A stretch of DNA of 64,000 bases from an uncultured Clostridia bacterium (GTDB lineage: Bacteria > Bacillota > Clostridia > TANB77 > CAG-508). Of this stretch, positions 1 to 64,000 are shown piece after piece (within the stretch, counting starts at the first letter, position 1; every line of letters begins with the position of its first letter). The DNA is taken from contig CANQPK010000001.1 of assembly GCA_947625685.1 (NCBI GenBank), positions 36,535 through 100,534 of the forward strand, written 5' to 3'. The notes beneath the pieces were generated by a model, which was given only the letters and a program-made list of their open reading frames with translations, did not search any database and was not told the DNA's origin. The position numbers and the translations under genes were made by a program.

Positions 1-923
1 TTAAATATTTCTGTAACATCTTGTATAATTAAAGGATTTCTTAAGTCTGGTTTATCAGATCCATATTTAAGCATTGCATCCCTATATGTAATTCTTGGGA
101 AAGGATATTCTGATACCTTTTTACTAGAAAATTTTACAAAAGTATCATACATAACTTTTTCCATAACAGCAAATACATCTTCTTGAGTTGCGAATGCCAT
201 TTCCATATCTAGTTGATAAAATTCTCCTGGTGCCCTATCCGCTCTTGCATCTTCATCTCTAAAACAAGGAGCTATTTGGAAATACTTATCAATTCCAGAA
301 ACCATTAAAAGTTGTTTAAATTGCTGTGGAGCTTGTGGAAGTGCATAAAATCTTCCTGGATGTACTCTACTTGGTACTAGATAATCTCTTGCTCCCTCTG
401 GAGATGAACTTGTAAGTATTGGAGTTTGGACTTCTGTAAATCCTCTCTCAATCATTTGAGCCCTTAAAAATTGAATAATCTTTGATCTTAATAAAATATT
501 ATTTCTTAGTTTTTCATTTCTTAAATCTAAAAATCTATATTGTAATCTTAAATCTTCTCTCGCTTCTATATCAGAATTTACTTCAAAAGGTAAAGGTTTT
601 AATCTCTTCCCTAAAACTTCTACTTTTTCAATTACAATTTCCACTTCTCCTGTAGGCATATCTTTATTAATATCATGTTCTTCTCTTAATCTTACAGTTC
701 CTTCTACAGAAACTGTAGATTCTGTAGGAATATGAGAAACCTCGTCTACAAGGTCACTTTCTCCTGATACTACTCCTTGTGTGATACCATATTGATCTCT
801 TACATGCATAAATACAAGTCCTCCAAGGTTTCTTACAGCATGTACCCATCCTGCTATTTTTACTTTTTGTCCTACATTTTCTTTTCTAATTTCTCCACAA
901 TTGTGTGTTCTGTACTCGTTCAT
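1..923 (-). CDS. aspS: aspartate--tRNA ligase, N-terminal ~308 aa; gene runs off the left window edge
   Basis: Minus-strand translation from ATG at 921-923 gives [21 protein letters not shown]..., then the class II aaRS motifs [16 protein letters not shown] and [33 protein letters not shown] lies upstream. Absent from the ORF track because it is truncated by the window edge. Confidence 0.85.
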
Positions 924-961
924 TGTTGTCCCCTTTCTATATTAAACAAATAATTAAATGC

Positions 962-2128
962 TTATTTTTCAAATTGAGCCCAAGCATTATTAGCTTTTAA
1001 TTCTTCTACTTTTTGATTATGTTCTTCATTTGTCTTTGTAAAATATACATTTCCAGAAGCATCTGCAACGAAATATAAATAATCTGTTTCATTTGGATAA
1101 ATAGCTGCTTCTATTGATGCCTTACTTACATTTGATATTGGTCCTACTGGTAATTTTCCATTCATATTTGGGCCACGAGTATTATATGGATTATATGTAT
1201 TGATTTCAGATCTATATAGGTCTCTAGATCCTAAGTCAATTTTAAATGCATAATAAGTTGTAACATCACTACCTAAACTCATATTTATATTTAATCTATT
1301 GTATAATACACTTGATATATCCTTTCTATCTTTGTCAAATATTGCTTCATTTTCTATTATAGATGCAATAGTCAATAATTGATGTACTGAATACTTGCTG
1401 TTTTCTATATCTTCTTTATAATTATCAAGTACCTTTTCCGTTTGATCTAAAAGCATTTCAAATATTTCTTCAACACTAACATCTTTATCATCTATTGTGT
1501 ATGTTTCTGGGAATAAATACCCTTCTAATGAATAGTATATATCTTTATTTTTTATTTCATCAGTTAAAAACCAATATTTTTCTATTAATCCATCTATATA
1601 TTCTTCATTTTCTAAAAGGTTATATACATCTTCTTCTGTATTGTTTGTATTATTAGCTATAGTTTTTGCAATATTGGCAAAAGTTTTTCCTTCAACAAAT
1701 GTTATTTTTATTCCATCTTTAAATACTTTTCCAGTTTGCAAAGCTTGTACAATTTCAGGTACGGTCATATTTTTAGTAAGATTATATGTTCCAGCTTGGA
1801 AAGAATTTACATGGTTTAGTTTTACATATATTTTAAAAGCTAAAACATTTCTAATTAAGTCATTTTCCTTTAAAATATTTGCAATTGAGCTTGAACCTGA
1901 ACCCATTTGAATTTCGACAGAAACATTTTCATTTTCTTCACCAGTACCAGATAAAGACATATTATACCACAAAACTGACGATATTGCTATAATAATTATT
2001 AATACTAATATAATTAATAATATCTTTAGGACTGGACTTTTCTTTTCTTCTCTTCTTTCTCTTCTACTTCTTCTTGGTCCTACTTCATATTCTTGTCTTT
2101 CTGTTTCTACTTTATTTTCTTCTTCCAT
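962..2128 (-). CDS. mltG: endolytic murein transglycosylase MltG (YceG-like)
   Basis: N-terminal TM segment followed by a YceG-like domain. C-terminal signature LYFVADASGNVYFTKTNEEH. Confidence 0.8.
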   Translation of the reverse strand: MEEENKVETERQEYEVGPRRSRRERREEKKSPVLKILLIILVLIIIIAISSVLWYNMSLSGTGEENENVSVEIQMGSGSSSIANILKENDLIRNVLAFKIYVKLNHVNSFQAGTYNLTKNMTVPEIVQALQTGKVFKDGIKITFVEGKTFANIAKTIANNTNNTEEDVYNLLENEEYIDGLIEKYWFLTDEIKNKDIYYSLEGYLFPETYTIDDKDVSVEEIFEMLLDQTEKVLDNYKEDIENSKYSVHQLLTIASIIENEAIFDKDRKDISSVLYNRLNINMSLGSDVTTYYAFKIDLGSRDLYRSEINTYNPYNTRGPNMNGKLPVGPISNVSKASIEAAIYPNETDYLYFVADASGNVYFTKTNEEHNQKVEELKANNAWAQFEK

Positions 2129-2144
2129 TTTTACATCTCCTATT

Positions 2145-3158
2145 TTAATTTATTTGAATATTATTATTTGTTAAAAAACTTTGTTCTAAAATATTATTAT
2201 TTGTTACAACAAGTACTCCACCAATTTCTCTAATTCTAGGTAACAATTCTATAATAAATCTTTCTAACTTTTCATTTTCTATATTTACATCCTTCAAATT
2301 CATATTTATTGTAAATTTTTCTTTTGAAATTATTTTATCTACTAAATTGTTTATCAGTGATTTTCTCTTATTAAAATCTGATAGTTTCTCTGCTGTAACA
2401 TCTTTCTTGTTTATTTCTATAGCATTTTCTAAGTCAGCTGTTTTTGTTGTAAGCTCCGTATTATCCATATTTGCCCTTACTTGCGTTTTTTCAGTTATAT
2501 TATTTTCTTTGATATATCCAAAATTTCCATTGTATGTTAATACCTTTATCCATCCTTTCTTCTCTGCATTTTCTATAAAAATTATTGTATCATCTTTTTG
2601 TATTTTTTCAATTGTATTAGAAAAACTACTTGTGTCTTCTTTTAAAGATATATTTTTGGTTACTTTTGCAGTTATAAGTTCATTATACAATGAGTTTACT
2701 ATAGCCATATTTTCTTTTGCTGATATTTCTATATTATAAAGGCTGGATAGCTCAGATAAGGGAATATATTTCATTGAATCATATTCAAGTATTCCTTTAG
2801 AAAGCACAATTGAAGCGGTATTTATCTCTAATATATTGCTACTTAAATCAAGAGCACCTACCTTAGTTCGACAAGTTGTAATTATTTTATTAGTACTTTC
2901 TTCACAATATAAATTTTCATCAAATATATTTTTTATATCATCAACAGAAAGATATATATCATTATCTCCGTCAAAATATATAGCTGATGCTAAGCTTTGA
3001 GTCACATCTACATTGTTTACAATTAATTTGTTTTGTTCTACTGTATTTTCTTTAGGAGTTAAGAATTTTACAAGTATAATTATTAATACAACAATTATAA
3101 TCAATTGTATAATTCGTTTAATAAATTTCTTCTTATTTAATTTTCTTTTTTTCTTCAT
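2145..3158 (-). CDS. hypothetical N-terminally membrane-anchored protein
   Basis: 337-aa ORF with a basic N-terminus followed by one TM helix. No recognisable catalytic motif. Confidence 0.5.
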   Translation of the reverse strand: MKKKRKLNKKKFIKRIIQLIIIVVLIIILVKFLTPKENTVEQNKLIVNNVDVTQSLASAIYFDGDNDIYLSVDDIKNIFDENLYCEESTNKIITTCRTKVGALDLSSNILEINTASIVLSKGILEYDSMKYIPLSELSSLYNIEISAKENMAIVNSLYNELITAKVTKNISLKEDTSSFSNTIEKIQKDDTIIFIENAEKKGWIKVLTYNGNFGYIKENNITEKTQVRANMDNTELTTKTADLENAIEINKKDVTAEKLSDFNKRKSLINNLVDKIISKEKFTINMNLKDVNIENEKLERFIIELLPRIREIGGVLVVTNNNILEQSFLTNNNIQIN

Positions 3159-3245
3159 TTATTCCTCCATTATCATTGATAATTGTATAATAATTTTAGA
3201 TAAATGTCCATAGAAATTGTAAGAAAATTGTAAGAAAAATGAAAA

Positions 3246-3608
3246 TTATATATTATCTAGTCCTCCTTCAAGCATATATAAATCTGTGTAACCTTTTTGT
3301 CTTAGAATTTCATAAGCCTTTTTGCTTCTTATTCCTACTTGACAATAAAGAATTATAGTATCATCTTTATTTTTTAGAATCTTTTCTGCTTTTTTATTAA
3401 GATCATATAATGGGATATTTATCGCAGAATTTAATCTATTTTCCATAAATTCTTGTGGACTCCTTACATCAACTAATTTAATGCATGGGTTGATTTTTAT
3501 CATTTCTTTAGCAGTATCATAACTTATTTCTCTATCTTCTTCAACTAATCTTGTTTTAGTTGTCCTTAACTTTTTTATTATTTTATTTAATATATATTCT
3601 AATCTCAT
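3246..3608 (-). CDS. rhodanese-like domain protein (single-domain sulfurtransferase)
   Basis: 120 aa. Active-site loop YCQVGIRS, where the Cys is the rhodanese catalytic residue. Confidence 0.7.
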   Translation of the reverse strand: MRLEYILNKIIKKLRTTKTRLVEEDREISYDTAKEMIKINPCIKLVDVRSPQEFMENRLNSAINIPLYDLNKKAEKILKNKDDTIILYCQVGIRSKKAYEILRQKGYTDLYMLEGGLDNI

Positions 3609-3794
3609 TTTGTCATCCTTCTTTACTATTATATTACAATATATGACATATTTTTTAATTTGTTCTTATTAATTATTAAATCCATTACTGTTGTTACAGT
3701 TTTATTACTGTAATATTACAATTGTTTTTCAAAAGTGTTACTATCTATAGTTTTATGTAAAACATTTTTGTAATATCAGGTTTACATTTGCTAG

Positions 3795-3837
3795 TTATCC
3801 ACTCAAAAAAATAAAATGTGGATAACTTTGTGAATAA
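3795..3837. promoter_or_regulatory. cluster of three DnaA-box-like 9-mers (TTATCCACt, TTATCCACA on minus, TTATTCACA on minus)
   Basis: TTATCCACT at 3795-3803, TGTGGATAA at 3817-3825 and TGTGAATAA at 3829-3837. The first two form an inverted repeat. Confidence 0.45.
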
Positions 3838-4053
3838 GTATTTATCAAACTTTTTTGACTAAACTTATTTTTGGTTTGCAATAATTTTTTTATTATGTGA
3901 ATTTTTTATTTTATTTTTCAATTCATTATGTGTATTGTTCGTTTGTTCGTAAAAAATAGAGGAAATCTGCTCTCCTCTATACTTTGTCAGTTTAATTAAA
4001 AAGACAATAATATTTATTTAAAAAATACGCGTCCCAGCAACCAAATTGTCTTT

Positions 4054-4350
4054 TTATTGCATTATCCAATATATAACTAATGCAATTTCTGTAATTAAAA
4101 TAACTGGAAAACCAACTGTAAATCTCATTTTTTTAGTTTTATGTCTAAATAAATACATTCCAGCAATAGTTCCTACTCCTCCACCTAAAAAAGTAAAAAG
4201 AAATAAAGTTTTTTCAGGTATTCTCCATGAACCTCTCTTTGCTTTTTGCTTGTCAATAAACATAGCTAAAAAACCAATTATATTTATTGCTACTAAATAT
4301 ATTATTACATACTTTAATGGAAATATTTGTAAAAATGTTTCTATACTCAT
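4054..4350 (-). CDS. DUF1294-family membrane protein
   Basis: 98-aa, 3-TM small membrane protein with KRGSWRIPEKTLFLFTFLGGGVGTIAGMYLFRHKT, typical of DUF1294. Confidence 0.6.
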   Translation of the reverse strand: MSIETFLQIFPLKYVIIYLVAINIIGFLAMFIDKQKAKRGSWRIPEKTLFLFTFLGGGVGTIAGMYLFRHKTKKMRFTVGFPVILITEIALVIYWIMQ

Positions 4351-4426
4351 ATCTTCTTCTCCTATTTCTATTTATATATATCATAAATTTATATATATCA
4401 TAAATTTATATGTTTTTCAATAGCAA

Positions 4427-4454
4427 AGGGTTCAGCAATTAAGCTGAACCCTTG
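4427..4454 (-). terminator. hairpin (11-bp perfect stem AAGGGTTCAGC/GCTGAACCCTT) downstream of the 4479..4958 gene
   Basis: Perfect inverted repeat directly after the stop. The trailing T-tract is weak. Confidence 0.4.
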
Positions 4455-4478
4455 TGTGAAAAAGAAGTGTTAATCTCA

Positions 4479-4958
4479 TCATCCATGCTCTAATACCAAC
4501 GTAAACGTTGACAAGTCATCACCTGCGGGGTATACATATACCCTCTTGCCGATGCACACATTGTAATTGCTGTTAATTTCTGTCAATACATCACTATAGA
4601 AATTGATGTATTCACCCTGCTGATTTACAATCTGCGTACCAATGATCCCGTCATTATTGTAGAAATATATATCCCAGGCTTCCGCCTGACCGTTTGCGTA
4701 GGCAAACTGAATGTTTGCCACGCAAGTGCTTTGATTATAAGAACATGCAGTATCTGTTATCGGCTCTAAGGGGTCAATGTTCATGATGAAGTCCACAGAT
4801 GAAATTGACCGATGATAATAATCAAACTCATTAAGGTTGTCAGCTGTCTTGACATACGGTGTGACCTCTTCTGCTATATTGTCCTCCTGCCGAGTAGTTG
4901 CAGCAATAATTATAAACAACATGACGAGAACAAGCACGATTGCGATAACTTTCTTCAT
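4479..4958 (-). CDS. hypothetical secreted or N-anchored protein; compositionally foreign (~43% GC versus ~27% background)
   Basis: The real start is probably MKKVIAIVLVLVMLFIIIAA at 4956-4958 with a GGAGG RBS; the track ORF begins upstream. N-terminal hydrophobic signal or anchor. GC counted by eye on a 92-nt sample. Confidence 0.55.
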   Translation of the reverse strand: MKKVIAIVLVLVMLFIIIAATTRQEDNIAEEVTPYVKTADNLNEFDYYHRSISSVDFIMNIDPLEPITDTACSYNQSTCVANIQFAYANGQAEAWDIYFYNNDGIIGTQIVNQQGEYINFYSDVLTEINSNYNVCIGKRVYVYPAGDDLSTFTLVLEHG

Positions 4959-5134
4959 TTTCAATGTACCTCCATTTTTATAGTTGTCTTTCTCTATATT
5001 GTAAACACCAAAAAGTAAGAGGAGCATTCCTCCACTAATCAGTGGTAAAACGGAATTAATTATATTATAATAAGCACTTGGCTTAGTATAATATAATTAT
5101 ACCATATTTTATGTAAAATTACAAATTTGTTCGC

Positions 5135-8100
5135 CTAAAACATACTATCAAAAAGGCTCATTTGGTTGGTTTCACTCATCCCCTCAAGACATCCAAATTT
5201 CTCTAAAAGTGCTATTGTCGCATCTCCTACTTTTGCACGTTTTTTTATATCTTGTTTAGAAATGAATTCTCCGCTTTTCTCTAGCACTAGCAATACCAAT
5301 AGCTGCAACTTCTCCCATACCAGCAATACTACTTAGTGGCGGACGAATGCTTCCGGTTTTCTACTTTAAATTTGGTTGCATCAGACTTATATAAATCTAT
5401 TGGCAAGAAATTAAAACCTCTTTCATACATCTCAAGAACAGATTCCAAAATAGAATACATATTCTTATCTTTTGCAGTTGCATCATTTCCAAGTTTTTTT
5501 ATATCTGCCATTTTTTCTCTTACTTTGCTTTTTCCAAAAATCATAACTTCACTATCAAATTCATCTGCTCTTATTGAAAAGAATGTTGCATAATATGCAA
5601 GTGGTTTATGCACTTTAAACCAAGCAATACGAAATGCCATAGTTACATACGCAACAGCATGTGCTTTTGGGAACATATATTTTATCTTCTTGCAGGATTC
5701 AATATACCATTCAGGTACATTATTTTCCCTCATAAGAGTTTCTTGTTCCTCTGTTAATCCTTTGCCTTTACGAACGCATTCCATTATTTTAAATGAATTT
5801 TGAGCAGGAAGTCCCATACTTATTAAATATGTCATAATATCATCTCTAGTACATATTGCTTCTGCTAGAGTTGCTTTTCCTTCTTTAATTAAATCTTGAG
5901 CATTATTATTCCAAACATCAGTACCATGTGAAAGTCCAGATATTCTAACTAATTCTTCAAAAGTTTTTGGCAATGTTTCAACAAGCATATCTCTAACAAA
6001 TCTTGTTCCAAATTCAGGCACTCCAAAAGTTCCTACCTTTGAATCTATTTGTTCAGGAGTTACTCCTAATGCCTCCGTTGAAGAAAATATAGACATTGTT
6101 TCTTTATCATCAAGTGGAATACTTTTTGGCTCTATTCCAGTTATATCTTGAAGCATCCTTATAACTGTTGGATCATCATGTCCTAACATATCAAATTTAA
6201 GTAAGTTTTTATCTATTGAGTGATAATCAAAATGTGTTGTAATTATATCTGAGTCTGGGTCATCTGCCGGATGCTGTACAGGACAAAATTCATATATTTC
6301 ATGTCCTTTTGGAACAACTACGACTCCTCCTGGATGTTGTCCGCGTTGTTCTTTTTACACCAGTACATCCTTCTGCTAATCTATCAATTTCTGCTGAACT
6401 TACTCTTATATTTCTTTCTTCAAAATAATTTTTCACATATCCAAAAGCAGTTTTTTCTGCAATTGTTCCTATTGTTCCTGCTTTAAATGTTGTTCCCTTT
6501 CCTAAAATTTCTTCTGCATATTTATGTGCTTTTAGTTGGTATTCCCCTGAAAAATTTAGGTCTATATCTGGTTCTTTATCCCCATTAAATCCTAAAAATG
6601 TTTCAAATGGAATATCCACCCCGTCTTTTATAAGTTTTGTTGCACATTTAGGACATAATTTATCAGGAAGGTCAAATCCATTCTTAACTCCATAATCAGA
6701 AAAATCCGAATACTTGCAATTAGGACATCTATAATGTGGTTTTAGAGCATTTACTTCAGTTATTCCTGTCATATAAGCCGCAAGTGATGAACCTACAGAT
6801 CCTCTTGATCCAACCAAATAGCCATCTTCATTAGATTTAGCAACAAGTTTCTGTGCTATTATGTACATAACTGAAAATCCATTTTTTATAATCGAGTCTA
6901 ATTCTTTTCTTAATCTTGTTTCCACAATTTCTGGAAGAGGATCTCCGTATAATTCTTTTGCTCTATTCATAGCTATATCTTCTATTGTTTTTTCACAGCC
7001 TTCAATGTATGGTGGACATTTTTCTTTAGATATTGGACTAATTGCTTCACACATATCTGAAATCAGATTTGTATTAGTCACTACTACTTCATAAGCTTTT
7101 TCTTTTCCAAGATATGAGAATTCTTCTAGCATTTCCTCAGTTGTTCTTAAGTAAAGAGGCGCTTGAAAATCAGCATCATCATATTTCTGACCTGCCATTA
7201 ATATTCTTCTATATATTTCATCCTCTGGATCTAAGAAATGTACATCACAAGTTGCAACTACTGGTTTATTTAATTTTTCACCTAACTGCACTATTTTTCT
7301 ATTTATCTCTATTAAACCATCATTGTTTTCAATGCTTCCATTTCTAATTAAGTATTCATTATTTCCTAAAGGTTGAATTTCCAAATAATCATAAAAAGAT
7401 GCTATCTCTTCTATTTTATTTTCCGGTAATCCTTCTAAAATTGCCTGATATAATTCTCCTCTATCACATGCACTTCCTATCATTAATCCTTCACTATATT
7501 TTTTGTATAGGCTTCTAGGTATCTTAGGTTTTTTATAAAAATAATCTAAGTGTGAAAAAGAAATAAGCTTATATAAGTTTTTAAGTCCAACATAGTTTTT
7601 AGTTAATATAACCGCATGATATGTTGGAAGTTGTTTTAAGTTAATATCTTCTTTAAAAATATTATCTATTTCACTTAAATTTTTAACGCCTTTTTCTTTC
7701 AAATTTCTAAGCATGACTTCAAAAACTTTAACTAATGTTTTTACATCATCCAAAGCTCTATGTGCAACATCTACTCTTATTCCTAAATTTTCAGCAATTA
7801 ACCCTAATTTATGTCTTTTATATTCAGGAAACATTTCTCTTGCAATAGCTAAAGTGTCAATATATGTATTATTAAGTGTTAAGTCTTGAAGCTCTGCAAA
7901 ATGTCTTATAAATCCAATATCAAAATTTGCATTATGTGCAACTAATACACTATCTCCTGCAAATTCTAAAAATTTTGGTAAAACTTTATCTATTGTTTCA
8001 GCATTTCTTACCATATCATCAGTAATATGAGTAACTTTTATTACATCATAAGGTATTGGCTTTTCTGGATTTACAAAGCATTCAAATGTATCTATAATCT

Positions 8101-9115
8101 CACCATTTTTTATTTTTATAGCACCAAATTCTGTTATTTTTTCCGTTCTATACGAAAGTCCTGTTGTTTCTATGTCTAACACACAATATTCTGTATCTAG
8201 TTCTTGATTTTTAGAATTATATACACTAGTTTGTCCATCTGGAACTAAGTATGCCTCAACTCCATATATAACTTTTATATCATTATTGTTATCTTCTACA
8301 ACATGATTTGCTGCTGGAAAAGATTGAACAACACCATGGTCTGTTATTGCAATGGATTTCATTCCCCACTTTCTTGCTCTATTTATCAAATCAACTACAT
8401 CACTTACTCCGTCCATTTGACTCATTTGTGTATGCATATGCAATTCTACTCTTTTTTCTTTACTCCTGTCCATTCTTATATCTTCTGCTTGAGCTTCAGC
8501 TTCTAATATGGTTCTTGCAATTATTGTTACTTCCTTTGAATATGGGTCATATTGTGCATTTCCAATGACGGTTATTCTTGATGCAGAATTAATTCTATCT
8601 AACACTTTGTCTTTATCTTTTGCTTCAACAAATGCTTTGCAAGTTATTGTTGAAGTTCCATCATATACATTAAGCATAAATAAAAATTTGCCAGTTTTAA
8701 GTTCGCGTATATCTTTTTTTATAACTTTTCCAAGAATCGTAACTTTTCCAGTATCTACTGCTACATCTTTTACTTTTATTATTTTATCTGTTATTCTGGC
8801 TTTTTTGTTTCCTATTATAACATTTGAAGTTACATCTTCTGTTTCTGCACTTTTTAATTCTTTTATGTCTTTTTTGTTTTTCTGTTCATTTACATCAATA
8901 TTTAGTTCTACCTCTTGAACTCTAAATTTATTTTTTAAATAAAATTCAAATGCTAATTTTTCACCAATTTGTATATTATTGTTAGATTTTAATTCTATAA
9001 TTAATTTATTAGATTTTTTTAGAAGGCTCACTTTTATAATTTGACATTCTAAAATGTGCCCCTTTTCATCATAATCTTTAAATACATCTTTTACCAATTT
9101 TATTTCTTCTGTCAT
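5135..9115 (-). CDS. polC: DNA polymerase III PolC-type (Gram-positive replicative polymerase); frame interrupted three times as assembled
   Basis: The 938-aa ORF 6299..9115 carries the OB fold, PHP domain (HMHTQMS) and exonuclease domain. It continues in ORF 5329..6189 ([14 protein letters not shown]..., KAHAVAYV) and ORF 5135..5326 ([11 protein letters not shown]...[10 protein letters not shown]). Removing single C residues at minus-strand CGG sites restores [57 protein letters not shown] and GEFISKQD. The plus-strand sites are 6340-6343, 5352-5355 and 5270-5273. Confidence 0.9.
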
Positions 9116-9141
9116 TGATGTTTATTTCCTCCGTTTAGTTA

Positions 9142-10168
9142 TTACTTTATTATTAACATTGCATCTCCAAAGCTAAAAAATCTATATTTCTCTTTTACAG
9201 CTTCTTCATATGCCTTTAATATATATTCCCTTCCTGCAAATGCTGAAACTAACATAAGTAATGTGGATTTAGGTAAATGAAAATTAGTTATCAAGCCATC
9301 TATACATTTAAATTTGTAACCTGGATATATGTATATACTTGTATCATCTTCACAAGGATGTACCATACCGCTTTCATCTGATATACTCTCTAATACTCTG
9401 CAAGATGTTGTTCCAACTGATATTATTCTTTTATTTTGCTTTTTTGCATTATTTATCTTATCTGCCTCTTCTTTCGTTATATAAAAATGTTCTGAATGCA
9501 TTTTGTGTTCTTCAACATTTTCTTCTTTTACTGGTCTAAACGTCCCTATTCCAACATGAAGTGTTACTTTTGCAATTTTAATACCTTTTGCCTCTATTTT
9601 GCTCAAAAGTTCTTCTGTAAAATGTAATCCTGCTGTTGGAGCCGCTGCTGAGCCATCATATTTTGCATAAATTGTTTGATATCTATCCTTTTCTTTAAGC
9701 TCTTCATGTATATATGGTGGAAGTGGCATAAGTCCTATTTTGTCTAATATTTCATTAAAGATGCCTTCATAAGTAAACTTTACTTTTCTTGTTCCATCAG
9801 CTAAAATATCTAAAACATCAGCATTTAATATTCCGATCTCCAAATGTAACCTTAGTTCCTGGTTTCAATTTATTCCCTGGTCTTACAATACATTCCCAAA
9901 TATCTCCTTCAAGTTGCTTTAATAAAAGAAATTCTACATTTGCACCTGTTGATTTTTTTCCATATAATCTAGCTGGTATTACCTTTGTATTATTTATTAC
10001 AAGACAATCTCCTTCTTCTAAATAATCAATCACATCTGAAAATATTTTGTGTTCTATTGTTTGTTTTTTAGTATTTAATACCATTAGTCTCGACATATCT
10101 CTTTTTTCTATAGGCACTTGTGCTATTAATTCTTCTGGTAAATCATAATCAAAATCTGTAACTTTCAT
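9142..10168 (-). CDS. queA: S-adenosylmethionine:tRNA ribosyltransferase-isomerase; one +1 break as assembled
   Basis: N-terminal ORF 9818..10168 ([17 protein letters not shown]) plus C-terminal ORF 9142..9843. Removing a C at gatCggaata (plus 9832-9835) gives the contiguous [14 protein letters not shown]. Confidence 0.85.
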
Positions 10169-10180
10169 TTTTTCCCTTTC

Positions 10181-10780
10181 CTACTCTAATATATAATCAT
10201 CCTTTGGATTCTTATAAACTTCTTCAATTATTTTTTTTATTTCTTCATATCTTTTTGTTACCGCAACCGGACAACTTTTTTCTATGTATTTTTTATCGTC
10301 TTTTAGAAATGCTTCTCTTATTTTTGTAGATGACACTCCTTCAAACATGTCTTTTCTTTTGAATAATCTAAAATTTATTCTTTGCATTAATTCTTCATCA
10401 AACCAATCTTTTATTATTTCTGAATCATCTGAAAAATAAATTGAGAAATGTTTTTGTCCTACTCTTGATACAACATTATAGTATAAATATCTTCCCCATT
10501 CTTTATTTGATTTAGTATCTGTTTCCATGCTCCAATCAGGAAGTTCCACAATTATTATTCTTTCATTGTATGCTTGTCCATATTTTTCTATAACAGTTTC
10601 TTCTAACATCATCTTTCTTAAATTTATATCTAATGGATTTCTTAGAGTTTCTTTTTTATTTGCACTACCAATTAATATTATAACTTTATCATTTTCTTTT
10701 AAAATTGTATCTATTATACCTAAATGCCCTATGTGCAATGGTTGCATTCTGGACAAAAATACTCCAATTTTTTGTTTCAT
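10181..10780 (-). CDS. nicotinamide-nucleotide adenylyltransferase-like cytidylyltransferase (NadM-type)
   Basis: Nucleotidyltransferase motif FLSRMQPLHIGH (HxGH). Confidence 0.6.
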   Translation of the reverse strand: MKQKIGVFLSRMQPLHIGHLGIIDTILKENDKVIILIGSANKKETLRNPLDINLRKMMLEETVIEKYGQAYNERIIIVELPDWSMETDTKSNKEWGRYLYYNVVSRVGQKHFSIYFSDDSEIIKDWFDEELMQRINFRLFKRKDMFEGVSSTKIREAFLKDDKKYIEKSCPVAVTKRYEEIKKIIEEVYKNPKDDYILE

Positions 10781-10806
10781 TTATAATTACTACCTTTCTT
10801 ATATAT

Positions 10807-11536
10807 CTAAAATATTCTAATGACATCATTGCACATAACAAATAGAGAAAGTCCTAGAATAAACATAAATCCTAACATCTGTATTTTATATGACGTTTCT
10901 TCTTTTAATGGTTTCCTTTTAATTGCTTCTATAATGTATATCAATAGTTTTCCTCCGGTCTAATGGTGGAATTGGTAAAAGATTTGTTATTCCAAGTGAC
11001 AATGAAATAACTGCAAATAAATTCATAAAATCAACAAATCCTGAGGTTTGTGATACGATATTTGCTATTCCTACTGGACCTGTTAAATCATTAATAGTTG
11101 TTCCTCCAGTAACTAATATTTTTATGCTTTCAGCTAATGCTCCAATGAAATTTGAAGTCATTGAAAATGCTGTTTGAATATCGTACAAGAATGCTACTAA
11201 TAAAAAATAAATTAATAATCCAAAAACTATATTAACAATTGGTCCTGCTGAAACAATTAGTAATTTTTTTAAAAAACTAGCATTACTAAAAGAACCTTTC
11301 TCATCTGAAGGTTCTTCTTCTCCTTCCATACTGACGAATCCTCCAAGTGGAACTAGTCGTATAGAATATTTTGTATCTCCGATTTGTTTACTGCAAAGTA
11401 TTTTCCCAAAACCAATACTAAATTCATTAACTTTTACTTTACAAAGTTTGGCAACAATAAAATGTCCACCTTCATGAATAATTACTAAAACTCCAAGAAG
11501 TATTAAGGTTTTTATGATTGTAATTATAATGCTCAT
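10807..11536 (-). CDS. rseP: RIP metalloprotease RseP / site-2 protease (M50 family), short form; one +1 break near the C-terminus
   Basis: HEGGHF zinc motif. The track ORF ends at LPIPPLDRRKTIDIHYRSN. Deleting the C at gacCggagg (plus 10954-10957) gives the conserved LPIPPLDGGKLLIYIIEAIKRKPL... and extends the gene to a stop at 10807. Confidence 0.75.
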
Positions 11537-11570
11537 ATTTATGCAACATTTCCTCCTTAAAATATTAAAA

Positions 11571-12408
11571 TCATATATTCATTAGCAAAACATAGGCTAA
11601 TGGTGCTATAAATATTATACTGTCTATTCTGTCTAAAATTCCTCCATGTCCTGGTATTAAATTACTATAATCTTTTATTTCATTATATCTTTTTATACTT
11701 GATGCTGAAAAATCACCTATTTGCCCAACTATGCTTAATACTAAAGAAATAAGTATAATATATATATATGATATATTAGTATAAAAATATGTATTACATA
11801 CTATTGTATATATTAATGATACTACTACTGCTCCAATTGCTCCAGCAATGCACCCTTCTATAGATTTATTTGGGCTTATCTTGCTAAATTTATGTTTTTT
11901 TGTATTAAATATTTTTCCTGCAAGATATGCAAATATGTCTGTTGCCCAGCCACATATAAATACATACCATATTAAGATTTCACCATTTTTTTGAGCATAA
12001 ATTATTGGAATAAACATTATAAGTACTGGTATATATAGTATTCCAAAAATTGTAACAGCTCCGTCAACTATATTTGTCCTCATACCAGAATTTAAAATAT
12101 TAAAGAATACCACAAATACTGCAAATATTACTAAGCAAAACATCATATTAATCATATCTGCATCTACACTTAGTAGCGATGACTCTAAATGAAATAATCT
12201 AAGTACTGCTATGCTCAATGCCACTAAATATCCAATCCATTTGATTGGTTTTGCTTTTCTACTTTTTTCAAATGCACTAAAATATTCTTGTATTCCGGAT
12301 TAATGCAACCAATGCGCAAACTATATCAATAACAGTATTATTTCCAAATACCATTATTAATATAACCATTGGTAATCCGAATAATGATGTTAAAACTCTT
12401 TTAATATC
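11571..12408 (-). CDS. cdsA: phosphatidate cytidylyltransferase; one +1 break near the N-terminus
   Basis: C-terminal motif LIPGHGGILDRIDS. The N-terminal 60 aa (GTG start at 12408, RBS GGAGG) is joined by deleting the C at atcCggaat (plus 12294-12297). Confidence 0.8.
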
Positions 12409-12414
12409 CACGAA

Positions 12415-13116
12415 TTACTTACCTCCAAAATTTCTATTTCTTTTTTCAAAGATTTCTATTGCCTCATCTAGATCTTTTTCAGAAAAATCAGGCCAATATT
12501 TATCTACAAATACAAATTCTGAATAAACTAATTGCCAAGGTAAAAAATTGCTTAATCTTATTTCTCCACTGGTTCTAATTAATAAATCAGGATCAGGTTC
12601 ATCCTTTGTATAAAGATAGCTAGATACTAGTTTTTCATTAATATCTTCTACATTAATTTTATTTTCTTTTACATCTCTTGCTATGTTTTTTGTTGCATTA
12701 GTTATTTCGTCTCTTCCTCCATAGTTAAATGCTATACAAAGCTCTGTTCCAGTGTTTTTTTCTGTTTTATCCATAGCTTTTTTTATAGAATCTTGCAAAT
12801 TCTTAGGAAGACTTTCTATATGTCCAAATATCTTTACCTTAATATTTTCGAGATCAACTGCTGATACCAAATCATCTAAGTAATTTTTAAAAAGTAGCAT
12901 TAAAGCTGATACTTCTTCTTCACTTCTTTTCCAGTTTTCAGTTGAAAATGCATATACAGTAAGATATTTTATTCCTATTTTATTAGCATATCTTGTTATT
13001 TTTTTTAAAGTTTCTGCACCTTCTTTATGTCCCATACTAACGCTAATTCCATTTTGCTTTGCCCATCTTCTATTTCCATCCATTATGATAGCTATATGTG
13101 TTGGCATATCATTCAT
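12415..13116 (-). CDS. uppS: isoprenyl transferase / undecaprenyl-diphosphate synthase
   Basis: HIAIIMDGNRRWA and the C-terminal RTSGEIRLSNFLPWQ motifs. Confidence 0.9.
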   Translation of the reverse strand: MNDMPTHIAIIMDGNRRWAKQNGISVSMGHKEGAETLKKITRYANKIGIKYLTVYAFSTENWKRSEEEVSALMLLFKNYLDDLVSAVDLENIKVKIFGHIESLPKNLQDSIKKAMDKTEKNTGTELCIAFNYGGRDEITNATKNIARDVKENKINVEDINEKLVSSYLYTKDEPDPDLLIRTSGEIRLSNFLPWQLVYSEFVFVDKYWPDFSEKDLDEAIEIFEKRNRNFGGK

Positions 13117-13143
13117 AAGTTTTATTTCATTCCCTTCTGGCTT

Positions 13144-14035
13144 TTATTTTTCTCTATTTTTTATATATAGTGCTAATTCTTTTAAAAATTCTCCATTTTC
13201 TCCGTAACTTTCTATTTCTTTTATTGCCTCTTTTGTAATTTTTTCTAATATTTCCTTTGCTTTATCTAATCCATATTTTGTAACAAATGTTACTTTATTC
13301 TTTTCTCTATCATTTCCAACAGGTTTGCCAAGTATTTTTTCATCTCCGATTTCAGAGAGTATATCATCTTTTATTTGAAATGCTAAGCCTATTTTTTCAG
13401 CATATCTCGTCAAAATATTTAAATCCTCTTCCGTGGCATCTGCAAGTATTGCTCCAATTCTAACAGAAGCTTTTATTAGAGCCCCTGTTTTATTATTGTG
13501 CATATATTCTAGATATTCGTTTGAAATTTCTTGTCCTTCGAATTCAGTATCTACATATTCGCCAGCTATCATTCTATAAGTTCCATAGCTTATTTCTTTG
13601 AAAGCAAGAATTTTATTATTTAATTCACTACTATTTAAAGAGTTATTCAATTCTTTACTTATAACCAAATATGCATCATTTAATAGCAAATCACCAGCAA
13701 GCAAGGCAGTTGCTTCTCCAAATTTTTTATGATTTGTAGGTTTTCCGATGTCTTATATCATCATTATCGATTGCAGGCAAATCATCATGTATAAGTGAAA
13801 AATTGTGTATCATTTCCATTGCTATTGCAAATGGAAATACTTTATTATAATCATCCTTAAACAACTTATATGACGATATCATAAGTATAGGTCTTAATCT
13901 TTTTGCAGAACTAATTAGGCTATATTCTGCAGAACTATTTAAAGTCTTTTCTGGACATTCATCTTTTTTTATATACTTTTCTAATTCACTATTTACAATA
14001 TCTACATATTTTTTTAATTCTTCTTTAAAATCCAT
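13144..14035 (-). CDS. polyprenyl diphosphate synthase (FPP/GGPP synthase family); one +1 break
   Basis: First DDxxD motif IHDDLPAIDNDDIRH, then a frame break. Deleting the C at catCggaaa (plus 13744-13747) restores [30 protein letters not shown]. Second Asp-rich motif FQIKDDILS. Confidence 0.8.
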
Positions 14036-14064
14036 TTTTTGTTCAAATCTCCGCCATGTTTTAT

Positions 14065-14631
14065 TTAAACTTTCATAATTTCTTGTTCTTTCGTTTCAAG
14101 TATTTTATCAATTTCTTCTATCTTTTTATCTGTTATTTTTTGTATCTGATTTTCGGCATTTCTTAAATCATCTTCTGTCATTTCTCCATCTTTTTCAGCT
14201 TTCTTTGCTTCATCAATTCCGTCTCTTCTTATTGAACGAATAGATACTTTTGCTTCTTCGGCAGTTTTTCTAATATCTTTTACTATTTCTTTTCTTCTTT
14301 CTTCATTAAGTTCTGGGAAAGATAACCTAATAACCTTTCCATCATTGTTTGGAGTAATTCCAATATCAGATGCAAGGATTGCTTTTTCTATTTCCTTTAA
14401 AACACTCATATCCCAAGGTTGTATAACTATTAATCTTGCTTCAGGAACAGAAACTCCTGCAACTTGATTTATTGGAGTTGGAGTTCCATAATAATCCACC
14501 TTTACTTTGTTTAATATTGCTGGGTTTGCTCTTCCTGCTCTAACCTCCGCAAAATTTTCTTGTAAGACACTGATAGTCTTATCCATTTTTTCTTCAATTT
14601 TACTAAAATCCATATAAATTAATCCTTTCAT
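14065..14631 (-). CDS. frr: ribosome recycling factor
   Basis: 188 aa with typical RRF sequence (VRAGRANPAILNKVKVDYYGTPTPINQ). Confidence 0.9.
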   Translation of the reverse strand: MKGLIYMDFSKIEEKMDKTISVLQENFAEVRAGRANPAILNKVKVDYYGTPTPINQVAGVSVPEARLIVIQPWDMSVLKEIEKAILASDIGITPNNDGKVIRLSFPELNEERRKEIVKDIRKTAEEAKVSIRSIRRDGIDEAKKAEKDGEMTEDDLRNAENQIQKITDKKIEEIDKILETKEQEIMKV

Positions 14632-14672
14632 TTAATTAATTTTAATTTATAAATTAGTACAAAATTATCATT

Positions 14673-15392
14673 TTATTCAACTATTGTACCAATATTTTCT
14701 CCTTTGACTACTTTTACAATATTTTCTGGTTCAGCAATTGCAAACACTCTAAGTGGGATATGATTATCTCTGCATAATGATGTTGCAGTTGAATCCATAA
14801 CTTTTAAATCCTTATTTAATATATCTAAATATGTAATCTTATCATATTTCACAGCAGTAGGGTCTAGTTTAGGATCTGCTGAATATACACCGTCTATTGT
14901 TTTTGCAAGCAAAATAACTTCTGCATCTATTTCAGCTGCTCTTAATGCTGCTGCCGTATCTGTTGTAAAATATGGATTACCCGTTCCACAAGAGAATATT
15001 ACTACTCTGCCATTTTCCAAATGTTTTATTGCTTTTCTTTTTATATATGGCTCTGCTATTTGTCTCATCTCAATTGCTGTTTGTAATCTTGTTTTAACTC
15101 CTCTTGCTTCAAGAGTATCTTGAAGAGCTAATCCATTCATTGCAGTAGCAAGCATTCCCATGTAGTCTGATGTTGTTCTCTCCATTTGATGTCCATATTT
15201 TCCTCTCCAGAAGTTTCCTCCTCCTACAACTATTCCTACTTGTACGCCTAAATCAACTACTTTTTTTACTTGGTCACATATACTTCCAATTACATCTGCA
15301 TATACTCCTGTTTTATTATCTCCTGCTAATGCTTCTCCACTTAATTTTAATAGAATTCGTTTGTATTTTGCTTCACTCATCTTATTACTCAT
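14673..15392 (-). CDS. pyrH: UMP kinase
   Basis: [12 protein letters not shown] and [20 protein letters not shown]. Confidence 0.9.
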
Positions 15393-15498
15393 CCTTTCTA
15401 CATTTTAATTACTTTTTTATTGTACCATAAATTAGCATACTTTTGTCAATTTTTTTCAAATTTTATTAAAATATTATTTTAAAATTATTATTTAAAAT

Positions 15499-16095
15499 TC
15501 AACCATATATATTATTTTTTAATATATATTCTAAAATTTCTTTTGAAATCACTTCGCTATTTTTAATACTTTTTACTTTAATTTTATTTCTAATATCAGT
15601 TGCACTACAATTTTTATAATTGACATTTTCTATTATCTGAATTCTATCTTTATGTTTGCTTATAAGTTTATTTTCGCTAATATATTTTTCCAAATCAATA
15701 TATGACCTATTAAAGACTATATAATTATATTTTGTTATCAATTCTTCATAATCTTTCCAATTTGATATATTTATAAAATTATCTGCTCCCATTATAAAGT
15801 ATATATCGTCATTTAGATATTCCTTCGCTATTAATTTAAATACATCAATAGCAAATAATTCCCTATTTTCTCTCAGTTCAATATCCGATACTTCTAATGA
15901 ATCTTCATTTTTGCACAAGATTTTAAGCATATTATATCTATCTTTTGCTTTTGCCAATTCTTTTTTATAATAAAAATCACCAACAGGCACAAAGATAACT
16001 TTATCAAGTTTACATTTTTCTTTTGCCAATTTTACTAAATTTATATGAGCAATTGTAGGAGGATTAAAACATCCACCAAAGAAACCTATTTTCAT
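15499..16095 (-). CDS. nadD: nicotinate-nucleotide adenylyltransferase
   Basis: MKIGFFGGCFNPPTIAHINL, the (H/T)xGH nucleotidyltransferase N-terminus. Confidence 0.8.
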   Translation of the reverse strand: MKIGFFGGCFNPPTIAHINLVKLAKEKCKLDKVIFVPVGDFYYKKELAKAKDRYNMLKILCKNEDSLEVSDIELRENRELFAIDVFKLIAKEYLNDDIYFIMGADNFINISNWKDYEELITKYNYIVFNRSYIDLEKYISENKLISKHKDRIQIIENVNYKNCSATDIRNKIKVKSIKNSEVISKEILEYILKNNIYG

Positions 16096-16098
16096 ACT

Positions 16099-16770
16099 TT
16101 ATAATATTTCCTTTACTATATCAAAAATTTCTTTTCCTATATCTTCTCTTGTTCTTATATCTCCATCTCTTATGCATTTTATCTCAGACCAATTATATGT
16201 TTTAGCAAGTTCACATGCTGCATTATAACTATCTTCTAAATGTTTTATATCTCTTTCGTGTATATCTTTTTTTGCATTACTGTCGAATTTATTTTTTCTA
16301 TTTTGAGTTAATTTCATAGAATATTCTATTGGCATATTTAAAAAGAAAACCTTCGTTGGAATTGGAATCTTATATATATTAAACTCCAAATTCCAAAGCC
16401 ATTCCAAAAAATTTTTTCTTTCTTCTTTATCTTTTATCTTTCCAGCTTGGTGTACCATATTAGCTGTTGTATATCTATCAGCTAATATTAAGCCTCCATT
16501 TTCATAATATTCTTCAAAATCCTTTTTGTATGTAGCATATCTATCAGCTGCATAAAATGTTGATGCGATATATGGACTAATGGCTTTTGCATCTTGTCCA
16601 AATTCACCTGATAAATACATTTTTACTAAACTAGATGAAGGTGAATTATAATTAGGAAAGCTCACCTTTTTATATTCTATATTCTCCCTTTGTAAATTTT
16701 TTTCTAATATTTCTAATTGAGTCTGTTTTCCACTACCATCTGTTCCATCTATTACAATTAATTTTCCCAT
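16099..16770 (-). CDS. tmk: thymidylate kinase-like
   Basis: P-loop LIVIDGTDGSGKQTQ. Likely start at MGKLIV (16770) with an AAGGA RBS; the track ORF extends 13 codons further upstream. Confidence 0.7.
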   Translation of the reverse strand: MGKLIVIDGTDGSGKQTQLEILEKNLQRENIEYKKVSFPNYNSPSSSLVKMYLSGEFGQDAKAISPYIASTFYAADRYATYKKDFEEYYENGGLILADRYTTANMVHQAGKIKDKEERKNFLEWLWNLEFNIYKIPIPTKVFFLNMPIEYSMKLTQNRKNKFDSNAKKDIHERDIKHLEDSYNAACELAKTYNWSEIKCIRDGDIRTREDIGKEIFDIVKEIL

Positions 16771-16836
16771 ATACATCCGTCCTTTTTGTATTAATAAAAA
16801 ATGGGACAATAATACCTATTTTCCCATTTAATATAA

Positions 16837-18426
<1,590 letters not shown>

Positions 18427-18450
18427 TTAAAATGTCCTTTCTCATAAAAC

Positions 18451-18789
18451 CTATACTTTTTTCCAGAACCACTCTAGACTATCATCTAAGCTTTTTTTAT
18501 TTTTTACTTTTGCTTCAATGTCATCTATCCAAAGATAAGCTAAATAACTTACTAAGATAAATGCAAAATCATAAATTAATGATGTAGATAATGCTACTTG
18601 ATAATTTGCATAAAAATCAGTAAATGCATATAATTGTACTGCATGCATTAATATAAGCACAGTCGATAATCCTAATGCAATTGCTGGTGCAATTGATCTT
18701 TTTAGTTCATGTCCTAAGAATATTAAGCAAACTATTACTGCTAAACATAAAAATGTATTTAATGGTTGTGTTAAATCTATTACTAGCAT
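18451..18789 (-). CDS. hypothetical small membrane protein
   Basis: 112 aa with 3 predicted TM segments. Confidence 0.4.
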   Translation of the reverse strand: MLVIDLTQPLNTFLCLAVIVCLIFLGHELKRSIAPAIALGLSTVLILMHAVQLYAFTDFYANYQVALSTSLIYDFAFILVSYLAYLWIDDIEAKVKNKKSLDDSLEWFWKKV

Positions 18790-18878
18790 ATTTTTTCACT
18801 CCTTTAAATTTCTTTTGTTTTTATGATAATATTATATATGTTTTACCATATTATTTGCAATAGTTTCATGAAATTTTT

Positions 18879-21503
18879 TTAATTTTCTTGCATTTCTGAA
18901 GTTATCCATTTTACAAGATTTAAGTTCTGTACATCAAGTATCATCTCATGTTTTGGCATTACTCTAAATGTATATCCATAATTTCCACCAGTTGTAAGTT
19001 CTATTTTTGCTTTATATTCATCTGAATCTTTATCTATTCTTTCCATTTCTGTAATTTTTATATCTTCTAATACTCCACTGTCTAAAACTTTTCCAGAATA
19101 AACTTGTACAGAAATATTATCAGGATTAATATTTTGCATATCAACTTTACATCTTACTTCTATATTATTTCCTGCATCTAATATTACATTATTTAAATTA
19201 TCCAATTGTGTAATTTTAATTTTATCCCATCTGTTCTTAATTTCGTCTACCCATGCATTTAAATTTGCAACATTTTCTAAATCTGAATAATATTTATTAT
19301 ATAAATTACACAATGGTAGATATAATTTTTCGGTATAGTCTAATAACATTCTAGCTGTACTGTATTGCCAGCCAGTAGATGATATAGAATTTTTCATTAT
19401 CTTTACCCAATCCTTAGAGTAATTTGAGTTATTTTCTCTATTGTAATAAATAGGAATGATTTTATTCTCTAAAGTATCATAAATGCTTTGGCAATCTTCA
19501 TCATCTTGTATATTGTATGAATCATAGTCTTGATTTTTACCGATTATCCAACCGTTTTCCTGATTATATCCTTCAACCCACCAACCGTCTAGTATTGAGA
19601 AGTTTATTACTCCATTTATAGAAGCCTTTTGTCCGCTAGTTCCTGAAGCTTCCATAGGTCTTCTTGGATTATTTAGCCATACATCAACTCCACTTACTAA
19701 ATGTCTTGACATAGCTATATCATAATCTTCAAGTAAAAATATCTTTCCCTTAAACTGTGGTTTCATTGATATTTCATGTATTTGTCTAATTAATTCTTGT
19801 CCTTCTATATCATGTGGATGTGCTTTTCCTGCAAATATTATTTGTACAGGTGTATTACTATTATTTAATATTTGAGTTATTCTTTCTAAATCTCTAAATA
19901 TTAGAGTAGCTCTTTTATATGTTGCAAATCTTCTTGCAAAACCGATAGTTAATATATCAGGATTTAATTTAGAAACTATCTCCATTATTTCTTCATATCT
20001 TACACCATTTCTTCTAAGTCTATTTATTGTATTTTCTCTAACTAGTTTCATTAATTTAACTTTTCTTTGATAATGTGCATCCCATAATTCTTTATCTGGT
20101 ATATTATTAATTCTTTTCCATGTATTTTCTAAATGAATATTATCTTGCCAATATGGCATTAAATATTTATTGTATAGTTCTTTTATTGAAGGGGCAAGCC
20201 ATGAACATGTATGTATACCATTTGTCACATGAGTAATTGGAGATTCGTTTGCTGCAATGTCTGGCCAAATATCTCCAAATAATTCTCTTGAAACTCCTCC
20301 ATGAAGTTTACTAACTCCATTTTTCTTTCCAGAAATTTTTAGTGCAAATATTCCCATATTAAATCCAGGCTCTAGTTCTTTTTTAGGATTCATTCCAAGT
20401 CTTAAAAATTCTTCTCTTTCTATGCCAAGCCTTGGCCAGAAATTCTTAAAATATTTTTCCATTAAATCAATTGGAAATATGTCATTTCCTGCTGGTACAG
20501 GTGTATGAGTTGTAAATACAGTCTTTGAAGAAACTATTGTCATTGCATTTCTAAAAGAAATTTGTTTTTCTTCTACTAATTTTCTTGCAAGTTCAAGAAG
20601 CATAAATGCAGAATGTCCTTCATTCATATGGTATACTGTAGGTTTTAATCCTAATCTATCAAGCAAGTTTGTTCCTGCCATTCCAAGAACTATTTCTTGT
20701 CTTATTCTAGTTTCTTGATTACCTCCATATAAGACTTGAGTTATGTCTCTAAATTCTTGGTCTGTATTTTCATCTATATCAGAATCCAAAAGATATAATT
20801 TAACCCTTCCTACATTTATTTGCCATACTTTTAAATATAATCTTTTTCTTTGTATTCTTGAATCTATTATTAGATCATTTCCTTTTTCATCTTTAACTGG
20901 AGTAATTGGAAGATTCTCTAGTTCTATATCTTTATATACATTTTCTTGTCTTCCTTCTCTATTTATTACTTGATGGAAGAAACCTTTTCTATATAAAAGT
21001 CCAACGCCAACTAATGGAATTCCTAGATCACTTGCTGATTTCAAATGATCTCCAGAAAGTATTCCAAGACCTCCTGAATATATAGGAACTGTCTCATCTA
21101 ATCCATATTCAGCTGAAAAATATGCAATTAAATCATCTTTATTTTCAGGATATCTTTTTGAGAATAAAGTGTTTTTGCTCTCCATATATGCTTCAAAATT
21201 TCCAACAATTCTATCATATTCTTTTAAGAAATCAGAATTTTTTGCATATTCTTCTAATTTTTCCTGTGGTACCATTTTTAAGAATTTAACTGGGTTTTTG
21301 CCAATATTTTCCCATAAATCTATATCTATCATTTTAAATAATTTTAGAAAATCAGAATTCCATGACCACCATAAATTATTTGCAACAATTGACAGTTTTT
21401 CTATTCTTTTTGGTAATTGTGGATTTACTGTTATTTTATTGAATAAATACATAAAATTTTCCTCCTTCGTTTCTTTTAAAAAAAATTCTTTTGTATTCAA
21501 CAT
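18879..21503 (-). CDS. glgP: alpha-glucan (glycogen/maltodextrin) phosphorylase, GT35 family with DUF3417 N-terminus
   Basis: 874 aa. SAEYGLDETVPIYSGGLGILSGDHLKSASDLG at the N-terminus and the PLP-site motif EASGTSGQKASINGV. Confidence 0.8.
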   Translation of the reverse strand: MLNTKEFFLKETKEENFMYLFNKITVNPQLPKRIEKLSIVANNLWWSWNSDFLKLFKMIDIDLWENIGKNPVKFLKMVPQEKLEEYAKNSDFLKEYDRIVGNFEAYMESKNTLFSKRYPENKDDLIAYFSAEYGLDETVPIYSGGLGILSGDHLKSASDLGIPLVGVGLLYRKGFFHQVINREGRQENVYKDIELENLPITPVKDEKGNDLIIDSRIQRKRLYLKVWQINVGRVKLYLLDSDIDENTDQEFRDITQVLYGGNQETRIRQEIVLGMAGTNLLDRLGLKPTVYHMNEGHSAFMLLELARKLVEEKQISFRNAMTIVSSKTVFTTHTPVPAGNDIFPIDLMEKYFKNFWPRLGIEREEFLRLGMNPKKELEPGFNMGIFALKISGKKNGVSKLHGGVSRELFGDIWPDIAANESPITHVTNGIHTCSWLAPSIKELYNKYLMPYWQDNIHLENTWKRINNIPDKELWDAHYQRKVKLMKLVRENTINRLRRNGVRYEEIMEIVSKLNPDILTIGFARRFATYKRATLIFRDLERITQILNNSNTPVQIIFAGKAHPHDIEGQELIRQIHEISMKPQFKGKIFLLEDYDIAMSRHLVSGVDVWLNNPRRPMEASGTSGQKASINGVINFSILDGWWVEGYNQENGWIIGKNQDYDSYNIQDDEDCQSIYDTLENKIIPIYYNRENNSNYSKDWVKIMKNSISSTGWQYSTARMLLDYTEKLYLPLCNLYNKYYSDLENVANLNAWVDEIKNRWDKIKITQLDNLNNVILDAGNNIEVRCKVDMQNINPDNISVQVYSGKVLDSGVLEDIKITEMERIDKDSDEYKAKIELTTGGNYGYTFRVMPKHEMILDVQNLNLVKWITSEMQEN

Positions 21504-21575
21504 ATTAATTATCTATTAAAATTAGAAAAAAGTCAATAGAAATTTTTCTATAAAAATTTTTTTAAGAATTAATAT

Positions 21576-22406
21576 TTATAAATATTTTTCAAATTCTTCT
21601 TGTGGTATATCTTCTTTTATATTGTAAAAGTCAATATAAAACAAATATTGTTTTTTAACTTCTGCTACAGGGTCAAAATCCTTAGGATATGGATATCTAT
21701 TGTATGGAGATAAAATAATACTATTATCTGATAATTCTACATCTGGAATATGTAAATTAGTTCTTATAGGCAAGCCAAAAGCTAAATAATACATTCCTCT
21801 TTCTTCAAAATAATTTGCTAATTTCACAACTTTTTTCGTTGCTTCATCAATTTCATTATAACTTGTAATTTGTATATATATATCATAATCCAATAGGCCA
21901 TTTTCATCTGTCGATTCATCTACTATAAAGCTTGATTTATCACTATCTTCCCAATTTTCAAAATGATATTTTTTAGCATTTTCTAAAAAATCATCTTGCA
22001 TATCTCCGAAATTTTTTATTGCCTTAAAGACAATATTCTTGTTGCTCTTTATCCTTAAAATATATTCTCCATTTTCTTTTTCGTCTACATCTTTTGATAC
22101 TATTTCAACTTTTTCACCAAATGGTCTAGTTATATCATTTATATCTGCATTTACACTTTTATTTACAGTAGAAAATCTTGTAATTATAAATGAAAATGCA
22201 GCAATAATTGCAATAATTAAAAGAAAAATAATGATTCCTAGTATTACTTTTAGTATTTTATTCATTACTTTCGTTATCATCTCTATTTTCTTATTTTCTT
22301 TAGTTCTGTCTTTATCATAAATATTTATTCCATATTTATCTACCACATCTGTATTTTGATTCTCCTGCCATTTTTCTAATTCTTCCCAATCTTCCTTATT
22401 TCCCAT
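21576..22406 (-). CDS. hypothetical membrane-anchored protein
   Basis: 276 aa with one central TM helix. No recognisable motifs. Confidence 0.4.
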   Translation of the reverse strand: MGNKEDWEELEKWQENQNTDVVDKYGINIYDKDRTKENKKIEMITKVMNKILKVILGIIIFLLIIAIIAAFSFIITRFSTVNKSVNADINDITRPFGEKVEIVSKDVDEKENGEYILRIKSNKNIVFKAIKNFGDMQDDFLENAKKYHFENWEDSDKSSFIVDESTDENGLLDYDIYIQITSYNEIDEATKKVVKLANYFEERGMYYLAFGLPIRTNLHIPDVELSDNSIILSPYNRYPYPKDFDPVAEVKKQYLFYIDFYNIKEDIPQEEFEKYL

Positions 22407-22504
22407 AATTACTCCTATAACTTCATAATTTATTATAATATATCATAACATTAAAAAATACACAATAAAATCTCACATGCATGTGAGATTTTATTGTGTT
22501 TATT

Positions 22505-23590
22505 TTACTTATATCCAGTCGTTTTTATAATCAAATCACTTATTGATTTAACTGTTGCTGATGGTTCATAATCATCTTCTTCGAATAGATATTGATGTAA
22601 GTCTTTAACTTGATTTTCAAGATTAACTGGTGCTCCATACCATACTTTCCCTGGTTGATATCCTTTAATACCACCATTTTCGTCATCAGGCCATCCTCTT
22701 GTTTCTTTAATATTATATGATCCTACTTGGCTAAGCAAATATAATATATGTGATGTTGGAATATTTGTTGATATTTCTCCTAATACTTTATCTGCTATTG
22801 TATTTAATTGAGCAAGATTCATTGTTTTTACTTTCTCAAATACTTTATTTAATACTGTTCTCTGTCTTGCTGTTCTCTTATAATCGCCACCTGCTGTATA
22901 TCTAATTCTAGAATATGCTAATGCTTGTACACCGTCTAAGTGATAATTTCCACCTTTAGTTATTTGTTTAGAAGAATGTTTTGTAACTCTGTTTATTTCT
23001 TTAATATATGTGTTTATATATTTTGATTCTTCATTTGTTATATCCATGTCTATTCCACCAACGGCATCTACGACATCTACAACAACTTCAAAATTGACTG
23101 CAACATAATCAGTAATATCTAAGTCTAAGTTAGTGTTAATTGCACTTAAAGAAGCCTTAGCTCCTCCTTTTCCAAATGCATGAGTTATCTTATCTAATGA
23201 ATTTCCAATTTTTAAATAGCAATCTCTATAAACTGAAGCAATTTTAACATCTTTAGTATCTTGGTTTATACTTACTATCATTATGGAATCGCTCAATGTT
23301 CCAGTATATTCATTTTCTCTAGAATCTACACCAAGTAAAAGAACATTGAAGTAGCCTTCATATTGTGGAACATCTGCATTTATTTCTATTTCATTTTTAT
23401 CTATATTTTCATGCTCTATTTTTGCAAATTTACTGTATACATATCCTACAAGTATACCTGCTAAAATAACAATGATCATTATCAATATAATTACTGTTTT
23501 TAAGAATAAATTCTTTTTTCTTTTTTTATTCTTTTTCTTAGGTTTTGTATATTCTTCATCTTCCTTTGTTTTCATTCTTTTTGCTCCCAT
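22505..23590 (-). CDS. LytR-CpsA-Psr (LCP) family cell-envelope phosphotransferase
   Basis: N-terminal TM then an LCP domain (FNVLLLGVDSRE ... AYSRIRY). Confidence 0.75.
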   Translation of the reverse strand: MGAKRMKTKEDEEYTKPKKKNKKRKKNLFLKTVIILIMIIVILAGILVGYVYSKFAKIEHENIDKNEIEINADVPQYEGYFNVLLLGVDSRENEYTGTLSDSIMIVSINQDTKDVKIASVYRDCYLKIGNSLDKITHAFGKGGAKASLSAINTNLDLDITDYVAVNFEVVVDVVDAVGGIDMDITNEESKYINTYIKEINRVTKHSSKQITKGGNYHLDGVQALAYSRIRYTAGGDYKRTARQRTVLNKVFEKVKTMNLAQLNTIADKVLGEISTNIPTSHILYLLSQVGSYNIKETRGWPDDENGGIKGYQPGKVWYGAPVNLENQVKDLHQYLFEEDDYEPSATVKSISDLIIKTTGYK

Positions 23591-23679
23591 AATATCTCCT
23601 TTTGATTACTATAAATTTTACTTTTAAATTATATCCCATATTTTATTAAAAATCAACAAAATACACATAAATTTTACAA

Positions 23680-25387
23680 TTACATTTTATTAGGCATTTT
23701 TATTCCTAATATTCCAGCACCTTTTTCAAGTATTTTATTTGTCATATATGTTAGATATAGTCTGCTATTTGCTATTTTTTTATCATCTACTAAGATTTTA
23801 TGATTATTATAAAAAACACTATAATTTTTTGCAAGTTCTATTAAATATTTACTAAGTAAATATGGTTCATTTTTTTCAGTAACACTTATAAGTATATTTT
23901 CAAAATTATAAATATTTTTTATAACTTCTATTGCTTCATCATCAAGTAAGTTATTAACATCAATTTCATTAGCATCAATTTTGTTATTTGCTCCATCTAA
24001 TACACTTTTAGTTCTTACAAACATATATTGTATATATGGACCAGTTTCGCCCTGAAAATTTAAAATAGTATCCCAGTCAAATGTTTCATCTTTTATTCTA
24101 CTATTTGATAAATCATTAAAAATTATTGCTCCAATTCCTACCTTCTCTGCAATCTCATCTTTATTTTCAATATTTGGGTTCTTTTCTTCTAGGATCTTTC
24201 CAGCCCTTTCAATTGCTTCTTTTAATAAATCTTCAACCTTTATAACATTTCCTTCACGAGTAGACATTTTACCAGATTTTAAATGTACCATGCCATAAGA
24301 AACATGCTCTAAACCATCTATATATTTTTGATCTAGTCCAAGTAACTTTGCTACTTCAAAAATTTGTTTAAAATGTAAGTTTTGTTCATAAGCAACTACA
24401 TATAAGCATTTATCAAAATCATAAGTCCTTGCTCTATAAAGTATTGCTGCTAAGTCACGAGTTGCATATATGCTTGAGCCATTTGATTTGCAAATTATAC
24501 AAGGGGTCATTCCCTTATCTTCTAAATCAATTATTTTTGCCCCGTTTGATTCTATAAGTTTGCCTGTACTTTCAAGTATATCTATAACTTCTTGTAGCTT
24601 GTCAGCATAAAATGCTTCACCATTTAATGAATCAAACTTTATATCTAGCAAATCATATATTTTATTAAACTCTTTTAAACTAAGTTCTTTTAATTTATTC
24701 CAAAGAGTTACTTCATACTCTTGTTTTTCTTCTAATTTTTTAAAATTATCTCTGCATTTTTCAAGTACAGTTTCATCTTTTTTGCAAAGTTCATTTATTC
24801 TTACATATATATCTGTTAAATCTTCAATAGGATTTTTAAAAGTATATTCATCACTCCAAAGTTTATATCCTTCTATCATTTTTCCAAATTGAGTTCCATA
24901 ATCGCCAAGATGATTAATTCCGAATAGTATTATATCCCAAATATTTATATGTATTATACAAAGCGTTGCCTATTAATGTAGTTCTTAAGTGTCCTATATG
25001 AAAAGGCTTTGCAATATTAGGTGATGAATATTCAACTATAATATTTTTTCCGATACCTATATCTGATTTTCCATATTCACCATCTTTTTCATTAAATTCA
25101 TCTATAACAGTTTTAACTAAAGCATCTTTTTTTACGAAAAAGTTTAAATATCCACCAACTACTTCTATTTTATCAATTAATCTATCATCTATTTCTATCT
25201 TTCCTTTTATTTCTTCAGCTATCATTTGTGGTGACTTCTTCAAAACTTTTGCAAGCCTAAAACAAGGGAAAGCATAGTCCCCTTGTTCTTTTTCTTTTGG
25301 AGTTTCTATTCCAATTATTAATTCTTCGTAGTTCAATTCTACTGCTTTTGCAATTTCTTTTGCTATAACCTCTTTAAAGTCAATCAT
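23680..25387 (-). CDS. argS: arginine--tRNA ligase; one +1 break
   Basis: N-terminal ORF 24914..25387 (PNIAKPFHIGHLR, i.e. HIGH) and C-terminal ORF 23680..24879 (KMSTREG variant of KMSKS). Joined by deleting the C at attCggaatt (plus 24919-24922), giving [22 protein letters not shown]. Confidence 0.88.
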
Positions 25388-25440
25388 AAAAGTTTAGCTC
25401 CTATCTCTTAAATGTATTTGTTTAAATTCTAATACTTATA

Positions 25441-26575
25441 TTAATCTCCTAACGAAATTCCTATATTTCTAGCAGTTTTTACTAGGTCATCATCCATTGT
25501 AACTCTTCTTAAATTACTCTCTTTTGTATTTCCAGAAACTGCACCTATTTCTTTATTTTTACCTACTACTTTTTCTAGTGGAACTGAACTTAACTTTCCA
25601 TTTTTCATAACTACCAAAACTCCAAATTTTCCTTCTAATGCCAATTCCATTGCCTTTGTTCCATATTCTGTTGATAGTACTCTATCATAAGCTGTTGGAG
25701 TTCCACCTCTTTGCATATATCCAAGTGTTGTATTTCTTGCTTCCAATCCTGTAAGTTTTTGAAGCTCTTGTGCAACCTTTTCTCCAATTCCACCAAGTTT
25801 AGTATTATCTACTCCTATTCCATTATCTCTTACATCTTTTACAGTTACTGTTCCGGTCTTTTGGAACTGCACCTTCTGCAACAACTACTAAGCTGAATCT
25901 TTTGCCTTTCTTTATTCTTTCTTTAATTTTCTTTGCTACCTTTTTTAAATCAAATGGTATCTCTGGGATTAGTGCTACATCTCCTCCACCTGCAATTGCA
26001 GACTCTAATGCTATCCAACCTGCATATCTTCCCATAACTTCTAGTACCATTATTCTATGATGCGTCTCTCCTGTTGAGTGAAGTCTGTCTAATGCTTCCA
26101 TTGCAACAGATACGGCTGTATTATATCCAAATGTTACATCAGTACAAGCAACATCATTATCTATTGTTTTTGGAACTCCTATTACATTTAATCCTTTTAA
26201 ATATAGATCTCTTGCTGACTTTTGAGTTCCATCTCCTCCTAATGTAAATATGCAATCAAAGCCATCCTTTTTAGCATTTTTTACACATACATCTGATAAG
26301 TCTTTATAAACTGTTTTTCCGTTTTCTTCTACTTTATAATTAAATACATTTGCATTTGTAGATGAACCTATTATTGATCCACCTTTATATAGAATTCCTG
26401 ATGCATTTGTATAAGAATCAAGTTTTATATAATTGTTTTCAAGTAATCCCTTATATCCTTCTATATATCCATAACATTTAATCCCATTTAATTCTGCCAT
26501 TTTTACAATTCCTCTAATAACAGCATTAAATCCTGAAACATCTCCACCATTTGCAAGTATTGCAACTTTTTTCAT
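25441..26575 (-). CDS. pfkA: ATP-dependent 6-phosphofructokinase; one +1 break
   Basis: MKKVAILANGGDVSGFNAVIRG ... TLGGDGT. ORFs 25823..26575 and 25441..25884 overlap, and a C inserted before GG lies at plus 25852-25855. Confidence 0.8.
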
Positions 26576-26714
26576 TTTATCGTCCTCTTTTCTTTTTTAA
26601 TTTATTCGCTCTTATTATTATATCAATAATAAAAATAATTACAAGTTATTTTCTTGATTTTTATTGAAATTTTATTTTATTATTAAAGAGACACTGGTTA
26701 TCCAGTGTCTCTTT

Positions 26715-27854
26715 TTATCCAAATATTCCTTTTCTTCTTACAGGTGGTTGTTCATTCATAGTTTTTGCTAATTTTTCAAACAAATCTCTTTGTTCTTTTG
26801 AAAGCCTTTTTGGAGTTTGAACAATAACTGTAAATATAAAGTCACCTCTATAATTTCTATTTATACTAGTAAATCCTTTTTGTTTTATTCTAAATTTTGT
26901 ACCTGTTTGAGTTCCTTCTGGTATCTTAAATTTTTCATTTGTTCCATCTACCATCGGGATTTCAATTTCAGCCCCAAGTGTTGCTTGTGTTACGGTAACA
27001 GGAATATCGCATAATATATGCTCATCTTTTCTTATATATATAGGGTGATGCTTGATATGTACCACTATATATAAATCACCTTTAGGTCCGCCATTTTGTC
27101 CTGGTGCTCCTTCATTTCTTAAAACGACAGTTTGACCATCATCTATTCCAGCTGGTATACTTACGGTTATTTTTGACTGTTTTCTTATTCTTCCTTTACC
27201 CCTACATTTTTCACAAACTTCGCGGATTACTTTTCCAGTTCCTCCACAATTTGTACATGTTCTTGATGTCTGCATTTGTCCAAATAGAGTCGTTTGCACT
27301 TGTCTTATTTGTCCTGTTCCCCCGCATACAGAACATGTATCTACTTTACTACCTGGCTTAGCTCCACTTCCATGACAAACATCACATATATCTTCTCTAG
27401 AAATATTTATCTGTTTTTTTACTCCTAAAAACGATTCTTCAAATGTAATTTCTATATCATGTCTTAAATCAGCGCCTTTGCTTGGTCCATTAGATGCTCG
27501 TGATGATTTTCTTCTTCCTCCGCCAAATATTGAAGATACAATATCATCTAAATCTATATCAAATCCGTCAAATCCAGAGGTAGAATATGAATAATATCCA
27601 TTTCCAGTTCCTCCGCCAAATCCCTGAGGCCCATTTGCTCCAAATTGATCATACATACTTCTTTTTTGTTTGTCAGATAAAGTTTCATAGGCCTCATTTA
27701 CTTCTTTAAATTTTGCTTCTGCTTCTTTTTTATTATCAGGATTTGCATCTGGATGATATTTTTTAGCAAGTCTTCTATATGCTTTTTTTATTTCCTCGTC
27801 TGTTGCTGTTTTGCTAACACCTAAGACTTCATAGTAGTCTCTTTTTTCAGCCAT
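26715..27854 (-). CDS. dnaJ: molecular chaperone DnaJ
   Basis: J-domain (HPD), G/F region and four CxxCxGxG zinc-finger repeats. Confidence 0.95.
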
Positions 27855-27868
27855 TCTTTTTTCTCCCT

Positions 27869-29734
<1,866 letters not shown>

Positions 29735-29807
29735 TCATCCTTTCTACAATAAAATTTAATTTAAAATCTTTTGTATAATATATATTTTAAAATTAATAGC
29801 TGAATTA

Positions 29808-30377
29808 TTATTGATTTACAATAACCATAGAATGTCTAATAACTTTGTCTCCTAATTTGTAACCTTTTCTAAATTCTTCTTTTATCTCTTTTTCTCCTAA
29901 AGAATCATCTTGAACCATACTTATTGCTTCGTGTAATTCTGGATCAAAAGTTTTTCCTACACTTTCAATCTGAGTAACTCCAAAAGAAGTAAGTACATCC
30001 ATATATTGTTTTAATACTAAATCTATACCTTGTTTATAGTTAGTATCTTGCGTTTCAGCATCTGCTGCTCTTTCAAGATTATCTAATACTGGTAGTAACT
30101 TACTTACTATATCTCCAAGTATTGATGAATATAGCATTTCTCTTTCTTTAGCATTTCTCTTTTTGAAATTATCAAATTCTGCCATAAGTCTTTTTAATCT
30201 ATCTGTCGTATTTTCTAATTCTTCTTGCATTTTTTGAACTTCTACATCTGATTTTTCTTCTTTGATTTCTGTCTTTGCATCTTTAACCTCTATTTTTTCT
30301 TCTTTAACTTCTTTTTCTAAATTTTCAGAATTTTTAATTTCTTCATTCACATTGTTATTTTCTTTCTGTTCTTCCAC
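29808..30377 (-). CDS. grpE: nucleotide exchange factor GrpE
   Basis: 189 aa with the GrpE coiled-coil and C-terminal beta domain, sitting between hrcA and dnaK. Confidence 0.9.
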   Translation of the reverse strand: MEEQKENNNVNEEIKNSENLEKEVKEEKIEVKDAKTEIKEEKSDVEVQKMQEELENTTDRLKRLMAEFDNFKKRNAKEREMLYSSILGDIVSKLLPVLDNLERAADAETQDTNYKQGIDLVLKQYMDVLTSFGVTQIESVGKTFDPELHEAISMVQDDSLGEKEIKEEFRKGYKLGDKVIRHSMVIVNQ

Positions 30378-30406
30378 TTATATCATGTCCTCCTTTGGTT
30401 TTATTA

Positions 30407-31435
30407 TTATTCTTTTTTGTCAAAATTATCATTTAACTTTTTACTAATATACTTCATAACTGAAATAACTTTTGAATAATTCATTCTTTTTGGTCCTATA
30501 ATTCCTATAGTTCCTAAATCTTTATCTCCAACTGAATGTTTAAATGTAACTATACTAAAATCTTTTAAATCTTCATTGTCATTTTCATCACCTATATATA
30601 TTTGTATATCTTCTGCAAATCCGGTATTTAAGATGTCTAACATTACCTCTTTAGTGTCTAGTATATTTACAAAGTTTTTAGCAAGTTCCAAACTTTTAAA
30701 TTCTGGTAACTCAAATGATTTATTTGCACCCTCAAGATATATTTTTTCTTCATCCTGAATTAATTTTTTCATCTGATCTATTATTGGCCTTATAATTTTT
30801 ATACTATATTTTAATTCTCTAAAAATATATTCTTCAAGTGAAGCATCTATTTTTTCAATTGGTTCTCCTTGAAGTTTATTATTGAAATAATAGTTTAATG
30901 TTTCCACTTGTTCTTCTGTAACATCTTCATCAAATTTTATAATGGTTTCTCTAACTAAGCCTGTATCTGTTACTATTATTCCCATTAGCATTCTTGCACC
31001 AAGAAGCACAAATTTAATTTCCTCAATATTTTGTCCTGAGGTTTTTGGTCCCACACTAACTGTTGTATAATGAGTAATTTCTGACAATGTAGTTGTTGCA
31101 ATTTTTGTAAGTTCCTCTATACTATCTGCTTTATTTTCTAATTTTTCTTGTATATATTTAATCTCTTCTAAACTTATATTGTCATATTTTAATAATTCAT
31201 CTACATATAATCTATATCCTTTTGCTGATGGAACACGACCACTTGATGTATGAGTTTTTTCAAGATATCCAAGTTTCTCAAGCTCTGCCATATCATTTCT
31301 AACTGTTGCTGAACTTATATTATTTTCATATTTTTCCACTATTATTGCTGAACTTACTGGTTCTGCACTGTCTATATATTCATCTACTATTTCTTTCAGT
31401 ATTTTTCGCTTACGCTCATCTAACATATCTTGCAC
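30407..31435 (-). CDS. hrcA: heat-inducible transcription repressor HrcA
   Basis: N-terminal wHTH (ERKRKILKEIVDEY). First gene of the hrcA-grpE-dnaK-dnaJ operon. Confidence 0.9.
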   Translation of the reverse strand: MQDMLDERKRKILKEIVDEYIDSAEPVSSAIIVEKYENNISSATVRNDMAELEKLGYLEKTHTSSGRVPSAKGYRLYVDELLKYDNISLEEIKYIQEKLENKADSIEELTKIATTTLSEITHYTTVSVGPKTSGQNIEEIKFVLLGARMLMGIIVTDTGLVRETIIKFDEDVTEEQVETLNYYFNNKLQGEPIEKIDASLEEYIFRELKYSIKIIRPIIDQMKKLIQDEEKIYLEGANKSFELPEFKSLELAKNFVNILDTKEVMLDILNTGFAEDIQIYIGDENDNEDLKDFSIVTFKHSVGDKDLGTIGIIGPKRMNYSKVISVMKYISKKLNDNFDKKE

Positions 31436-31441
31436 CTCCGT

Positions 31442-31468
31442 TTAGCACTCAATATTCTCGACTGCTAA
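31442..31468. promoter_or_regulatory. CIRCE operator (TTAGCACTC-N9-GACTGCTAA) in the hrcA 5' UTR
   Basis: Matches the CIRCE consensus TTAGCACTC-N9-GAGTGCTAA with one deviation. It lies immediately upstream of the hrcA RBS. Confidence 0.85.
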
Positions 31469-31469
31469 T

Positions 31470-31498
31470 ATGATACATCTTTTTTTAGCACTTGTCAA
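31470..31498 (-). promoter_or_regulatory. sigmaA promoter of the hrcA operon (TTGACA-17-TATCAT)
   Basis: Minus-strand -35 TTGACA (plus 31493-31498) and -10 TATCAT (plus 31470-31475), directly 5' of CIRCE. Confidence 0.6.
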
Positions 31499-31587
31499 TA
31501 CTTTTTGCTAAAATTGTTTAAGTTTTTGTCAATTATAAAAAATTATAAAATAAAAATAGAAAGACTTATAATAGTCTTATTTTTTTC

Positions 31588-31617
31588 TTGACATTTTCAC
31601 ATATATTATGCTACAAT
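31588..31617 (+). promoter_or_regulatory. promoter for the stand-alone tRNA (TTGACA-18-TACAAT)
   Basis: -35 at 31588-31593 and -10 at 31612-31617, about 13 nt before the tRNA 5' end. Confidence 0.5.
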
Positions 31618-31630
31618 TAATATAATTTAT

Positions 31631-31705
31631 GGCCCCTTGGTCAAGCGGTTAAGACGCCACCCTCTCAAGGTGGAATCATGGGTTCGATTCCCGTAGGGGT
31701 CACCA
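31631..31705 (+). tRNA. tRNA-Glu (anticodon CTC), CCA encoded
   Basis: 75-nt cloverleaf. Acceptor GGCCCCT/AGGGGTC, T-loop TTCGATT, anticodon stem CCACC/GGTGG with loop CTCTCAA (anticodon CUC). The backbone closely resembles Bacillus tRNA-Glu. Confidence 0.85.
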
Positions 31706-31716
31706 AAATTATATAA

Positions 31717-31760
31717 AAAAGTTTTCTTCAAAATATAAATGAAGAAAACTTTTTTATTTT
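31717..31760 (+). terminator. rho-independent terminator after the tRNA
   Basis: 13-bp perfect stem AAAAGTTTTCTTC/GAAGAAAACTTTT followed by TTATTTT. Confidence 0.85.
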
Positions 31761-31812
31761 ACTTAAATTCATAAAATAAGCTTGAGTTATATAAAGTTAT
31801 TTTTTATATAAC

Positions 31813-32190
31813 TTAAATACATTTATCTAGAATCTCTTTTAATCTATCTTCTTTTTTAGCTAAGTAAAGATATCCTATCAAACCCTCAAAAGCTGTAGAA
31901 TACATATATTCATTAACTTCTGCATTTTTTGGTAGATGATGATTTTTAGTATTTCTTGCTCTTTTTACTATCTCCTTTTCTTCATCTGTAAGATCATCTT
32001 CTATCTCCCTCAATATCTTTGCTTGTGCTGAAGCTTTAACATATTCTATTGCTTCAATATGTAACTTATGAGGTTTGTATTTAGTTGTTTTCACTAGCTT
32101 TTCCCTTATATATAATTCATATACAGCATCTCCAATATATGCCCATGTTAGTGGTGATAATTCATTTATTCTTTTTTCTAATTCGTCCAA
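31813..32190 (-). CDS. mrnC: Mini-ribonuclease 3
   Basis: LTWAYIGDAVYELYIR, the RNase III-like catalytic signature of Mini-III. Confidence 0.85.
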   Translation of the reverse strand: MDELEKRINELSPLTWAYIGDAVYELYIREKLVKTTKYKPHKLHIEAIEYVKASAQAKILREIEDDLTDEEKEIVKRARNTKNHHLPKNAEVNEYMYSTAFEGLIGYLYLAKKEDRLKEILDKCI

Positions 32191-32204
32191 TTTATTTCCT
32201 TTCG

Positions 32205-33099
32205 CTAATTACATTTTTCTAATGTAATCTTTCCTATTCTTCCTTCTCTAAAATCTTGTAATATTATATTAGAGACTTTTTTATTATCCACTCTTCCCCC
32301 TGAAATCAATGCTCCTCTATTTCTTCCTATTTGTTCCATTATTTCAATAATCGCTTTATTTTCTTCAGGTTGTTGAAGACTTTCTTCTATAGTATCTTTG
32401 TCTAGTTTATATTTTTCTGATAGTAAATCTAAATGATTATTTACTAAATATTTAAGCAAATAAAATGCAATTTCTTCTTTATCTATAATCTCATCTTTTA
32501 TTGTACCAGTAAATGCTAAATTAAATCCAACTTGTTCGTTTTCAAACTTAGGCCATAAAATTCCTGGTGTGTCCAATAATTCTATATTGTTTGCAATTCT
32601 AATCCATTGTTTTTTTACTGTGACTCCTGGTTTATTTCCAACTTTTGCAGTTACTCTTTTTGATATTCTATTGATAAAAGATGATTTTCCGTACATTTGG
32701 TATTCCTAAGACTAATACCCTTATAGTTTTATTTATGCGACCTTTTTTTGCATTTTCTTCTCTTGTATCTTGCATTATTTTTTCTATTTTGCTAATTGTT
32801 TCCCTTATCCCTGAACCTGTATTTGAATTTACAAGTACTGTCTCAATTCCCTGCTTTTTAAAATATTCTTGCCATTTCTTTGTTTCAGCTTCATTTGCCA
32901 AGTCATATTTATTTAAAATTATTATTCTCTTTTTTTTATTAATAATTTCTTTTATATCTGGGTTTTGACTAGATATAGGAATACGGGCATCTAATATTTC
33001 TATGACTACATCAATTAGTTTTAAATCTTCAACTATTTCTCTTTTAGCCTTTGCCATATGTCCTGGATACCAGTTAATGTTTATTTTATTATCATTCAT
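32205..33099 (-). CDS. rbgA: ribosome biogenesis GTPase A (YlqF/RbgA); one +1 break
   Basis: Circularly permuted GTPase. G4 (NKYD) precedes the G1 P-loop. Deleting the C at gtaCggaaaa (plus 32688-32691) restores GIPNVGKSSFINRISKR, and DTPG follows. Confidence 0.85.
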
Positions 33100-33190
33100 T
33101 ATTTTACTTCCTTCTATGACCCTATTAATTTTATCTTTATTATTTTAACACAAAAGCAAGCAATTTTCAACTAATTACTTGCTTTAAGAT

Positions 33191-33225
33191 AAATTTAGAT
33201 TGAATTCTAATTCAATCTAAATTAT
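33191..33225 (-). terminator. 14-bp perfect palindrome downstream of the MATE gene
   Basis: AATTTAGATTGAAT-tcta-ATTCAATCTAAATT. The T-tract is weak. Confidence 0.4.
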
Positions 33226-33268
33226 TTAGTCTTTTCATTTCTTCTTTACCCTCAGAAAATATTTTTAA

Positions 33269-34687
33269 TCATTTTGGTAGAACATACTCAGACTCACTAT
33301 TTAAACTTTCTATCTTCTTAATCTCACTTATAAGAAGTATTGCTCCTGTAATAAATGCCATCACGTCTGCTATTATTGCACTCCATAGCATTGTCACTAC
33401 ACTATGAGTTAAAGTTGCTATTATTGTAATTGCAGGTACAAAGAATATAACATCTCTAGCAAGAGCTAATAATGTAGATTTTAAGCCAGAGCCCATTGAT
33501 TGTAATAATATAGACATAGACTTAATTAAGCATGTAAGTATAATTCCACCTAAGAATGTATTTAAGCAGTATTTAGCATATTCTAAGTATTCAGCAGAGT
33601 TTCCACTACCAAAAATATTAATAATCAATGTTGGACATAATTCAAATAATATAAATGCTATAAATCCAATAATTAAATTACTTATTAAAATATATTTAAT
33701 TGTTTCTTTTACTCTCTTTATATTACCTGCTCCTATGTTATATCCAATAATTGGCATTCCTCCTAATGATACTCCTATAACAACAGATACAACTATTCCA
33801 AATACTTTCATGCATATACCAATAACTGCAAGTGGTGTTACTACTCCATAGGCTACACCAGTAGATGACATTGTCATATATCCATATTTTCCAACTAAAT
33901 TATTTGCAACTGCGATTATAACAACGATTGCAAGCTGAGTAATTAATGAAGCAAGACCTAAAGATATTATCTGCCTACAAATTTCTTTATTTAGTTTAAT
34001 TGATTCCTTATTTATTTTGAATGATTTAGGTTTTATTAAATATGCTATACTTACTATAAATGTTAATATTTGACCGATTATAGTCGCTATTGCTGCACCT
34101 TTAACACTCATTTTAAATACAAATATAAATATAGGATCTAAAATAATATTTGAGACTGCGCCAATAATTGTTGCAATCATTGCATACTTAGGGCTACCAT
34201 CACTTCTAATGGAAGCATTTAATCCTTGACCAATAATATAAAATGGTAATCCATAACAAATAATTCTTAAATAATCTTTTGCATATTGATAGCATTCTGT
34301 CTCATTAGGATTACCACCAAATAATGCTAATATTTGTTTACTAAATGTTAAACCAATAATCGTTAATATCACTGATATAAATACTAAGAATATTAAACCA
34401 TTTCCAATTGATTTATTTGCTTTTTCTTTATCCTTTGCTCCAGATGACAGATTAAATAATGCTGCTGATCCATCTCCTATCAACAATGCGAAGGCAAGTG
34501 ATATTACTGTAAATGGATAAACAATATTAGTTGCTGCATTGCCAAAAGCTCCAGCATCACTCCATCCTATAAATATTTGATCAACAATATTATACAAGGC
34601 TGCAACTATCATACTAATAACACATGGTATTGCAAACTTTTTAATTAATTTAGGAATTCTTTCTTTTCCTAAATCCAATTTTTCCAT
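33269..34687 (-). CDS. MATE family efflux transporter
   Basis: 472 aa with 12 TM segments and a typical MatE repeat pattern. Confidence 0.8.
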   Translation of the reverse strand: MEKLDLGKERIPKLIKKFAIPCVISMIVAALYNIVDQIFIGWSDAGAFGNAATNIVYPFTVISLAFALLIGDGSAALFNLSSGAKDKEKANKSIGNGLIFLVFISVILTIIGLTFSKQILALFGGNPNETECYQYAKDYLRIICYGLPFYIIGQGLNASIRSDGSPKYAMIATIIGAVSNIILDPIFIFVFKMSVKGAAIATIIGQILTFIVSIAYLIKPKSFKINKESIKLNKEICRQIISLGLASLITQLAIVVIIAVANNLVGKYGYMTMSSTGVAYGVVTPLAVIGICMKVFGIVVSVVIGVSLGGMPIIGYNIGAGNIKRVKETIKYILISNLIIGFIAFILFELCPTLIINIFGSGNSAEYLEYAKYCLNTFLGGIILTCLIKSMSILLQSMGSGLKSTLLALARDVIFFVPAITIIATLTHSVVTMLWSAIIADVMAFITGAILLISEIKKIESLNSESEYVLPK

Positions 34688-34715
34688 GATTATACCTCCT
34701 ACTAATTATTTTTAA

Positions 34716-34766
34716 GGCACAAAAAATACGTAAGTCCTTATACAATTGGACTTACGCATTTTTTGC
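34716..34766 (-). terminator. rho-independent terminator of the 34900..35361 gene
   Basis: 18-bp stem (one mismatch) CAAAAAATACGTAAGTCC/GGACTTACGCATTTTTTG followed by a T-run on the minus strand. Confidence 0.7.
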
Positions 34767-34899
34767 TACTCATTGTTTATAATTTGACTTAGTATACTTT
34801 TTATAGTGAAATTAATTATAACATAATTTTATTCTTTTTGTAAGTATAATTTTAAAATTTTTATAATTTAATTTTTCTAGATAGATGTATATATTTTAA

Positions 34900-35361
34900 T
34901 TAAAATTTATATTCGTTTCTATCTGCTCTTTCATCAAATTGTCTGTCATATTCCTTATTTTTATAAAACCAATCTGTCTTTTTGTCAACTGGGTGTGCTT
35001 TTCTGTTTTTATCTAGCAATATATCAAATAGTACAAGTATTGGTAATATTATGCCAATAAATGAAAATAATATGTCCATATAATTAAGCATACTTCCTGT
35101 TTGTGCATTTATTGCATTAAATATGTTAGTTCCAAAATATAACCCATTTCCTATTAAATAGATTATTGCTCCTAGCATGCTTCTTTTTATTACTAATATT
35201 ACTGACACAAATGTTAAAAACAATAATATTACTTCAAAATTTAAATCCATTGGCTGAGCAATAAAATCAATTCCTAAATTATAGCATACTGCAACTATTA
35301 TTCTAAATATCCAAAACATTACCATAAATATTACAAGTAAATATGTGGTTAAATTTTTCAT
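34900..35361 (-). CDS. hypothetical 4-TM membrane protein
   Basis: 153 aa, very hydrophobic, basic C-terminal tail. Confidence 0.45.
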   Translation of the reverse strand: MKNLTTYLLVIFMVMFWIFRIIVAVCYNLGIDFIAQPMDLNFEVILLFLTFVSVILVIKRSMLGAIIYLIGNGLYFGTNIFNAINAQTGSMLNYMDILFSFIGIILPILVLFDILLDKNRKAHPVDKKTDWFYKNKEYDRQFDERADRNEYKF

Positions 35362-35464
35362 ATGTTTTTCCTCCTTTATTATATAATTCTATCATAAACG
35401 AATTTTTTTATCAATAAAAGTAAAGAATATTTGTTGTAAATTTAATTTTTTAGGAGTATTTTGT

Positions 35465-36130
35465 ATGAATCAAATTATATGTACTAATCATTCAAATATA
35501 GAATTTGCAGATAATTATTTTAAGAAAAAGCATTTATTAAAACTTCAATTTTATATTTTAACCTTTATCGCAATTGTTCTTATTTTATGCTACATGTGCT
35601 TTAGATACAATTTGTATAAGACCGAAAAATTCTCTGCTGAATTAATAGATAATTTTAATATTTCTAAACTTTATTCAAATAATTCTAATTATACAGCAAA
35701 CCTAATTGATAAAAATATATATTTTTATGAAGGAGATACTTTTTCGGTTATAGGTATAATAAAAATTCCTAAGATAAATATAGTTTATCCAATATCATCA
35801 GAAATAAGCAATAAATTACTAAAAGTTGCTACTTGCAGATTTTATGGTCCTAATCCAAATGAAATTGGCAATCTTTGCATAGCAGCTCATAATTATAAAA
35901 ACTCATCCTTTTTTAGTAATTTATCAAATCTTACAAATGGTGATTTAATAACTATATATGATTCAAGCGGTAATTCTTTAGATTATATTGTATATAATAC
36001 TTATAAGTCAGCTTCGACAAATTTAGATTGCATAAACCAAAATACCAATAATAAGAGGATTTTAACTCTCGTTACTTGTAACACTTTTGACAATCATTAT
36101 AGGACTATTGTAAAAGCCGAATCAATGTAA
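35465..36130 (+). CDS. sortase family transpeptidase
   Basis: N-terminal TM. Catalytic His (AAHNY), the sortase TLxTC signature LTLVTC and a downstream Arg. Confidence 0.75.
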   Translation: MNQIICTNHSNIEFADNYFKKKHLLKLQFYILTFIAIVLILCYMCFRYNLYKTEKFSAELIDNFNISKLYSNNSNYTANLIDKNIYFYEGDTFSVIGIIKIPKINIVYPISSEISNKLLKVATCRFYGPNPNEIGNLCIAAHNYKNSSFFSNLSNLTNGDLITIYDSSGNSLDYIVYNTYKSASTNLDCINQNTNNKRILTLVTCNTFDNHYRTIVKAESM

Positions 36131-36139
36131 TATGAATAC

Positions 36140-36170
36140 AAAAAGAACAATTCTTTTGAATTGTTCTTTT
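36140..36170. terminator. bidirectional terminator between the convergent sortase and LPXTG genes
   Basis: AAAAGAACAATTC-ttttg-AATTGTTCTTTT flanked by A/T runs on both sides. Confidence 0.7.
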
Positions 36171-36201
36171 ATATAAACATCTTTATACATTTACAATTTA
36201 A

Positions 36202-36564
36202 TTATACATTATAATCTCTAACTTTTTTATAAGTATATATTGCAGCTACAACACTTGCTCCAATAATTACCCACATAATTGTATCATCTACTCCTGTTTT
36301 TGGTAAAGTTCCATTTGTGTTATTTCCTGCTCTGTTAGTAGTTCCTATTGTGTTTATTATATTAGTAGTATTATTTGCTGTGTTGTTTCCAGCTGTATTG
36401 CTGCTATTATTTAATTGATTTATTCTAGGAATATTATTATCATTACCTGTAGTTGGTAATTGATTTAAATCAACAGTAGATGCAAAGTTTATTGTTGATA
36501 TACAACATATTATAGCAACTAAAGCTATCATTACTAATGTTTTACTTAAACTAATCTTTTTCAT
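36202..36564 (-). CDS. small N/T-rich sortase substrate carrying two LPXTG motifs (LPTTG after the signal peptide; C-terminal LPKTG + TM + KKVRD sorting signal)
   Basis: Signal peptide, NQLPTTGNDNN, low-complexity N/T/G linker, then LPKTG with a hydrophobic stretch and a charged tail. Confidence 0.7.
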   Translation of the reverse strand: MKKISLSKTLVMIALVAIICCISTINFASTVDLNQLPTTGNDNNIPRINQLNNSSNTAGNNTANNTTNIINTIGTTNRAGNNTNGTLPKTGVDDTIMWVIIGASVVAAIYTYKKVRDYNV

Positions 36565-36662
36565 ATGACTCTCCTTTTATAATATATTATAAATTATCTA
36601 TTTATATTTATACTATATATTTAAAATTTTTGCAAGTGTTTTTTGCATTTTTTTGTATCTTT

Positions 36663-37926
36663 TTATAACTTTTTATCATTTTCTGTATCTTCTTTTATAA
36701 AATCTATTTTGCTATGCTTTGAAATAGGCTTGTCGCTCTTGCCATTTCTATATGTTGTTATTCCAAATCCAATAGCAACTCCGTGTAGTTATTAATATAG
36801 TAGAATATAGTATCATTACAGCACCATACTTACTCCATAATTCACCTATTTTAGATGTCTTCGTTTCTTCCACTATAGTATTTTGTGTTTCGTCTTGTGC
36901 CTCTAATTGCATTTTTGTTACTTTTATTTTATATTCTACAGAAGTCTCACCTTTAGTTAATTTTATAAGTATAATATTTTCGCCTTCAATAAGACCTGTA
37001 TTACCTGTAATTTCTATTTTAGCTTCTGGATCATTTGAAACTGCATTTACTTTTAATTCAGTTAAATCAAAGATATATGCAGAATACTCAAATAAATCTT
37101 CTCTAAAATCTGGTGAGATCTCTACTCCCTCTAATTGAAGAGATGTAAGCTTTAGTTCTTGTTCTTGTTTTTGTTCTTCATTATTAGGTTCATCAGGTAA
37201 ATTTGGTTCTTCTACTTCTTCTGCAAGTTTTACTACTGTAATTGTATATGTTTTTGTACTTCCATTTTCTGCTGTAACTTTTAAAGTAAATTTATTAGTT
37301 CCTGTTTTTAAATCTTTCGTTCCTGTACCTGAAACTTTTGCTTTTGAATTATTTACTGTAGCACTTATTTTTATTGATGAAGTACTACTACTTACATTAG
37401 GTGCAGTAATATTTGTACTTGGTTTTGAATAGGTTTTACCACCAACTGTAATAGATTTTAGTGTTGCATCTGATGATTTTGAAGAATTAGCGTTAGAAGT
37501 TTTTTCTCCTGAGCTACCACTGGAGCTTGGCGCTTTAACTGTTATCTCGAAAGTTTTTGATAATGAGAATTTTCCTTCATCATATCCAGAAGCTGTATAT
37601 GATTTGACGGTAATTGTTGCACTTCCAGCTTGTTTTGCAGTTACTGTATAGCTTCTACTATCTGTTTTTTCATATTCAGTATCAAACTCATCTTTTGATG
37701 AACTAACACTTACTATATTTGGATTTGAAGATGTTATTTCATATCCAATAAAACAATTTGTTGCTGTAACTGTTAATTTCGTAGTTTTCCCTACTTCTAG
37801 GTTAGTTGTACCTATGCTTGCGGATGCACTACCTTTAGCTGCATATATTTTCATTTGAGCAGTAGTTGTAAATATAACTACTAAAAATAGTATTAAAATT
37901 GCCTTATATAATATCTTTTTATTCAT
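36663..37926 (-). CDS. cell-surface protein with Ig-like and cadherin-like beta-sandwich domains and a C-terminal TM anchor; one +1 break near the C-terminus
   Basis: Signal peptide and repeated beta-sandwich modules (KSITVGGKTYSKP..., LTSLQLEGVEISPDF...). Deleting the C at acaCggagt (plus 36780-36783) gives the TM helix ILYSTILITTGVAIGFGITTY plus a basic tail, with the stop at 36663. Confidence 0.6.
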
Positions 37927-37954
37927 TAATTTTTCTTTCCTTTCATTTTAAATT

Positions 37955-39631
37955 TTACTTACATTTTGTTAAATATTTATTTGCAACATAACCTGTCGTT
38001 CCATTTGCTCTTTTTATTTTAGCCCAATTATATCCATCTGCACTTCCAGCATTGAAATTTTCTACTGTTACCACTTCATTAAATGAAAGTGTACCAATTG
38101 AACTTGCAGATGTAGTTGGATCACTTCTCAAATTAACTCCAGTACCATTTATATAATATGATGTGTCTTGATTTGGATCAATTGAGCCTGGTAAACCGCA
38201 CTTACTTGGCATATCATTAAATACTGGAATAATGAAATTTAATGTTACATTTAGCATATTGTTATTTGCGTATGTGTTATATAATGTCTTTGCTTGACTT
38301 GCTGGATCTTCTATATTTGTCATGTATTGATGTGAACAAACTCCATTTTTGCCTTCATCTACTACATCAAATTTATAAAAGTATGCTGTATTTTGTCCTA
38401 CACTTACATATGAGTTTGCCATAAGTTTTGCACCTTCTACAATTGATATGTATTGATTATTCCATCCTTTATCTTTTGCATATTTTAATCCATTTGCAAT
38501 AGCATTTCCTGAATCATAGGCTCCATAGTTAAAGAAGTTATAATATCCTTCATATCCTGGATAAGTTCCTGTAACTGAGTTGCTTCCTTGTCTTCCTACT
38601 TCTTGGAATATTTTTATTGCTATACTATATGGGCTTATTCCACTTTCTTCTGCTGCTTTCATTATTATTTCTGAATATGACATTGTTTCTACTTTAGTTG
38701 ATGATAGTTCTATTTTAGATCTTCCTGCAATAAAATTTTTAAGTCTAATATAGTCAGTTGCTTCAATGGTATTATCTATCAATGTATCAGCGGCTAATTC
38801 TTGTGTCTTTGACAATTTAGTTCTTCCTGCAATTCTATTTTTTAACCTTATATAATCTACAGCATCTATATTACCATCACTATTTATATCTCCTATAGTT
38901 ACTATTGTGTATGTTTTATTATTTGAACTGTCTATAAAAATATAATCTGTGGCAACATTTGTTGAATTAGAGATTTCTTTATTTGATGAATCTTTTATCT
39001 TATATTGAGATATATTTAAATTATTAGCGATATCTTGAATTTTATTCCCTGGTGTTGCTAATATATATTCTCCGCTAATCTTTGCTTTAACAGAAGTATC
39101 AGCTTTACTTCCAGCTAGAGTAACTGTTTTATCCATAAATGAGCCTTTTAAGATGCTATCTACTCCTGCTTTTGTATGTACTGATGAGTTGTATGTCATC
39201 TCTAAAAATTGAAACACACTAGATTCTGTCAAAAAGTTTCTAGGATCTGCATAATATTCAATGATTGCCTGTGATGCACAAGCATAACTGCTTTCTATTT
39301 TCCCACAGTCATCTTTCCATAAAGAATTTGAAGATTTATGCACTGTATTTCTCAAATGTGTGCTTGTTTCTTTCGATATGAAATCTTTCCAAGTCATTCC
39401 TGTATTAAATGCTGTAAATGTCCAATTTGAATGTAATTCTTTTAGTTCATTTAAATAGCTTTTATAGCTTTCAGGGAAAGCATCAATTCCTTGTTTTTTT
39501 TCTTGTTTATAGGTAGTTGCTGCATAACTTGTATTTACACCAACTATTATATTAAATATCATTGCTAAAATTACAATTAAAAGTAATTGCATAGATAATA
39601 TTTTTTTCATAAAAAGTCTTTTTACCTTCAT
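37955..39631 (-). CDS. peptidoglycan hydrolase: GH73 glucosaminidase domain + two dockerin-like Ca-binding repeats + C-terminal SH3b
   Basis: Signal peptide. DINSDGNIDAVDYIRLKN and DNTIEATDYIRLKN (dockerin type I-like repeats). GH73-like YNFFNYGAYDSGNAIANG. C-terminal SH3b (YVANKYL). Confidence 0.65.
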   Translation of the reverse strand: MKVKRLFMKKILSMQLLLIVILAMIFNIIVGVNTSYAATTYKQEKKQGIDAFPESYKSYLNELKELHSNWTFTAFNTGMTWKDFISKETSTHLRNTVHKSSNSLWKDDCGKIESSYACASQAIIEYYADPRNFLTESSVFQFLEMTYNSSVHTKAGVDSILKGSFMDKTVTLAGSKADTSVKAKISGEYILATPGNKIQDIANNLNISQYKIKDSSNKEISNSTNVATDYIFIDSSNNKTYTIVTIGDINSDGNIDAVDYIRLKNRIAGRTKLSKTQELAADTLIDNTIEATDYIRLKNFIAGRSKIELSSTKVETMSYSEIIMKAAEESGISPYSIAIKIFQEVGRQGSNSVTGTYPGYEGYYNFFNYGAYDSGNAIANGLKYAKDKGWNNQYISIVEGAKLMANSYVSVGQNTAYFYKFDVVDEGKNGVCSHQYMTNIEDPASQAKTLYNTYANNNMLNVTLNFIIPVFNDMPSKCGLPGSIDPNQDTSYYINGTGVNLRSDPTTSASSIGTLSFNEVVTVENFNAGSADGYNWAKIKRANGTTGYVANKYLTKCK

Positions 39632-39782
39632 ATGTATCCCTTCTTTACAAATTGTGATTATTTTCTTGTTATTATCAAGTTATATCACAAATTCCGACAA
39701 TTATAGTATAACATTTATAACTAAACCTAGTCAATTACTTTCACAGAAATGTAAAGAAACTGTAATATAAATAATAAAAAAC

Positions 39783-39812
39783 ATATCACATCACGCGATA
39801 TGTTCTTTATTC
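39783..39812 (-). terminator. rho-independent terminator downstream of the 39855..41712 gene
   Basis: AACATATC-n10-GATATGTT hairpin followed by TTTTATTATTT on the minus strand. Confidence 0.6.
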
Positions 39813-39854
39813 TATCATTTCTTTATAAATATTTTATTCTAAATTTTGATAATA

Positions 39855-41712
39855 TTATTGATTGATATATTTTAGTATTCCTCCTGCTTCATTTTCATAA
39901 ACAATTTCAGCATTTTCTGTTAAAACATCCTTATAGTAATTATAGAAATACCCACGATTAAAATATATCATATAGTCTACTTTTCCTGCTCTTTTTCCAA
40001 CATACATCATCTTTATACTTAACTTTCTTTCTCCGACTATATTTTGGTTCATCATTATTAATCCTTTGTAGTATTGAATAAGCCCAATAACCTTGTTCTG
40101 GATTACCAGCCACTTCAATTAATCTATCCTCTGATATATTTTCTTTTGCATATTTTAAGATTTCTATTTCTTCTTTTGTCAAATCTTTTGGACTTTCTAG
40201 AAGTATTTTTTTATTTGCTACATAAATATCAGTCACTTGTAATGCATTTTCTTTTATATTTTTTATTTCATCTGTTATCTCCGTATTTCCAAATAATAAT
40301 GTAATAATTAAAATTACTATATATGCTACAATACATATACTTGGTATATATCTACTCTTTTCATATGTGATAAGCAATCCCTTATATGTTAAGTAAAATA
40401 AGAATAATGATAATGCAAAATAGTTTTTACTTAAATAATAGTCTGATACTTTATCAAATTTATTACCTATAAAAAGTAAAATTATAAATAAAATATTAAA
40501 AATTGTCATTAATGCAACTGCCTTATTTTCTTTCCAATTTTTCCATATAGCTATTATTGAATAAGGCAATAGTAAAATCATGTTAGAGAATAAATTTATA
40601 TATATGTATCCTTCAACTGCAAATTTTTCATTTATTAAATTATCTGAATTTTTAAATAAATTTGATAGGTCTATGGTCCTTGATATTATTATTCCATATA
40701 TACTATATTCAATATTATATATATATCCTAATGCAAAAGGTAATAATAATGTAACGAATAAAATAACAAATGTTTTTTTAGTGAATAATTTATTTTGCCT
40801 TTTATATTCTTCATAGCAAAAATAAATCCATAGAGCACTATATACATAAGGTACAAACATATAGTAAGCATTAAATAATCCAAAATTTAATAAGAAAAAT
40901 ACCAGTAGATTATGTTTGTATGTAATTTCTTTTTTACGATAGATATCTACGCTAGCAATAATTGCTTCTAGTATTAAAATTCCCATACTGAAATATTCAA
41001 ATCCAAACAAGAAACTATTTAATGGATATCCCATAGTATACAATAATGAAACAATAAATGCTAAAAATCTTATTTTGTTATTTTTTGCAAATCCTGCAAG
41101 TGTGCTATAAAACATGTATGCAGTTAAAAATAATACAAAAATTGCAAATCCTATGAATATGTTGTAATTATAGAATGAACTAGTTTCATTACCTGAACAG
41201 ATTTTCATAATAAGTCCAGAATTTACATATGACAATATTTTTTTGGTGCGTAAAGATACTCCATATACATCATCTGGATGAGACATCATAAGTAGTCCAT
41301 TTCCATCTGCAAATTTTTCTGATGTTAAATAATGCACAGATGGATCTCCTGTTTCATATTTAATTTCAAATGGAAAGCCAAAATTTATATATGCTACAAG
41401 TAGGCAAGCAATTCCTAATATAGCAATATACAATATATCTATCTTTTGAATTTTATAGCTTTGTATTTTTTTAGTTTTTATAATATAAATTGATAATATC
41501 ACTATAAAAACTAAATTTATAATACTTAAAATTAGTAAAGTAATTGGAATAGTGAAAAATGTTAATACATAACATATAAATGCATTATAGCAAAAAAGTA
41601 ATATAAATCCTAACGCAATTTGCTTTAATATATCTATTTTTTCTTCTGTTTTTCTTATCAATAGATAATTGATAAACAGTATAATTAGTGTTATACAATA
41701 AATAATACCCAT
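39855..41712 (-). CDS. large polytopic (~14 TM) membrane protein with an extracytoplasmic C-terminal domain, possibly a YfhO/GT-C-like glycosyltransferase; one +1 break
   Basis: ORFs 39958..41712 and 39855..40118 overlap. Deleting the C at agtCggaga (plus 40032-40035) joins them into a ~618-aa protein. Confidence 0.5.
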
Positions 41713-41960
41713 TTTATTATCTCTCTTACTTTATTTATTTTTTCAATTTTAGTGATTTCTTTCTTATAATATAACATATCTTATATAAAATATCAATTTG
41801 AAATTTCATTTATAAATATTCAGATTCATTATAATTTGCTTCAAATTCATGCATTAAATTTTTATGACTTATCTATTTTTATTTTATAGATTAATATTCA
41901 ATTAACTATTACTATTAAAATATAGCTATAACTAATATGTATTCTATCCCAATGGTTTTA

Positions 41961-44596
41961 TTATTCTGTAACTTCCACTACTTTTAGTGTAACATCTTTA
42001 TAGGTAACCTCACCAGCTTCATTCAAATATGGGGCATGAACTACTTCAGTCTTTTCGGCAGATAGTTTACCTGTTACAAACTGTTCTAGTCCCTTTAGAG
42101 GTGAATCCAAAGCAGCAAATTTTCCTTTAGAAATAACTGCTGAAGCTGTACCTGACACTGAATATAAACTTATTATAGGAAGATTGTTATTGCAACAACT
42201 TATCATTCCTGTAGTATTGACGGACAACGTTCCATTTTCCCCGATGTCCATACTGGTGCTATTGGTATTCCATGCATAGAGTGATGAATTATCGGAGAAA
42301 TCCATATGTCCATATACGCCCACATTGCAACATAACACACTGTCCCCCTGGATACTCAATAAAGAACCCGGTTGGACAGACGCGCCGTGGCTACTCATAG
42401 GATTGCTCGTACCTAAGAAACTTTTACCTAGCACCGTGACGTTAGCCGTGTGGTTAGTAATACCGACAATCTAGTACCCTGTCAACCCCGTAAATGTGAG
42501 TATCTAAGATTTGAACTGGAGTCGAAGTCTCAATATGTAGTGGAACATCTATATTTGACTTGAATGTCGATCTTTCTACCTTCAAACTACTCGTATCCAT
42601 CATTTTTATACCATAGGCCTTCCCAGTGTTTTCAAGATTGGAATCATATATTTCCACATTGTAATTTCCGTCACAGTGTAATGCACTACCTTTTCCCGCA
42701 ATTACTTTTGCATTTTGTAGTTTTAATGTTCCATCTCCTCCTTTAATACTTATTGCTGTATTTTTTGTTGATATACTTGCACCTGTAATACTTACATTTG
42801 CTGAGTGTCCTTCATCATTTTGATAGATGTTTATTCCAACCATTCCATCAATTGTAACACCTTTGTTTATAGTTAATTGTCCCGGACTACGCCATGATAT
42901 AACCCCATTGTCATTCGTTGTCTCTTCTACATTTCTTAGTAATGTTTCTCCATTTATTGTTAATGTCTGCCTATTATCTTCATACTTATCACTAACGATA
43001 CAATTTTTGTTTGATTTAGCATATATTTTTGAGTTTGTAATCGTTGCATTTCCCATTCCTTGCAAGCGAAGTGCTCCGCATACTAGATACATTAATTGTT
43101 GAGTCAGTTATAGTAAGATTTGAAGTGTAACCATGTTGCAAAATAACAGCGTGGCCTGCTGTTTGAATATTTACTGCTCCTTCTATGTTTATATTTCCTC
43201 CATACGCAGTCATAAACCACTTTGCTGCTTCAGATACTATGTTTCCTGGACCTTTTATTGTAAATGTTCCACTATTTATAAGTATAAGTCCGTTGCGGTC
43301 CTCAGAATTTTGAAAATTTTCTGTTGCTTCTATTTTTAATGTTTTGTTATTTGTATCTATCTGTATTGTTTTTGCTATTTCAAATGATGTTGCAAATACT
43401 TCTGTTACATCTTTTTCTAATACTATAGTTCCTCCTCCAAATTCTCCTCCTTTATCTATCGCGTCTTTATATGCTTCAGAAAGTTTTTCATAATATATTT
43501 TTTTGCCATTATTACTTATACTGTAATTTGCTTTTGCTAGAACAATTTTTATATTATCTACTTCACTTTCATTTCCTGCTTTATCTACTGCTTTTACTAT
43601 TATTGTATATTCATTATTTTCGTTTAAGGCTGTAAATGTACAGTCTGCTGATGCTTGTTCTGTTTTATTGGCTATTACAGCCTTTTCCTGTGGTTCTCCT
43701 TCTCCTTGTAATGCAAATATTATCTTTGCTACTCCACTTTCTTCTTCTGGTTTGTCTGTTGGTGCTATTCCATCTTTTGCTATAGCTTTTACTGTTATAC
43801 TATTTGTTGTTGTCTCTGTTATTTGTGAAGTTGGTTGATCTGGTGCTACTGTGTCTATTATATTTATTTTCTTTGTTGCTGTTTTTAATATTTCTCCTAT
43901 ATTATTTTTTACTCTTACAATTATTACTCCATTTGCTGTTATATCTATCTTGCTTCCTTTTATATAGTTTGTCCATCCTGTTTGTGCTTTTGGATCTTTG
44001 GTATATTCTACAATTAGTCCTGATAAATCTTCTTCTGATACATCATTTACTGTTATTGTTGCATGTATTGGTATTTCATGTGTCCACTCATTTTTGTCTA
44101 GTTCTATAATTATACTTCCTTCTTTTATATCTGGTAATGGTTTAAATCCTTCTCCTTCTCCTACTTTTCCTACATTTTTGACATCTTTTTCAGTTACATA
44201 AAATACATATCCTTCCTTTGTTACTACCCTTAATTTTTCTTCTCCTTCTCCTGTATCTCCTATTATCTCTGCTGATCTCATACCTTTGAATTGTTCTGAT
44301 TCTTCTACTCTCTTTTTAAATTCTTCTAGGTATGCTCTACCTTTCAAATCATCAAATATTTGTTTCTCTGCTAATACTGCTCCTATTTCTACTAGCCCTT
44401 CTCTATATTCTGCTATCCTCATATTTTCTGCTGCCTCTTGTGTCATTTGAAATAATCCATGGTCTCCTATTACTGCTCTTATTCCTATTGACGCTAGTAT
44501 TATTAGTATTATTATTGTTATTATTAGTGCTATTAGTGTTATTCCTTTTTCTTTTATTGTGCCTATATTATCTTTTCTCTCTTCTTTTTTACTCAT
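41961..44596 (-). CDS. locus-1 large secreted protein (~875 aa): prepilin-like N-terminus (KG-ITLIALIITIIILIILA), FN3/Ig-like repeats, parallel beta-helix-like region and a Cys-rich, GC-rich C-terminal domain; two +1 breaks
   Basis: Three track ORFs (43016..44596, 42454..43092, 41961..42434) join when the C is removed at atgCggagc (plus 43075-43078) and tgtCggtat (plus 42462-42465). The N-terminus resembles a class III/type IV prepilin leader but has Ala at +5. It is a paralogue of 60665..62611. Confidence 0.6.
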
Positions 44597-44619
44597 TTCT
44601 TTTTTCTCCTTCTTGAGTT

Positions 44620-45084
44620 TTATTTACTTAATTTGAAGTCATATGCATTTGCATAGTCTAATGCTGTACTTACATTTAATTCTGTACTCTCTCCTGGCTT
44701 TAATCCTTCTATATATGCTGGTATTGTTGTTATCTCTTTTCCTGTATTATCTATTAGCGTTATATTGAATACTGCTGTTTGTACTGCACTAGTTGTATTT
44801 TTTACTGTTCCTAATAACACTGTGTCATTTTCTCTTTCTGTTAATTGTAAGTCACTTATTTCTAATCCATCTAACATTTTTGTCTTATGTAGCTGTTCAC
44901 TTGTGTTTAATTTTGTTTCATCATCTAAGACATCTACAAATTCTTCTACTGGTGTATTTGTTTCATTCCCTCCTGATTGGTTTTCATTTTCTCCTTTGTT
45001 TCTTGCTAGTAGGGTTATTCCTCCTATTATTAATACTGCGACAATAATTAATATTATTATTTTTTTTCTCTCTGAATCTTTCAT
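44620..45084 (-). CDS. locus-1 small N-anchored membrane protein (paralogue family A1/A2/B2)
   Basis: 154 aa. One N-terminal TM, then a ~120-aa domain with the conserved LDGLEISDLQL ... TVLLGTVKNTT ... ITLIDNTGKEITTIPAYIEGLKPGEST. Paralogous to 62650..63180 and 60079..60633. Confidence 0.6.
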   Translation of the reverse strand: MKDSERKKIIILIIVAVLIIGGITLLARNKGENENQSGGNETNTPVEEFVDVLDDETKLNTSEQLHKTKMLDGLEISDLQLTERENDTVLLGTVKNTTSAVQTAVFNITLIDNTGKEITTIPAYIEGLKPGESTELNVSTALDYANAYDFKLSK

Positions 45085-45123
45085 TTGCCTTCTTTTCCCT
45101 TCTTTTTTATATATAACAAAAAA

Positions 45124-45166
45124 GACACGCCAAACCTACACTAAAAAGTATAAGTACTGTGTGTCC
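45124..45166 (-). terminator. leader hairpin + U-tract (attenuator-like) upstream of the locus-1 structural genes
   Basis: On the minus-strand RNA, GGACACACAGUACUUAUACU...AGUGUAGGUUUGGCGUGUC pairs with several G-U wobbles, followed by UUUUUUGUUAUAU. Homologous to 63227-63273. Confidence 0.55.
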
Positions 45167-45184
45167 TTATATTACTTTTTTCTT

Positions 45185-45238
45185 TTAATATACCTGTGTG
45201 TATATATATAGAGCCTCTAAGGTTCTAGCTTTTGTCAT
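45185..45238 (-). CDS. leader peptide ORF (MTKARTLEALYIYTQVY) of locus 1
   Basis: RBS AGGAGAAC 8 nt upstream of ATG at 45238-45236. The first 10 codons are conserved with the locus-2 leader (MREARTLEAL). The stop lies 18 nt before the hairpin. Confidence 0.5.
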   Translation of the reverse strand: MTKARTLEALYIYTQVY

Positions 45239-45283
45239 CTTTTGTTCTCCTTTAAATTTCTATTTTTTTCTTGATTTTATTTT

Positions 45284-45312
45284 ATTATAATGCGTTTTTT
45301 TACTTCGTTCAA
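45284..45312 (-). promoter_or_regulatory. sigmaA promoter of locus 1 (TTGAAC-17-TATAAT)
   Basis: Minus -35 at plus 45307-45312 and -10 at plus 45284-45289, downstream of the lysS terminator. Confidence 0.5.
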
Positions 45313-45465
45313 TAGGGGTAATTAATTTGTAATATAAATGTAATATTTATGAAATATTTTAAAACAGAGTCCTTCTTGACATTTTTGGAATATAATTCGT
45401 GTTCATTTAATAAATCATCTAACTTTGAAAGTTTTATTTTTTACTTCCTTTTTTATTTGTTAGAG

Positions 45466-45502
45466 GCAAAAAAAGAGCTGATTAATTTTTTAATCAACTC
45501 TT
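45466..45502 (-). terminator. rho-independent terminator of lysS
   Basis: AAGAGCTGATTAA-ttttt-TAATCAACTCTT (one mismatch) followed by a T7 run on the minus strand. Confidence 0.75.
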
Positions 45503-45736
45503 AACTGTTAGATATTATTTCAATAATTGCATTTAATTTTATAATGCTATTTTTTTGGATGCTTTAAAATCAATTAGAATCTATTGATCTTTTTACTGCT
45601 ATTTTACGGCTACTAGAAAAATTTATTAAAATTCATTAAAATTTTATCTTTTTATATATTATTTTTTAAAGAGCTACACTTCTTAATTTTACTGGTTTTT
45701 AGACTTATTAAAACTTTTTAAGATTTTTAAAAAGTT

Positions 45737-47230
45737 CTATCCCAATGGTTTCATAGTTGGGAATAGCAATACATCTCTTATTGATACTGAATCTGTAAGA
45801 AGCATTACTAATCTATCTATTCCTATTCCAAGTCCTCCAGTTGGTGGAAGTCCTATTTCTAGTGCATTTACATAGTCTTCATCCATCATTCCAGCTTCTT
45901 CATCTCCATTTTCTCTTGCAGCAATTTCTTCTTTAAATCTTTCATATTGGTCAATTGGATCATTTAATTCTGAAAATGCATTTCCATATTCTCTTCCACA
46001 AATAAATGCTTCAAATCTTTCTACAAGTCTTGGATCTTCTTTTTTCTTTTTAGCAAGTGGAGATATTTCTATTGGATAATCATATACAAATGTTGGTTGT
46101 ATTAAAGTTTTTTCTACATATTCATCAAAGAACAAGCTTATTATATGTCCTCTTGTCTCTTTACCATTTGGGATTTCAATATTCTTTTCTTTTGCTAAAG
46201 CTATTGCTTCTGCATCAGTATTTATTTGATTAAAATCAATTCCACAAGCCTCTTTTATACTGTCTATCATTGTAACTCTTTTCCATTTTGTACCAAGATC
46301 AATTTCAGTTCCTTGATAAGTTACTTTTGTTGTTCCACAAACTCTTTCAGCACATCTTTTAAACAATTCTTCTGTTATGTCCATCATATCATTGTAATCT
46401 TCAAAAGCCGAATATAGCTCTATTGATGTGAATTCAGGATTATGTCTTATATCCATTCCTTCGTTTCTGAATATTCTGCCTATTTCATATACTTTATCAT
46501 ATCCACCTACTATAAGTCTCTTTAGGTTCAACTCTGTTGCAATCCTCAAATACATGTCTAAGTCTAAAGTATTATGATGTGTTATAAATGGTCTAGCAGT
46601 AGCTCCTCCTGATATAGTATTAAGTATAGGTGTTTCTACTTCTAGATATCCTTTCTCATCTAAAACTTTTCTTATTTCACTTATTATCTGACTTCTTTTT
46701 ATGAAGGTATCTTTTACTTCTGGATTTACTATTAAGTCTACATATCTTTGTCTATATCTTAAGTCTGTATCTTTTAATCCATGGAATTTCTCTGGAAGTG
46801 GTCTCAAAGATTTAGAAAGAAGGATTATTTCCTTTGCATGTACTGAAATTTCTTCTGTCCTTGTTTTAAATACAAATCCAGTTATTCCTATTATATCTCC
46901 TACATCATAAGTCTTAAACTCTTTGTAGTTTTCTTCACCTAGATCATTAGTGCTAACATAGCTTTGAATTTTTCCTTGACTATCTTGTATTGTGCAAAAA
47001 GATGCTTTCCCCATAATTCTTTTTGACATTATTCTTCCTGCAACTGATACATCTTTTCCTTCTAATTCATCATAATTATCTTTAACTTCCTTGCTTGTAT
47101 GTGTTCTATTATATTTAGTTATTTCAAATGGATTTTTTCCATTATTAGTAAGTTCTTGTAATTTTTCCCTTCTTATTTGCATTAAGTGGTTTACATCTTG
47201 TTCCATTTCATTGTTTTCATTTTCGTTCAT
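45737..47230 (-). CDS. lysS: lysine--tRNA ligase (class II)
   Basis: 497 aa. N-terminal OB fold, class II motifs ([20 protein letters not shown]) and C-terminal ...FPTMKPLG. Confidence 0.95.
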
Positions 47231-47317
47231 AAATAAAATTTACCTCCAAATTATAAATATTTAATATTATATATCAAAGAGCTAGAAAAATCAAGGAAAA
47301 AGGTCTAAAAAATCACT

Positions 47318-47352
47318 TTTAGACCTTTTACTCCAAAGAAAATATTTAATTA
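47318..47352 (-). terminator. terminator of the 47378..47788 gene
   Basis: 12-bp perfect stem AAAGGTCTAAAA/TTTTAGACCTTT followed by Ts on the minus strand. Confidence 0.6.
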
Positions 47353-47377
47353 AATTATAATCTTTATAATTCATATT

Positions 47378-47788
47378 TTAAAATATATTTTTTAGTGCAA
47401 CTTTATATTTATCTTTTATATGTGATACCATAAAGCTACAACTATCTAATGATTGAATTGCAATATTAAATTCATCTGTTTCTACATTACTATTCATCTC
47501 GTAAAGATATAATTCTACCTTTTCTAATTCGGTATGTTCAATGTAATACGCAAGTTTATCCTTTTTTTCTTTCCATTTTTCAATTACATTGTCAACACTA
47601 TCTTCTAAATTTTCATTATTATTTGAAACTAATTGTCCTCTAATTTTATTTAAATCTGATGTCATTTCTTCCATAACTTCATTAGTATAATTTGATGTAA
47701 TAATATTCAAAATAATAATTAAAATAATAATGATACATGCTATTATTATTTCTCTTTTCATTTTTCTGCCTTTCCTTTCTTTTGGCAA
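47378..47788 (-). CDS. hypothetical N-anchored small protein
   Basis: 136 aa, one N-terminal TM, coiled-coil-like remainder. Confidence 0.4.
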   Translation of the reverse strand: MPKERKGRKMKREIIIACIIIILIIILNIITSNYTNEVMEEMTSDLNKIRGQLVSNNNENLEDSVDNVIEKWKEKKDKLAYYIEHTELEKVELYLYEMNSNVETDEFNIAIQSLDSCSFMVSHIKDKYKVALKNIF

Positions 47789-48451
47789 AAAATTTGTTCT
47801 TTGCCATCAAAAGTTACAATTAATGCTTGCTCTGGCGATATTCCAAATTTTGAAACTTCCTTTTTTAGCCAATTATAATCTTTTCCTATCCTTTTTAAAT
47901 TATCTTCCATTATGCTTCCGTCAATTACTAAGTCATATGGGATTCCTTCATATTCTGGCTCAATTCCAAAATCCTCCGGTATACTATTTCTTTTACTTGG
48001 TTTAGGAATTACTGTCAGTCCTCCGACTTGTTTCAAGTATTGCATATTCTACATCTCCCAAAGAAGTTATATTGTTTCCTCTTAATCTTTCTTCTAATTC
48101 GCTCAGAGTAAATCTTTCTCTTCTTAAAGCATCTTCGTTTATTTTTCCTCTATATATTAGAATTCGTGGTTTTCCACATATTATTTCTCTTGCTCGTATA
48201 CTTTTCATATTTAATACAGAAATAAAAAGGTGCATAACTAAAAGTCCAAGAATTGGAATTATTCCATTTTCTATTGGAATTCCAATTTCTGACATTGGTA
48301 TTGATGCTAAATCTGCAATCAGTATTGCAATTACAAGTTCAAATGGCTGTAGTTGTCCAATCTCTCTTTTTCCCATCAATCTCATTACTATTAGTATCAA
48401 TATATATAGCACAATTGATCTTAAAAATGTAATTAGCATAAAAACCTCCAT
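47758..48451 (-). CDS. DUF421 (YetF/YdfR-like) membrane protein; one +1 break
   Basis: MRLMGKREIGQLQPFELVIAILIADLA is the DUF421 signature. Deleting the C at agtCggagg (plus 48022-48025) joins ORF 48002..48451 to ORF 47758..48045. Confidence 0.65.
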
Positions 48452-48608
48452 TTAAAATCTAAAATTTTGCATACATCTATATTTTTTTCAATTTATTTTA
48501 AAATATTCTACTTTTGAATAAAAAAATTTTTTTCGTTCATAATATATCTGAAGAAAGTTTTTTCTTTCATTAAAAAATTGCAGATTGAATTTAAGGGGGT
48601 TTTAAAAA

Positions 48609-48989
48609 ATGGACAATAATCAAGCAAATTCTAGAAGCAATTCAAATACTGGTAATACTGTTTGGCAAATAGTAGGTAGGCTTGTTGTAGCTGCAATAGT
48701 TTTAGGTATAACAGCTTTCTTTACGCCTGGATTTTCTATAAATAATATTTGGTCCTTAGCTCTTGCTGCTGTAGTCTTAACAGTTATAGATTATTTAATA
48801 GTTAAATTTACAGGATTGCAAGCAACTCCTTTTGGTAAAGGCTTCGTTGGTTTCGTTTTAGCTGCTATAACTCTATATGTAACACAATATTTTGTTGCAG
48901 GATATTCAATTTCTTGGATAGCCGCAATAATAGGTGCTGTAATATATGGTATAATTGATTATTTCATACCTGGCGAACAGGAAATGTAA
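48609..48989 (+). CDS. 4-TM membrane protein of the phage-holin-4_2 / DUF360 (YvlD-like) family
   Basis: 126 aa with two Gly/Ala-rich TM hairpins (VAAIVLGITAFFTPGFSI ... FVGFVLAAITLYVTQYFVAGYSIS). Confidence 0.5.
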   Translation: MDNNQANSRSNSNTGNTVWQIVGRLVVAAIVLGITAFFTPGFSINNIWSLALAAVVLTVIDYLIVKFTGLQATPFGKGFVGFVLAAITLYVTQYFVAGYSISWIAAIIGAVIYGIIDYFIPGEQEM

Positions 48990-49005
48990 TTAAAATTATT
49001 CCATA

Positions 49006-49045
49006 TCAAAAATAGCTTCTAATATTTTAGAAGCTATTTTTGATT
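49006..49045 (+). terminator. rho-independent terminator
   Basis: AAAATAGCTTCTAA-tatt-TTAGAAGCTATTTT, a perfect stem followed by a T-run. Confidence 0.8.
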
Positions 49046-49051
49046 CATATT

Positions 49052-49935
49052 TTATAATATAACATCTCTTTTTAGTTTTTCTTCTTTTATTTCTCCAGTT
49101 CCTATAAATGCATTATCTTCGTTATATATTTTATATATCCCATTTTGTAAATTAGTTTTTAGTTTTACTCCATTTAAAAATAATTCTATCTTTTTGTTAT
49201 TCAATATTATAGATTGTTTATCTTTAAATATATCCTCTACTGAAATTATATGCTCTTTTAAGAATTCTAAATTATCAATATTTTCTTGTAATTTGCTTAA
49301 TTTTACAGTTTGTTTTATATCAAATTCTCCGAACCTTTAACCTATTTAGTTCACTTATACATCCTACAGTGCCAAGTGATTTTGCTATATCTCTTGCAAG
49401 TGATCTTATATATGTTCCTTTTGAGCAACTAATAATTATATCAATTGTATTTTGTTCAATATTAATTTTGTTAATCTTTATATCATATATTTCTATTTGT
49501 CTTGGTGTTACTTCTATTTTCTTACCTTGTCTTGCATATTCATATAATTTCTTACCATTTACTTTTATTGCAGAATAAATTGGTGGTTGTTGTTCTTGCT
49601 TACCTATAAAGTTTTTAATGACTTTTTCTATATTTTGCATTTTTAAGATAGATTTATCTATATCTTCATCTTTTATAATATTCCCAGATATATCTAATGT
49701 ATCTGTTTCAATTCCGAGTTTTATTTTTGCTTCATATATTTTATCATGATTTATAAGGTATTTAGATATTTTGGTAGCTTTTCCGTATAAGTAATGGAAG
49801 AACGCCAGTTGCCAAAGGGTCTAGCGTTCCTGTATGACCAACCTTTTCATTCAAGATTTTCTTTACCTTACTCACTATATCATGTGATGTATATCCTTTT
49901 TCTTTATCAATAATTAAAATTCCATTCATATTATT
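49052..49935 (-). CDS. truB: tRNA pseudouridine(55) synthase; two +1 breaks
   Basis: The N-terminus [19 protein letters not shown]...[24 protein letters not shown] is recovered after deleting the C at ataCggaaa (plus 49782-49785). The middle ORF 49320..49640 follows. The C-terminal PUA-like part is recovered after deleting the C at gttCggaga (plus 49328-49331). Confidence 0.8.
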
Positions 49936-49941
49936 TACTTC

Positions 49942-50901
49942 TTATTTTAAAAATGTTTTTACTCTATCTATAATTTTTTCTTTTGCTTGTTCTAATGAAT
50001 AAGGAATTGTGCACCCTGCTGCTCTTAAATGTCCTCCTCCACTAAATATTGAACAAACTTCTGAAGAATTTACATATTCATTTGAACGAATTGAAGCTTT
50101 GTATCCATTTTCAGTTTCGCGAAGTAAAATTGCAACTTCTACTCCTTCCAAATCTCTTCCTATTTCTACTAATCCTTCATGATCTCCTGCTTCTGCTTTT
50201 GTTTTTTCAATATCATCCAAAGTTACATATGTAAAAGCAATTCTTCCATTTTCAAAAAATTCCATTCTATCCATTACAATTTTTGTAAGTTCAAAATGTG
50301 CTCTAGTTTTTACTTGTAAAACTTTTTTATATATTTCAGAAACATTTACACCTATTCTAAGTAAACTTGCGACAAATTCAAATGTTTCGGTTGTTACTCC
50401 TTCATATTTAAATCCACCAGTATCTGTTATAATACCTGCAAGTAAGCATTCTCCAATGTTTTTATTTATTTCAACACCTATACTTGTTAATACAATTATT
50501 AAAATTTGTGAACAAGCAGGAGCTGCTGGATCTACATAGTTATAATCTGCAAACATTGTATTTGATCCATGGTGATCTATTGACACTTTTACTTTTGCTT
50601 CATGATACCAATTTTCAAATCCATCTAATCTTTTTGTATCTGCGCAATCTAATGCTATTGCTAAATCATAATTTGTATCTTTTCCTTCTTTTTTTATTTG
50701 ATCTGCGCAAGGTAAAAAGTCAAAAGTTTTTGGATGTTCTGGTATTACTAAATCAACATTTTTTCCTAATTGCTTTAGAGCTTGATACATAGCAAGAGAA
50801 CTTCCTACCGCATCTCCATCTGGTGATTCATGTGTTAATATTACTATATTTTCTGCTTTTTCTATTTCTTCTTTTATATTATCTAAAGTCATTAAATGCA
50901 C
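49942..50901 (-). CDS. nrnA: bifunctional oligoribonuclease/pAp phosphatase NrnA (DHH-DHHA1)
   Basis: DHH motif (SIDHHGS) and the C-terminal DHHA1 GGGH motif. Confidence 0.85.
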   Translation of the reverse strand: MHLMTLDNIKEEIEKAENIVILTHESPDGDAVGSSLAMYQALKQLGKNVDLVIPEHPKTFDFLPCADQIKKEGKDTNYDLAIALDCADTKRLDGFENWYHEAKVKVSIDHHGSNTMFADYNYVDPAAPACSQILIIVLTSIGVEINKNIGECLLAGIITDTGGFKYEGVTTETFEFVASLLRIGVNVSEIYKKVLQVKTRAHFELTKIVMDRMEFFENGRIAFTYVTLDDIEKTKAEAGDHEGLVEIGRDLEGVEVAILLRETENGYKASIRSNEYVNSSEVCSIFSGGGHLRAAGCTIPYSLEQAKEKIIDRVKTFLK

Positions 50902-50967
50902 TCCTTTTATTTTTTATTTAGTAAACAGTTTTAAACAATATCTACAAAACTGCTAGATTAAATTTGA

Positions 50968-51339
50968 TTAATCTTCTTTGTTGTATTCTGGTGGGATAAT
51001 TTCCTTAAGTATCTTATCAATTCTTTCTCCATATTCCATAGAATCATCTAATACAAATATCAATTCTGGTGTTATTCTTAAATTTATTCTTTTTGCAATT
51101 TCACTTCTAATAAATCCTGAAGCCTTTTTTAAATTTGCAAAAGTAGTTTTAATATTTTTAGAATTTAAAATACTTACATACACTTTTGCATACTTTAAAT
51201 CTGGTGTAATTTTAGTTTTTGTTACACTTATTAAGCCTGTTATATTAGGATTTTTTAGCTCATAATTTATAATATAACTAATTTCTTTTTTTAACTCCTC
51301 GTCTATTCTTCCCAAACGATTATTATTTTTCCCTGCCAT
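50968..51339 (-). CDS. rbfA: ribosome-binding factor A
   Basis: 123 aa with a KH-like fold sequence, in the infB-rbfA context. Confidence 0.85.
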   Translation of the reverse strand: MAGKNNNRLGRIDEELKKEISYIINYELKNPNITGLISVTKTKITPDLKYAKVYVSILNSKNIKTTFANLKKASGFIRSEIAKRINLRITPELIFVLDDSMEYGERIDKILKEIIPPEYNKED

Positions 51340-51478
51340 CTAATTTTTCCTTTCTTGTATTTGGTCTATATTTATGTCTCATTAGGTCTTCTCTTACCTT
51401 TCTTGCTTGTTCTTCTGGAGTTGGTGAGCCTGCTTGTATTCTTTTATAAAATTCTTTCATTACTTTATGATTTGCCAT
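51323..51478 (-). CDS. possible 51-aa small protein between infB and rbfA
   Basis: AAGGAG 7 nt upstream of the ATG. It reads MANHKVMKEFYKRIQAGSPTPEEQARKVREDLMRHKYRPNTRKEKLDGREK and overlaps the rbfA start by 17 nt. Below the track size cutoff. Confidence 0.3.
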   Translation of the reverse strand: MANHKVMKEFYKRIQAGSPTPEEQARKVREDLMRHKYRPNTRKEKLDGREK

Positions 51479-51491
51479 TTCAAATTACTCC

Positions 51492-54347
51492 TTACTTCTT
51501 TATTTCTTCCATAACAAATATTTCAAGTGTGTCGCCTTCTTGTATATCATTAAAGTTTTCAATTTGAAGACCGCACTCATATCCAGCTGCAACCTCTTTT
51601 ACATCATCTTTAAACCTCTTAAGTGATGCAAGTTTTCCTTCATGTATTACTACATTGTCTCTTATTACTCTTACTCCTGCATTTCTTGTAACCTTACCAT
51701 CTAATACATAGCATCCAGCAATTGTACCTAAGCTACTTACTTTAAATGTTTGTCTAATTTCAGCATTACCTATTACTTTTTCTTCAAATGTAGGGTCTAA
51801 CATACCCTTCATAGCAGCTTCTACATCTTCTATTGCTTTATATATTACAGAATATTGTTTTATTTCAATTCCTTCTTTTTGTGCCATATCTTTAGCTATT
51901 GGCTCAGGTCTCACATTAAATGCTATAATTATTGCATTTGCAACTTTTGCAAGTGTAACATCTGATTCAGTAACTCCACCAACATTTGAATGAATTACTT
52001 TTACTTGCACTTCATCATTTGAAATCTTTTCTAAGCTACTTGTTACAGCTTCGACAGAACCTTGTACATCTGCCTTTACAATTAAGTTTAATTGTTTTAA
52101 TTTATTCTTTTCTATTTGTGAGAATAAATCATTTAAAGTAACCTTAGAAGTTGCATTTATTGATTTTTCTCTTTCTTGGCGTTTTCTCTTTTCTATCAAG
52201 TGTTTTGCTGTTTTTTCATCTTCTACTTCATAGAAAGTTTCACCAGCTTCTGGAACTTCAGTTAATCCTATTATTTCAACTGGAGTAGATGGTCCTGCTT
52301 TTTTAACTTTCTTTCCCTTGTCATTTACCATTGCTCTTATTCTTCCTATAACAGAACCTACAACTATTGTATCTCCTACATCTAATGTACCACGCTGTAC
52401 AAGCATTGTGGCTATTGGTCCTCTAGTTTTATCAAGTCTTGCTTCGATAACAACACCTTTTGCTTGTTTATTAGGATTTGCTTTTAACTCTTGTACATCT
52501 GCAACTAGTAGTACCATCTCTAAAAGTCCATCTATATTTATTCTTTTTTTAGCAGATATTTCAACAAATACAGTATTTCCGCCCCACTCTTCTGGAACTA
52601 AATCATATTTCATCAATTCCTGTTTTACTTTTTCAGGATTTGCACCTTCTACATCTATTTTATTTATTGCAACAATAATAGGTATATTTGCATTTTTAGC
52701 GTGATTTATAGCTTCTATTGTTTGAGGCATTACACCATCATTTGCTGCGACTACAAGTATTGCTATATCTGTTACTTGCGCACCTCTAGCTCTCATTGAT
52801 GTAAATGCTTCATGTCCTGGAGTATCAAGGAATGTTATTTCTCTTCCATTTACTTCAACTTTATATGCACCTATATGTTGTGTTATTCCTCCTGCTTCAC
52901 CTTCAATAACATTTGTAGATCTAACAGCATCAAGAAGTGATGTTTTTCCATGATCTACATGGCCCATAACTACTATAACTGGTGGCCTTGGTTTTAAATC
53001 TTCTGGTCTATCTTCAGAATCATCGAATAATATGTCTTCTTCTGTTACAACTTCCTTTTTAATTGCATTTATTCCAAACTCTTGTGCTATAAGGAATGCT
53101 GTATCAAAATCGACTTCATTATTTACTGTTGCCATTATTCCATAATCTAAAAGTTTTTTAATAATATCTCCTGTTGTTTTTTTCATTTCTTGAGCTAAAT
53201 CTTTTACTGTTATAGATTCAGGAATAGTTATTTCTGTTAACTTAAATATCTTTTGCTTTGTTCTTTCCTCGTCTTGAGTATTCTTTTTCTTGCCTCTTTT
53301 TCCTCTAACTGTTGTTAGATCATAATAATCTAACATTCCACCTTCTGGATCAGAAAACATATTTGAAAGTCTATTTTCTTGTTTTAGATTTTTTAATTTG
53401 CCAGAATCAAAGCTTTCATCTCTTCTTGATTTTGCACTTTTTCTTTGTCTACTTTCATCTTGCATATTTTTATTATTTCTTTGTTTGCCCATACCTCTGT
53501 TGTACTCTCTAGTGTTTTCTTTTTCTCCTAAATCTTGTGCCATAATATTCTTAATATTCTTTTCTATACCTTTTTCATCAAGAGTTCTTCTTCCATTGTT
53601 ATTCTTAAAATTATCATTATTTCCTTGTCTATTTCCAAAATTATTTTTATTTTGAAATCTGTTATTTTTATCAAAATTATTATGATTATTATGTTCTCCA
53701 TTATTGTGTCTATTAAAATCATTTTGTCTATAATTATTATCACCAAAATTTCTTTTATTATTTTCAAATTTTGGCTTATTTGAATAGTTTTTGCTTTGTT
53801 CTTGTAGATTTTGTTTCTTTTCTTCTTGTTTTGGTTCTTCTATTTTTTCTTTAATTTCTACTTCTTTTTTTGCTTCTTCTTTAATTACTTCTTCTTTTTT
53901 AATTTCTTCTTTTTTTGCTTTAGAAGGAAAACCAAACAATTCACTTGCTGTCATTGGTTTTGTTGGCTTATTTCTGTAGACAATATTATATTCTTTATTT
54001 TTATTTCTTTCAACGAATCCAAGATCTTTTCTTGATTTCTGCTCTTTTTCTCTTTTTTCTTGCTCCCTTCTTGCAATCTCATCATCTGAAATAATAACTT
54101 CTCTTCTAATTATTACAGGTGTGCTATTTGCTTTATCCTTTTTAGGCTCTTCTTGTCTTTGCGTCTGTGAAATACTTTTTTCAGTTTTCTTATTAGTCAA
54201 TTCTTTTTCAATTCTTTTAACATCTTTTTCATCTATAATACTTAAATGGCTCTTCACTTCTAAGCCTAGTTTTGTTGCTATATCTAGAATTTCCTTACTT
54301 GACTTATTTAATTTTTTTGCTAATTCATGTATTTTTATTTTATCCAT
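51492..54347 (-). CDS. infB: translation initiation factor IF-2
   Basis: 951 aa. N/K/Q-rich low-complexity N-terminal linker, then G-domain ([21 protein letters not shown]) and the C-terminal beta-barrels. Confidence 0.97.
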
Positions 54348-54348
54348 A

Positions 54349-54667
54349 GCAAGTCACCCCCGTTTATTTTTTTCATTATCCCTTCTGAAAAATTATTATC
54401 TGTTACTCCAATTATTGCTCTATTTTTCTTTCCTATTGCACTACTTAATTTTTCTATTGTATTAAATTCTATTACTTTTATGTCATTCATAGTACATACA
54501 TATTCTATATTTTTTTTGGTTTTATCTGATGCATCTTGTGCCAGTATAACTAATTTTATTTTATTTTTCTTTATCCCTTCTATTACTGCATCATTTCCTG
54601 AAATTATCTTTCCGAGCTTTTGCTCCGAAGTCCTAGTAATCCTAAAACATTTTCTTTATCTGTCAAA
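54349..54667 (-). CDS. ylxQ: L7Ae-family RNA-binding protein YlxQ; two +1 breaks
   Basis: Not in the ORF track. Deleting the Cs at cttCggagc and gctCggaaa (plus 54624-54627 and 54611-54614) gives (M)[56 protein letters not shown]...GGDLLWIK. The stop overlaps the infB start. Confidence 0.7.
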
Positions 54668-54916
54668 AATTACACCTCTTAATTCGTTATATTTTTTATC
54701 ACTAATATTTGTCTTTAAGACTCTTTCTAATTTTTTTGTCTTAACAACATTTTCAAAGCATTTTATATCTTTGCAAAGATATGTGCCTCTTCCTCCTGAA
54801 GTTTTATTAGAATCAATAATTACCTCATCATTTAATTTAACAATTCTAATTAAATTATCTTTATGAAACTTATTTCTGCAACCTATACATGTTCTTATCT
54901 CTTTACTATTCTTCAT
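54656..54916 (-). CDS. ylxR: YlxR/DUF448 RNA-binding protein
   Basis: RTCIGCR...GRGTYLC motif. Confidence 0.8.
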   Translation of the reverse strand: MKNSKEIRTCIGCRNKFHKDNLIRIVKLNDEVIIDSNKTSGGRGTYLCKDIKCFENVVKTKKLERVLKTNISDKKYNELRGVIFDR

Positions 54917-56046
54917 TATCTTCCTCTACTATTTCTTCAGTTTTCGTTTTTTCTTGTTCTCCTTCTTGCTCTTCTTGCATTTTCATTAACATCTCTCTAA
55001 ATTGAGATTCTGATTTTATATCTATTTTCCAACCTGTAAGTCTTGCTGCAAGTCTTGCATTTTGTCCTGCTTTTCCAATTGCAAGTGATAATTGATCATC
55101 TGGAACGATTACTCTTGCAGACTTTTCATCTTCTATATCTACTGCCATTACTTTTGCAGGAAGTAGAGCTGATGATATAAATATTGCTGGATCCTCATCC
55201 CATTCGATAACATCTATTTTTTCTCCATTAAGTTCATTAATTATATTTTGTATTCTTACACCTTTTTGTCCTACGCAAGAACCTACTGGATCTATATTTT
55301 CATTTGAAGCATGAACTGCAACTTTGCATCTATTGCCTGGATCTCTTGATACACTTTTTACTTCGATTAATCCTTCATATATTTCTGGAATTTCAAATTC
55401 AAATAACTTTTTCACAAAATCTCCTGCTGTTCTTGAAACTATAACTTGTGGTGTACCTTTATTTCCTCTTACTACATCAAGTACATAAGCTTTTACTTTG
55501 TCATTTACTTTATACTTTTCTGTTGGTATTTGCTCCTTTGCAGGCATTATTCCCTCTAGTTTTCCTAAATCTAAAATTACAACACCTGTGTCTGCCCTTT
55601 GAACTATTCCAGAAACTATTTCACCTTTTCTCTCATTAAATTCTCCAAATACTATATCTCTTTCAGCCTCTCTTAATTTTTGTATAATAACTTGTTTGGC
55701 TGTTTGAGCTGCTATTCTTCCAAAGTTTCTAGGATTTATTTCAACATCAACAGTATCTCCTACTTTAAGTTTTTTATTAATTTTAACAGCTTCAGACTTG
55801 CTTATCTGTAAAACTGGATTTTCTACTGCTGTAACAACTTCTTTTACAGAATAAATATGTGTCTCTCCTGTTTTCTTATCTATAGCAATCTTTGCATTCT
55901 CACTATCCTTATAATTATTTTTGTACGCTACCATTAAAGCTGACTCAATCTGTTCAATTAAATATTCTTTTTTTATTCCTCTCTCTTTTTCTAATGTCTC
56001 TAGTGCAATTTGTAATTCGTTGTTATCAATGGCTTTCATTTTTTTA
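54906..56046 (-). CDS. nusA: transcription termination/antitermination factor NusA
   Basis: S1 plus two KH domains. The likely start is MKAIDNNELQ at 56046; the track ORF extends to 56066. Confidence 0.92.
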
Positions 56047-56060
56047 ATCAATCCTTTCTT

Positions 56061-56516
56061 TACCAATTATATTTTGTTTTTATTTGTGCTATTTGATTTC
56101 TATCTATCTCTTTTTCTTCTTTCTCAGTTTGTATATAAATTTTATTTTCATCAAACTTTGTAAGTGTTCCTTGCAAAATCTTTGAGTTATCTAATGTTTT
56201 AAATAACTTTATTTCTACTTCTTCTCCTATGTTTTGCTCTAAATGCTTATTCTTTCTTATAACTCTTTCTATTCCAGGTGAAGAAACCTCTAAAAAATAT
56301 TGTTCTTGTATATAATCTGCTTCGTCTAGAACATCATTTATTGCATTTGATACTTTTTCACAGTCATTTAAATCTATTCCAGTTTCTTTATCTATATATA
56401 TTCTTAAAAAATAATCTTTTCCGTTCTTTTACATATTCTACATCATATAAGTCATAGCCTAAATCTCTAATATATGGAGTTATTAGTTCTTCAACTTTTG
56501 TCTCGATATTCGCCAA
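56061..56516 (-). CDS. rimP: ribosome maturation factor RimP; one +1 break
   Basis: Not in the ORF track. TTG start at 56516 with a GGAAAGAGGTGA RBS. Deleting the C at gaaCggaaa (plus 56420-56423) gives ...[32 protein letters not shown]...KYNW. Confidence 0.7.
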
Positions 56517-56706
56517 GCGTTTATCACCTCTTTCCACAAATAAAGAGTGGAATTTGCTTCCACTCTTCTAGTCTCATATTTAGCATAATTATTATATACT
56601 GTATTTCCAGTAATGTCAATACTTTTTGTTAATTTTTATGCATACTATTGATTTTTAGATATTTGTGTTATATAATATTTGTACATTATGTAAAGGAGGG
56701 CATCTT

Positions 56707-56898
56707 ATGATCATTGTACTTACACTTATGGTTTGCATTGCAATTGCAGCTGTTGTCTCTGCTGTGTTGTACGTAAATCAGGGCAAAAAATCCGTGCATC
56801 CCAAGATTGACTTGGAAAATGTTAGGATAAAAGACTCTGGTAGTACTATGGATAATCTAGATCCTTATGCAATTAATCCTAAGAAGCTAGGGTTTTGA
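56707..56898 (+). CDS. hypothetical 63-aa single-TM protein
   Basis: AAAGGAGGG RBS 6 nt before the ATG at 56707. MIIVLTLMVCIAIAAVVSAVLYV forms the TM segment. Confidence 0.45.
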   Translation: MIIVLTLMVCIAIAAVVSAVLYVNQGKKSVHPKIDLENVRIKDSGSTMDNLDPYAINPKKLGF

Positions 56899-57005
56899 TA
56901 ATGCCTACAAGTGCAACTAGAATGATGCCAAAGAGACACTGGAATAATTCCCAGTGTTTCTTTTTTTAATTTACCATTATCATCTTTTAGCCGATAACAT
57001 AACTA

Positions 57006-57236
57006 TTATGCTACTTTATCTTGATAATTAACAATTGTTACTTCTGCACTTATTTGTTTCAACTTATTTACAATTTTTTCAATATTTTGCGAAGTCTGAT
57101 CATCAAAATATTGCTCACCGCATTTTGTACAAACTTTTGCTGGTACTTTTTTTATAATAATAATTGTATCATCCATATCAACCACATAATTTATTTTTTT
57201 ATCTTTTAATTCTCCATCACATTTAAAACAATTCAT
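57006..57236 (-). CDS. YgiT-type zinc-finger (MqsA-N-like) protein, candidate antitoxin
   Basis: CFKC...CTKCG 4-Cys knuckle, 76 aa. Overlaps the upstream DUF4258 gene by 1 nt. Confidence 0.6.
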   Translation of the reverse strand: MNCFKCDGELKDKKINYVVDMDDTIIIIKKVPAKVCTKCGEQYFDDQTSQNIEKIVNKLKQISAEVTIVNYQDKVA

Positions 57237-57562
57237 TACTTTCTCCTCCTTGTTTTCATATCATCTTCCCATTTGTTTGTATCAGGATAATATGCTGTTA
57301 TAATATAAAGTGTATAATCTTTAATTCCACAAACTACATGTAATATTTTTTTATTTGTACTATATCCTATTATTAAACAACTAGGATATGGGTAATCATC
57401 ATAATAATATTCTAATATCATTCCATTATTTATAGCTATTTTTACATCAGATATTGATATATCTCTTTGGCTTAATCTGTTTAGGCAATGCTTAGTCCAT
57501 ACGATATTTCTTTTTAAAATACATTTTCTTATATTTTCAATGTTTAACAATTCTTCGTTCAA
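57236..57562 (-). CDS. DUF4258 protein, candidate type II toxin
   Basis: 108 aa. Conserved VWTKHCLNRLSQRDIS...LHVVC...IITAYYPD matches the DUF4258 pattern. Confidence 0.6.
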   Translation of the reverse strand: MNEELLNIENIRKCILKRNIVWTKHCLNRLSQRDISISDVKIAINNGMILEYYYDDYPYPSCLIIGYSTNKKILHVVCGIKDYTLYIITAYYPDTNKWEDDMKTRRRK

Positions 57563-57805
57563 TATTTTCCTCCTTTATTTTAGCATATAAAATGCAATTT
57601 ATGCAATTGTTTTTTTAATTTTATACTTTTGAGTTTCTTTGGATGATTTTCCAATAGAATTTATTTTCGTTTTGACTTAAAAGATGTAATTTTAAAAAAA
57701 TAAAATAGATAGAAAGTTTCGATTACAAAATTTTCAAAACTTCTACCTATTTTATATAATAATATAATTTTATTGTCAAGGATTACTTTTCGACAAAATA
57801 CGACA

Positions 57806-59446
<1,641 letters not shown>

Positions 59447-59472
59447 TTAAAATCATTTCCTTTCTTTAAACT

Positions 59473-59798
<326 letters not shown>

Positions 59799-59801
59799 AT
59801 A

Positions 59802-59830
59802 TAATTTACACCTTTTTAATTCTATTGTCA
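59802..59830 (-). promoter_or_regulatory. putative sigmaA promoter of groESL (TTGACA -35, weak -10)
   Basis: Minus TTGACA at plus 59825-59830, embedded in a 21-bp palindrome (59817-59837). Confidence 0.4.
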
Positions 59831-60012
59831 ATAGAATTTACAAAAAAATCATATTTTTTTATAATTAATTAATACAATTTATATCTAATTAGTATAAAAT
59901 AAACTAGATTTGATATAAGTTTTATATTTATTGAACCTTTATTCATAATATTCAAGCAAAATAAAAAATTGTAGAGATTTTCAAATTAGTCTTAGTTTAA
60001 TTTAAAAAATGC

Positions 60013-60050
60013 AAAATCAGTCAGAGAAAAATATCTTCTGACTGATTTTT
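60013..60050 (-). terminator. rho-independent terminator of the locus-2 operon
   Basis: ATCAGTCAGA-n12-TCTGACTGAT followed by Ts on the minus strand. Confidence 0.65.
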
Positions 60051-60078
60051 ATATATTTGGAAAGAAAAACACGAATTA

Positions 60079-60633
60079 TTAATTCAATAACTGTCTAGTT
60101 ATTTGTATTTTGGTTGCTTTAGTTAAATCTTGTATATCACTTGTTTTAAGTTTTGTACTTTCTCCTGGTTTTAATACTGGTATATATGCTGGTAATTTTG
60201 TAATTATTTTTCCATTCGCATTTATTAACCCTACATCTAGAATAATTCCTCCTTGTTCTTCTTGGGTCTTATTTGTTACATTTCCTACTATATCTGTCAA
60301 TCCATTTTTATAATTTAAATCTATTCCGCTTATTTCCATTCCTTCTATTGTTTTCGTATCTAATACTTTTCCATCTGAACTAATCATAAATTCATTTGTT
60401 TTTTCTTTATTAATTGTGTTTTCGTTATTATCTTTATTTTCTTCTGGATTTTTTATATTATTTGAATCACTTGCTAAAGTATTTAATTCAACATTGTTAC
60501 CTTGTGTATTTTCTTCACCTTGAGCAAGTAATGTTTCTTTTTCATTATTTATACCTAAAATATTTAATGCAACTATTATAACTATTCCAACCACTATTAA
60601 TATTATTATTCCTTTTTTCTCCGAATCTCTCAT
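60079..60633 (-). CDS. locus-2 small N-anchored membrane protein B2 (paralogue of A1/A2)
   Basis: 184 aa. N-terminal TM and the conserved C-terminal domain (GMEISGIDL ... GKIITKLPAYIPVLKPGEST). Confidence 0.6.
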   Translation of the reverse strand: MRDSEKKGIIILIVVGIVIIVALNILGINNEKETLLAQGEENTQGNNVELNTLASDSNNIKNPEENKDNNENTINKEKTNEFMISSDGKVLDTKTIEGMEISGIDLNYKNGLTDIVGNVTNKTQEEQGGIILDVGLINANGKIITKLPAYIPVLKPGESTKLKTSDIQDLTKATKIQITRQLLN

Positions 60634-60664
60634 TTTACTCTCCCTTCTTTAGTTTAATCCTATA

Positions 60665-62611
60665 TTAATCATGTGCTACACCGCCATAGTTGTGCGCGCA
60701 GTAATAGTGACCATTGTAGTAACCATGACCACAGTTGTAACGACCATATGAGTGAGCAGAAGTTCTACCATGTTCGCATGTCTCCGTAACTGTATGAGGA
60801 GATGTGTTTCCGTGTGAACATGGACTTGTTGTAGTCACAGTATGCGCACTCATGTTACCATGTATGCAAGGTGAGTCTATTGTATGTGAACTAGAGTATC
60901 CATGTGGGCAGGTTTTGTCGTAGAAACCGTCATTGTTGTGGTCAGGACCAGGGCAGTGATCAACACGTCCTCCAGAGCATTGGGTAGTGGTAGTTGTACC
61001 ACCAGGACAAGTGTAAGAACTTCCTCCACTGCACCACTCAGAACCTCCCCCACTACAGTACTTCGTCGTTCCTGTACATTGTGTTTTTGCTTTGTTATCT
61101 CTTTTAGTTGCTGTATGATTTACTGTGTCTGTTACTTCTACATGATATGTATAATCTGTGTAATTAGATAATCCTGTTACTTCTAAATCTATATTTTTTC
61201 CTTGTGCTTGATTCTCTAGTGTCCTTTTTGGTGTTTTTTCAGCATCTATATATACCTTGTATGTTAGTTTTCCTTGGTCTGCTGCATCTGGATCTGTTGC
61301 ATTTACTCTTATTGTAAGTGTTGTTGGTGTTTTGCTTGCAACCGATACACTGTTTATTACTGGTGCTACATTTGCAAGTGGTAATACTGCATCTGCATTT
61401 GCACTTTTTCTTAGGTTTTCTGCTTTGTCTACTGCTTCTACATATACTTTGTGTGTCATTCCATCTTTTTGGTTTGTTGCGTTATATGTTGCACTTGTTG
61501 ATTTGCCTAATACTAATTTTCCATCTATATAATAATTATAATATGCTATTCCTGATTCGTTATCTTTTGCTGAACTTGCATCTATTGTAAATGATGTTGG
61601 TTGTATATTTTTTATTACTGGTGTAAATTCAATTGGTTTATCCAAATCTACTATTGTCACTGTTGCAGTGTTTCCTGAATAGTTATATCCATCTGTTAAT
61701 CGTGCTTTTACTGTATATCCTAATTGTAAATTGTCTATTACCTGTCCATTTTCTATTGTTATGTCTTTTCTTCCATTTACTATACTTCCTTTTTCGTCAT
61801 ATACATCATATTTTACTGTATAGTTATCTTGACTTGTCTTTTTTATTACTACACTTGCTATTCCATTCTTCCATGTTGTATTCTCAAAGTCTAATTCTCC
61901 CTCTCCATATTCTATTACTTTTGTTCTTGCTTCTGCATATTTTTCACTTGTTCCGTTTTTATTTGTTGCTTCTACTTTTATTGTGTATATTTTATCTTGA
62001 TCTAGTCCATCTATTGTATAGCTTAAATTTTCTGTTCCTGTTATTGCCTCTTTATATTCTCCTGCTTCTCCTATTGCTCCTTCTTTATAGTAGTATGCAT
62101 ATGTTGCTCCTTCTCCTCTTTTTACTGTTATGTCTGCTTTTATACTTCTTGTTGTTGCTGTTAATTGTAGTTTTACTATTTTTACTGTTAAGTCTTCTGC
62201 TTTTCCTTCTACTTCTACATGGTCTACTTTGCTCTTATCTTCTTCTGTTGGTACTACTCTTGCTACCCATCCATCTGGTGTTACTACTTCTTTACTTCCA
62301 TCTTCATTTTCTACTGTTTCATTTGGATCTATTACGTCTTTCTTCTCTAATTCTTCAATGTATTCATCCATTGTTGGTTCTCTTCCCTCTTGTCCCGCCT
62401 CTGCTGTTACTGTAGCTTGAGGTATTACAAATCTTTCTTCTACTTCTCCTACTTGATATGAATCTGCTGCTCCCTTTGCTAGATCTAATAAGTTACCTGA
62501 TCTTAATGTACCTATTGTTACTATTGATAATATAATTAGTATTATTATTGTAATTATCAAGGCTACTAATGTTATTCCTCTTTCTTTTTTCATATCTTCC
62601 TTTCCTTTCAT
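60665..62611 (-). CDS. locus-2 large secreted protein (648 aa): prepilin-like N-terminus (RG-ITLVALIITIIILIILS), FN3-like repeats and a C-terminal Cys/His-rich tandem-repeat domain
   Basis: Paralogue of 41961..44596; the N-terminal TM region is nearly identical. The C-terminal ~140 aa contain about 6 degenerate C-x-H-G-x(3-5)-H-T repeats (CPHGYSSSHTIDSP, CIHGNMSAHTVTTTSP, CSHGNTSPHTVTET ...). GC is elevated, which I estimate by eye as at least 40%, over 60665-61100. Confidence 0.6.
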   Translation of the reverse strand: MKGKEDMKKERGITLVALIITIIILIILSIVTIGTLRSGNLLDLAKGAADSYQVGEVEERFVIPQATVTAEAGQEGREPTMDEYIEELEKKDVIDPNETVENEDGSKEVVTPDGWVARVVPTEEDKSKVDHVEVEGKAEDLTVKIVKLQLTATTRSIKADITVKRGEGATYAYYYKEGAIGEAGEYKEAITGTENLSYTIDGLDQDKIYTIKVEATNKNGTSEKYAEARTKVIEYGEGELDFENTTWKNGIASVVIKKTSQDNYTVKYDVYDEKGSIVNGRKDITIENGQVIDNLQLGYTVKARLTDGYNYSGNTATVTIVDLDKPIEFTPVIKNIQPTSFTIDASSAKDNESGIAYYNYYIDGKLVLGKSTSATYNATNQKDGMTHKVYVEAVDKAENLRKSANADAVLPLANVAPVINSVSVASKTPTTLTIRVNATDPDAADQGKLTYKVYIDAEKTPKRTLENQAQGKNIDLEVTGLSNYTDYTYHVEVTDTVNHTATKRDNKAKTQCTGTTKYCSGGGSEWCSGGSSYTCPGGTTTTTQCSGGRVDHCPGPDHNNDGFYDKTCPHGYSSSHTIDSPCIHGNMSAHTVTTTSPCSHGNTSPHTVTETCEHGRTSAHSYGRYNCGHGYYNGHYYCAHNYGGVAHD

Positions 62612-62649
62612 TTTTTTATTTTTACTTTGTTTTTTATTCTTGCTTTTCT

Positions 62650-63180
62650 TTACTTGAAGTTACTTATCCTTATGTCATATGCATTTGATACATCTCCTGA
62701 TATTGATACGTTTAATTTTACTTTCTTTCCTATTTCTATTGGGTCTATGAATCCCATTGCACTTGTTATTACTTTTCCTTCTTTATCTAATATTTCTACT
62801 TTTATTTTTTTCTCTGTTGTTCTTCTTGTTGTTTTGTTTTCTACTTCTGCTAATAATGTTGTCATTTTTCCTTTTTCTTTTTCTTTTAATTGTATGTTGC
62901 TTATTTCTAGTCCATCTAATGTTTTTGTTTTTGCTACTTCATCACTTATATTTAATTTGCTACCATCCTCTAATACTTGTACATATTCTTCTATTTCTTC
63001 TTTTGGATCTGTTGTTGTTTGATTTTGTCCTTTTCCTATTTCATTTCCTCCTGTTTGTCCTGAAGCTATTTGCTCATTTTGTGATTTTGCAGCTACTTTT
63101 ACAAATATGTTTAGTCCGACTATGATTGCTATTCCTACTACTAATAGTATCAATATGTTTCTTTTCTCTTTCCCTGTCAT
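62650..63180 (-). CDS. locus-2 small N-anchored membrane protein A2
   Basis: 176 aa. TM, then KTLDGLEISNIQL ... TTLLAEVENKTT ... VITSAMGFIDPIEIGKKVKL. Same family as 44620..45084. Confidence 0.6.
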   Translation of the reverse strand: MTGKEKRNILILLVVGIAIIVGLNIFVKVAAKSQNEQIASGQTGGNEIGKGQNQTTTDPKEEIEEYVQVLEDGSKLNISDEVAKTKTLDGLEISNIQLKEKEKGKMTTLLAEVENKTTRRTTEKKIKVEILDKEGKVITSAMGFIDPIEIGKKVKLNVSISGDVSNAYDIRISNFK

Positions 63181-63226
63181 TCGTTTTCCTTCCTTTCCTT
63201 TCCTTTTTTTATTTTATATAACAAAA

Positions 63227-63250
63227 GGGCACACAAAACTTATACTTTAA

Positions 63251-63273
<23 letters not shown>
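63227..63273 (-). terminator. leader hairpin + U-tract (attenuator-like) of locus 2
   Basis: On the minus RNA, GGACACACAGGACUUAUACUU-aauua-AAGUAUAAGUUUUGUGUGCCC is followed by UUUUGUUAUAUAAAAU. It sits between the leader ORF and the A2 RBS. Confidence 0.55.
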
Positions 63274-63364
<91 letters not shown>

Positions 63365-63412
63365 CTTTCGTTCTCCTCCAAAATTCACATTTTAACTTAT
63401 GTGTTTAATTTT

Positions 63413-63441
63413 ATTGTAGGATATTTTTCGTTAATAGTCAA
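63413..63441 (-). promoter_or_regulatory. sigmaA promoter of locus 2 (TTGACT-17-TACAAT)
   Basis: Minus -35 at plus 63436-63441 and -10 at plus 63413-63418. Confidence 0.55.
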
Positions 63442-63487
63442 CAAAAGTTGCTAATTTGTAACATAAATTTAATAGTATTGTAATATT

Positions 63488-64000
63488 CTATCTTTTACAT
63501 TTTTTTGCTGCTTCTACAAGTCCTACAAACAAAGGCTGAGGTCTATCAGGTCTTGACTTAAATTCTGGATGGAATTGTCCTGCAATAAAATATGGATGTT
63601 TTGTGTATTCTACCATCTCTACAAGTAGCCCATCTGGTGATGTTCCAGAAATCATTAAGCCTTTTTCTTCTATCATTTCTCTATAATTGTTATTAAACTC
63701 ATATCTATGTCTATGTCTTTCTGATATTTCTTTTTTACCATATAATTTTTGGGCTAAACTACCGTCTTTAAGTACACAAGGATATGCTCCAAGTCTCATT
63801 GTTCCACCTTTTTTTGATACATTCTTTTGCGTATCCATAATATGTATAACAGGATTTTTGCAGTTTGGACTAAATTCTTCTGAATCCACATCATCAAGTC
63901 CACAAACATTTCTTATAAATTCAACAACTGCCATTTGCATTCCAAGACATATTCCAAGGAAAGGTATATTATTTTCTCTTACATATTTTATAGCATGTAT
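63488..64000 (-). CDS. pyrG: CTP synthase, C-terminal glutamine amidotransferase domain; gene continues beyond the window end
   Basis: [18 protein letters not shown]...[14 protein letters not shown]...[11 protein letters not shown], the class I GATase region of PyrG. Confidence 0.9.

Follow-up and report, generated by a model that had tools for sequence, protein, structure and literature searches.

A 3.8 kb surface-protein islet at the 3' end of lysS, most likely an integrase-less remnant of a site-specific insertion

The 3.8 kb block that follows lysS in the 64 kb stretch of DNA analysed here (the window) is most likely an integrase-less, partly dead remnant of the site-specific insertion of a mobile element at this gene. 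In our view it is probably a mosaic fossil of the type of a CIME (cis-mobilizable element) or decayed ICE (integrating conjugative element), in which the remnant of an element arm is joined to one copy of a surface-protein cassette. A mobile element would have integrated site-specifically into the 3' end of lysS by means of an integrase which, by analogy, would be of the tyrosine type, and duplication of the lysS end upon integration would have left LysS intact. Read along the minus strand, the proposed layout begins with lysS, core A and about 230 nt of element arm, which holds a conserved motif and perhaps a degenerate internal core. Next would come a hairpin at which lysS now terminates, roughly 80 nt belonging to the defunct beginning of the element's first gene, and the cassette, consisting of a promoter and leader, a small FxLYD protein and a twice-frameshifted large protein. 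Core B, what is left of a deleted LPXTG-protein gene, and a membrane-protein gene would complete the arrangement.

The repeat pair and the lysS side of the islet

The sequence TTCTATCCCAATGGTTT is present exactly twice in the 64 kb window, at 41942-41958 and 45735-45751. No further site was found there when two mismatches were tolerated, and none of 100 shuffles gave two or more matches to the 17-mer. The preliminary description had reported a perfect 17 bp direct repeat duplicating the 3' end of lysS, which is correct at both coordinates, and the search for additional copies that it proposed indicates that the 17-mer is not frequent in the window. Copy A, an attL-like core AAACCATTGGGATAGAA (45735..45751, minus strand), consists of the last 15 nt of lysS and the following 2 nt. 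Its reverse complement, AAA CCA TTG GGA TAG AA, reads K P L G stop in the lysS ORF, the last codons of which (KPLG*) fall inside the copy. Copy B, an attR-like core AAACCATTGGGATAGAA (41942..41958, minus strand), begins 2 nt beyond the TAA stop (41961-41963) that closes the last fragment of the large cassette gene; its reported location directly after the stop of the large protein is borne out with this spacing. The repeat lengthens to 19 of 20 bases, TTCTATCCCAATGGTTT[T/C]AT, the 20 nt versions being 45735-45754 for copy A and, with one mismatch, 41942-41961 for copy B. The two 17 bp copies are probably cores of the attL and attR type that a site-specific integration into the lysS 3' end left behind.

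The target gene lysS (45737..47230, minus strand) is an ORF encoding a lysyl-tRNA synthetase of 497 aa, with a Pfam tRNA-synt_2 match (E = 6e-93) and an anticodon OB domain. Next to it lies the putative element arm or mini-element remnant (45504..45734, minus strand), which carries TTTTAATAAATT at 45620-45631 and a tandem TAGCCGTAAAA/TAGCAGTAAAA pair at 45591-45612; each of these motifs occurs once in the 64 kb window. A possible degenerate third copy of the lysS end is located in the arm at about 45504-45533, in register with the attR cores of three islets from other genomes (L006, L008 and L034). The arm is followed by a terminator-like hairpin (45473..45502, minus strand), homologous both to the hairpin of the arm at loci L072 and L024 and to the hairpin past the lysS-end remnant of L008. 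This hairpin would now end the lysS transcript, in agreement with the earlier assignment of a lysS terminator to the block. In an alignment, 45391..45470 (minus strand) corresponds to a degenerate ribosome-binding site and the initial codons of a 205-aa gene, the first in the L072-type element. The blastn match to L072 reaches to about 45439, and the alignment indicates that this gene is dead in the window.

The corresponding position in the closest species

The closest species found (L005), the LysS of which is 96% identical, has the order lysS, about 230 nt, a homologue of the membrane-protein gene at 39958-41712, and the same downstream genes. No block of small and large genes is present in L005 between lysS and the membrane-protein gene, and the DNA that is missing is exactly what the repeats bracket in the window. 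The expectation that a relative would join lysS to the membrane-protein gene is thus confirmed as regards the absence of the block, but the site is not a clean empty one: it contains the ruins of another, unlike islet, and lysS ends in KPLSDRQ*. The membrane-protein gene itself (39958..41712, minus strand), which in L005 comes directly after lysS, encodes a multi-pass protein of 584 aa without a Pfam or NCBIfam match; conservation beyond the islet starts with this gene.

The C-termini of LysS vary in these genomes (KPLN*, KPLG/A*, KPLSDRQ* and KPLNNA*); such variation, together with contig breaks just past lysS, may flag insertions. We note that copy B shares the lysS variant of its own genome (GGA, Gly), while GCA or GCG is found in the relatives. 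The integrated islet is present in all three samples, and no strain polymorphism, empty or circular form, or excision product was found among them.

A transferred element and other islets at the lysS end

The left arm is 69-72% identical over 214-360 nt (E values of 1e-20 to 1e-24) to the DNA that follows lysS in L018, L024 and L072. Over some 340 nt past lysS, the identity is approximately 70% with the left end of an element that carries ParA, ParB, TnpV and an adhesin and occupies the same lysS position in other species. In L072 the post-lysS DNA runs on into genes for ParA, ParB, a 1418-aa LPXTG adhesin of SpaA fold, and TnpV. Comparison of L072 with L018 and L024 gives identities of 59-85% inside lysS and of 92-99% from the stop onward, and this jump at the stop codon therefore marks a transfer boundary at the lysS end. 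The left arm is accordingly homologous to a horizontally transferred element that begins there.

Islets bounded on both sides by lysS-end repeats, which start at CAATGAAACC or ATGAAACC, were observed in L044 (16 bp repeat, with a ferritin/Dps gene), L034 (20 bp), L006 (13 bp) and L008 (imperfect). Small islets in which no recombinase was detected are thus present in at least four other species; their repeats begin at the same lysS bases, CAATGAAACC, and they have an arm motif in common. The arm motif TTTTAATAAATT...GTAGCNGTAAAATAGC is invariant at six loci, namely L006, L008, L034, the window, L072 and L024. Integration at the lysS end recurs among uncultured gut Clostridia of this clade, which makes the site a hot spot; a published ICE hot spot is heavily used also in an uncultured lineage of low-G+C gut Clostridia. 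Taken together, L005, the homology of the left arm and the same pattern in other species support the original proposal of a site-specifically inserted islet.

Searches for a recombinase

The only genes of the block are the 154-aa gene and the large gene in three fragments, and no recombinase ORF is present; nor did the block give a match to a recombinase, a relaxase or a type IV secretion component. No tyrosine- or serine-recombinase-like ORF was detected within 10 kb downstream of lysS at any locus, or in the 64 kb window, by a regular-expression motif search, which divergent enzymes could escape. The absence of an integrase claimed for the block accordingly holds at the level of ORFs and motif scan. 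An integrase gene beside one att site and a conjugation module, by which ICEs with a lysS tyrosine integrase are recognized, were likewise not detected in the block or the window by ORF analysis and the motif scan. An integrase of the L072-type element family was not seen in the 10 kb examined. As no integrase was found, we infer the type of recombinase, and the term tyrosine recombinase is applied by analogy, since the L072 element extends past those 10 kb and its far end falls outside them. With respect to prophages and integrated plasmids, blastn matched the block to none of 50,697 phage and 72,556 plasmid records, and viral contigs searched with the arm motifs and the core yielded nothing relevant.

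The CIME or decayed ICE is a published category, for which both a definition and an accretion model are available (PMC5704250). The preliminary suggestion that the block, having no integrase, is a remnant or is mobilized in trans describes a CIME or decayed ICE by that definition (PMC5704250). The islet resembles the CIMEs related to ICESt1 and ICESt3 of Streptococcus thermophilus in having attL/attR-type repeats that hold the 3' end of a housekeeping gene and in having no genes for integration or transfer (PMC5704250). It may also resemble them through one of its arms, which is about 70% identical to the left end of a larger element inserted at lysS, and it shows comparable signs of tandem accretion (the possible degenerate internal core) and deletion. 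It differs from the S. thermophilus CIMEs in its target, lysS of uncultured gut Clostridia, in the lack of conservation of its right arm, and in its cargo, a resident multi-copy surface-protein cassette. As it stands, the islet is most likely an unsurprising, though well-supported, example of this category.

A more active role for the islet is possible but, in our judgement, unlikely: it may be a functional non-autonomous mini-islet, still excisable and re-integrated at lysS by the integrase of an ICE located elsewhere, the lysS end serving as a cassette-exchange site. The 17 bp cores are perfect though the cargo is decaying, and the arm motif has been kept at its six loci in different species. 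Furthermore, the lysS position is shared by at least five islets, 0.65-3.8 kb in size and with different cargo, in which a motif scan detected no recombinase, and co-transfer of CIMEs with ICEs is documented in streptococci (PMC5704250). We put forward only tentatively that the integrase acting in trans would be that of the conjugative element bearing ParA/ParB, which would shuffle the integrase-less mini-islets and sometimes stack them in tandem. It is similarly doubtful that the arm module, conserved over some 110 nt (TTTTAATAAATT...GTAGCNGTAAAATAGC), is shared by mini-islets as exchangeable units, or that the ferritin/Dps gene, the uncharacterized genes and the surface proteins constitute their mobile cargo. 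Against such a role, the motif scan found no integrase in the 64 kb window or at any locus, the three samples contained no empty or circular form, and the islets could equally well be independent deletion derivatives. In addition, and this weighs against the main reading too, the right arm by copy B does not have the conserved arm module of L006, L008 and L034, and the stop of the large gene is 2 nt from the core. Were mini-islets mobilizable in trans, the site would offer a compact natural system in which to study the spread of integrase-less islands.

The surface-protein cassette

The cassette that occupies most of the probable fossil begins with a promoter and leader region (45085..45358, minus strand), which is 70-80% identical to the upstream regions of paralogous cassettes (window positions 63181-63487, and L084). 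A promoter scan predicts -35 and -10 elements at 45312-45284 (minus strand), consistent with the previous attribution of its own promoter to the block. The leader region contains a TA/CA dinucleotide run, an 18-codon leader ORF (MTKARTLEAL...; 45185-45238, minus strand) and a strong hairpin followed by a T-run (45122-45167, minus strand), with a predicted RNA folding energy of -32.3 kcal/mol (z = -3.2).

The small cassette gene (44620..45084, minus strand) is an ORF for a 154-aa protein with an N-terminal membrane segment and an FxLYD domain (NCBIfam FxLYD_dom, 25.4 bits against a cut-off of 23). This protein has 113 homologues, mostly of about 150-160 aa, and paralogues of the gene are found in the window at 62650-63180 and 60079-60633. 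The large cassette gene (41961..44596, minus strand) would encode about 877 aa if repaired, as judged from its ORFs and frames; two frameshifts cut it into three frames, 43016-44596, 42454-43092 and 41961-42434, and the identical split occurs in three independent metagenome assemblies. Its product has a hydrophobic, pilin-like N-terminus, Ig-like domains and a right-handed beta-helix (Pfam Beta_helix, E = 1e-7; matches to Big and fn3 are weak). Homologues are alike only over the N-terminal 38% or so, the large genes being modular with a common N-terminus and swapped C-termini.

The cassette belongs to a resident multi-copy family. Paralogues at other loci share 93-97% identity with its 5' parts, by which it is not obviously cargo of the element, and assemblies break there. 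The 3' part of the large gene has a G+C content of 41-43%, compared with 18-32% in the flanking DNA. Any route by which the cassette entered the space between the cores would be conjectural, as would the succession of insertions, deletions and accretions. On the favoured reading, a surface-protein locus specific to a strain or species is explained as the wreckage of mobile elements.

The right junction

The DNA to the right of copy B is the stump of a gene and not the expected native downstream region of lysS, and extra deletion events must therefore be assumed. The stump (41860..41939, minus strand) is a pseudogene remnant of the 3' end of a surface-protein gene, comprising the membrane anchor after LPKTG. 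It resembles the gene for a 950-aa protein in L008, with 80% identity over 81 nt to positions 16366-16446 (E = 9e-14), and on the strength of this alignment the truncated LPXTG gene would mark a deletion.

In the related contigs L223 and L224 a decayed copy B (TAATAAAAC-ATTGTAGATAAT) follows the end of the orthologous gene, the same C-terminal module and decayed core being found there in another genomic context. In view of this decay, it is puzzling that copies A and B are perfectly identical, unless the event was recent or they were homogenized by gene conversion. These contigs, the near-identical 5' parts of the paralogues, the modular large genes and the G+C content of the 3' part would also be compatible with arrival of the cassette by homologous recombination, by gene conversion or on a chromosomal segment from a relative, with copy B carried along as a relic of some earlier and unrelated event, rather than as an end of this islet. 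We regard this as improbable: the lysS variant in copy B is that of its own genome, the repeats enclose exactly the DNA absent from L005, and a site-specific event would still be needed to generate the duplicate.

Repeat statistics

Exact repeats of this length are common in this AT-rich DNA. The window contains about 15 exact direct repeats of at least 17 nt, and some repeated 17-mer arises in 96% of first-order Markov simulations. The original argument against chance, based on 4^17 possible 17-mers, was thus too optimistic for such DNA, but its conclusion stands: a chance origin is untenable because the copies sit at two gene ends and because of the comparative data, the same lysS bases being duplicated in four other species. 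Just 5% of the simulations, moreover, contained a repeated 17-mer with seven or more G or C. A repeat of 17 bp exceeds the usual target-site duplications of transposons. The ends of the block are not joined by terminal inverted repeats and there is no transposase ORF, which speaks against a transposon with a target-site duplication, and coincidence or such a duplication is an exceedingly remote explanation overall.

Comparison with known elements at lysS

In streptococci, ICEs and dICEs whose tyrosine integrases are site-specific insert into the 3' end of lysS (Ambroset et al. 2016, PMC4701971), and the direct repeat of one such element is the last 17 bp of lysS (PMC4701971). The islet uses the same gene and the same end, with a repeat of 15 bp plus 2 here compared with the last 17 bp there; the two are likened by position and length. 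Unlike the islet, the streptococcal elements have an integrase and, if intact, a conjugation module of the ICESt3 type (PMC4701971).

The VanD islands Tn6711-Tn6713 and ICEVREfm_vanD, from Enterococcus and gut Eubacteriales, are also site-specific for the 3' end of lysS and circulate in gut anaerobes (PMC8301612, PMC10765050, PMC8725431). At 112-200 kb and with an integrase, they contrast with the 3.8 kb, integrase-less islet. Their 13 bp repeat, TTCCC[g/a/c]AC[a/g]ATGA, lies 17 bp from the end of lysS (PMC8301612, PMC10765050, PMC8725431). Save for one variable position, this motif matches TTCCCAACTATGA, which is located immediately 5' of copy A in the window (PMC8301612, PMC10765050). The window repeat differs from the VanD repeat in that it begins where the latter stops, with an overlap of 1-4 nt, and reaches the end of the gene.

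The repeat and the block that it encloses

The 17-mer TTCTATCCCAATGGTTT is present in the window in two exact copies, at 41942-41958 and 45735-45751, in agreement with the preliminary description of a direct repeat that duplicates the 3' end of lysS. No extra copy was found in the window at up to two mismatches and, when the repeat is lengthened, 19 of 20 bases are identical. The reverse complement of 45735-45751 (copy A, attL-like) reads AAA CCA TTG GGA TAG AA, the KPLG-stop of lysS (45737-47230, - strand; Pfam tRNA-synt_2, E=6e-93), and the copy at 41942-41958 (copy B, attR-like) starts 2 nt past TAA (41961-41963), the stop codon that closes the final fragment of a large gene. The short form taken for this lysS-end core was ATGAAACC..., and the junctions predicted if the islet were excised are attB ...CTATGAAACCATTGGGATAGAATACATATTAG... 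and circular attP ...ACAGAATAATAAAACCATTGGGATAGAACTTTTTAAAAATC....

The argument from probability that accompanied the original observation holds for a G/C-rich repeat but not for 17-nt repeats in general. The window DNA (25-30% G+C) contains about 15 real pairs of exact repeats of at least 17 nt, and at least one such repeat arose in 96% of Markov simulations. A repeated 17-mer with at least seven G/C was rare (5% of simulations), on which ground a chance repeat was rejected, and none of 100 shuffles of the window gave two matches to the 17-mer. That the copies sit at two gene ends is likewise not expected from chance. A target-site duplication made by a transposon was weighed and rejected.

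All genes in the islet region lie on the - strand. Following lysS, the block contains a terminator-like hairpin (45502-45473), a promoter-like site (45312-45284), a small gene of 154 aa (44620-45084) and a large gene in three reading frames (43016-44596, 42454-43092 and 41961-42434). It thus has promoter-like and terminator-like sites, as described, and the reported lack of an integrase was borne out: ORF calls, a domain search and a motif scan detected no recombinase ORF between the copies.

Comparison with related loci

A LysS scan limited to one genome per species gave 80 loci, and uncultured gut Clostridia are the source of every one; these loci and other contigs compared with the window carry L-numbers. 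The closest locus, L005, belongs to a rabbit-gut metagenome-assembled genome with a LysS 96% identical to that of the window. Here lysS is followed, after about 230 nt, by a homologue of the membrane-protein gene at 39958-41712, and then by dockerin/SH3, cadherin-like, LPXTG-protein and sortase genes in an order that matches the window, with no homologue of the small or the large gene. This is the arrangement without the block that had been proposed as a check. The site is not pristine: lysS ends in KPLSDRQ, and the spacer holds a wrecked 167-aa gene with an intact counterpart in L006 and L008. An exact-protein look-up of LysS and the membrane protein found only three ENA samples, ERZ27248994, ERZ27249265 and ERZ27249481, all of which carry the islet with identical frameshifts, and none provides a strain-level empty site.

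The left arm, i.e. the ~340 nt past lysS (45734 to ~45400), is 69-72% identical to the DNA that follows lysS in L018, L024 and L072 (E values 1e-20 to 1e-24). After this arm L072 (chromosome OZ006978.1) has genes for a 205-aa protein, ParA, ParB, a 1418-aa SpaA-fold LPXTG adhesin and TnpV, a gene content reminiscent of integrative conjugative or mobilisable elements. Identity between L072 and L018/L024 is 59-85% within lysS and 92-99% from the stop codon on, and this jump places a horizontal-transfer boundary at the lysS 3' end. The window retains the hairpin of this element and, at ~45391-45470, a degenerate version of the start of the 205-aa gene, with its ribosome-binding site and first codons. 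In the more distant L083 (Anaerotignum, LysS 67% identical) ParA and ParB genes directly follow lysS. A plasmid search with the L072 element gave ParA similarity only.

Duplications of the lysS end were also found in other species. The second copy lies 751 bp from the lysS stop in L044 (16-bp repeat CAATGAAACCATTAAA, enclosing a ferritin/Dps gene), 2.1 kb in L034 (20-bp repeat CAATGAAACCTCTTAATAAT, several small ORFs), 649 bp in L006 (13-bp repeat CAATGAAACCACT, the 167-aa gene) and 1.7 kb in L008, where it is imperfect (a remnant, ATGAAACCATTAAATTAGAACATT, then a hairpin) and 290-aa and 167-aa genes are enclosed. The displaced copy in L006 encodes MKPLG-stop, an ending identical to that of the window lysS, and in these four loci the repeats start within 5 nt of each other. 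The islets of L006, L008 and L034 have in their right arms a motif block, TTTTAATAAATT...GTAGCNGTAAAATAGC, that is found without variation in the left arm at three loci, the window, L072 and L024; each arm motif occurs once in the window, in the left arm. In the small islets the attR core lies downstream of the motif block at a matching distance, and at that position the window, L072 and L024 have AAATG[C/T]A[A/G]TTATTGAAATAATATCTAACA followed by a hairpin; this sequence is plausibly an internal core that has degenerated. Tandem accretion, a model described previously (PMC5704250), would leave such a pattern when a mini-element is joined to a larger one, and we consider it likely here.

Unmatched in Pfam and NCBIfam, the 167-aa gene is found repeatedly in lysS-end islets, in several species: together with the 290-aa gene that precedes it at 11489-13055 in L008, at 11522-12025 in L006, and as a remnant only in L050 (11552-11680) and L005 (6060-6230). 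LysS C-termini across L004-L083 fall into discrete types, ending before the stop in KPLN, KPLG/A, KPLSDRQ or KPLSDH, KPLNNA and KPLNEK. Extensions of more than 30 aa are present in L009, L025, L028, L048, L049, L062, L071 and L076, and contigs L004, L011, L013 and L018 end less than 400 nt past lysS; the first three stop 30-70 nt past it and share the left arm. The C-terminus types and contig ends may be marks of different inserted elements.

At the right junction, the 80 nt past copy B match the end of a gene for a 950-aa surface protein in L008 at 80% identity (E=9e-14), the matched segment being the last codons, for the membrane anchor after LPKTG. This gene stump indicates that a deletion removed the original DNA following the displaced lysS end. 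The 3' end of the large gene is also present in contigs L223 and L224, which are related at ~80% nucleotide identity; there it precedes TAATAAAAC-ATTGTAGATAAT, which from its sequence looks like a decayed core, and then a downstream context unlike that of the window. The association of this gene end with a lysS-type core therefore seems to predate the species. It is notable, then, that copies A and B are perfectly identical, for which gene conversion or a recent event could be the reason.

The cassette

The small protein has an FxLYD domain and two paralogues in the window. The large protein, ~877 aa when repaired, has Ig-like domains and a beta-helix; its N-terminus is hydrophobic and pilin-like, unconfirmed by Pfam or NCBIfam. 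Both frameshifts in the large gene were seen in three independent assemblies, which means that the gene is dead. The pair of genes occurs again in the window at 60079-63180 (- strand), in L084 between clpB and addB, in L221 beside ABC-transporter genes, in L086 and L087 (related species) after rplQ, and in L219, of which the first 1020 nt are 93% identical to the window cassette; a nearly identical small-gene copy (P0036, 97%) is on a separate 600-nt contig. From ~45358 the upstream region of the window cassette shares 70-80% identity with its counterparts at the second window copy and in L084, which places the junction of arm and cassette at ~45391-45358. An element-arm remnant is thus joined to a resident multi-copy cassette with a shared upstream region, making the islet a mosaic.

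Homologues of the large protein have the first ~38% in common and differ in their C-termini. Towards its 3' end (42000-42600) the large gene has 41-43% G+C compared with 18-32% nearby, which suggests a foreign origin for this module, and its homologues were found on contigs of 1.3-2.5 kb only. The homologous modules of L223 and L225 are apparently even more G+C-rich. We note that there are at least 4-5 cassette copies per genome at unrelated sites, with a conserved N-terminus of ~340 aa and interchangeable C-terminal domains; the 5' parts are 93-97% identical and assemblies break there. These features suggest that the C-terminal modules have been shuffled by recombination.

A common, conserved promoter and leader precede the cassettes (45085-45358 and 63181-63487 in the window, both - strand; 7217-7510 in L084). 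The leader consists of a short ORF (M-R/T-E/K-ARTLEAL...), a dinucleotide run and, right before the small gene, a strong hairpin with a T-run. The run is CA over ~33 nt at ~63303-63335 in the second window copy, (CA)4 in L084 and TATATATACACACA on the lysS side. The leader may act as an attenuator and vary in phase with the length of the repeat; it matched no Rfam family and gave one sub-threshold sRNA match, on the terminator. In L084 a 13-bp direct repeat, CCTTTCTAAATAA, flanks the cassette between clpB and addB (7128-7140 and 10326-10338). Its second copy lies 13 nt past the large-gene stop, a geometry resembling that of the lysS site, and the repeat could be due to chance.

Mobility and known systems

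A prophage or plasmid origin was rejected, as the block is unmatched in phage and plasmid collections; viral contigs likewise gave nothing relevant for the core or the two arm motifs. No locus resembling that of the window is present among the JGI metagenome contigs listed as containing the 17-mer, and we therefore take those loci to be chance matches. In a regular-expression scan of ORFs of at least 150 aa, the 10 kb downstream of lysS, a span that stops short of the far end of the L072 element, held nothing recombinase-like at any locus; upstream of lysS the scan found a XerC/D-like fragment in L039 and a serine recombinase in L052.

The lysS 3' end is the target of streptococcal integrating conjugative elements with site-specific tyrosine integrases, in one of which the repeat is the last 17 bp of lysS (PMC4701971). 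VanD islands, which occur in enterococci and gut anaerobes, also insert there, and 17 bp separate their 13-bp repeat, TTCCC[g/a/c]AC[a/g]ATGA, from the end of the gene (PMC8301612, PMC10765050, PMC8725431); the window carries TTCCCAACTATGA directly before its own repeat. By its structure the islet is a putative cis-mobilizable element. The proposal that the block was inserted site-specifically is strengthened by the L005 arrangement, the left arm of a transferred element and the lysS-end repeats in other species. In our view, the data support a decayed, mosaic, integrase-less islet at a lysS hot spot; the class of recombinase and the succession of events are inferred, as is any remaining capacity of the islet for mobilisation.

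Other frameshifted genes

Other genes in the window are also split. A frameshift in the DUF421 gene (47758-48451, - strand) gives two ORFs, of 149 and 95 aa, that overlap, and three ENA assemblies as well as L005, the sister species (3359-4049), have this split too. In L007 (8786-9442) the two corresponding parts share a frame, which probably means an intact gene. Either a pseudogene has been inherited or the frameshift is a conserved one. The truB gene (49320-49929, - strand) is apparently divided into ORFs of 106 and 55 aa in different frames, and the gene for the 584-aa membrane protein (39855-41712, - strand) is trailed by a fragment in another frame; independent assemblies of low coverage have both of these splits as well. 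Frameshifted genes seem to be abundant in this genome.

Follow-up and report, generated by a model that had tools for sequence, protein, structure and literature searches.

On the minus strand of the 64-kb stretch of uncultured Clostridia DNA analysed here (the window), two operons for membrane and prepilin-like proteins are each preceded by a leader with a sigma-70-like promoter, a Shine-Dalgarno (SD) sequence, a short open reading frame (ORF) containing a dinucleotide repeat, a long terminator-like hairpin and a U-tract. The earlier note had proposed that the leader at positions 45085-45312 (locus 1) is a second, diverged copy of an element with the same promoter, ribosome-binding site, leader ORF, hairpin and U-tract, and the sister copy is indeed present at 63181-63441 (locus 2), likewise on the minus strand. 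The features of the two loci are the following:

Locus 1, 45318..45336, minus strand: upstream motif TATATTACAAATTAATTAC, ATTACA-type repeats adjoining the -35 element on its upstream side
Locus 1, 45284..45312, minus strand: sigma-70-like promoter TTGAAC-17-TATAAT, 10/12 matches in a consensus scan
Locus 1, 45247..45250, minus strand: SD sequence GGAG of the leader ORF, 8 nt 5' of the ATG, read from the sequence
Locus 1, 45185..45238, minus strand: leader ORF MTKARTLEALYIYTQVY and stop, in the short (putatively off) register, with TAA at 45187-45185
Locus 1, 45209..45230, minus strand: 22-nt block AGCTAGAACCTTAGAGGCTCTA (codons A-R-T-L-E-A-L), identical at locus 2
Locus 1, 45195..45208, minus strand: degenerate repeat (TA)4(CA)3 within the leader ORF, counterpart of (CA)16 at locus 2
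Locus 1, 45141..45194, minus strand: latent read-through frame GILKEKSNIRTHSTYTF and stop, crossing the 5' arm of the hairpin, with TAG just past the loop
Locus 1, 45123..45166, minus strand: terminator-like hairpin GGACACACAGTACTTATAC...GTGTAGGTTTGGCGTGTCT, predicted fold -19.4 kcal/mol
Locus 1, 45115..45123, minus strand: U-tract TTTTTTGTT 3' of the hairpin, read from the sequence
Locus 1, 45099-45088, minus strand: purine-rich SD of the 154-aa FxLYD gene
Locus 1, 44620..45084, minus strand: first downstream gene, 154-aa membrane-anchored protein with an FxLYD domain
Locus 1, 41961..44596, minus strand: large prepilin-like gene, split in three ORFs
Locus 1, 43016-44596 (526 aa), 42454-43092 (212 aa) and 41961-42434 (157 aa), minus strand: the three ORFs of the large gene
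Locus 2, 63181..63441, minus strand: leader region with the same architecture as locus 1
Locus 2, 63441-63413, minus strand: sigma-70-like promoter TTGACT-17-TACAAT, aligned with that of locus 1
Locus 2, 63379-63373, minus strand: SD sequence
Locus 2, 63364-63251, minus strand: leader ORF, MREARTLEAL... from 63364, 37 aa, in the read-through register
Locus 2, 63334-63303, minus strand: (CA)16
Locus 2, 63273-63227, minus strand: hairpin
Locus 2, 63226-63217, minus strand: U-tract
Locus 2, 60079..63180, minus strand: operon of three genes
Locus 2, 62650-63180, minus strand: 176-aa FxLYD-type membrane protein
Locus 2, 60665-62611, minus strand: 648-aa prepilin-like protein
Locus 2, 60079-60633, minus strand: third gene, a small paralogue

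The two leaders share more than their layout. The reported 22-nt identity is exact: AGCTAGAACCTTAGAGGCTCTA has exactly two matches in the window (45230-45209 and 63356-63335), whereas shuffled sequences are expected to yield none. The stretch described earlier as a conserved 'aagaaaaa(g/a)(a/g)' was likewise found in both loci as AAGAAAAA..TAATATAAGGACACACAG, followed by the long hairpin and the U-tract. Motif searches of the window with three mismatches allowed retrieved only these two loci, and an invertible promoter was rejected, as a search of the window for the 22-mer in inverted orientation found nothing, even when three mismatches were tolerated. In an alignment of 10 homologous promoters TTGA of the -35 element and TA.AAT of the -10 element are invariant, and AGGAG or GGAGG occupies the matching place in every full-length homologue. 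The upstream motif TATATTACAAATTAATTAC, kept in the promoters of W1, W2, L002, L003, L017 and L024, is a possible operator or UP element; related repeats, TATTACAA, occur in the paralogous promoters L005, L016 and L026, which lack the leader.

The first protein encoded downstream of locus 1 matches the NCBIfam family NF038353 (25.4 bits; cutoff 23), and it is 40-42% identical, depending on the alignment method, to its counterpart at locus 2. The large proteins carry a hydrophobic N-terminus, K/R-G-I-T-L-I-A-L, that resembles those of prepilins except that Ala stands where Glu5 is usual; matches to Ig, Fn3 and beta-helix models were weak or sub-threshold, and the N_methyl and prepilin-peptidase-dependent models remained below threshold. 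Large, highly variable prepilin-like proteins together with an FxLYD membrane protein would belong to the kind of surface protein for which phase variation is usual.

The element recurs in other genomes and metagenomes of uncultured gut Clostridia, from which at least 11 homologous leaders were recovered. A scan of GTDB genomes gave only two loci, and JGI metagenome scans with a 20-mer and with a degenerate hairpin 23-mer gave 0 matches each. Eleven leaders were compared (W1, W2, L001, L002, L003, L004, L017, L020/L024, L022, L023 and L027/L028). Paralogous operons with a homologous promoter and no leader are present in the same MAGs (L005, L016, L026), which marks the leader as a module. If promoter, small ORF and terminator were instead an independent small gene, encoding a small protein or an sRNA, the surface operon would be transcribed separately. 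The spacers of 110-250 nt between terminator and gene in L003, L024 and L028 could house another promoter, and products of the read-through frame, 34-57 aa long, have been called as proteins in public data. However, at both window loci and in L004, L017, L022 and L023 the next start codon follows the U-tract after only about 30 purine-rich nucleotides, too few to hold a promoter of their own. The leaderless paralogues moreover drive the same gene directly from the homologous promoter, and the length and C-terminus of the leader product vary with repeat number, which would be odd for a functional peptide; we therefore regard an independent small gene as quite improbable.

As minus-strand RNA the hairpin of locus 1 is predicted to fold at -19.4 kcal/mol, as opposed to -10.7 kcal/mol for the opposite strand, and uses U·G pairs and one A·C mismatch; the z-score of the whole-leader fold is -3.3. 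Across the copies the predicted fold energies range from -16 to -27 kcal/mol, and a T-run follows in all homologues. Pairing is kept in 91.7% of the cells of the hairpin alignment, compared to 25-72% for slid registers, and since many cells are G·U and only three are A·C, the structure favours minus-strand RNA. The covariation score of the hairpin was reached by 0 of 500 shuffles. The earlier description of a strand-specific hairpin held together by G-U pairs is thus upheld by the fold energies, whereas the word 'compensatory' does not apply: neither between the two loci nor among nine close homologues were double-sided changes seen, each change affecting a single side of its pair (for instance U-A to U-G). 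The near-invariance of the 5' arm accounts for the absence of covariation among the close homologues. Three double-sided compensatory pairs were found, all from the single distant lineage L027/L028. The covariation predicted for an enlarged set of homologues accordingly appears, with the leader ORF kept, only once that lineage is added.

A simple terminator scan calls the hairpin of locus 2 and misses that of locus 1, which has the same fold geometry and possesses UUUUUUGUU and escapes the rules of the scan because of its internal mismatches. Hairpin and U-run fit a predicted intrinsic (Rho-independent) terminator. No member of the cis-regulatory families of Rfam 15 was detected in the window, the only match being a tRNA, and permissive thresholds applied to positions 45000-45420 produced only chance-level matches (E above 5). 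The earlier view that this is a functional RNA-type element and not a chance palindrome agrees with the recurrence of the leader in homologues, conserved, strand-specific and with a hairpin like that of an intrinsic terminator. Two further structures were considered. Pairing of the repeat with the UGUGUG of the 3' arm is predicted at no repeat length, and a small hairpin within the 22-mer (UAGAACCU/AGGCUCUA) was rejected, by inspection, as the cause of its conservation, since substitutions in L017 and L028 break the pairing. A weak Rfam match to a group II intron after the L002 terminator (E = 3.1), on 75 nt of sequence, was also set aside.

The dinucleotide repeat inside the leader ORF, (CA)16 at locus 2 and (TA)4(CA)3 at locus 1, is a maintained feature whose length is hypervariable. 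The leader tract is the sole long perfect dinucleotide repeat in the window, and in 180 kb of sequence (the window and the fetched loci) all nine tracts of (CA)6 or longer sit in leader ORFs, right after the conserved block; AGCTAGAACCTTAGAGGCTCTA itself is found directly 5' of the tract in L001, L002, L003 and L023, with variants in L017, L024 and L028. The metagenome contig L001 equals locus 2 over about 900 nt, comprising leader and gene, except that it has (CA)8 where locus 2 has (CA)16, a difference of 16 nt that changes the reading frame. Tracts of (CA)8-11 are present in L001, L002, L003, L017, L023 and L028; overall, lengths vary from 8 to 16 units and none is favoured. The sole difference between the database leader peptides P0126 and P0129 is one His-Thr pair, equal to three CA units. 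Five short metagenome contigs start within the tract or at its end. The contig L004, whose downstream protein is 97% identical to that of locus 1, starts inside a CA tract at the corresponding position; among the recovered sequences there was no length variant of locus 1 itself. The tract of locus 1 is too short for a good switch and, being both short and mixed, is expected to leave this locus switching rarely, effectively locked or leaky-off. In minimum-free-energy predictions the terminator is kept and the repeat stays unpaired for n = 0-24; as repeat length leaves the predicted fold unchanged, the reading frame is the obvious variable.

In each of the 11 leaders a single frame following the repeat stays open across the 5' arm and has its stop codon in the loop or the 3' arm of the hairpin, and the two remaining frames close 18-29 nt ahead of the hairpin. 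Locus 2 uses the read-through frame, with its stop inside the loop, and locus 1 does not: its stop codon ends 18 nt 5' of the first G of the hairpin, exactly as the earlier note had stated. One 2-nt unit fewer would bring the ORF of locus 1 into the read-through frame. The opposite default states which the note had predicted for the two loci are consequently correct as regards the registers, with one stop ahead of the hairpin and the other in its loop, but the states are not fixed, being set by a repeat of variable length. The on register was found in one of the eight full-length leaders with DNA, a count that is compatible with the expected one in three and is uninformative. Locus 1 is a more modest case, apparently a degenerate copy in the off register beside a structural gene that seems to be fragmented.

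For a single sequence of such composition, one open and two closed frames are no rare outcome of chance (P about 0.13-0.17 by shuffling), and the weight of this geometry comes only from its recurrence across diverged lineages. The frame architecture being by itself statistically unexceptional, the repeat might work independently of reading frame, through the length of, or protein binding to, a CA-rich RNA, through DNA structure or through mRNA stability, with the leader ORF not acting as the sensor; the long CA tracts, single-stranded in all predicted folds, could serve as a binding platform. Yet a strong SD and an ATG lie at a fixed distance 5' of the tract in every copy, in every lineage, even in L028 with its different spacer sequence, two frames close right after the tract, and tract length, between 8 and 16 units, shows no preferred value. 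The experimentally dissected precedent, furthermore, acts via translation (PMC3894217), and we consider a frame-independent role of the repeat improbable.

The observed anatomy and its conservation, the repeat-length polymorphism and the frame-to-stop geometry point to a cis-acting leader that probably joins slipped-strand phase variation to ribosome-dependent transcription attenuation. From the architecture and by analogy with known systems, we infer that the leader is translated, that transcription terminates at the hairpin and that the position of the ribosome controls the outcome. Transcription would begin at the conserved promoter, and a ribosome loading at the strong SD would translate the short leader ORF with its dinucleotide repeat. 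The hairpin and U-tract, located about 30 nt past the repeat, would, when formed, end transcription some 30 nt short of the first structural gene. Because the repeat unit is 2 nt long, gain or loss of units would turn the leader through the three frames. In two of these the ribosome would meet a stop 18-29 nt before the hairpin and leave, the terminator would form and the operon would be off or expressed at a basal level. The third frame is open over the purine-rich spacer and the whole 5' arm, with its stop in the loop or 3' arm, so that a ribosome trailing the polymerase would cover the 5' arm, block the hairpin and turn the operon on. Locus 2, with (CA)16, would then be in the on register and locus 1 in the off register, effectively locked or leaky-off. 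Ribosome-polymerase coupling has been reported to be weak in Bacillus subtilis, and the timing requirement of such a mechanism may therefore not be met.

Individual parts of this arrangement are familiar. In the pyrBI and pyrE attenuators of E. coli a ribosome translating an ORF that extends to the terminator keeps the hairpin from forming, and in K-12 the rph-1 frameshift ends translation early and lowers pyrE expression. There too a ribosome on the 5' arm of the terminator antiterminates with no antiterminator hairpin, and a stop shifted upstream raises termination, but these attenuators sense UTP-dependent polymerase pausing and have neither a hypermutable repeat nor stochastic switching, rph-1 being an accidental laboratory mutation. 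Classical repeat phase variation (Neisseria opa, Haemophilus lic and hif, among others) similarly uses slipped-strand events for reversible, heritable on/off control of surface proteins; there the repeat lies in the coding region or in a promoter spacer, whereas here it lies in an upstream leader ORF and would act on termination.

The closest parallel is provided by the pil1 and pil3 pilus loci of Streptococcus gallolyticus, in which leader GCAGA repeats and a terminator switch were demonstrated genetically by Danne et al., who also showed the device to work after transfer to Lactococcus (PMC3894217); the number of repeats places the leader stop either far ahead of the hairpin or inside it (PMC3894217). 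The proposed mechanism is accordingly not new in kind, its logic being preceded by that of pil1/pil3 (PMC3894217). The order of parts is the same (promoter, ribosome-binding site, short repeat-bearing leader ORF, stem-loop terminator, first gene of an operon that in S. gallolyticus encodes a surface appendage and may do so here), as are a repeat unit that is not a multiple of 3 and whose number sets the leader stop, the presence of two loci per genome and a gut-associated Firmicute host. The systems differ in the repeat, which in S. gallolyticus is the 5-nt GCAGA in 13-22 units and in the Clostridia the 2-nt CA in 8-16 units, and in the registers, since here only one of three reaches the hairpin, whereas the peptide is lengthened in both out-of-frame registers of S. 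gallolyticus. The off-register stops lie 18-29 nt from the hairpin here and 28-39 nt in S. gallolyticus, and the nearest, at 18 nt, is closer than any reported for off alleles there, which weighs against the proposed switch. The conserved non-repeat N-terminal block (..TLEAL) and the conserved 5' arm are a further difference, and the sortase-assembled LPXTG pili of S. gallolyticus contrast with the prepilin-like N-termini and FxLYD membrane protein found here. The leaders of the two groups have no sequence homology.

With His and Thr codons running in alternation along an in-frame (CA)n tract and an intrinsic-type terminator behind them, the leader also recalls the hisL, thrL and trpL attenuators. 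Ribosomes could stall at the His (CAC) and Thr (ACA) codons when charged tRNAs are scarce, or a trans factor could act on the 5' block, repeat length being incidental; the N-terminal block and the 5' arm are indeed conserved beyond the need of a phase-variation model. We nevertheless hold such a physiological attenuator to be unlikely. Unlike in the hisL, thrL and trpL leaders, no antiterminator pairing is predicted for any n from 0 to 24, and the downstream genes encode membrane and putative surface proteins, not enzymes of His or Thr biosynthesis. Sequences that are otherwise identical differ two-fold in the length of the codon run, and the ORF of most copies closes within a few codons of the tract. 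A ribosome stalled upstream would, moreover, be uncoupled and termination would become more likely, contrary to what an induction of expression by starvation requires.

The best conserved parts between the two loci are the segments translated in the on frame, which are 93% and 90% identical, as against 70-73% identity at the DNA level for the promoter, the 3' arm and the genes. The claim that conservation extends to the peptide (MTKARTLEAL vs MREARTLEAL) is not supported by the two copies in the window. Codons 4-10 are nucleotide-identical in both loci, so that there are no synonymous differences by which selection on the peptide could be judged, and the only codons that differ, 2 and 3, both change the amino acid. 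Among the eight leaders with DNA, codons 4-10 show two kinds of synonymous and at least four kinds of non-synonymous change, and in the spacer from repeat to hairpin A/G transitions at the first or second position of a codon predominate. Selection at the peptide level is not supported, the substitutions being too few and mixed in kind.

Twenty-two identical nucleotides with no synonymous differences are also a typical product of gene conversion, and the leaders look mosaic, L004 combining a different hairpin 3' arm with a protein that matches the one of locus 1 at 97% identity. The likeness of the two leaders could thus be a functionless relic of recent duplication or gene conversion between the operons. 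This is very improbable, given that the adjacent genes have diverged to 40-42% (protein) and 70-73% (DNA) while the leader segments remain at 90-93%, and that the architecture is found again in other species and other surroundings, where the stem has undergone compensatory changes. Why the N-terminal block and the 5' arm are so strongly conserved is left unexplained by the repeat-switch model. A broader proposal, which we put forward as a rather doubtful one, is that the promoter, the ..TLEAL-(His-Thr)n leader and the terminator form a portable, recombining switch cassette that has spread over many loci and lineages of uncultured gut Clostridia and gives each prepilin-like operon its own stochastic switch, the block and the translated 5' arm having a further function. 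One option for the latter may be a nascent-peptide or pause signal that holds the ribosome near the polymerase, in a phylum in which the two are otherwise only weakly coupled.

In the literature searched, the S. gallolyticus pili are the one experimentally worked-out case of a repeat in a leader ORF gating a terminator. If true, the proposed switch would be a second, non-homologous version based on a dinucleotide, with several loci per genome, and would suggest that gut Firmicutes have arrived at this design more than once to control their surface proteins stochastically. Metagenome assemblies break at such leaders, which, as the repeat lies outside the regulated gene, also escape gene-centred searches for phase-variable genes. 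A protein database search with a hypothetical 41-aa, (CA)22 version of the leader as the query revealed read-through-frame leaders from further lineages among the called proteins; such related leader peptides occur in further metagenome assemblies.

The leader ORF contains a hypervariable dinucleotide repeat, and this is the main point that an earlier note on the two leaders missed. The leaders lie at 45085–45312 (locus 1) and 63181–63441 (locus 2). Locus 1 was analysed in its minus-strand orientation, and the coordinates of its elements were checked.

Leader elements of locus 1 and the dinucleotide repeat of locus 2 (window coordinates)
45312–45284, minus strand: promoter-like TTGAAC-17-TATAAT of locus 1
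45250–45247, minus strand: GGAG of locus 1
ATG at 45238 to TAA at 45187–45185, minus strand: short ORF of locus 1, product MTKARTLEALYIYTQVY
45208–45195, minus strand: (TA)4(CA)3 of locus 1, counterpart in position to the locus 2 repeat
between the leader stop and the hairpin, minus strand: purine-rich spacer of locus 1, 18 nt
45166–45123, minus strand: hairpin of locus 1, 44 nt
directly after the hairpin, minus strand: U-tract of locus 1, TTTTTTGTT
44620–45084, minus strand: first downstream ORF of locus 1, 154 aa, starting ∼30 nt past the U-tract
63334–63303, minus strand: perfect (CA)16 in the leader ORF of locus 2

The sequence statements of the earlier note were all correct, including the 18 nt between leader stop and hairpin and the identical 22-mer AGCTAGAACCTTAGAGGCTCTA, of which the window holds two exact copies (45230–45209 and 63356–63335, both on the minus strand; 0 expected by chance). 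The leaders can be aligned from ∼60 nt upstream of the −35 element to the downstream start codon, and a long hairpin is predicted at both loci (leader z-scores of −3.3 for locus 1 and −7.6 for locus 2). Identity between the loci is 93% in the N-terminal leader block and 90% from the repeat to the end of the 5' arm, compared with 72% in the promoter, 73% in the hairpin 3' arm and 70–73% in the downstream genes. Thus, the best conserved parts are those translated in the on register (read-through into the hairpin), a high conservation for which a phase-variation model does not fully account. At both loci the interval between U-tract and downstream start codon is only ∼30 purine-rich nt, which therefore leaves no space for a promoter of the operon's own.

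Apart from the (CA)16 of locus 2, the 64 kb of the window contain no long perfect dinucleotide repeat. The protein encoded on metagenome contig L001 is exactly the downstream protein of locus 2, and the whole leader and gene of the contig are identical to those of the window except for (CA)8 in place of (CA)16, a difference of 16 nt that shifts the leader reading frame. The leader product of locus 2 was calculated for every repeat number n. With 2n mod 3 = 2, the ORF continues ..NILEEKDNIRTHRTYT*, spans the whole 5' arm and reaches a TAA in the hairpin loop; with 2n mod 3 = 0 or 1, it ends at a TAA or TAG, 26 or 18 nt short of the hairpin. The register is read-through for the window allele (n = 16) but not for L001 (n = 8). 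Locus 1 is in a short register; were it to lose one 2-nt unit, the homologous frame GILKEKSNIRTHSTYTF* would be open, with a stop at 45143–45141 just past the loop. The opposite states previously proposed for the two loci are borne out by their registers.

In every leader with sequence across the region, exactly one post-repeat frame continues along the 5' arm to a stop in the loop or 3' arm, and the remaining two stop before the hairpin. The open register was found in one of eight full-length leaders, that of window locus 2; a ninth, on L027/L028 (contigs of a more distant lineage, 95% identical to each other), was found via its peptide and is on register by ascertainment. Dinucleotide-preserving shuffling yields the same frame geometry by chance in 13–17% of equal-composition sequences, and a lone instance is therefore little proof. 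The weight of the geometry comes from its recurrence across lineages with differing spacers (for example, GGTATATATCTTAATAGATTAGGAAATAGAGG in L028 versus TAATATATTAGAAGAAAAAGA in locus 2). In the 180 kb comprising the window and the fetched loci, all nine CA tracts of at least (CA)6 immediately follow the conserved block of a leader ORF, including one in a second leader at the end of L003. Five short contigs (L004, L018, L019, L020 and L022) have their first bases inside the CA tract or at its 3' end; these assembly breaks could reflect either length heterogeneity or a multi-copy leader and are weak evidence by themselves.

The predicted fold is unaffected by repeat length, the tract always being unpaired. 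No alternative antiterminator structure was predicted and no Rfam family matched the leader. The simplest reading is that the repeat acts through the reading frame. We infer that the hypervariable repeat sets the state of the leader as follows. In two registers the ribosome would leave the RNA with at least 18 nt remaining to the hairpin, so that the terminator would form and transcription would end ∼30 nt short of the first gene. In the third, the ribosome would sit on the 5' arm while the polymerase makes the 3' arm and U-tract, and transcription would continue.

This model is exactly that of the Streptococcus gallolyticus pil1 and pil3 operons, where repeat-gated leader attenuation was established genetically (PMC3894217), whereas here it is deduced from sequence. 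In pil1 and pil3 the leader repeats are GCAGA; expression is low in short-leader alleles, which stop 28–39 nt before the terminator, and high in out-of-frame alleles, whose stop lies inside the terminator or beyond it, and the effect requires both the leader start codon and the terminator (PMC3894217). The Clostridia leader is not homologous to the pil1/pil3 leader, and full-text literature searches retrieved no account of this leader family or of any CA-repeat version. A mechanism of this kind has been studied experimentally in one system, of which the present leader would be a non-homologous variant in uncultured gut Clostridia; these genomes carry the repeat leader at several loci each.

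Among nine close homologues, the hairpin 5' arm is almost invariant, the 3' arm differs mostly by A/G opposite U, and 90.4% of the cells are paired. The stem alignment contains ∼29 G·U cells, equivalent to A·C mismatches in the opposite-strand RNA, versus only 3 A·C cells, and in most copies the minus-strand RNA folds better (−19.4 versus −10.7 kcal/mol at locus 1). The hairpin is thus strand-specific, in agreement with the earlier proposal of a functional RNA element; the element would be a functional leader-terminator. The G·U pairs, previously described as compensatory, are instead one-sided wobble substitutions: the nine close homologues showed no double-sided stem change and no covariation excess over shuffles. 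Upon addition of L027/L028, three pairs showed double-sided changes (two C-G to U-A, of which one has a U-G intermediate in L003, and one U-A to G-C), 91.7% of the cells were paired versus 25–72% in slid registers, and the covariation score was reached in 0 of 500 shuffles. Since all three events come from one lineage, this compensatory support for the stem, although real, is thin.

In all copies the hairpin is followed by a T-run. Only one hairpin of the set is weaker than that of locus 1, whose stem contains an A·C mismatch and an internal loop; the U-tract of locus 1 is the best. In L002 (1–75, minus strand) the terminator T-run is directly followed by GTGCGAC.../GTGCGACGGGCATGTCG..., which resembles a group II intron 5' end; the Rfam match to group-II-D1D4-4 is weak (10.8 bits, E = 3.1) and cut by the locus end. 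Some group II introns insert after terminators, and this one, if real, would amount to independent recognition of the hairpin as a terminator.

Conservation at the peptide level, also claimed for the two loci, could not be upheld: codons 4–10 are nucleotide-identical and the differing codons 2 and 3 both change the amino acid, and the pair therefore provides no evidence of peptide selection. In the same codons of the eight leaders with DNA, there are synonymous (TTA to CTA in three leaders; CTA to CTG) and non-synonymous changes (T to S, A to T, A to R, L to V). Within the larger collection of peptides, LE and the following L or V are near-constant and the neighbouring residues are variable. 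The post-repeat spacer displays mainly A/G transitions at codon positions 1 and 2, which alter the residue and keep the stretch purine-only, so that no stop codon is possible within it.

A one-genome-per-species scan with a 20-mer from the conserved block retrieved two loci, both from MAGs named 'uncultured Clostridia bacterium, Lapin-...'; two pattern scans of JGI metagenomes for the leader gave no match. A protein collection queried with an alignment of the window's three small paralogous proteins yielded 275 matches, and contigs were fetched for the closest. The leader is present in L004, L017–L021, L022, L023 and L024/L025, and was not found upstream of the paralogues in the rplQ/HTH context (L005, L016, L026) or of the human-gut homologues (L006–L015). 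At leaderless loci a homologous promoter drives the gene directly, and the repeat-terminator leader is therefore a module of some loci only. A search with a read-through-frame leader peptide identified ∼15 related peptides already annotated as proteins in public assemblies, with the pattern x(T/S)LE(A/T/R)(L/V)-(HT)3-5-...GNIRTH(R)TY(T/M)F; the sole difference between two of them is one HT pair. L027/L028, the contigs of one such peptide, show the same anatomy and, 200 nt further on, a gene whose product shares the prepilin-like N-terminus.

ATTACA(A) repeats are located just upstream of the −35 element (window 45318–45336 and 63445–63480; L005 2870–2920; equivalents in L016 and L026). They are common to leader-bearing and leaderless promoters of this gene family and may constitute a common operator and a second control layer. 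The leaderless loci adjoin a divergently transcribed small HTH_3/XRE-type gene.

The second leader of L003 (7330–7535) lies 2.2 kb downstream of the first and has the same promoter; it encodes MTNTRTLEAL, followed by a CA tract of 7–8 units and a different post-repeat sequence (CAGATTGTTGAGCAATTAG...). The contig ends 40 nt past it, and any hairpin would lie beyond its end. Identity between L001 (1–300) and the window (63488–63760) starts 32 nt before the pyrG stop codon (TTGTAGAAGCAGCAAAAAAATGTAAAAGATAG), upstream of which L001 carries an unrelated ORF with the same ending, ..VEAAKKCKR*. The leader-operon cassette therefore resides there in a different genomic context, with the pyrG tail carried along, owing either to recombination at the junction or to chimeric assembly of the contig.

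The register of locus 1 is off and, its tract being short and mixed, slippage should be rare. The downstream protein of L004 is 97% identical to that of locus 1; the contig starts in a CA tract at the matching position and its 3' arm differs, which suggests decay of the locus 1 tract and exchange or fast evolution of leaders. The large downstream gene of locus 1 (41961–44596, minus strand) is split into three ORFs (526, 212 and 157 aa). The 526- and 212-aa ORFs share 77 nt, read in different frames, and a stop codon and a 19-nt out-of-frame gap lie between the 212- and 157-aa ORFs; no homopolymer or repeat was found at the junctions. Either locus 1 is decaying, the split gene being a pseudogene, or there are assembly errors in it.

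The product of the first downstream gene is a small, single-pass membrane protein that carries an FxLYD domain (NF038353, barely exceeding the cutoff). The large proteins, highly divergent between loci, begin with K/R-G-I-T-L-I-A-L followed by a hydrophobic stretch, which is prepilin-like but has Ala where Glu5 is usual, and give weak matches to Ig, Fn3 and beta-helix families, all below curated thresholds; they are putatively surface or pilin-like. The locus 2 operon ends with a third small FxLYD-type paralogue (60079–60633), which is 32% identical to the locus 2 copy and has no leader of its own. In the C-terminal part (60665–61100) of the 648-aa protein of that operon, the last ∼130 residues abound in Cys, His and Gly and contain the motifs HG..S.H and C.GG repeatedly (..CSGGGSEWCSGGSSYTCPGG.., ..HGNMSAHTV.., ..HGRTSAHSY..); they gave no family match and look like a metal-binding or disulfide-rich module. 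In L024 and L025 (2100–2478), the prepilin-like gene that follows the small membrane-protein gene is cut to 42 aa (MKERKRKSEKGITLIALIITTIFSYDEK...); past the truncation the sequence is unrelated, with an ORF starting MENKELKERFIDKKTGIEYVRQGDYYIPNL, and a mobile element may have been inserted here.

Follow-up and report, generated by a model that had tools for sequence, protein, structure and literature searches.

Modular type IV pilins such as S. sanguinis PilB and PilC consist of a short N-terminal pilin module with grafted domains, among which FN3 (IPR003961) is common, and they have been proposed to sit at pilus tips (Raynaud et al. 2021, PMC8179133). Their genes belong to pil operons and their class III signal peptide is canonical, passing IPR012902 and retaining Glu5, the residue that pilins need to pack in the filament. 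Capping pilins (GspK/PilK-type minor pseudopilins and S. sanguinis PilA) have no Glu5, and no further subunit can be added above them (PMC9934059); their class III peptide is degenerate and missed by standard tools, GspK carries an extra domain, and each system has one such subunit, encoded with I/J/H or PilB/PilC partners and assembly genes. In archaea, class III signal peptides also display proteins that are not pilins. In the Sulfolobus bindosome (PMC3047682) a pilin-type peptide, for which Glu5 is not needed, presents ABC-transporter sugar-binding proteins on a single-membrane cell, served by a dedicated Bas ATPase and a membrane protein. Among small membrane proteins, the closest known systems include the FxLYD domain proteins (NF038353), the membrane-tethered DUF4352/MPT63-like Ig sandwiches (YjhA, 3cfu; 4les) and the SadB-SadA pair (4c47).

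Here we report that in the window, meaning the whole 64-kb stretch of DNA analysed, genes for large pilin-like proteins are paired with genes for small membrane proteins (Table 1). The pairing is real and previously undescribed; its mechanism is one that we infer. Like modular pilins, the large proteins combine an N-terminal pilin module with grafts that include FN3, they occur in monoderms, and they are presumed to bind ligands on the outside of the cell. Unlike modular pilins, they have Ala at +5, Ile at +1 and a GENG hinge after the transmembrane segment, they fall short of the N_methyl model, and their genes lie dispersed between housekeeping genes, accompanied in this lineage by that of a small beta-sandwich partner. 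They share with capping pilins the loss of Glu5 and a degenerate class III peptide that escapes standard tools, and with GspK an extra domain, but one genome holds many of these paralogues, partner pilins are missing from the neighbourhood, and similarity in sequence to capping pilins does not extend past the hydrophobic helix. The likeness to the bindosome, whose Bas proteins were not found here, is by analogy one of logic, not homology.

Table 1. Positions of the cassette features within the window.
Feature	Position	Strand	Evidence
Terminator-like hairpin, pyrG / cassette 2	63230..63270	-	consensus scan only
Small partner copy A2, 176 aa	62650..63180	-	ORF; family HMM E = 2e-50; FxLYD_dom 21.9 bits
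Large modular pilin-like protein 2, ORF 648 aa	60665..62611	-	ORF
N-terminal pilin-like module, ~140 aa	62192..62611	-	
Class III-like leader MKKERG, then 21-residue hydrophobic helix ITLVALIITIIILIILSIVTI, Ala at +5	62513..62593	-	sequence, position statistics, profile matches to pilin alpha1N
FN3/Ig-like repeat stalk	61097..62191	-	sub-threshold Pfam fn3 21.8 bits, Big_7 19 bits; NCBIfam OmpL47-type domain 22.4 bits
Cys/His-rich C-terminal region	60668..61096	-	12 Cys, 14 His; five C-x-H-G-x3-x-H units, residues 568-640
Small partner copy B, 184 aa	60079..60633	-	ORF; family HMM E = 1.2e-41; FxLYD_dom 23.5 bits
Terminator-like hairpin, lysS / cassette 1	45473..45502	-	consensus scan only
Small partner copy A1 (cassette 1), 154 aa	44620..45084	-	ORF; family HMM E = 1.8e-60; FxLYD_dom 25.4 bits
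Large pilin-like protein 1, first ORF, 526 aa (leader, N-module, Ig domains)	43016..44596	-	
Putative continuation of large protein 1, two ORFs (42454-43092, 41961-42434)	41961..43092	-	overlapping same-strand ORFs

The earlier note on this DNA had described a cassette of small protein A, large protein and small protein B, present twice. Its five ORFs were all found at the coordinates given, on the minus strand, but cassette 1 lacks a B copy. Intergenic gaps within the cassettes are 23-38 nt: A2 ends 38 nt upstream of large ORF 2, and copy B, which belongs to the same family as the A copies, lies 31 nt downstream of large gene 2. The hairpin between pyrG and cassette 2 suggests that this cassette is its own transcription unit; promoter scans returned background levels only. 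Downstream of cassette 1 lies a gene for a 584-aa polytopic membrane protein (39958-41712), which proved unrelated to the GtrII-like proteins encoded beside leader genes in loci L003 and L108.

The three small proteins of the window are 38-42% identical in pairs and are all matched by one family HMM (E 1e-41 to 1e-60), confirming that they are paralogues, and they share the motifs quoted in the earlier note. Proteins corresponding to both A (upstream) and B (downstream) are present, but they do not represent two types: identities within and between the positional classes were 0.48, 0.46 and 0.46, placing all of them in one family. Each of the three consists of a transmembrane anchor, a linker and a beta-sandwich of ~105 aa. 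In A2 the anchor is oriented N-in and is followed by a low-complexity linker and the beta-sandwich ectodomain, and the AlphaFold2 model of A1 (pLDDT 83.6, above 90 over the sandwich) has a transmembrane helix at residues 3-28, a disordered segment at 29-48 and the sandwich at 50-153. Pfam contains no family for these proteins. Against the 23-bit cutoff of the NCBIfam FxLYD model (NF038353), A1 and B scored above and A2 below, with a match spanning only the last ~60 residues of the small proteins; a literature search on FxLYD returned nothing. Structure search led to a generic Ig-like sandwich with no function attached to the fold, not to a known family of unrelated function. The earlier view that neither the small nor the large family could be recognised does not stand, since the small proteins lie at the FxLYD threshold and the large proteins fit the modular-pilin concept (PMC8179133).

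Both large proteins begin with KG/RG-ITL(I/V)ALIITIIILIIL, and BLASTP found no significant similarity between them outside this compositionally masked leader, in agreement with the proposal of a shared N-terminal segment and a diverged remainder. The FN3/Ig repeats also proposed for them are borne out by Pfam matches that are real, though under threshold. For large protein 2 the start is most likely Met7 (position 62593), giving 642 aa, because a ribosome-binding site, GGAAAGGAAG, precedes this codon and because the length agrees with that of a database protein (P0001, 642 aa) that is 100% identical to it. Its N-module is predicted to comprise a helix at residues 6-31, a kink, helices at 35-68 and 75-84, and four beta strands. 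The Cys/His-rich region gave no family match; its C-x-H-G repeats recur in homologues P0002, P0003 and P0006 and at the C-terminus of the large protein of locus L004. This last protein joins a large-1-like N-terminal half to a large-2-like C-terminus, an instance of domain shuffling, and is 47% identical to residues 30-346 of large protein 1. The leader of large protein 1 reads IKEKG-ITLIALIITIIILIIL. Of the two ORFs that probably continue this gene, 42454-43092 encodes a right-handed beta-helix (PF13229 Beta_helix, E = 1e-7) and 41961-42434 a C-terminal piece; a frameshift and a stop separate the ORF pieces. The gene was probably split into three ORFs by assembly indels, because the same kind of break runs through other genes of the window (polC, queA, argS and pfk). 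Sortase anchoring was considered as another route to the surface, but neither large protein closes with an LPXTG motif, a hydrophobic segment and a basic tail; the sole LPXTG protein of the window is an unrelated 120-aa ORF (36202-36564).

The resemblance of the leader to a prepilin or class III signal peptide, raised in the earlier note, is upheld by profile comparison. A profile of 24 N-modules searched against PDB sequences matched PilE1 (E = 6e-5 over 84 residues, extending beyond the transmembrane segment into the amphipathic helix), geopilin (3.8e-4), MshA (7.7e-3) and PilA, with weak matches to archaellins. Pfam N_methyl (PF07963) matched 22 of the 24 members below threshold (E <= 1, best 5.2e-5); both window proteins fell under its gathering score, large protein 2 with 13.0 bits for the full protein and 16.0 for the N-module against a cutoff of 21.2. 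The IMG label of one homologue (P0023) includes 'Tfp pilus assembly protein PilE'. Position statistics were taken from an alignment anchored only on +6 to +18, leaving -4 to +5 free. Position -1 was Gly or Ala in 62/66 genome-locus ORFs and 90/93 metagenome ORFs, and -2 was Lys or Arg in 46/66 and 72/93, respectively. The Ala that had been noticed in place of Glu at +5 is present in both window proteins and predominates in the family (50/66 genome-locus ORFs, with Glu in 0; 83/93 metagenome ORFs, with Glu in 1); a single E5 leader variant was identified (L138). Glu5 is dispensable for prepilin cleavage itself. As judged from sequence, the leader really is related to the class III signal peptides of type IV pilins.

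Other searches returned less. NCBIfam gave no TIGR02532-type match, Foldseek of the N-module against the PDB found nothing at E < 0.5, a literature search on the leader strings GITLIAL, GITLVAL and ITLIALVIT found nothing, and the conserved GENG break after the transmembrane helix is not a canonical pilin feature. These missing pilin matches, together with the absence of Glu5 and of a peptidase gene in the window, would suit proteins that no prepilin peptidase processes, having either an uncleaved type II signal anchor or a long Sec signal peptide cut by signal peptidase I after A-G-V-S-I-x; the small residues found at +20 and +22 ([ST]-I-[NSAG]) might be taken for a weak site of that enzyme. 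The pilin likeness would then reflect ancestry or composition, the proteins would merely be tethered or secreted, and the small gene would encode an unrelated co-transcribed membrane protein. We consider this doubtful. The leader from -1 to +21 is near-invariant over proteins with unrelated passenger domains and is carried by at least 6,139 clusters (90% identity), almost none of them named, and the N-terminus is therefore better understood as a sorting signal than as a generic transmembrane segment: a generic anchor or h-region would not keep 22 near-invariant residues, Gly/Ala at -1 and Lys/Arg at -2 over thousands of proteins. Moreover, the PilE1 match runs on past the transmembrane segment, pilins without Glu5 (GspK-type, S. 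sanguinis PilA) remain pilins (PMC9934059), and the adjacency of small and large genes (69%, see below) speaks against an unrelated small gene.

The absence of an assembly ATPase or peptidase nearby was confirmed over the whole window: no gene for a pilus ATPase, platform protein or prepilin peptidase was found among its ORFs, those scanned being housekeeping or unrelated, and motif scans detected no PilB Walker box, A24 GxGDxK motif or canonical GFTLIE prepilin. No pilus machinery was present within 8-10 kb of seven further leader loci (L001-L003, L084-L087). Across ~1.6 Mb of sequence flanking ~170 leader genes there was no true PilB Walker box, the three Walker-motif matches being an FtsK-like ORF, an ABC-type ORF and a short ORF; PilB, PilC and a major pilin were not adjacent, and only one E5 leader was seen. 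An assembly ATPase (PilB/GspE) and platform (PilC/GspF) are thus missing at the level of these loci. The search for a prepilin peptidase did find A24 genes in related MAGs, 2-7 kb from leader genes in three loci only (L076, PF01478 E = 3.8e-18; L144 and L149, 74%-identical copies), and none in the window, so any peptidase acting on the window proteins must be encoded elsewhere.

These A24 genes, the E5-containing variant, the pilin-like leader and predicted fold, the proposed tip position of modular pilins (PMC8179133) and the existence of capping pilins without Glu5 (PMC9934059) would all be expected if the large proteins were minor, tip-located modular pilins of a type IV pilus or Com-like filament, with the ATPase, platform, peptidase and a Glu5 major pilin encoded elsewhere. 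Loss of Glu5 would then mark the first or capping subunit, the cassettes would supply alternative adhesive tips, and the small protein would prime assembly. This explanation also seems unlikely to us, because no PilB, PilC or major pilin lies beside the ~170 leader genes, whereas characterised minor pilins are normally encoded in a pil or com operon. Many Glu5-less paralogues per genome and tandem arrays of three or four are hard to square with one cap per filament, and the GENG break falls within what should be a continuous alpha1 helix.

The association of small and large genes was assessed with 89 small-protein genes, taken from the window and from 83 independent loci in MAGs of uncultured gut Clostridia, adjacency being defined as an immediate neighbour on the same strand with a gap <= 600 bp. 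A leader-bearing gene was immediately downstream of 47 and immediately upstream of 14, giving 61/89 (69%), and four further small genes had one within 3.5 kb (65/89). No recognisable leader gene stood beside 21/89; in some of these neighbourhoods the small gene adjoins large-gene fragments that lack the leader. Both metagenomic matches to the small protein adjoin leader genes. Distances between small proteins correlated with those between N-modules (Mantel r = 0.44, p = 0.001), and partnered large proteins scored higher than unpartnered ones for the N-module subtype (median 39.7 versus 17.6 bits, p = 9e-7), both comparisons being confounded by shared phylogeny. The further copies sought in other genomes thus exist, and single MAGs contain three or four cassette loci (L006-L008; L069, L071, L074, L079).

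With two copies within 18 kb and domain shuffling among large genes (L004), the cassettes might be taken for a recent local duplication, or for cargo of a prophage or mobile element, of no wider significance. This is very improbable: the paralogues are only 38-42% identical, their neighbours are housekeeping genes, and none of the five proteins had a credible phage relative in PHROGs. The reading is effectively refuted by recurrence of the pairing in gut MAGs from rabbit, human, deer, mouse and chicken and by the 275 representatives (50% identity) of the small family at E <= 1e-30.

Sampled from the leader side the association looks different, as 74 of 76 metagenomic loci had no small protein. 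The suggestion of a self-contained module is consequently not supported, and the small protein is better described as an accessory that belongs to one lineage. Beyond the small-partner lineage, leader genes are solitary or in tandem, placed among housekeeping genes (dnaJ, alaS, thrS and similar) or in arrays of up to four. The heads of other leader proteins carry Big_2 domains or end in an FRPxLW-type motif without family assignment. As in modular pilins, an N-module precedes FN3/Ig, beta-helix, Big_2 or other domains, the pilin module itself being non-canonical. Short leader proteins (100-240 aa) among the best profile matches were considered as stand-alone pilins, but in context P0156 and P0249 are fragments of split larger genes; P0209 and P0234 (144 aa) may be complete short leader proteins.

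Both families exist, their genes are tightly linked as neighbours, the leader is related to that of pilins and conserved at -1 and +5, and leader genes are scattered and unlinked to pilus genes. The explanation that we favour, tentatively and at a little less than an even chance, is that the large proteins are modular, Glu5-less pilin-like surface proteins whose leader is a general signal for sorting and anchoring and which have a lineage-specific FxLYD-like membrane partner. Each cassette would be a small operon of a low-GC lineage of uncultured gut Clostridia, its large gene encoding a cell-surface protein based on a type IV pilin module of divergent sequence. The module is predicted to comprise a short basic leader ending in Gly/Ala, a 21-residue hydrophobic helix (I-T-L-I-A-L-V-I-T-I-I-V-L-L-I-L-A-G) with Ala in place of Glu5 and, after the GENG hinge, an amphipathic helix and a small sheet of four strands. 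It would bear an FN3/Ig stalk and, at the C-terminus, a head that varies between cassettes (a beta-helix for cassette 1, Cys/His repeats for cassette 2). Insertion into the membrane would be by way of the pilin-like helix, followed by trimming after the Gly/Ala, probably by an A24 prepilin peptidase encoded elsewhere in the lineage's relatives. The protein would afterwards remain anchored in the membrane with its head projecting through the wall, and would not polymerise as a subunit of a filament body. The small protein, predicted to be bitopic (N-in/C-out) with an FxLYD-like Ig sandwich, may be the cognate membrane partner (holder, chaperone or co-anchor) of one subtype of pilin-like module. 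Small and large proteins may be in physical contact, and the heads may have adhesive or enzymatic roles. A broader proposal, which we regard as speculative and rather improbable, is that in a large uncultured branch of gut Clostridia the Glu5-less class III signal constitutes a filament-independent route by which dozens of adhesins and enzymes are displayed on a monoderm surface, with an orphan A24 peptidase sufficing and a dedicated FxLYD-type co-anchor in one lineage.

Uncultured gut Clostridia are known mostly from MAGs, and their surface attachment has largely been guessed from model Firmicutes. Thousands of large surface proteins that otherwise have no annotation carry the leader, which standard pilin detectors miss because Glu5 is absent. 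The leader offers a simple sequence rule to predict the surface proteome of these Clostridia, including adhesins, beta-helix and FN3-stalk proteins and metal-binding-looking Cys/His heads. It also raises the question of whether, in bacteria, a pilin module can on its own anchor a protein in the membrane or tag it for sorting, as in archaea, and the linked small partner provides a new handle on this. If true, filament-independent display would be a new route alongside sortase, lipoprotein and S-layer-homology anchoring, and a bacterial counterpart of the logic of the archaeal bindosome.

The earlier note had described a family of paralogous cassettes of small and large proteins, and the sequence comparisons bear this out, except that cassette 1 has a small gene on the upstream side only. 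The three small proteins carry common motifs, as it had claimed, and share 38-42% pairwise identity; large proteins 1 and 2, encoded in cassettes 1 and 2, both carry the segment (K/R)G-ITL(I/V)ALIITIIILIIL, and BLASTP detects no other similarity between them. The cassettes lie 15 kb apart, flanked or separated by lysS, infB, nusA, groES/groEL and pyrG, in a window of ~28% GC in which the minus strand holds almost all genes. The intergenic gaps of cassette 2 are 38 nt (between the 176-aa small protein and large protein 2) and 31 nt (between large protein 2 and the 184-aa small protein). In the large protein 2 ORF, GGAAAGGAAG precedes Met7 (62593), Met1 is without a ribosome-binding site and the database copy is 642 aa; Met7 is most likely the true start.

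Coordinates of cassette genes (window positions) and of glycosyltransferase-type genes beside leader genes at other loci
Feature	Sequence	Position	Strand	Remark
Small protein, 176 aa	Window	62650-63180	minus	ORF
Large protein 2	Window	60665-62611	minus	648-aa ORF
Small protein, 184 aa	Window	60079-60633	minus	ORF
Small protein, 154 aa	Window	44620-45084	minus	ORF; 23 nt upstream of large protein 1 ORF
Large protein 1, first ORF, 526 aa	Window	43016-44596	minus	ORF
Glycosyltransferase-type genes	L003	2737-7013		
Glycosyltransferase-type genes	L108	6127-7629		
Glycosyltransferase-type genes	L138	6986-8221		
Glycosyltransferase-type genes	L148	10075-11295		

It had also been stated that no assembly ATPase or peptidase lies nearby, and a Pfam scan covering almost every ORF of appreciable size in the window likewise found no pilus ATPase, platform protein or A24 peptidase. 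The scan identified housekeeping genes (polC, queA, uppS, cdsA, frr, pyrH, metG, argS, pfk, dnaJ/dnaK/grpE/hrcA and those encoding a glycogen phosphorylase, an LCP protein and a MATE transporter). A six-frame motif scan of the window yielded no further leader, GFTLIE-type prepilin, PilB Walker box or A24 motif.

Large gene 1 is broken by a frameshift and a stop, past which it probably extends into a beta-helix ORF (42454-43092; PF13229, E = 1e-7) and then an ORF at 41961-42434. Likewise the essential genes polC, queA, argS and pfk each lie in two or three pieces as neighbouring ORFs (4479-9115, 9142-10168, 23680-25387 and 25441-26575), the polC pieces measuring 938 aa and 286 aa with an extra 182-aa ORF lacking a Pfam match at E <= 1e-5; cdsA and a polyprenyl synthase cover only part of their respective Pfam profiles. 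The split genes point to assembly indel errors rather than real pseudogenes; given the equivalent breaks in polC, queA, argS and pfk, such indels probably also account for the one in large gene 1. Where the second ORF fragment of large gene 1 meets the third, a GC-richer local stretch (42300-42480, e.g. ccacggcgcgtctgtccaaccgggttc) stands out from a genome of otherwise 28% GC.

To avoid circularity, leader statistics were drawn from alignments anchored on residues +6 to +18 only, using 66 genome ORFs and 93 metagenome ORFs. Position -1 was Gly or Ala in 62/66 and 90/93, respectively, and position -2 was Lys or Arg in 46/66 and 72/93. Residues +1 to +3 are Ile, Thr and Leu, and +5 is Ala, with Glu in none of the genome set and in one of the 93 metagenome ORFs. 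The consensus, K-G followed from +1 by I-T-L-I-A-L-V-I-T-I-I-V-L-L-I-L-A-G-V-S-I, aligns residue for residue with pilin alpha1N. When a profile of 24 N-modules (leader, helices and small sheet) was compared with all PDB sequences, it matched pilins and archaellins only, the sole exception being a weak hit on an intermediate-filament protein (E = 0.2). The best pilin match, to S. sanguinis PilE1 (E = 6e-5), spans 84 residues and extends into the amphipathic helix; geopilin (3.8e-4), MshA (7.7e-3) and then PilA follow. Pfam N_methyl matches 22 of the 24 members, mostly under the gathering score. At the level of sequence, homology of the leader to the pilin N-terminus is established. An AlphaFold2 model of large protein 2 residues 7-146 (pLDDT 81.5) contains helices at 6-31, 35-68 and 75-84 (short) and four strands, the first helix breaking at a conserved G-E-N-G. 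This predicted topology resembles that of a pilin, and the globular part may plausibly adopt the pilin fold.

A search with the leader profile, capped at 8,000 candidates, recovered at least 6,139 clusters (90% identity) at E <= 1e-5; these thousands of homologues are almost all unnamed, with one IMG label mentioning PilE. Sampling 80 metagenomic loci via the leader gave 101 leader ORFs in 76 loci. The small protein was present in only two of the sampled loci, adjoining a leader gene in both, and the remaining leader genes stood alone, were interspersed among housekeeping genes or formed tandem arrays. Across all loci, ~1.6 Mb of flanks contained no PilB-type ATPase and one E5 leader. This variant (KGITLIELIVTITILLIL; L138, 11271-11649), the sole one among the 101 ORFs, may connect the family to canonical pilins or represent a candidate major subunit. 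Among the database homologues, P0209 and P0234 (144 aa) are pilin-sized and apparently complete with the same leader, and might be stand-alone subunits; other short matches checked in context proved to be pieces of larger genes that had been split.

Glu5 has an established role in filaments, where it neutralises the neighbouring subunit's N-terminus; subunits known to lack it (K-type minor pilins and S. sanguinis PilA) occupy the very tip (PMC9934059). The large proteins could by this precedent be capping subunits of a type IV filament. However, one cap per filament fits poorly with leader genes that are many per genome, scattered rather than clustered, never beside pilus genes in the loci examined and, one E5 leader apart, Glu5-less throughout, and we consider a capping role unlikely. 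Because of these same properties, we favour a leader that would act as a general sorting and anchoring signal. The same use has been described in archaea, where a class III-type leader sorts and anchors sugar-binding proteins (PMC3047682).

Three of the loci contain an A24 prepilin peptidase gene (PF01478, E = 3.8e-18) downstream of the leader-protein genes: at L076 (8131-8883) the distance to a cassette is 2 kb, and at L144 and L149 (17315-18067) the distance to three tandem leader genes is 7 kb. It is apparently an orphan among housekeeping genes, with a HAD phosphatase gene on one side, Xaa-Pro peptidase and EF-P genes on the other, and no pilus ATPase in the flanks examined. Thus, the lineage has a peptidase, though its leader genes are not linked to those of a pilus. 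Within the sorting and anchoring scheme, cleavage of the leader by such an A24 peptidase would be probable; an N-terminus that functions without any prepilin processing is, in our estimate, as doubtful as the capping role.

At several unrelated loci, leader genes are directly preceded by glycosyltransferase-type genes, including ones for GT2 and GtrII-like polytopic proteins; the copies at L003 and L108 are homologous (E = 5e-31). This adjacency raises the possibility that the pilin-like proteins are glycosylated. Directly downstream of cassette 1, the window encodes a 584-aa polytopic membrane protein (39958-41712, minus strand) with no Pfam or NCBIfam match; it proved unrelated to the GtrII-like proteins.

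A word-indexed search returned 113 relatives of the small proteins; all measure 145-177 aa, and they carry neither a name nor a Pfam domain. An HMM search of 1.84 billion representatives returned 275 at E <= 1e-30, 1,047 at 1e-10 and 2,581 at 1e-3. The three small proteins score 25.4, 23.5 and 21.9 bits against the NCBIfam FxLYD domain model, i.e. at its threshold (cutoff 23). For the 154-aa protein, AlphaFold2 (pLDDT 83.6) predicts a TM helix at residues 3-28 that a disordered low-complexity linker (29-48) connects to a confidently modelled beta-sandwich (50-153); given the basic residues N-terminal to the helix, the sandwich is expected to face outward.

A genome scan with the small-protein alignment, using one genome per GTDB species, returned 80 loci, all in uncultured Clostridia MAGs from rabbit, human (Hadza, Nepal), deer, mouse and chicken guts. 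Together with two earlier loci and the window, these hold 89 small genes. A leader-bearing gene lies immediately downstream in 47, immediately upstream in 14 and within 3.5 kb in a further four; three are at contig ends, and 21 have no leader gene, several of these adjoining large-gene fragments without a callable leader. Single MAGs contain three or four separate cassettes (L006-L008; L069, L071, L074, L079), and at some loci one small gene is followed by two to four leader genes. Mere local duplication, as an account of the repeated cassette, is ruled out by the data. The upstream and downstream small copies, named A and B in the earlier note, did not separate into distinct subfamilies. Small-protein distances correlate with those of adjacent N-modules (Mantel r = 0.44, p = 0.001), to which shared phylogeny contributes. 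N-modules with a neighbouring small protein are recognisable as a subtype of their own (held-out median 39.7 vs 17.6 bits), a V-T-x-E-G-Y-x-F-x-V-T hairpin motif being present in 15/54 partnered N-modules vs 0/76 others; this comparison, too, is confounded by phylogeny.

Past the N-module the large proteins diverge. Large protein 1 has Ig domains and a beta-helix; large protein 2 has FN3/Ig-like repeats (sub-threshold in Pfam) and a C-terminal region (60668-61096) with 12 Cys and 14 His, including five C-x-H-G-x3-x-H units ~14 residues apart that match no family. Its closest homologues share these Cys/His repeats, with up to about ten units (P0003), and the repeat looks like a metal-binding motif. 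Other relatives carry Big_2 domains, Listeria-Bacteroides repeats or a C-terminal FRPxLW-type motif. At L004, a large-1-like N-terminal half is fused to a large-2-like C-terminus, indicating that domains are shuffled among large proteins.

The window encodes further surface proteins. A sortase (35465-36130, plus strand; PF04203, E = 5e-24) adjoins a 120-aa protein (36202-36564, minus strand) whose LPKTG motif is followed at the C-terminus by a hydrophobic tail and basic residues, so conventional sortase anchoring is also available to the organism. The stretch just upstream of cassette 1 (36748-39631, minus strand) encodes a 558-aa protein with dockerin type I and SH3 domains as well as a 392-aa cadherin-like beta-sandwich protein, which hints at cellulosome-style surface assemblies in this organism.

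Taken together, we tentatively propose that the large protein, probably after cleavage of its leader, would be displayed rooted in the membrane, where the small FxLYD-like protein would serve as its lineage-specific partner. The pilin-type leader, the Ig/FN3 stalks and the Ig-sandwich membrane protein are of kinds already known, and our literature search found no paper with the leader motif strings or the FxLYD name. What is new is a Glu5-less leader at such scale outside pilus loci, together with its fixed pairing with a small partner, which is of relevance to type IV filament research and to the surface biology of uncultured gut Firmicutes.
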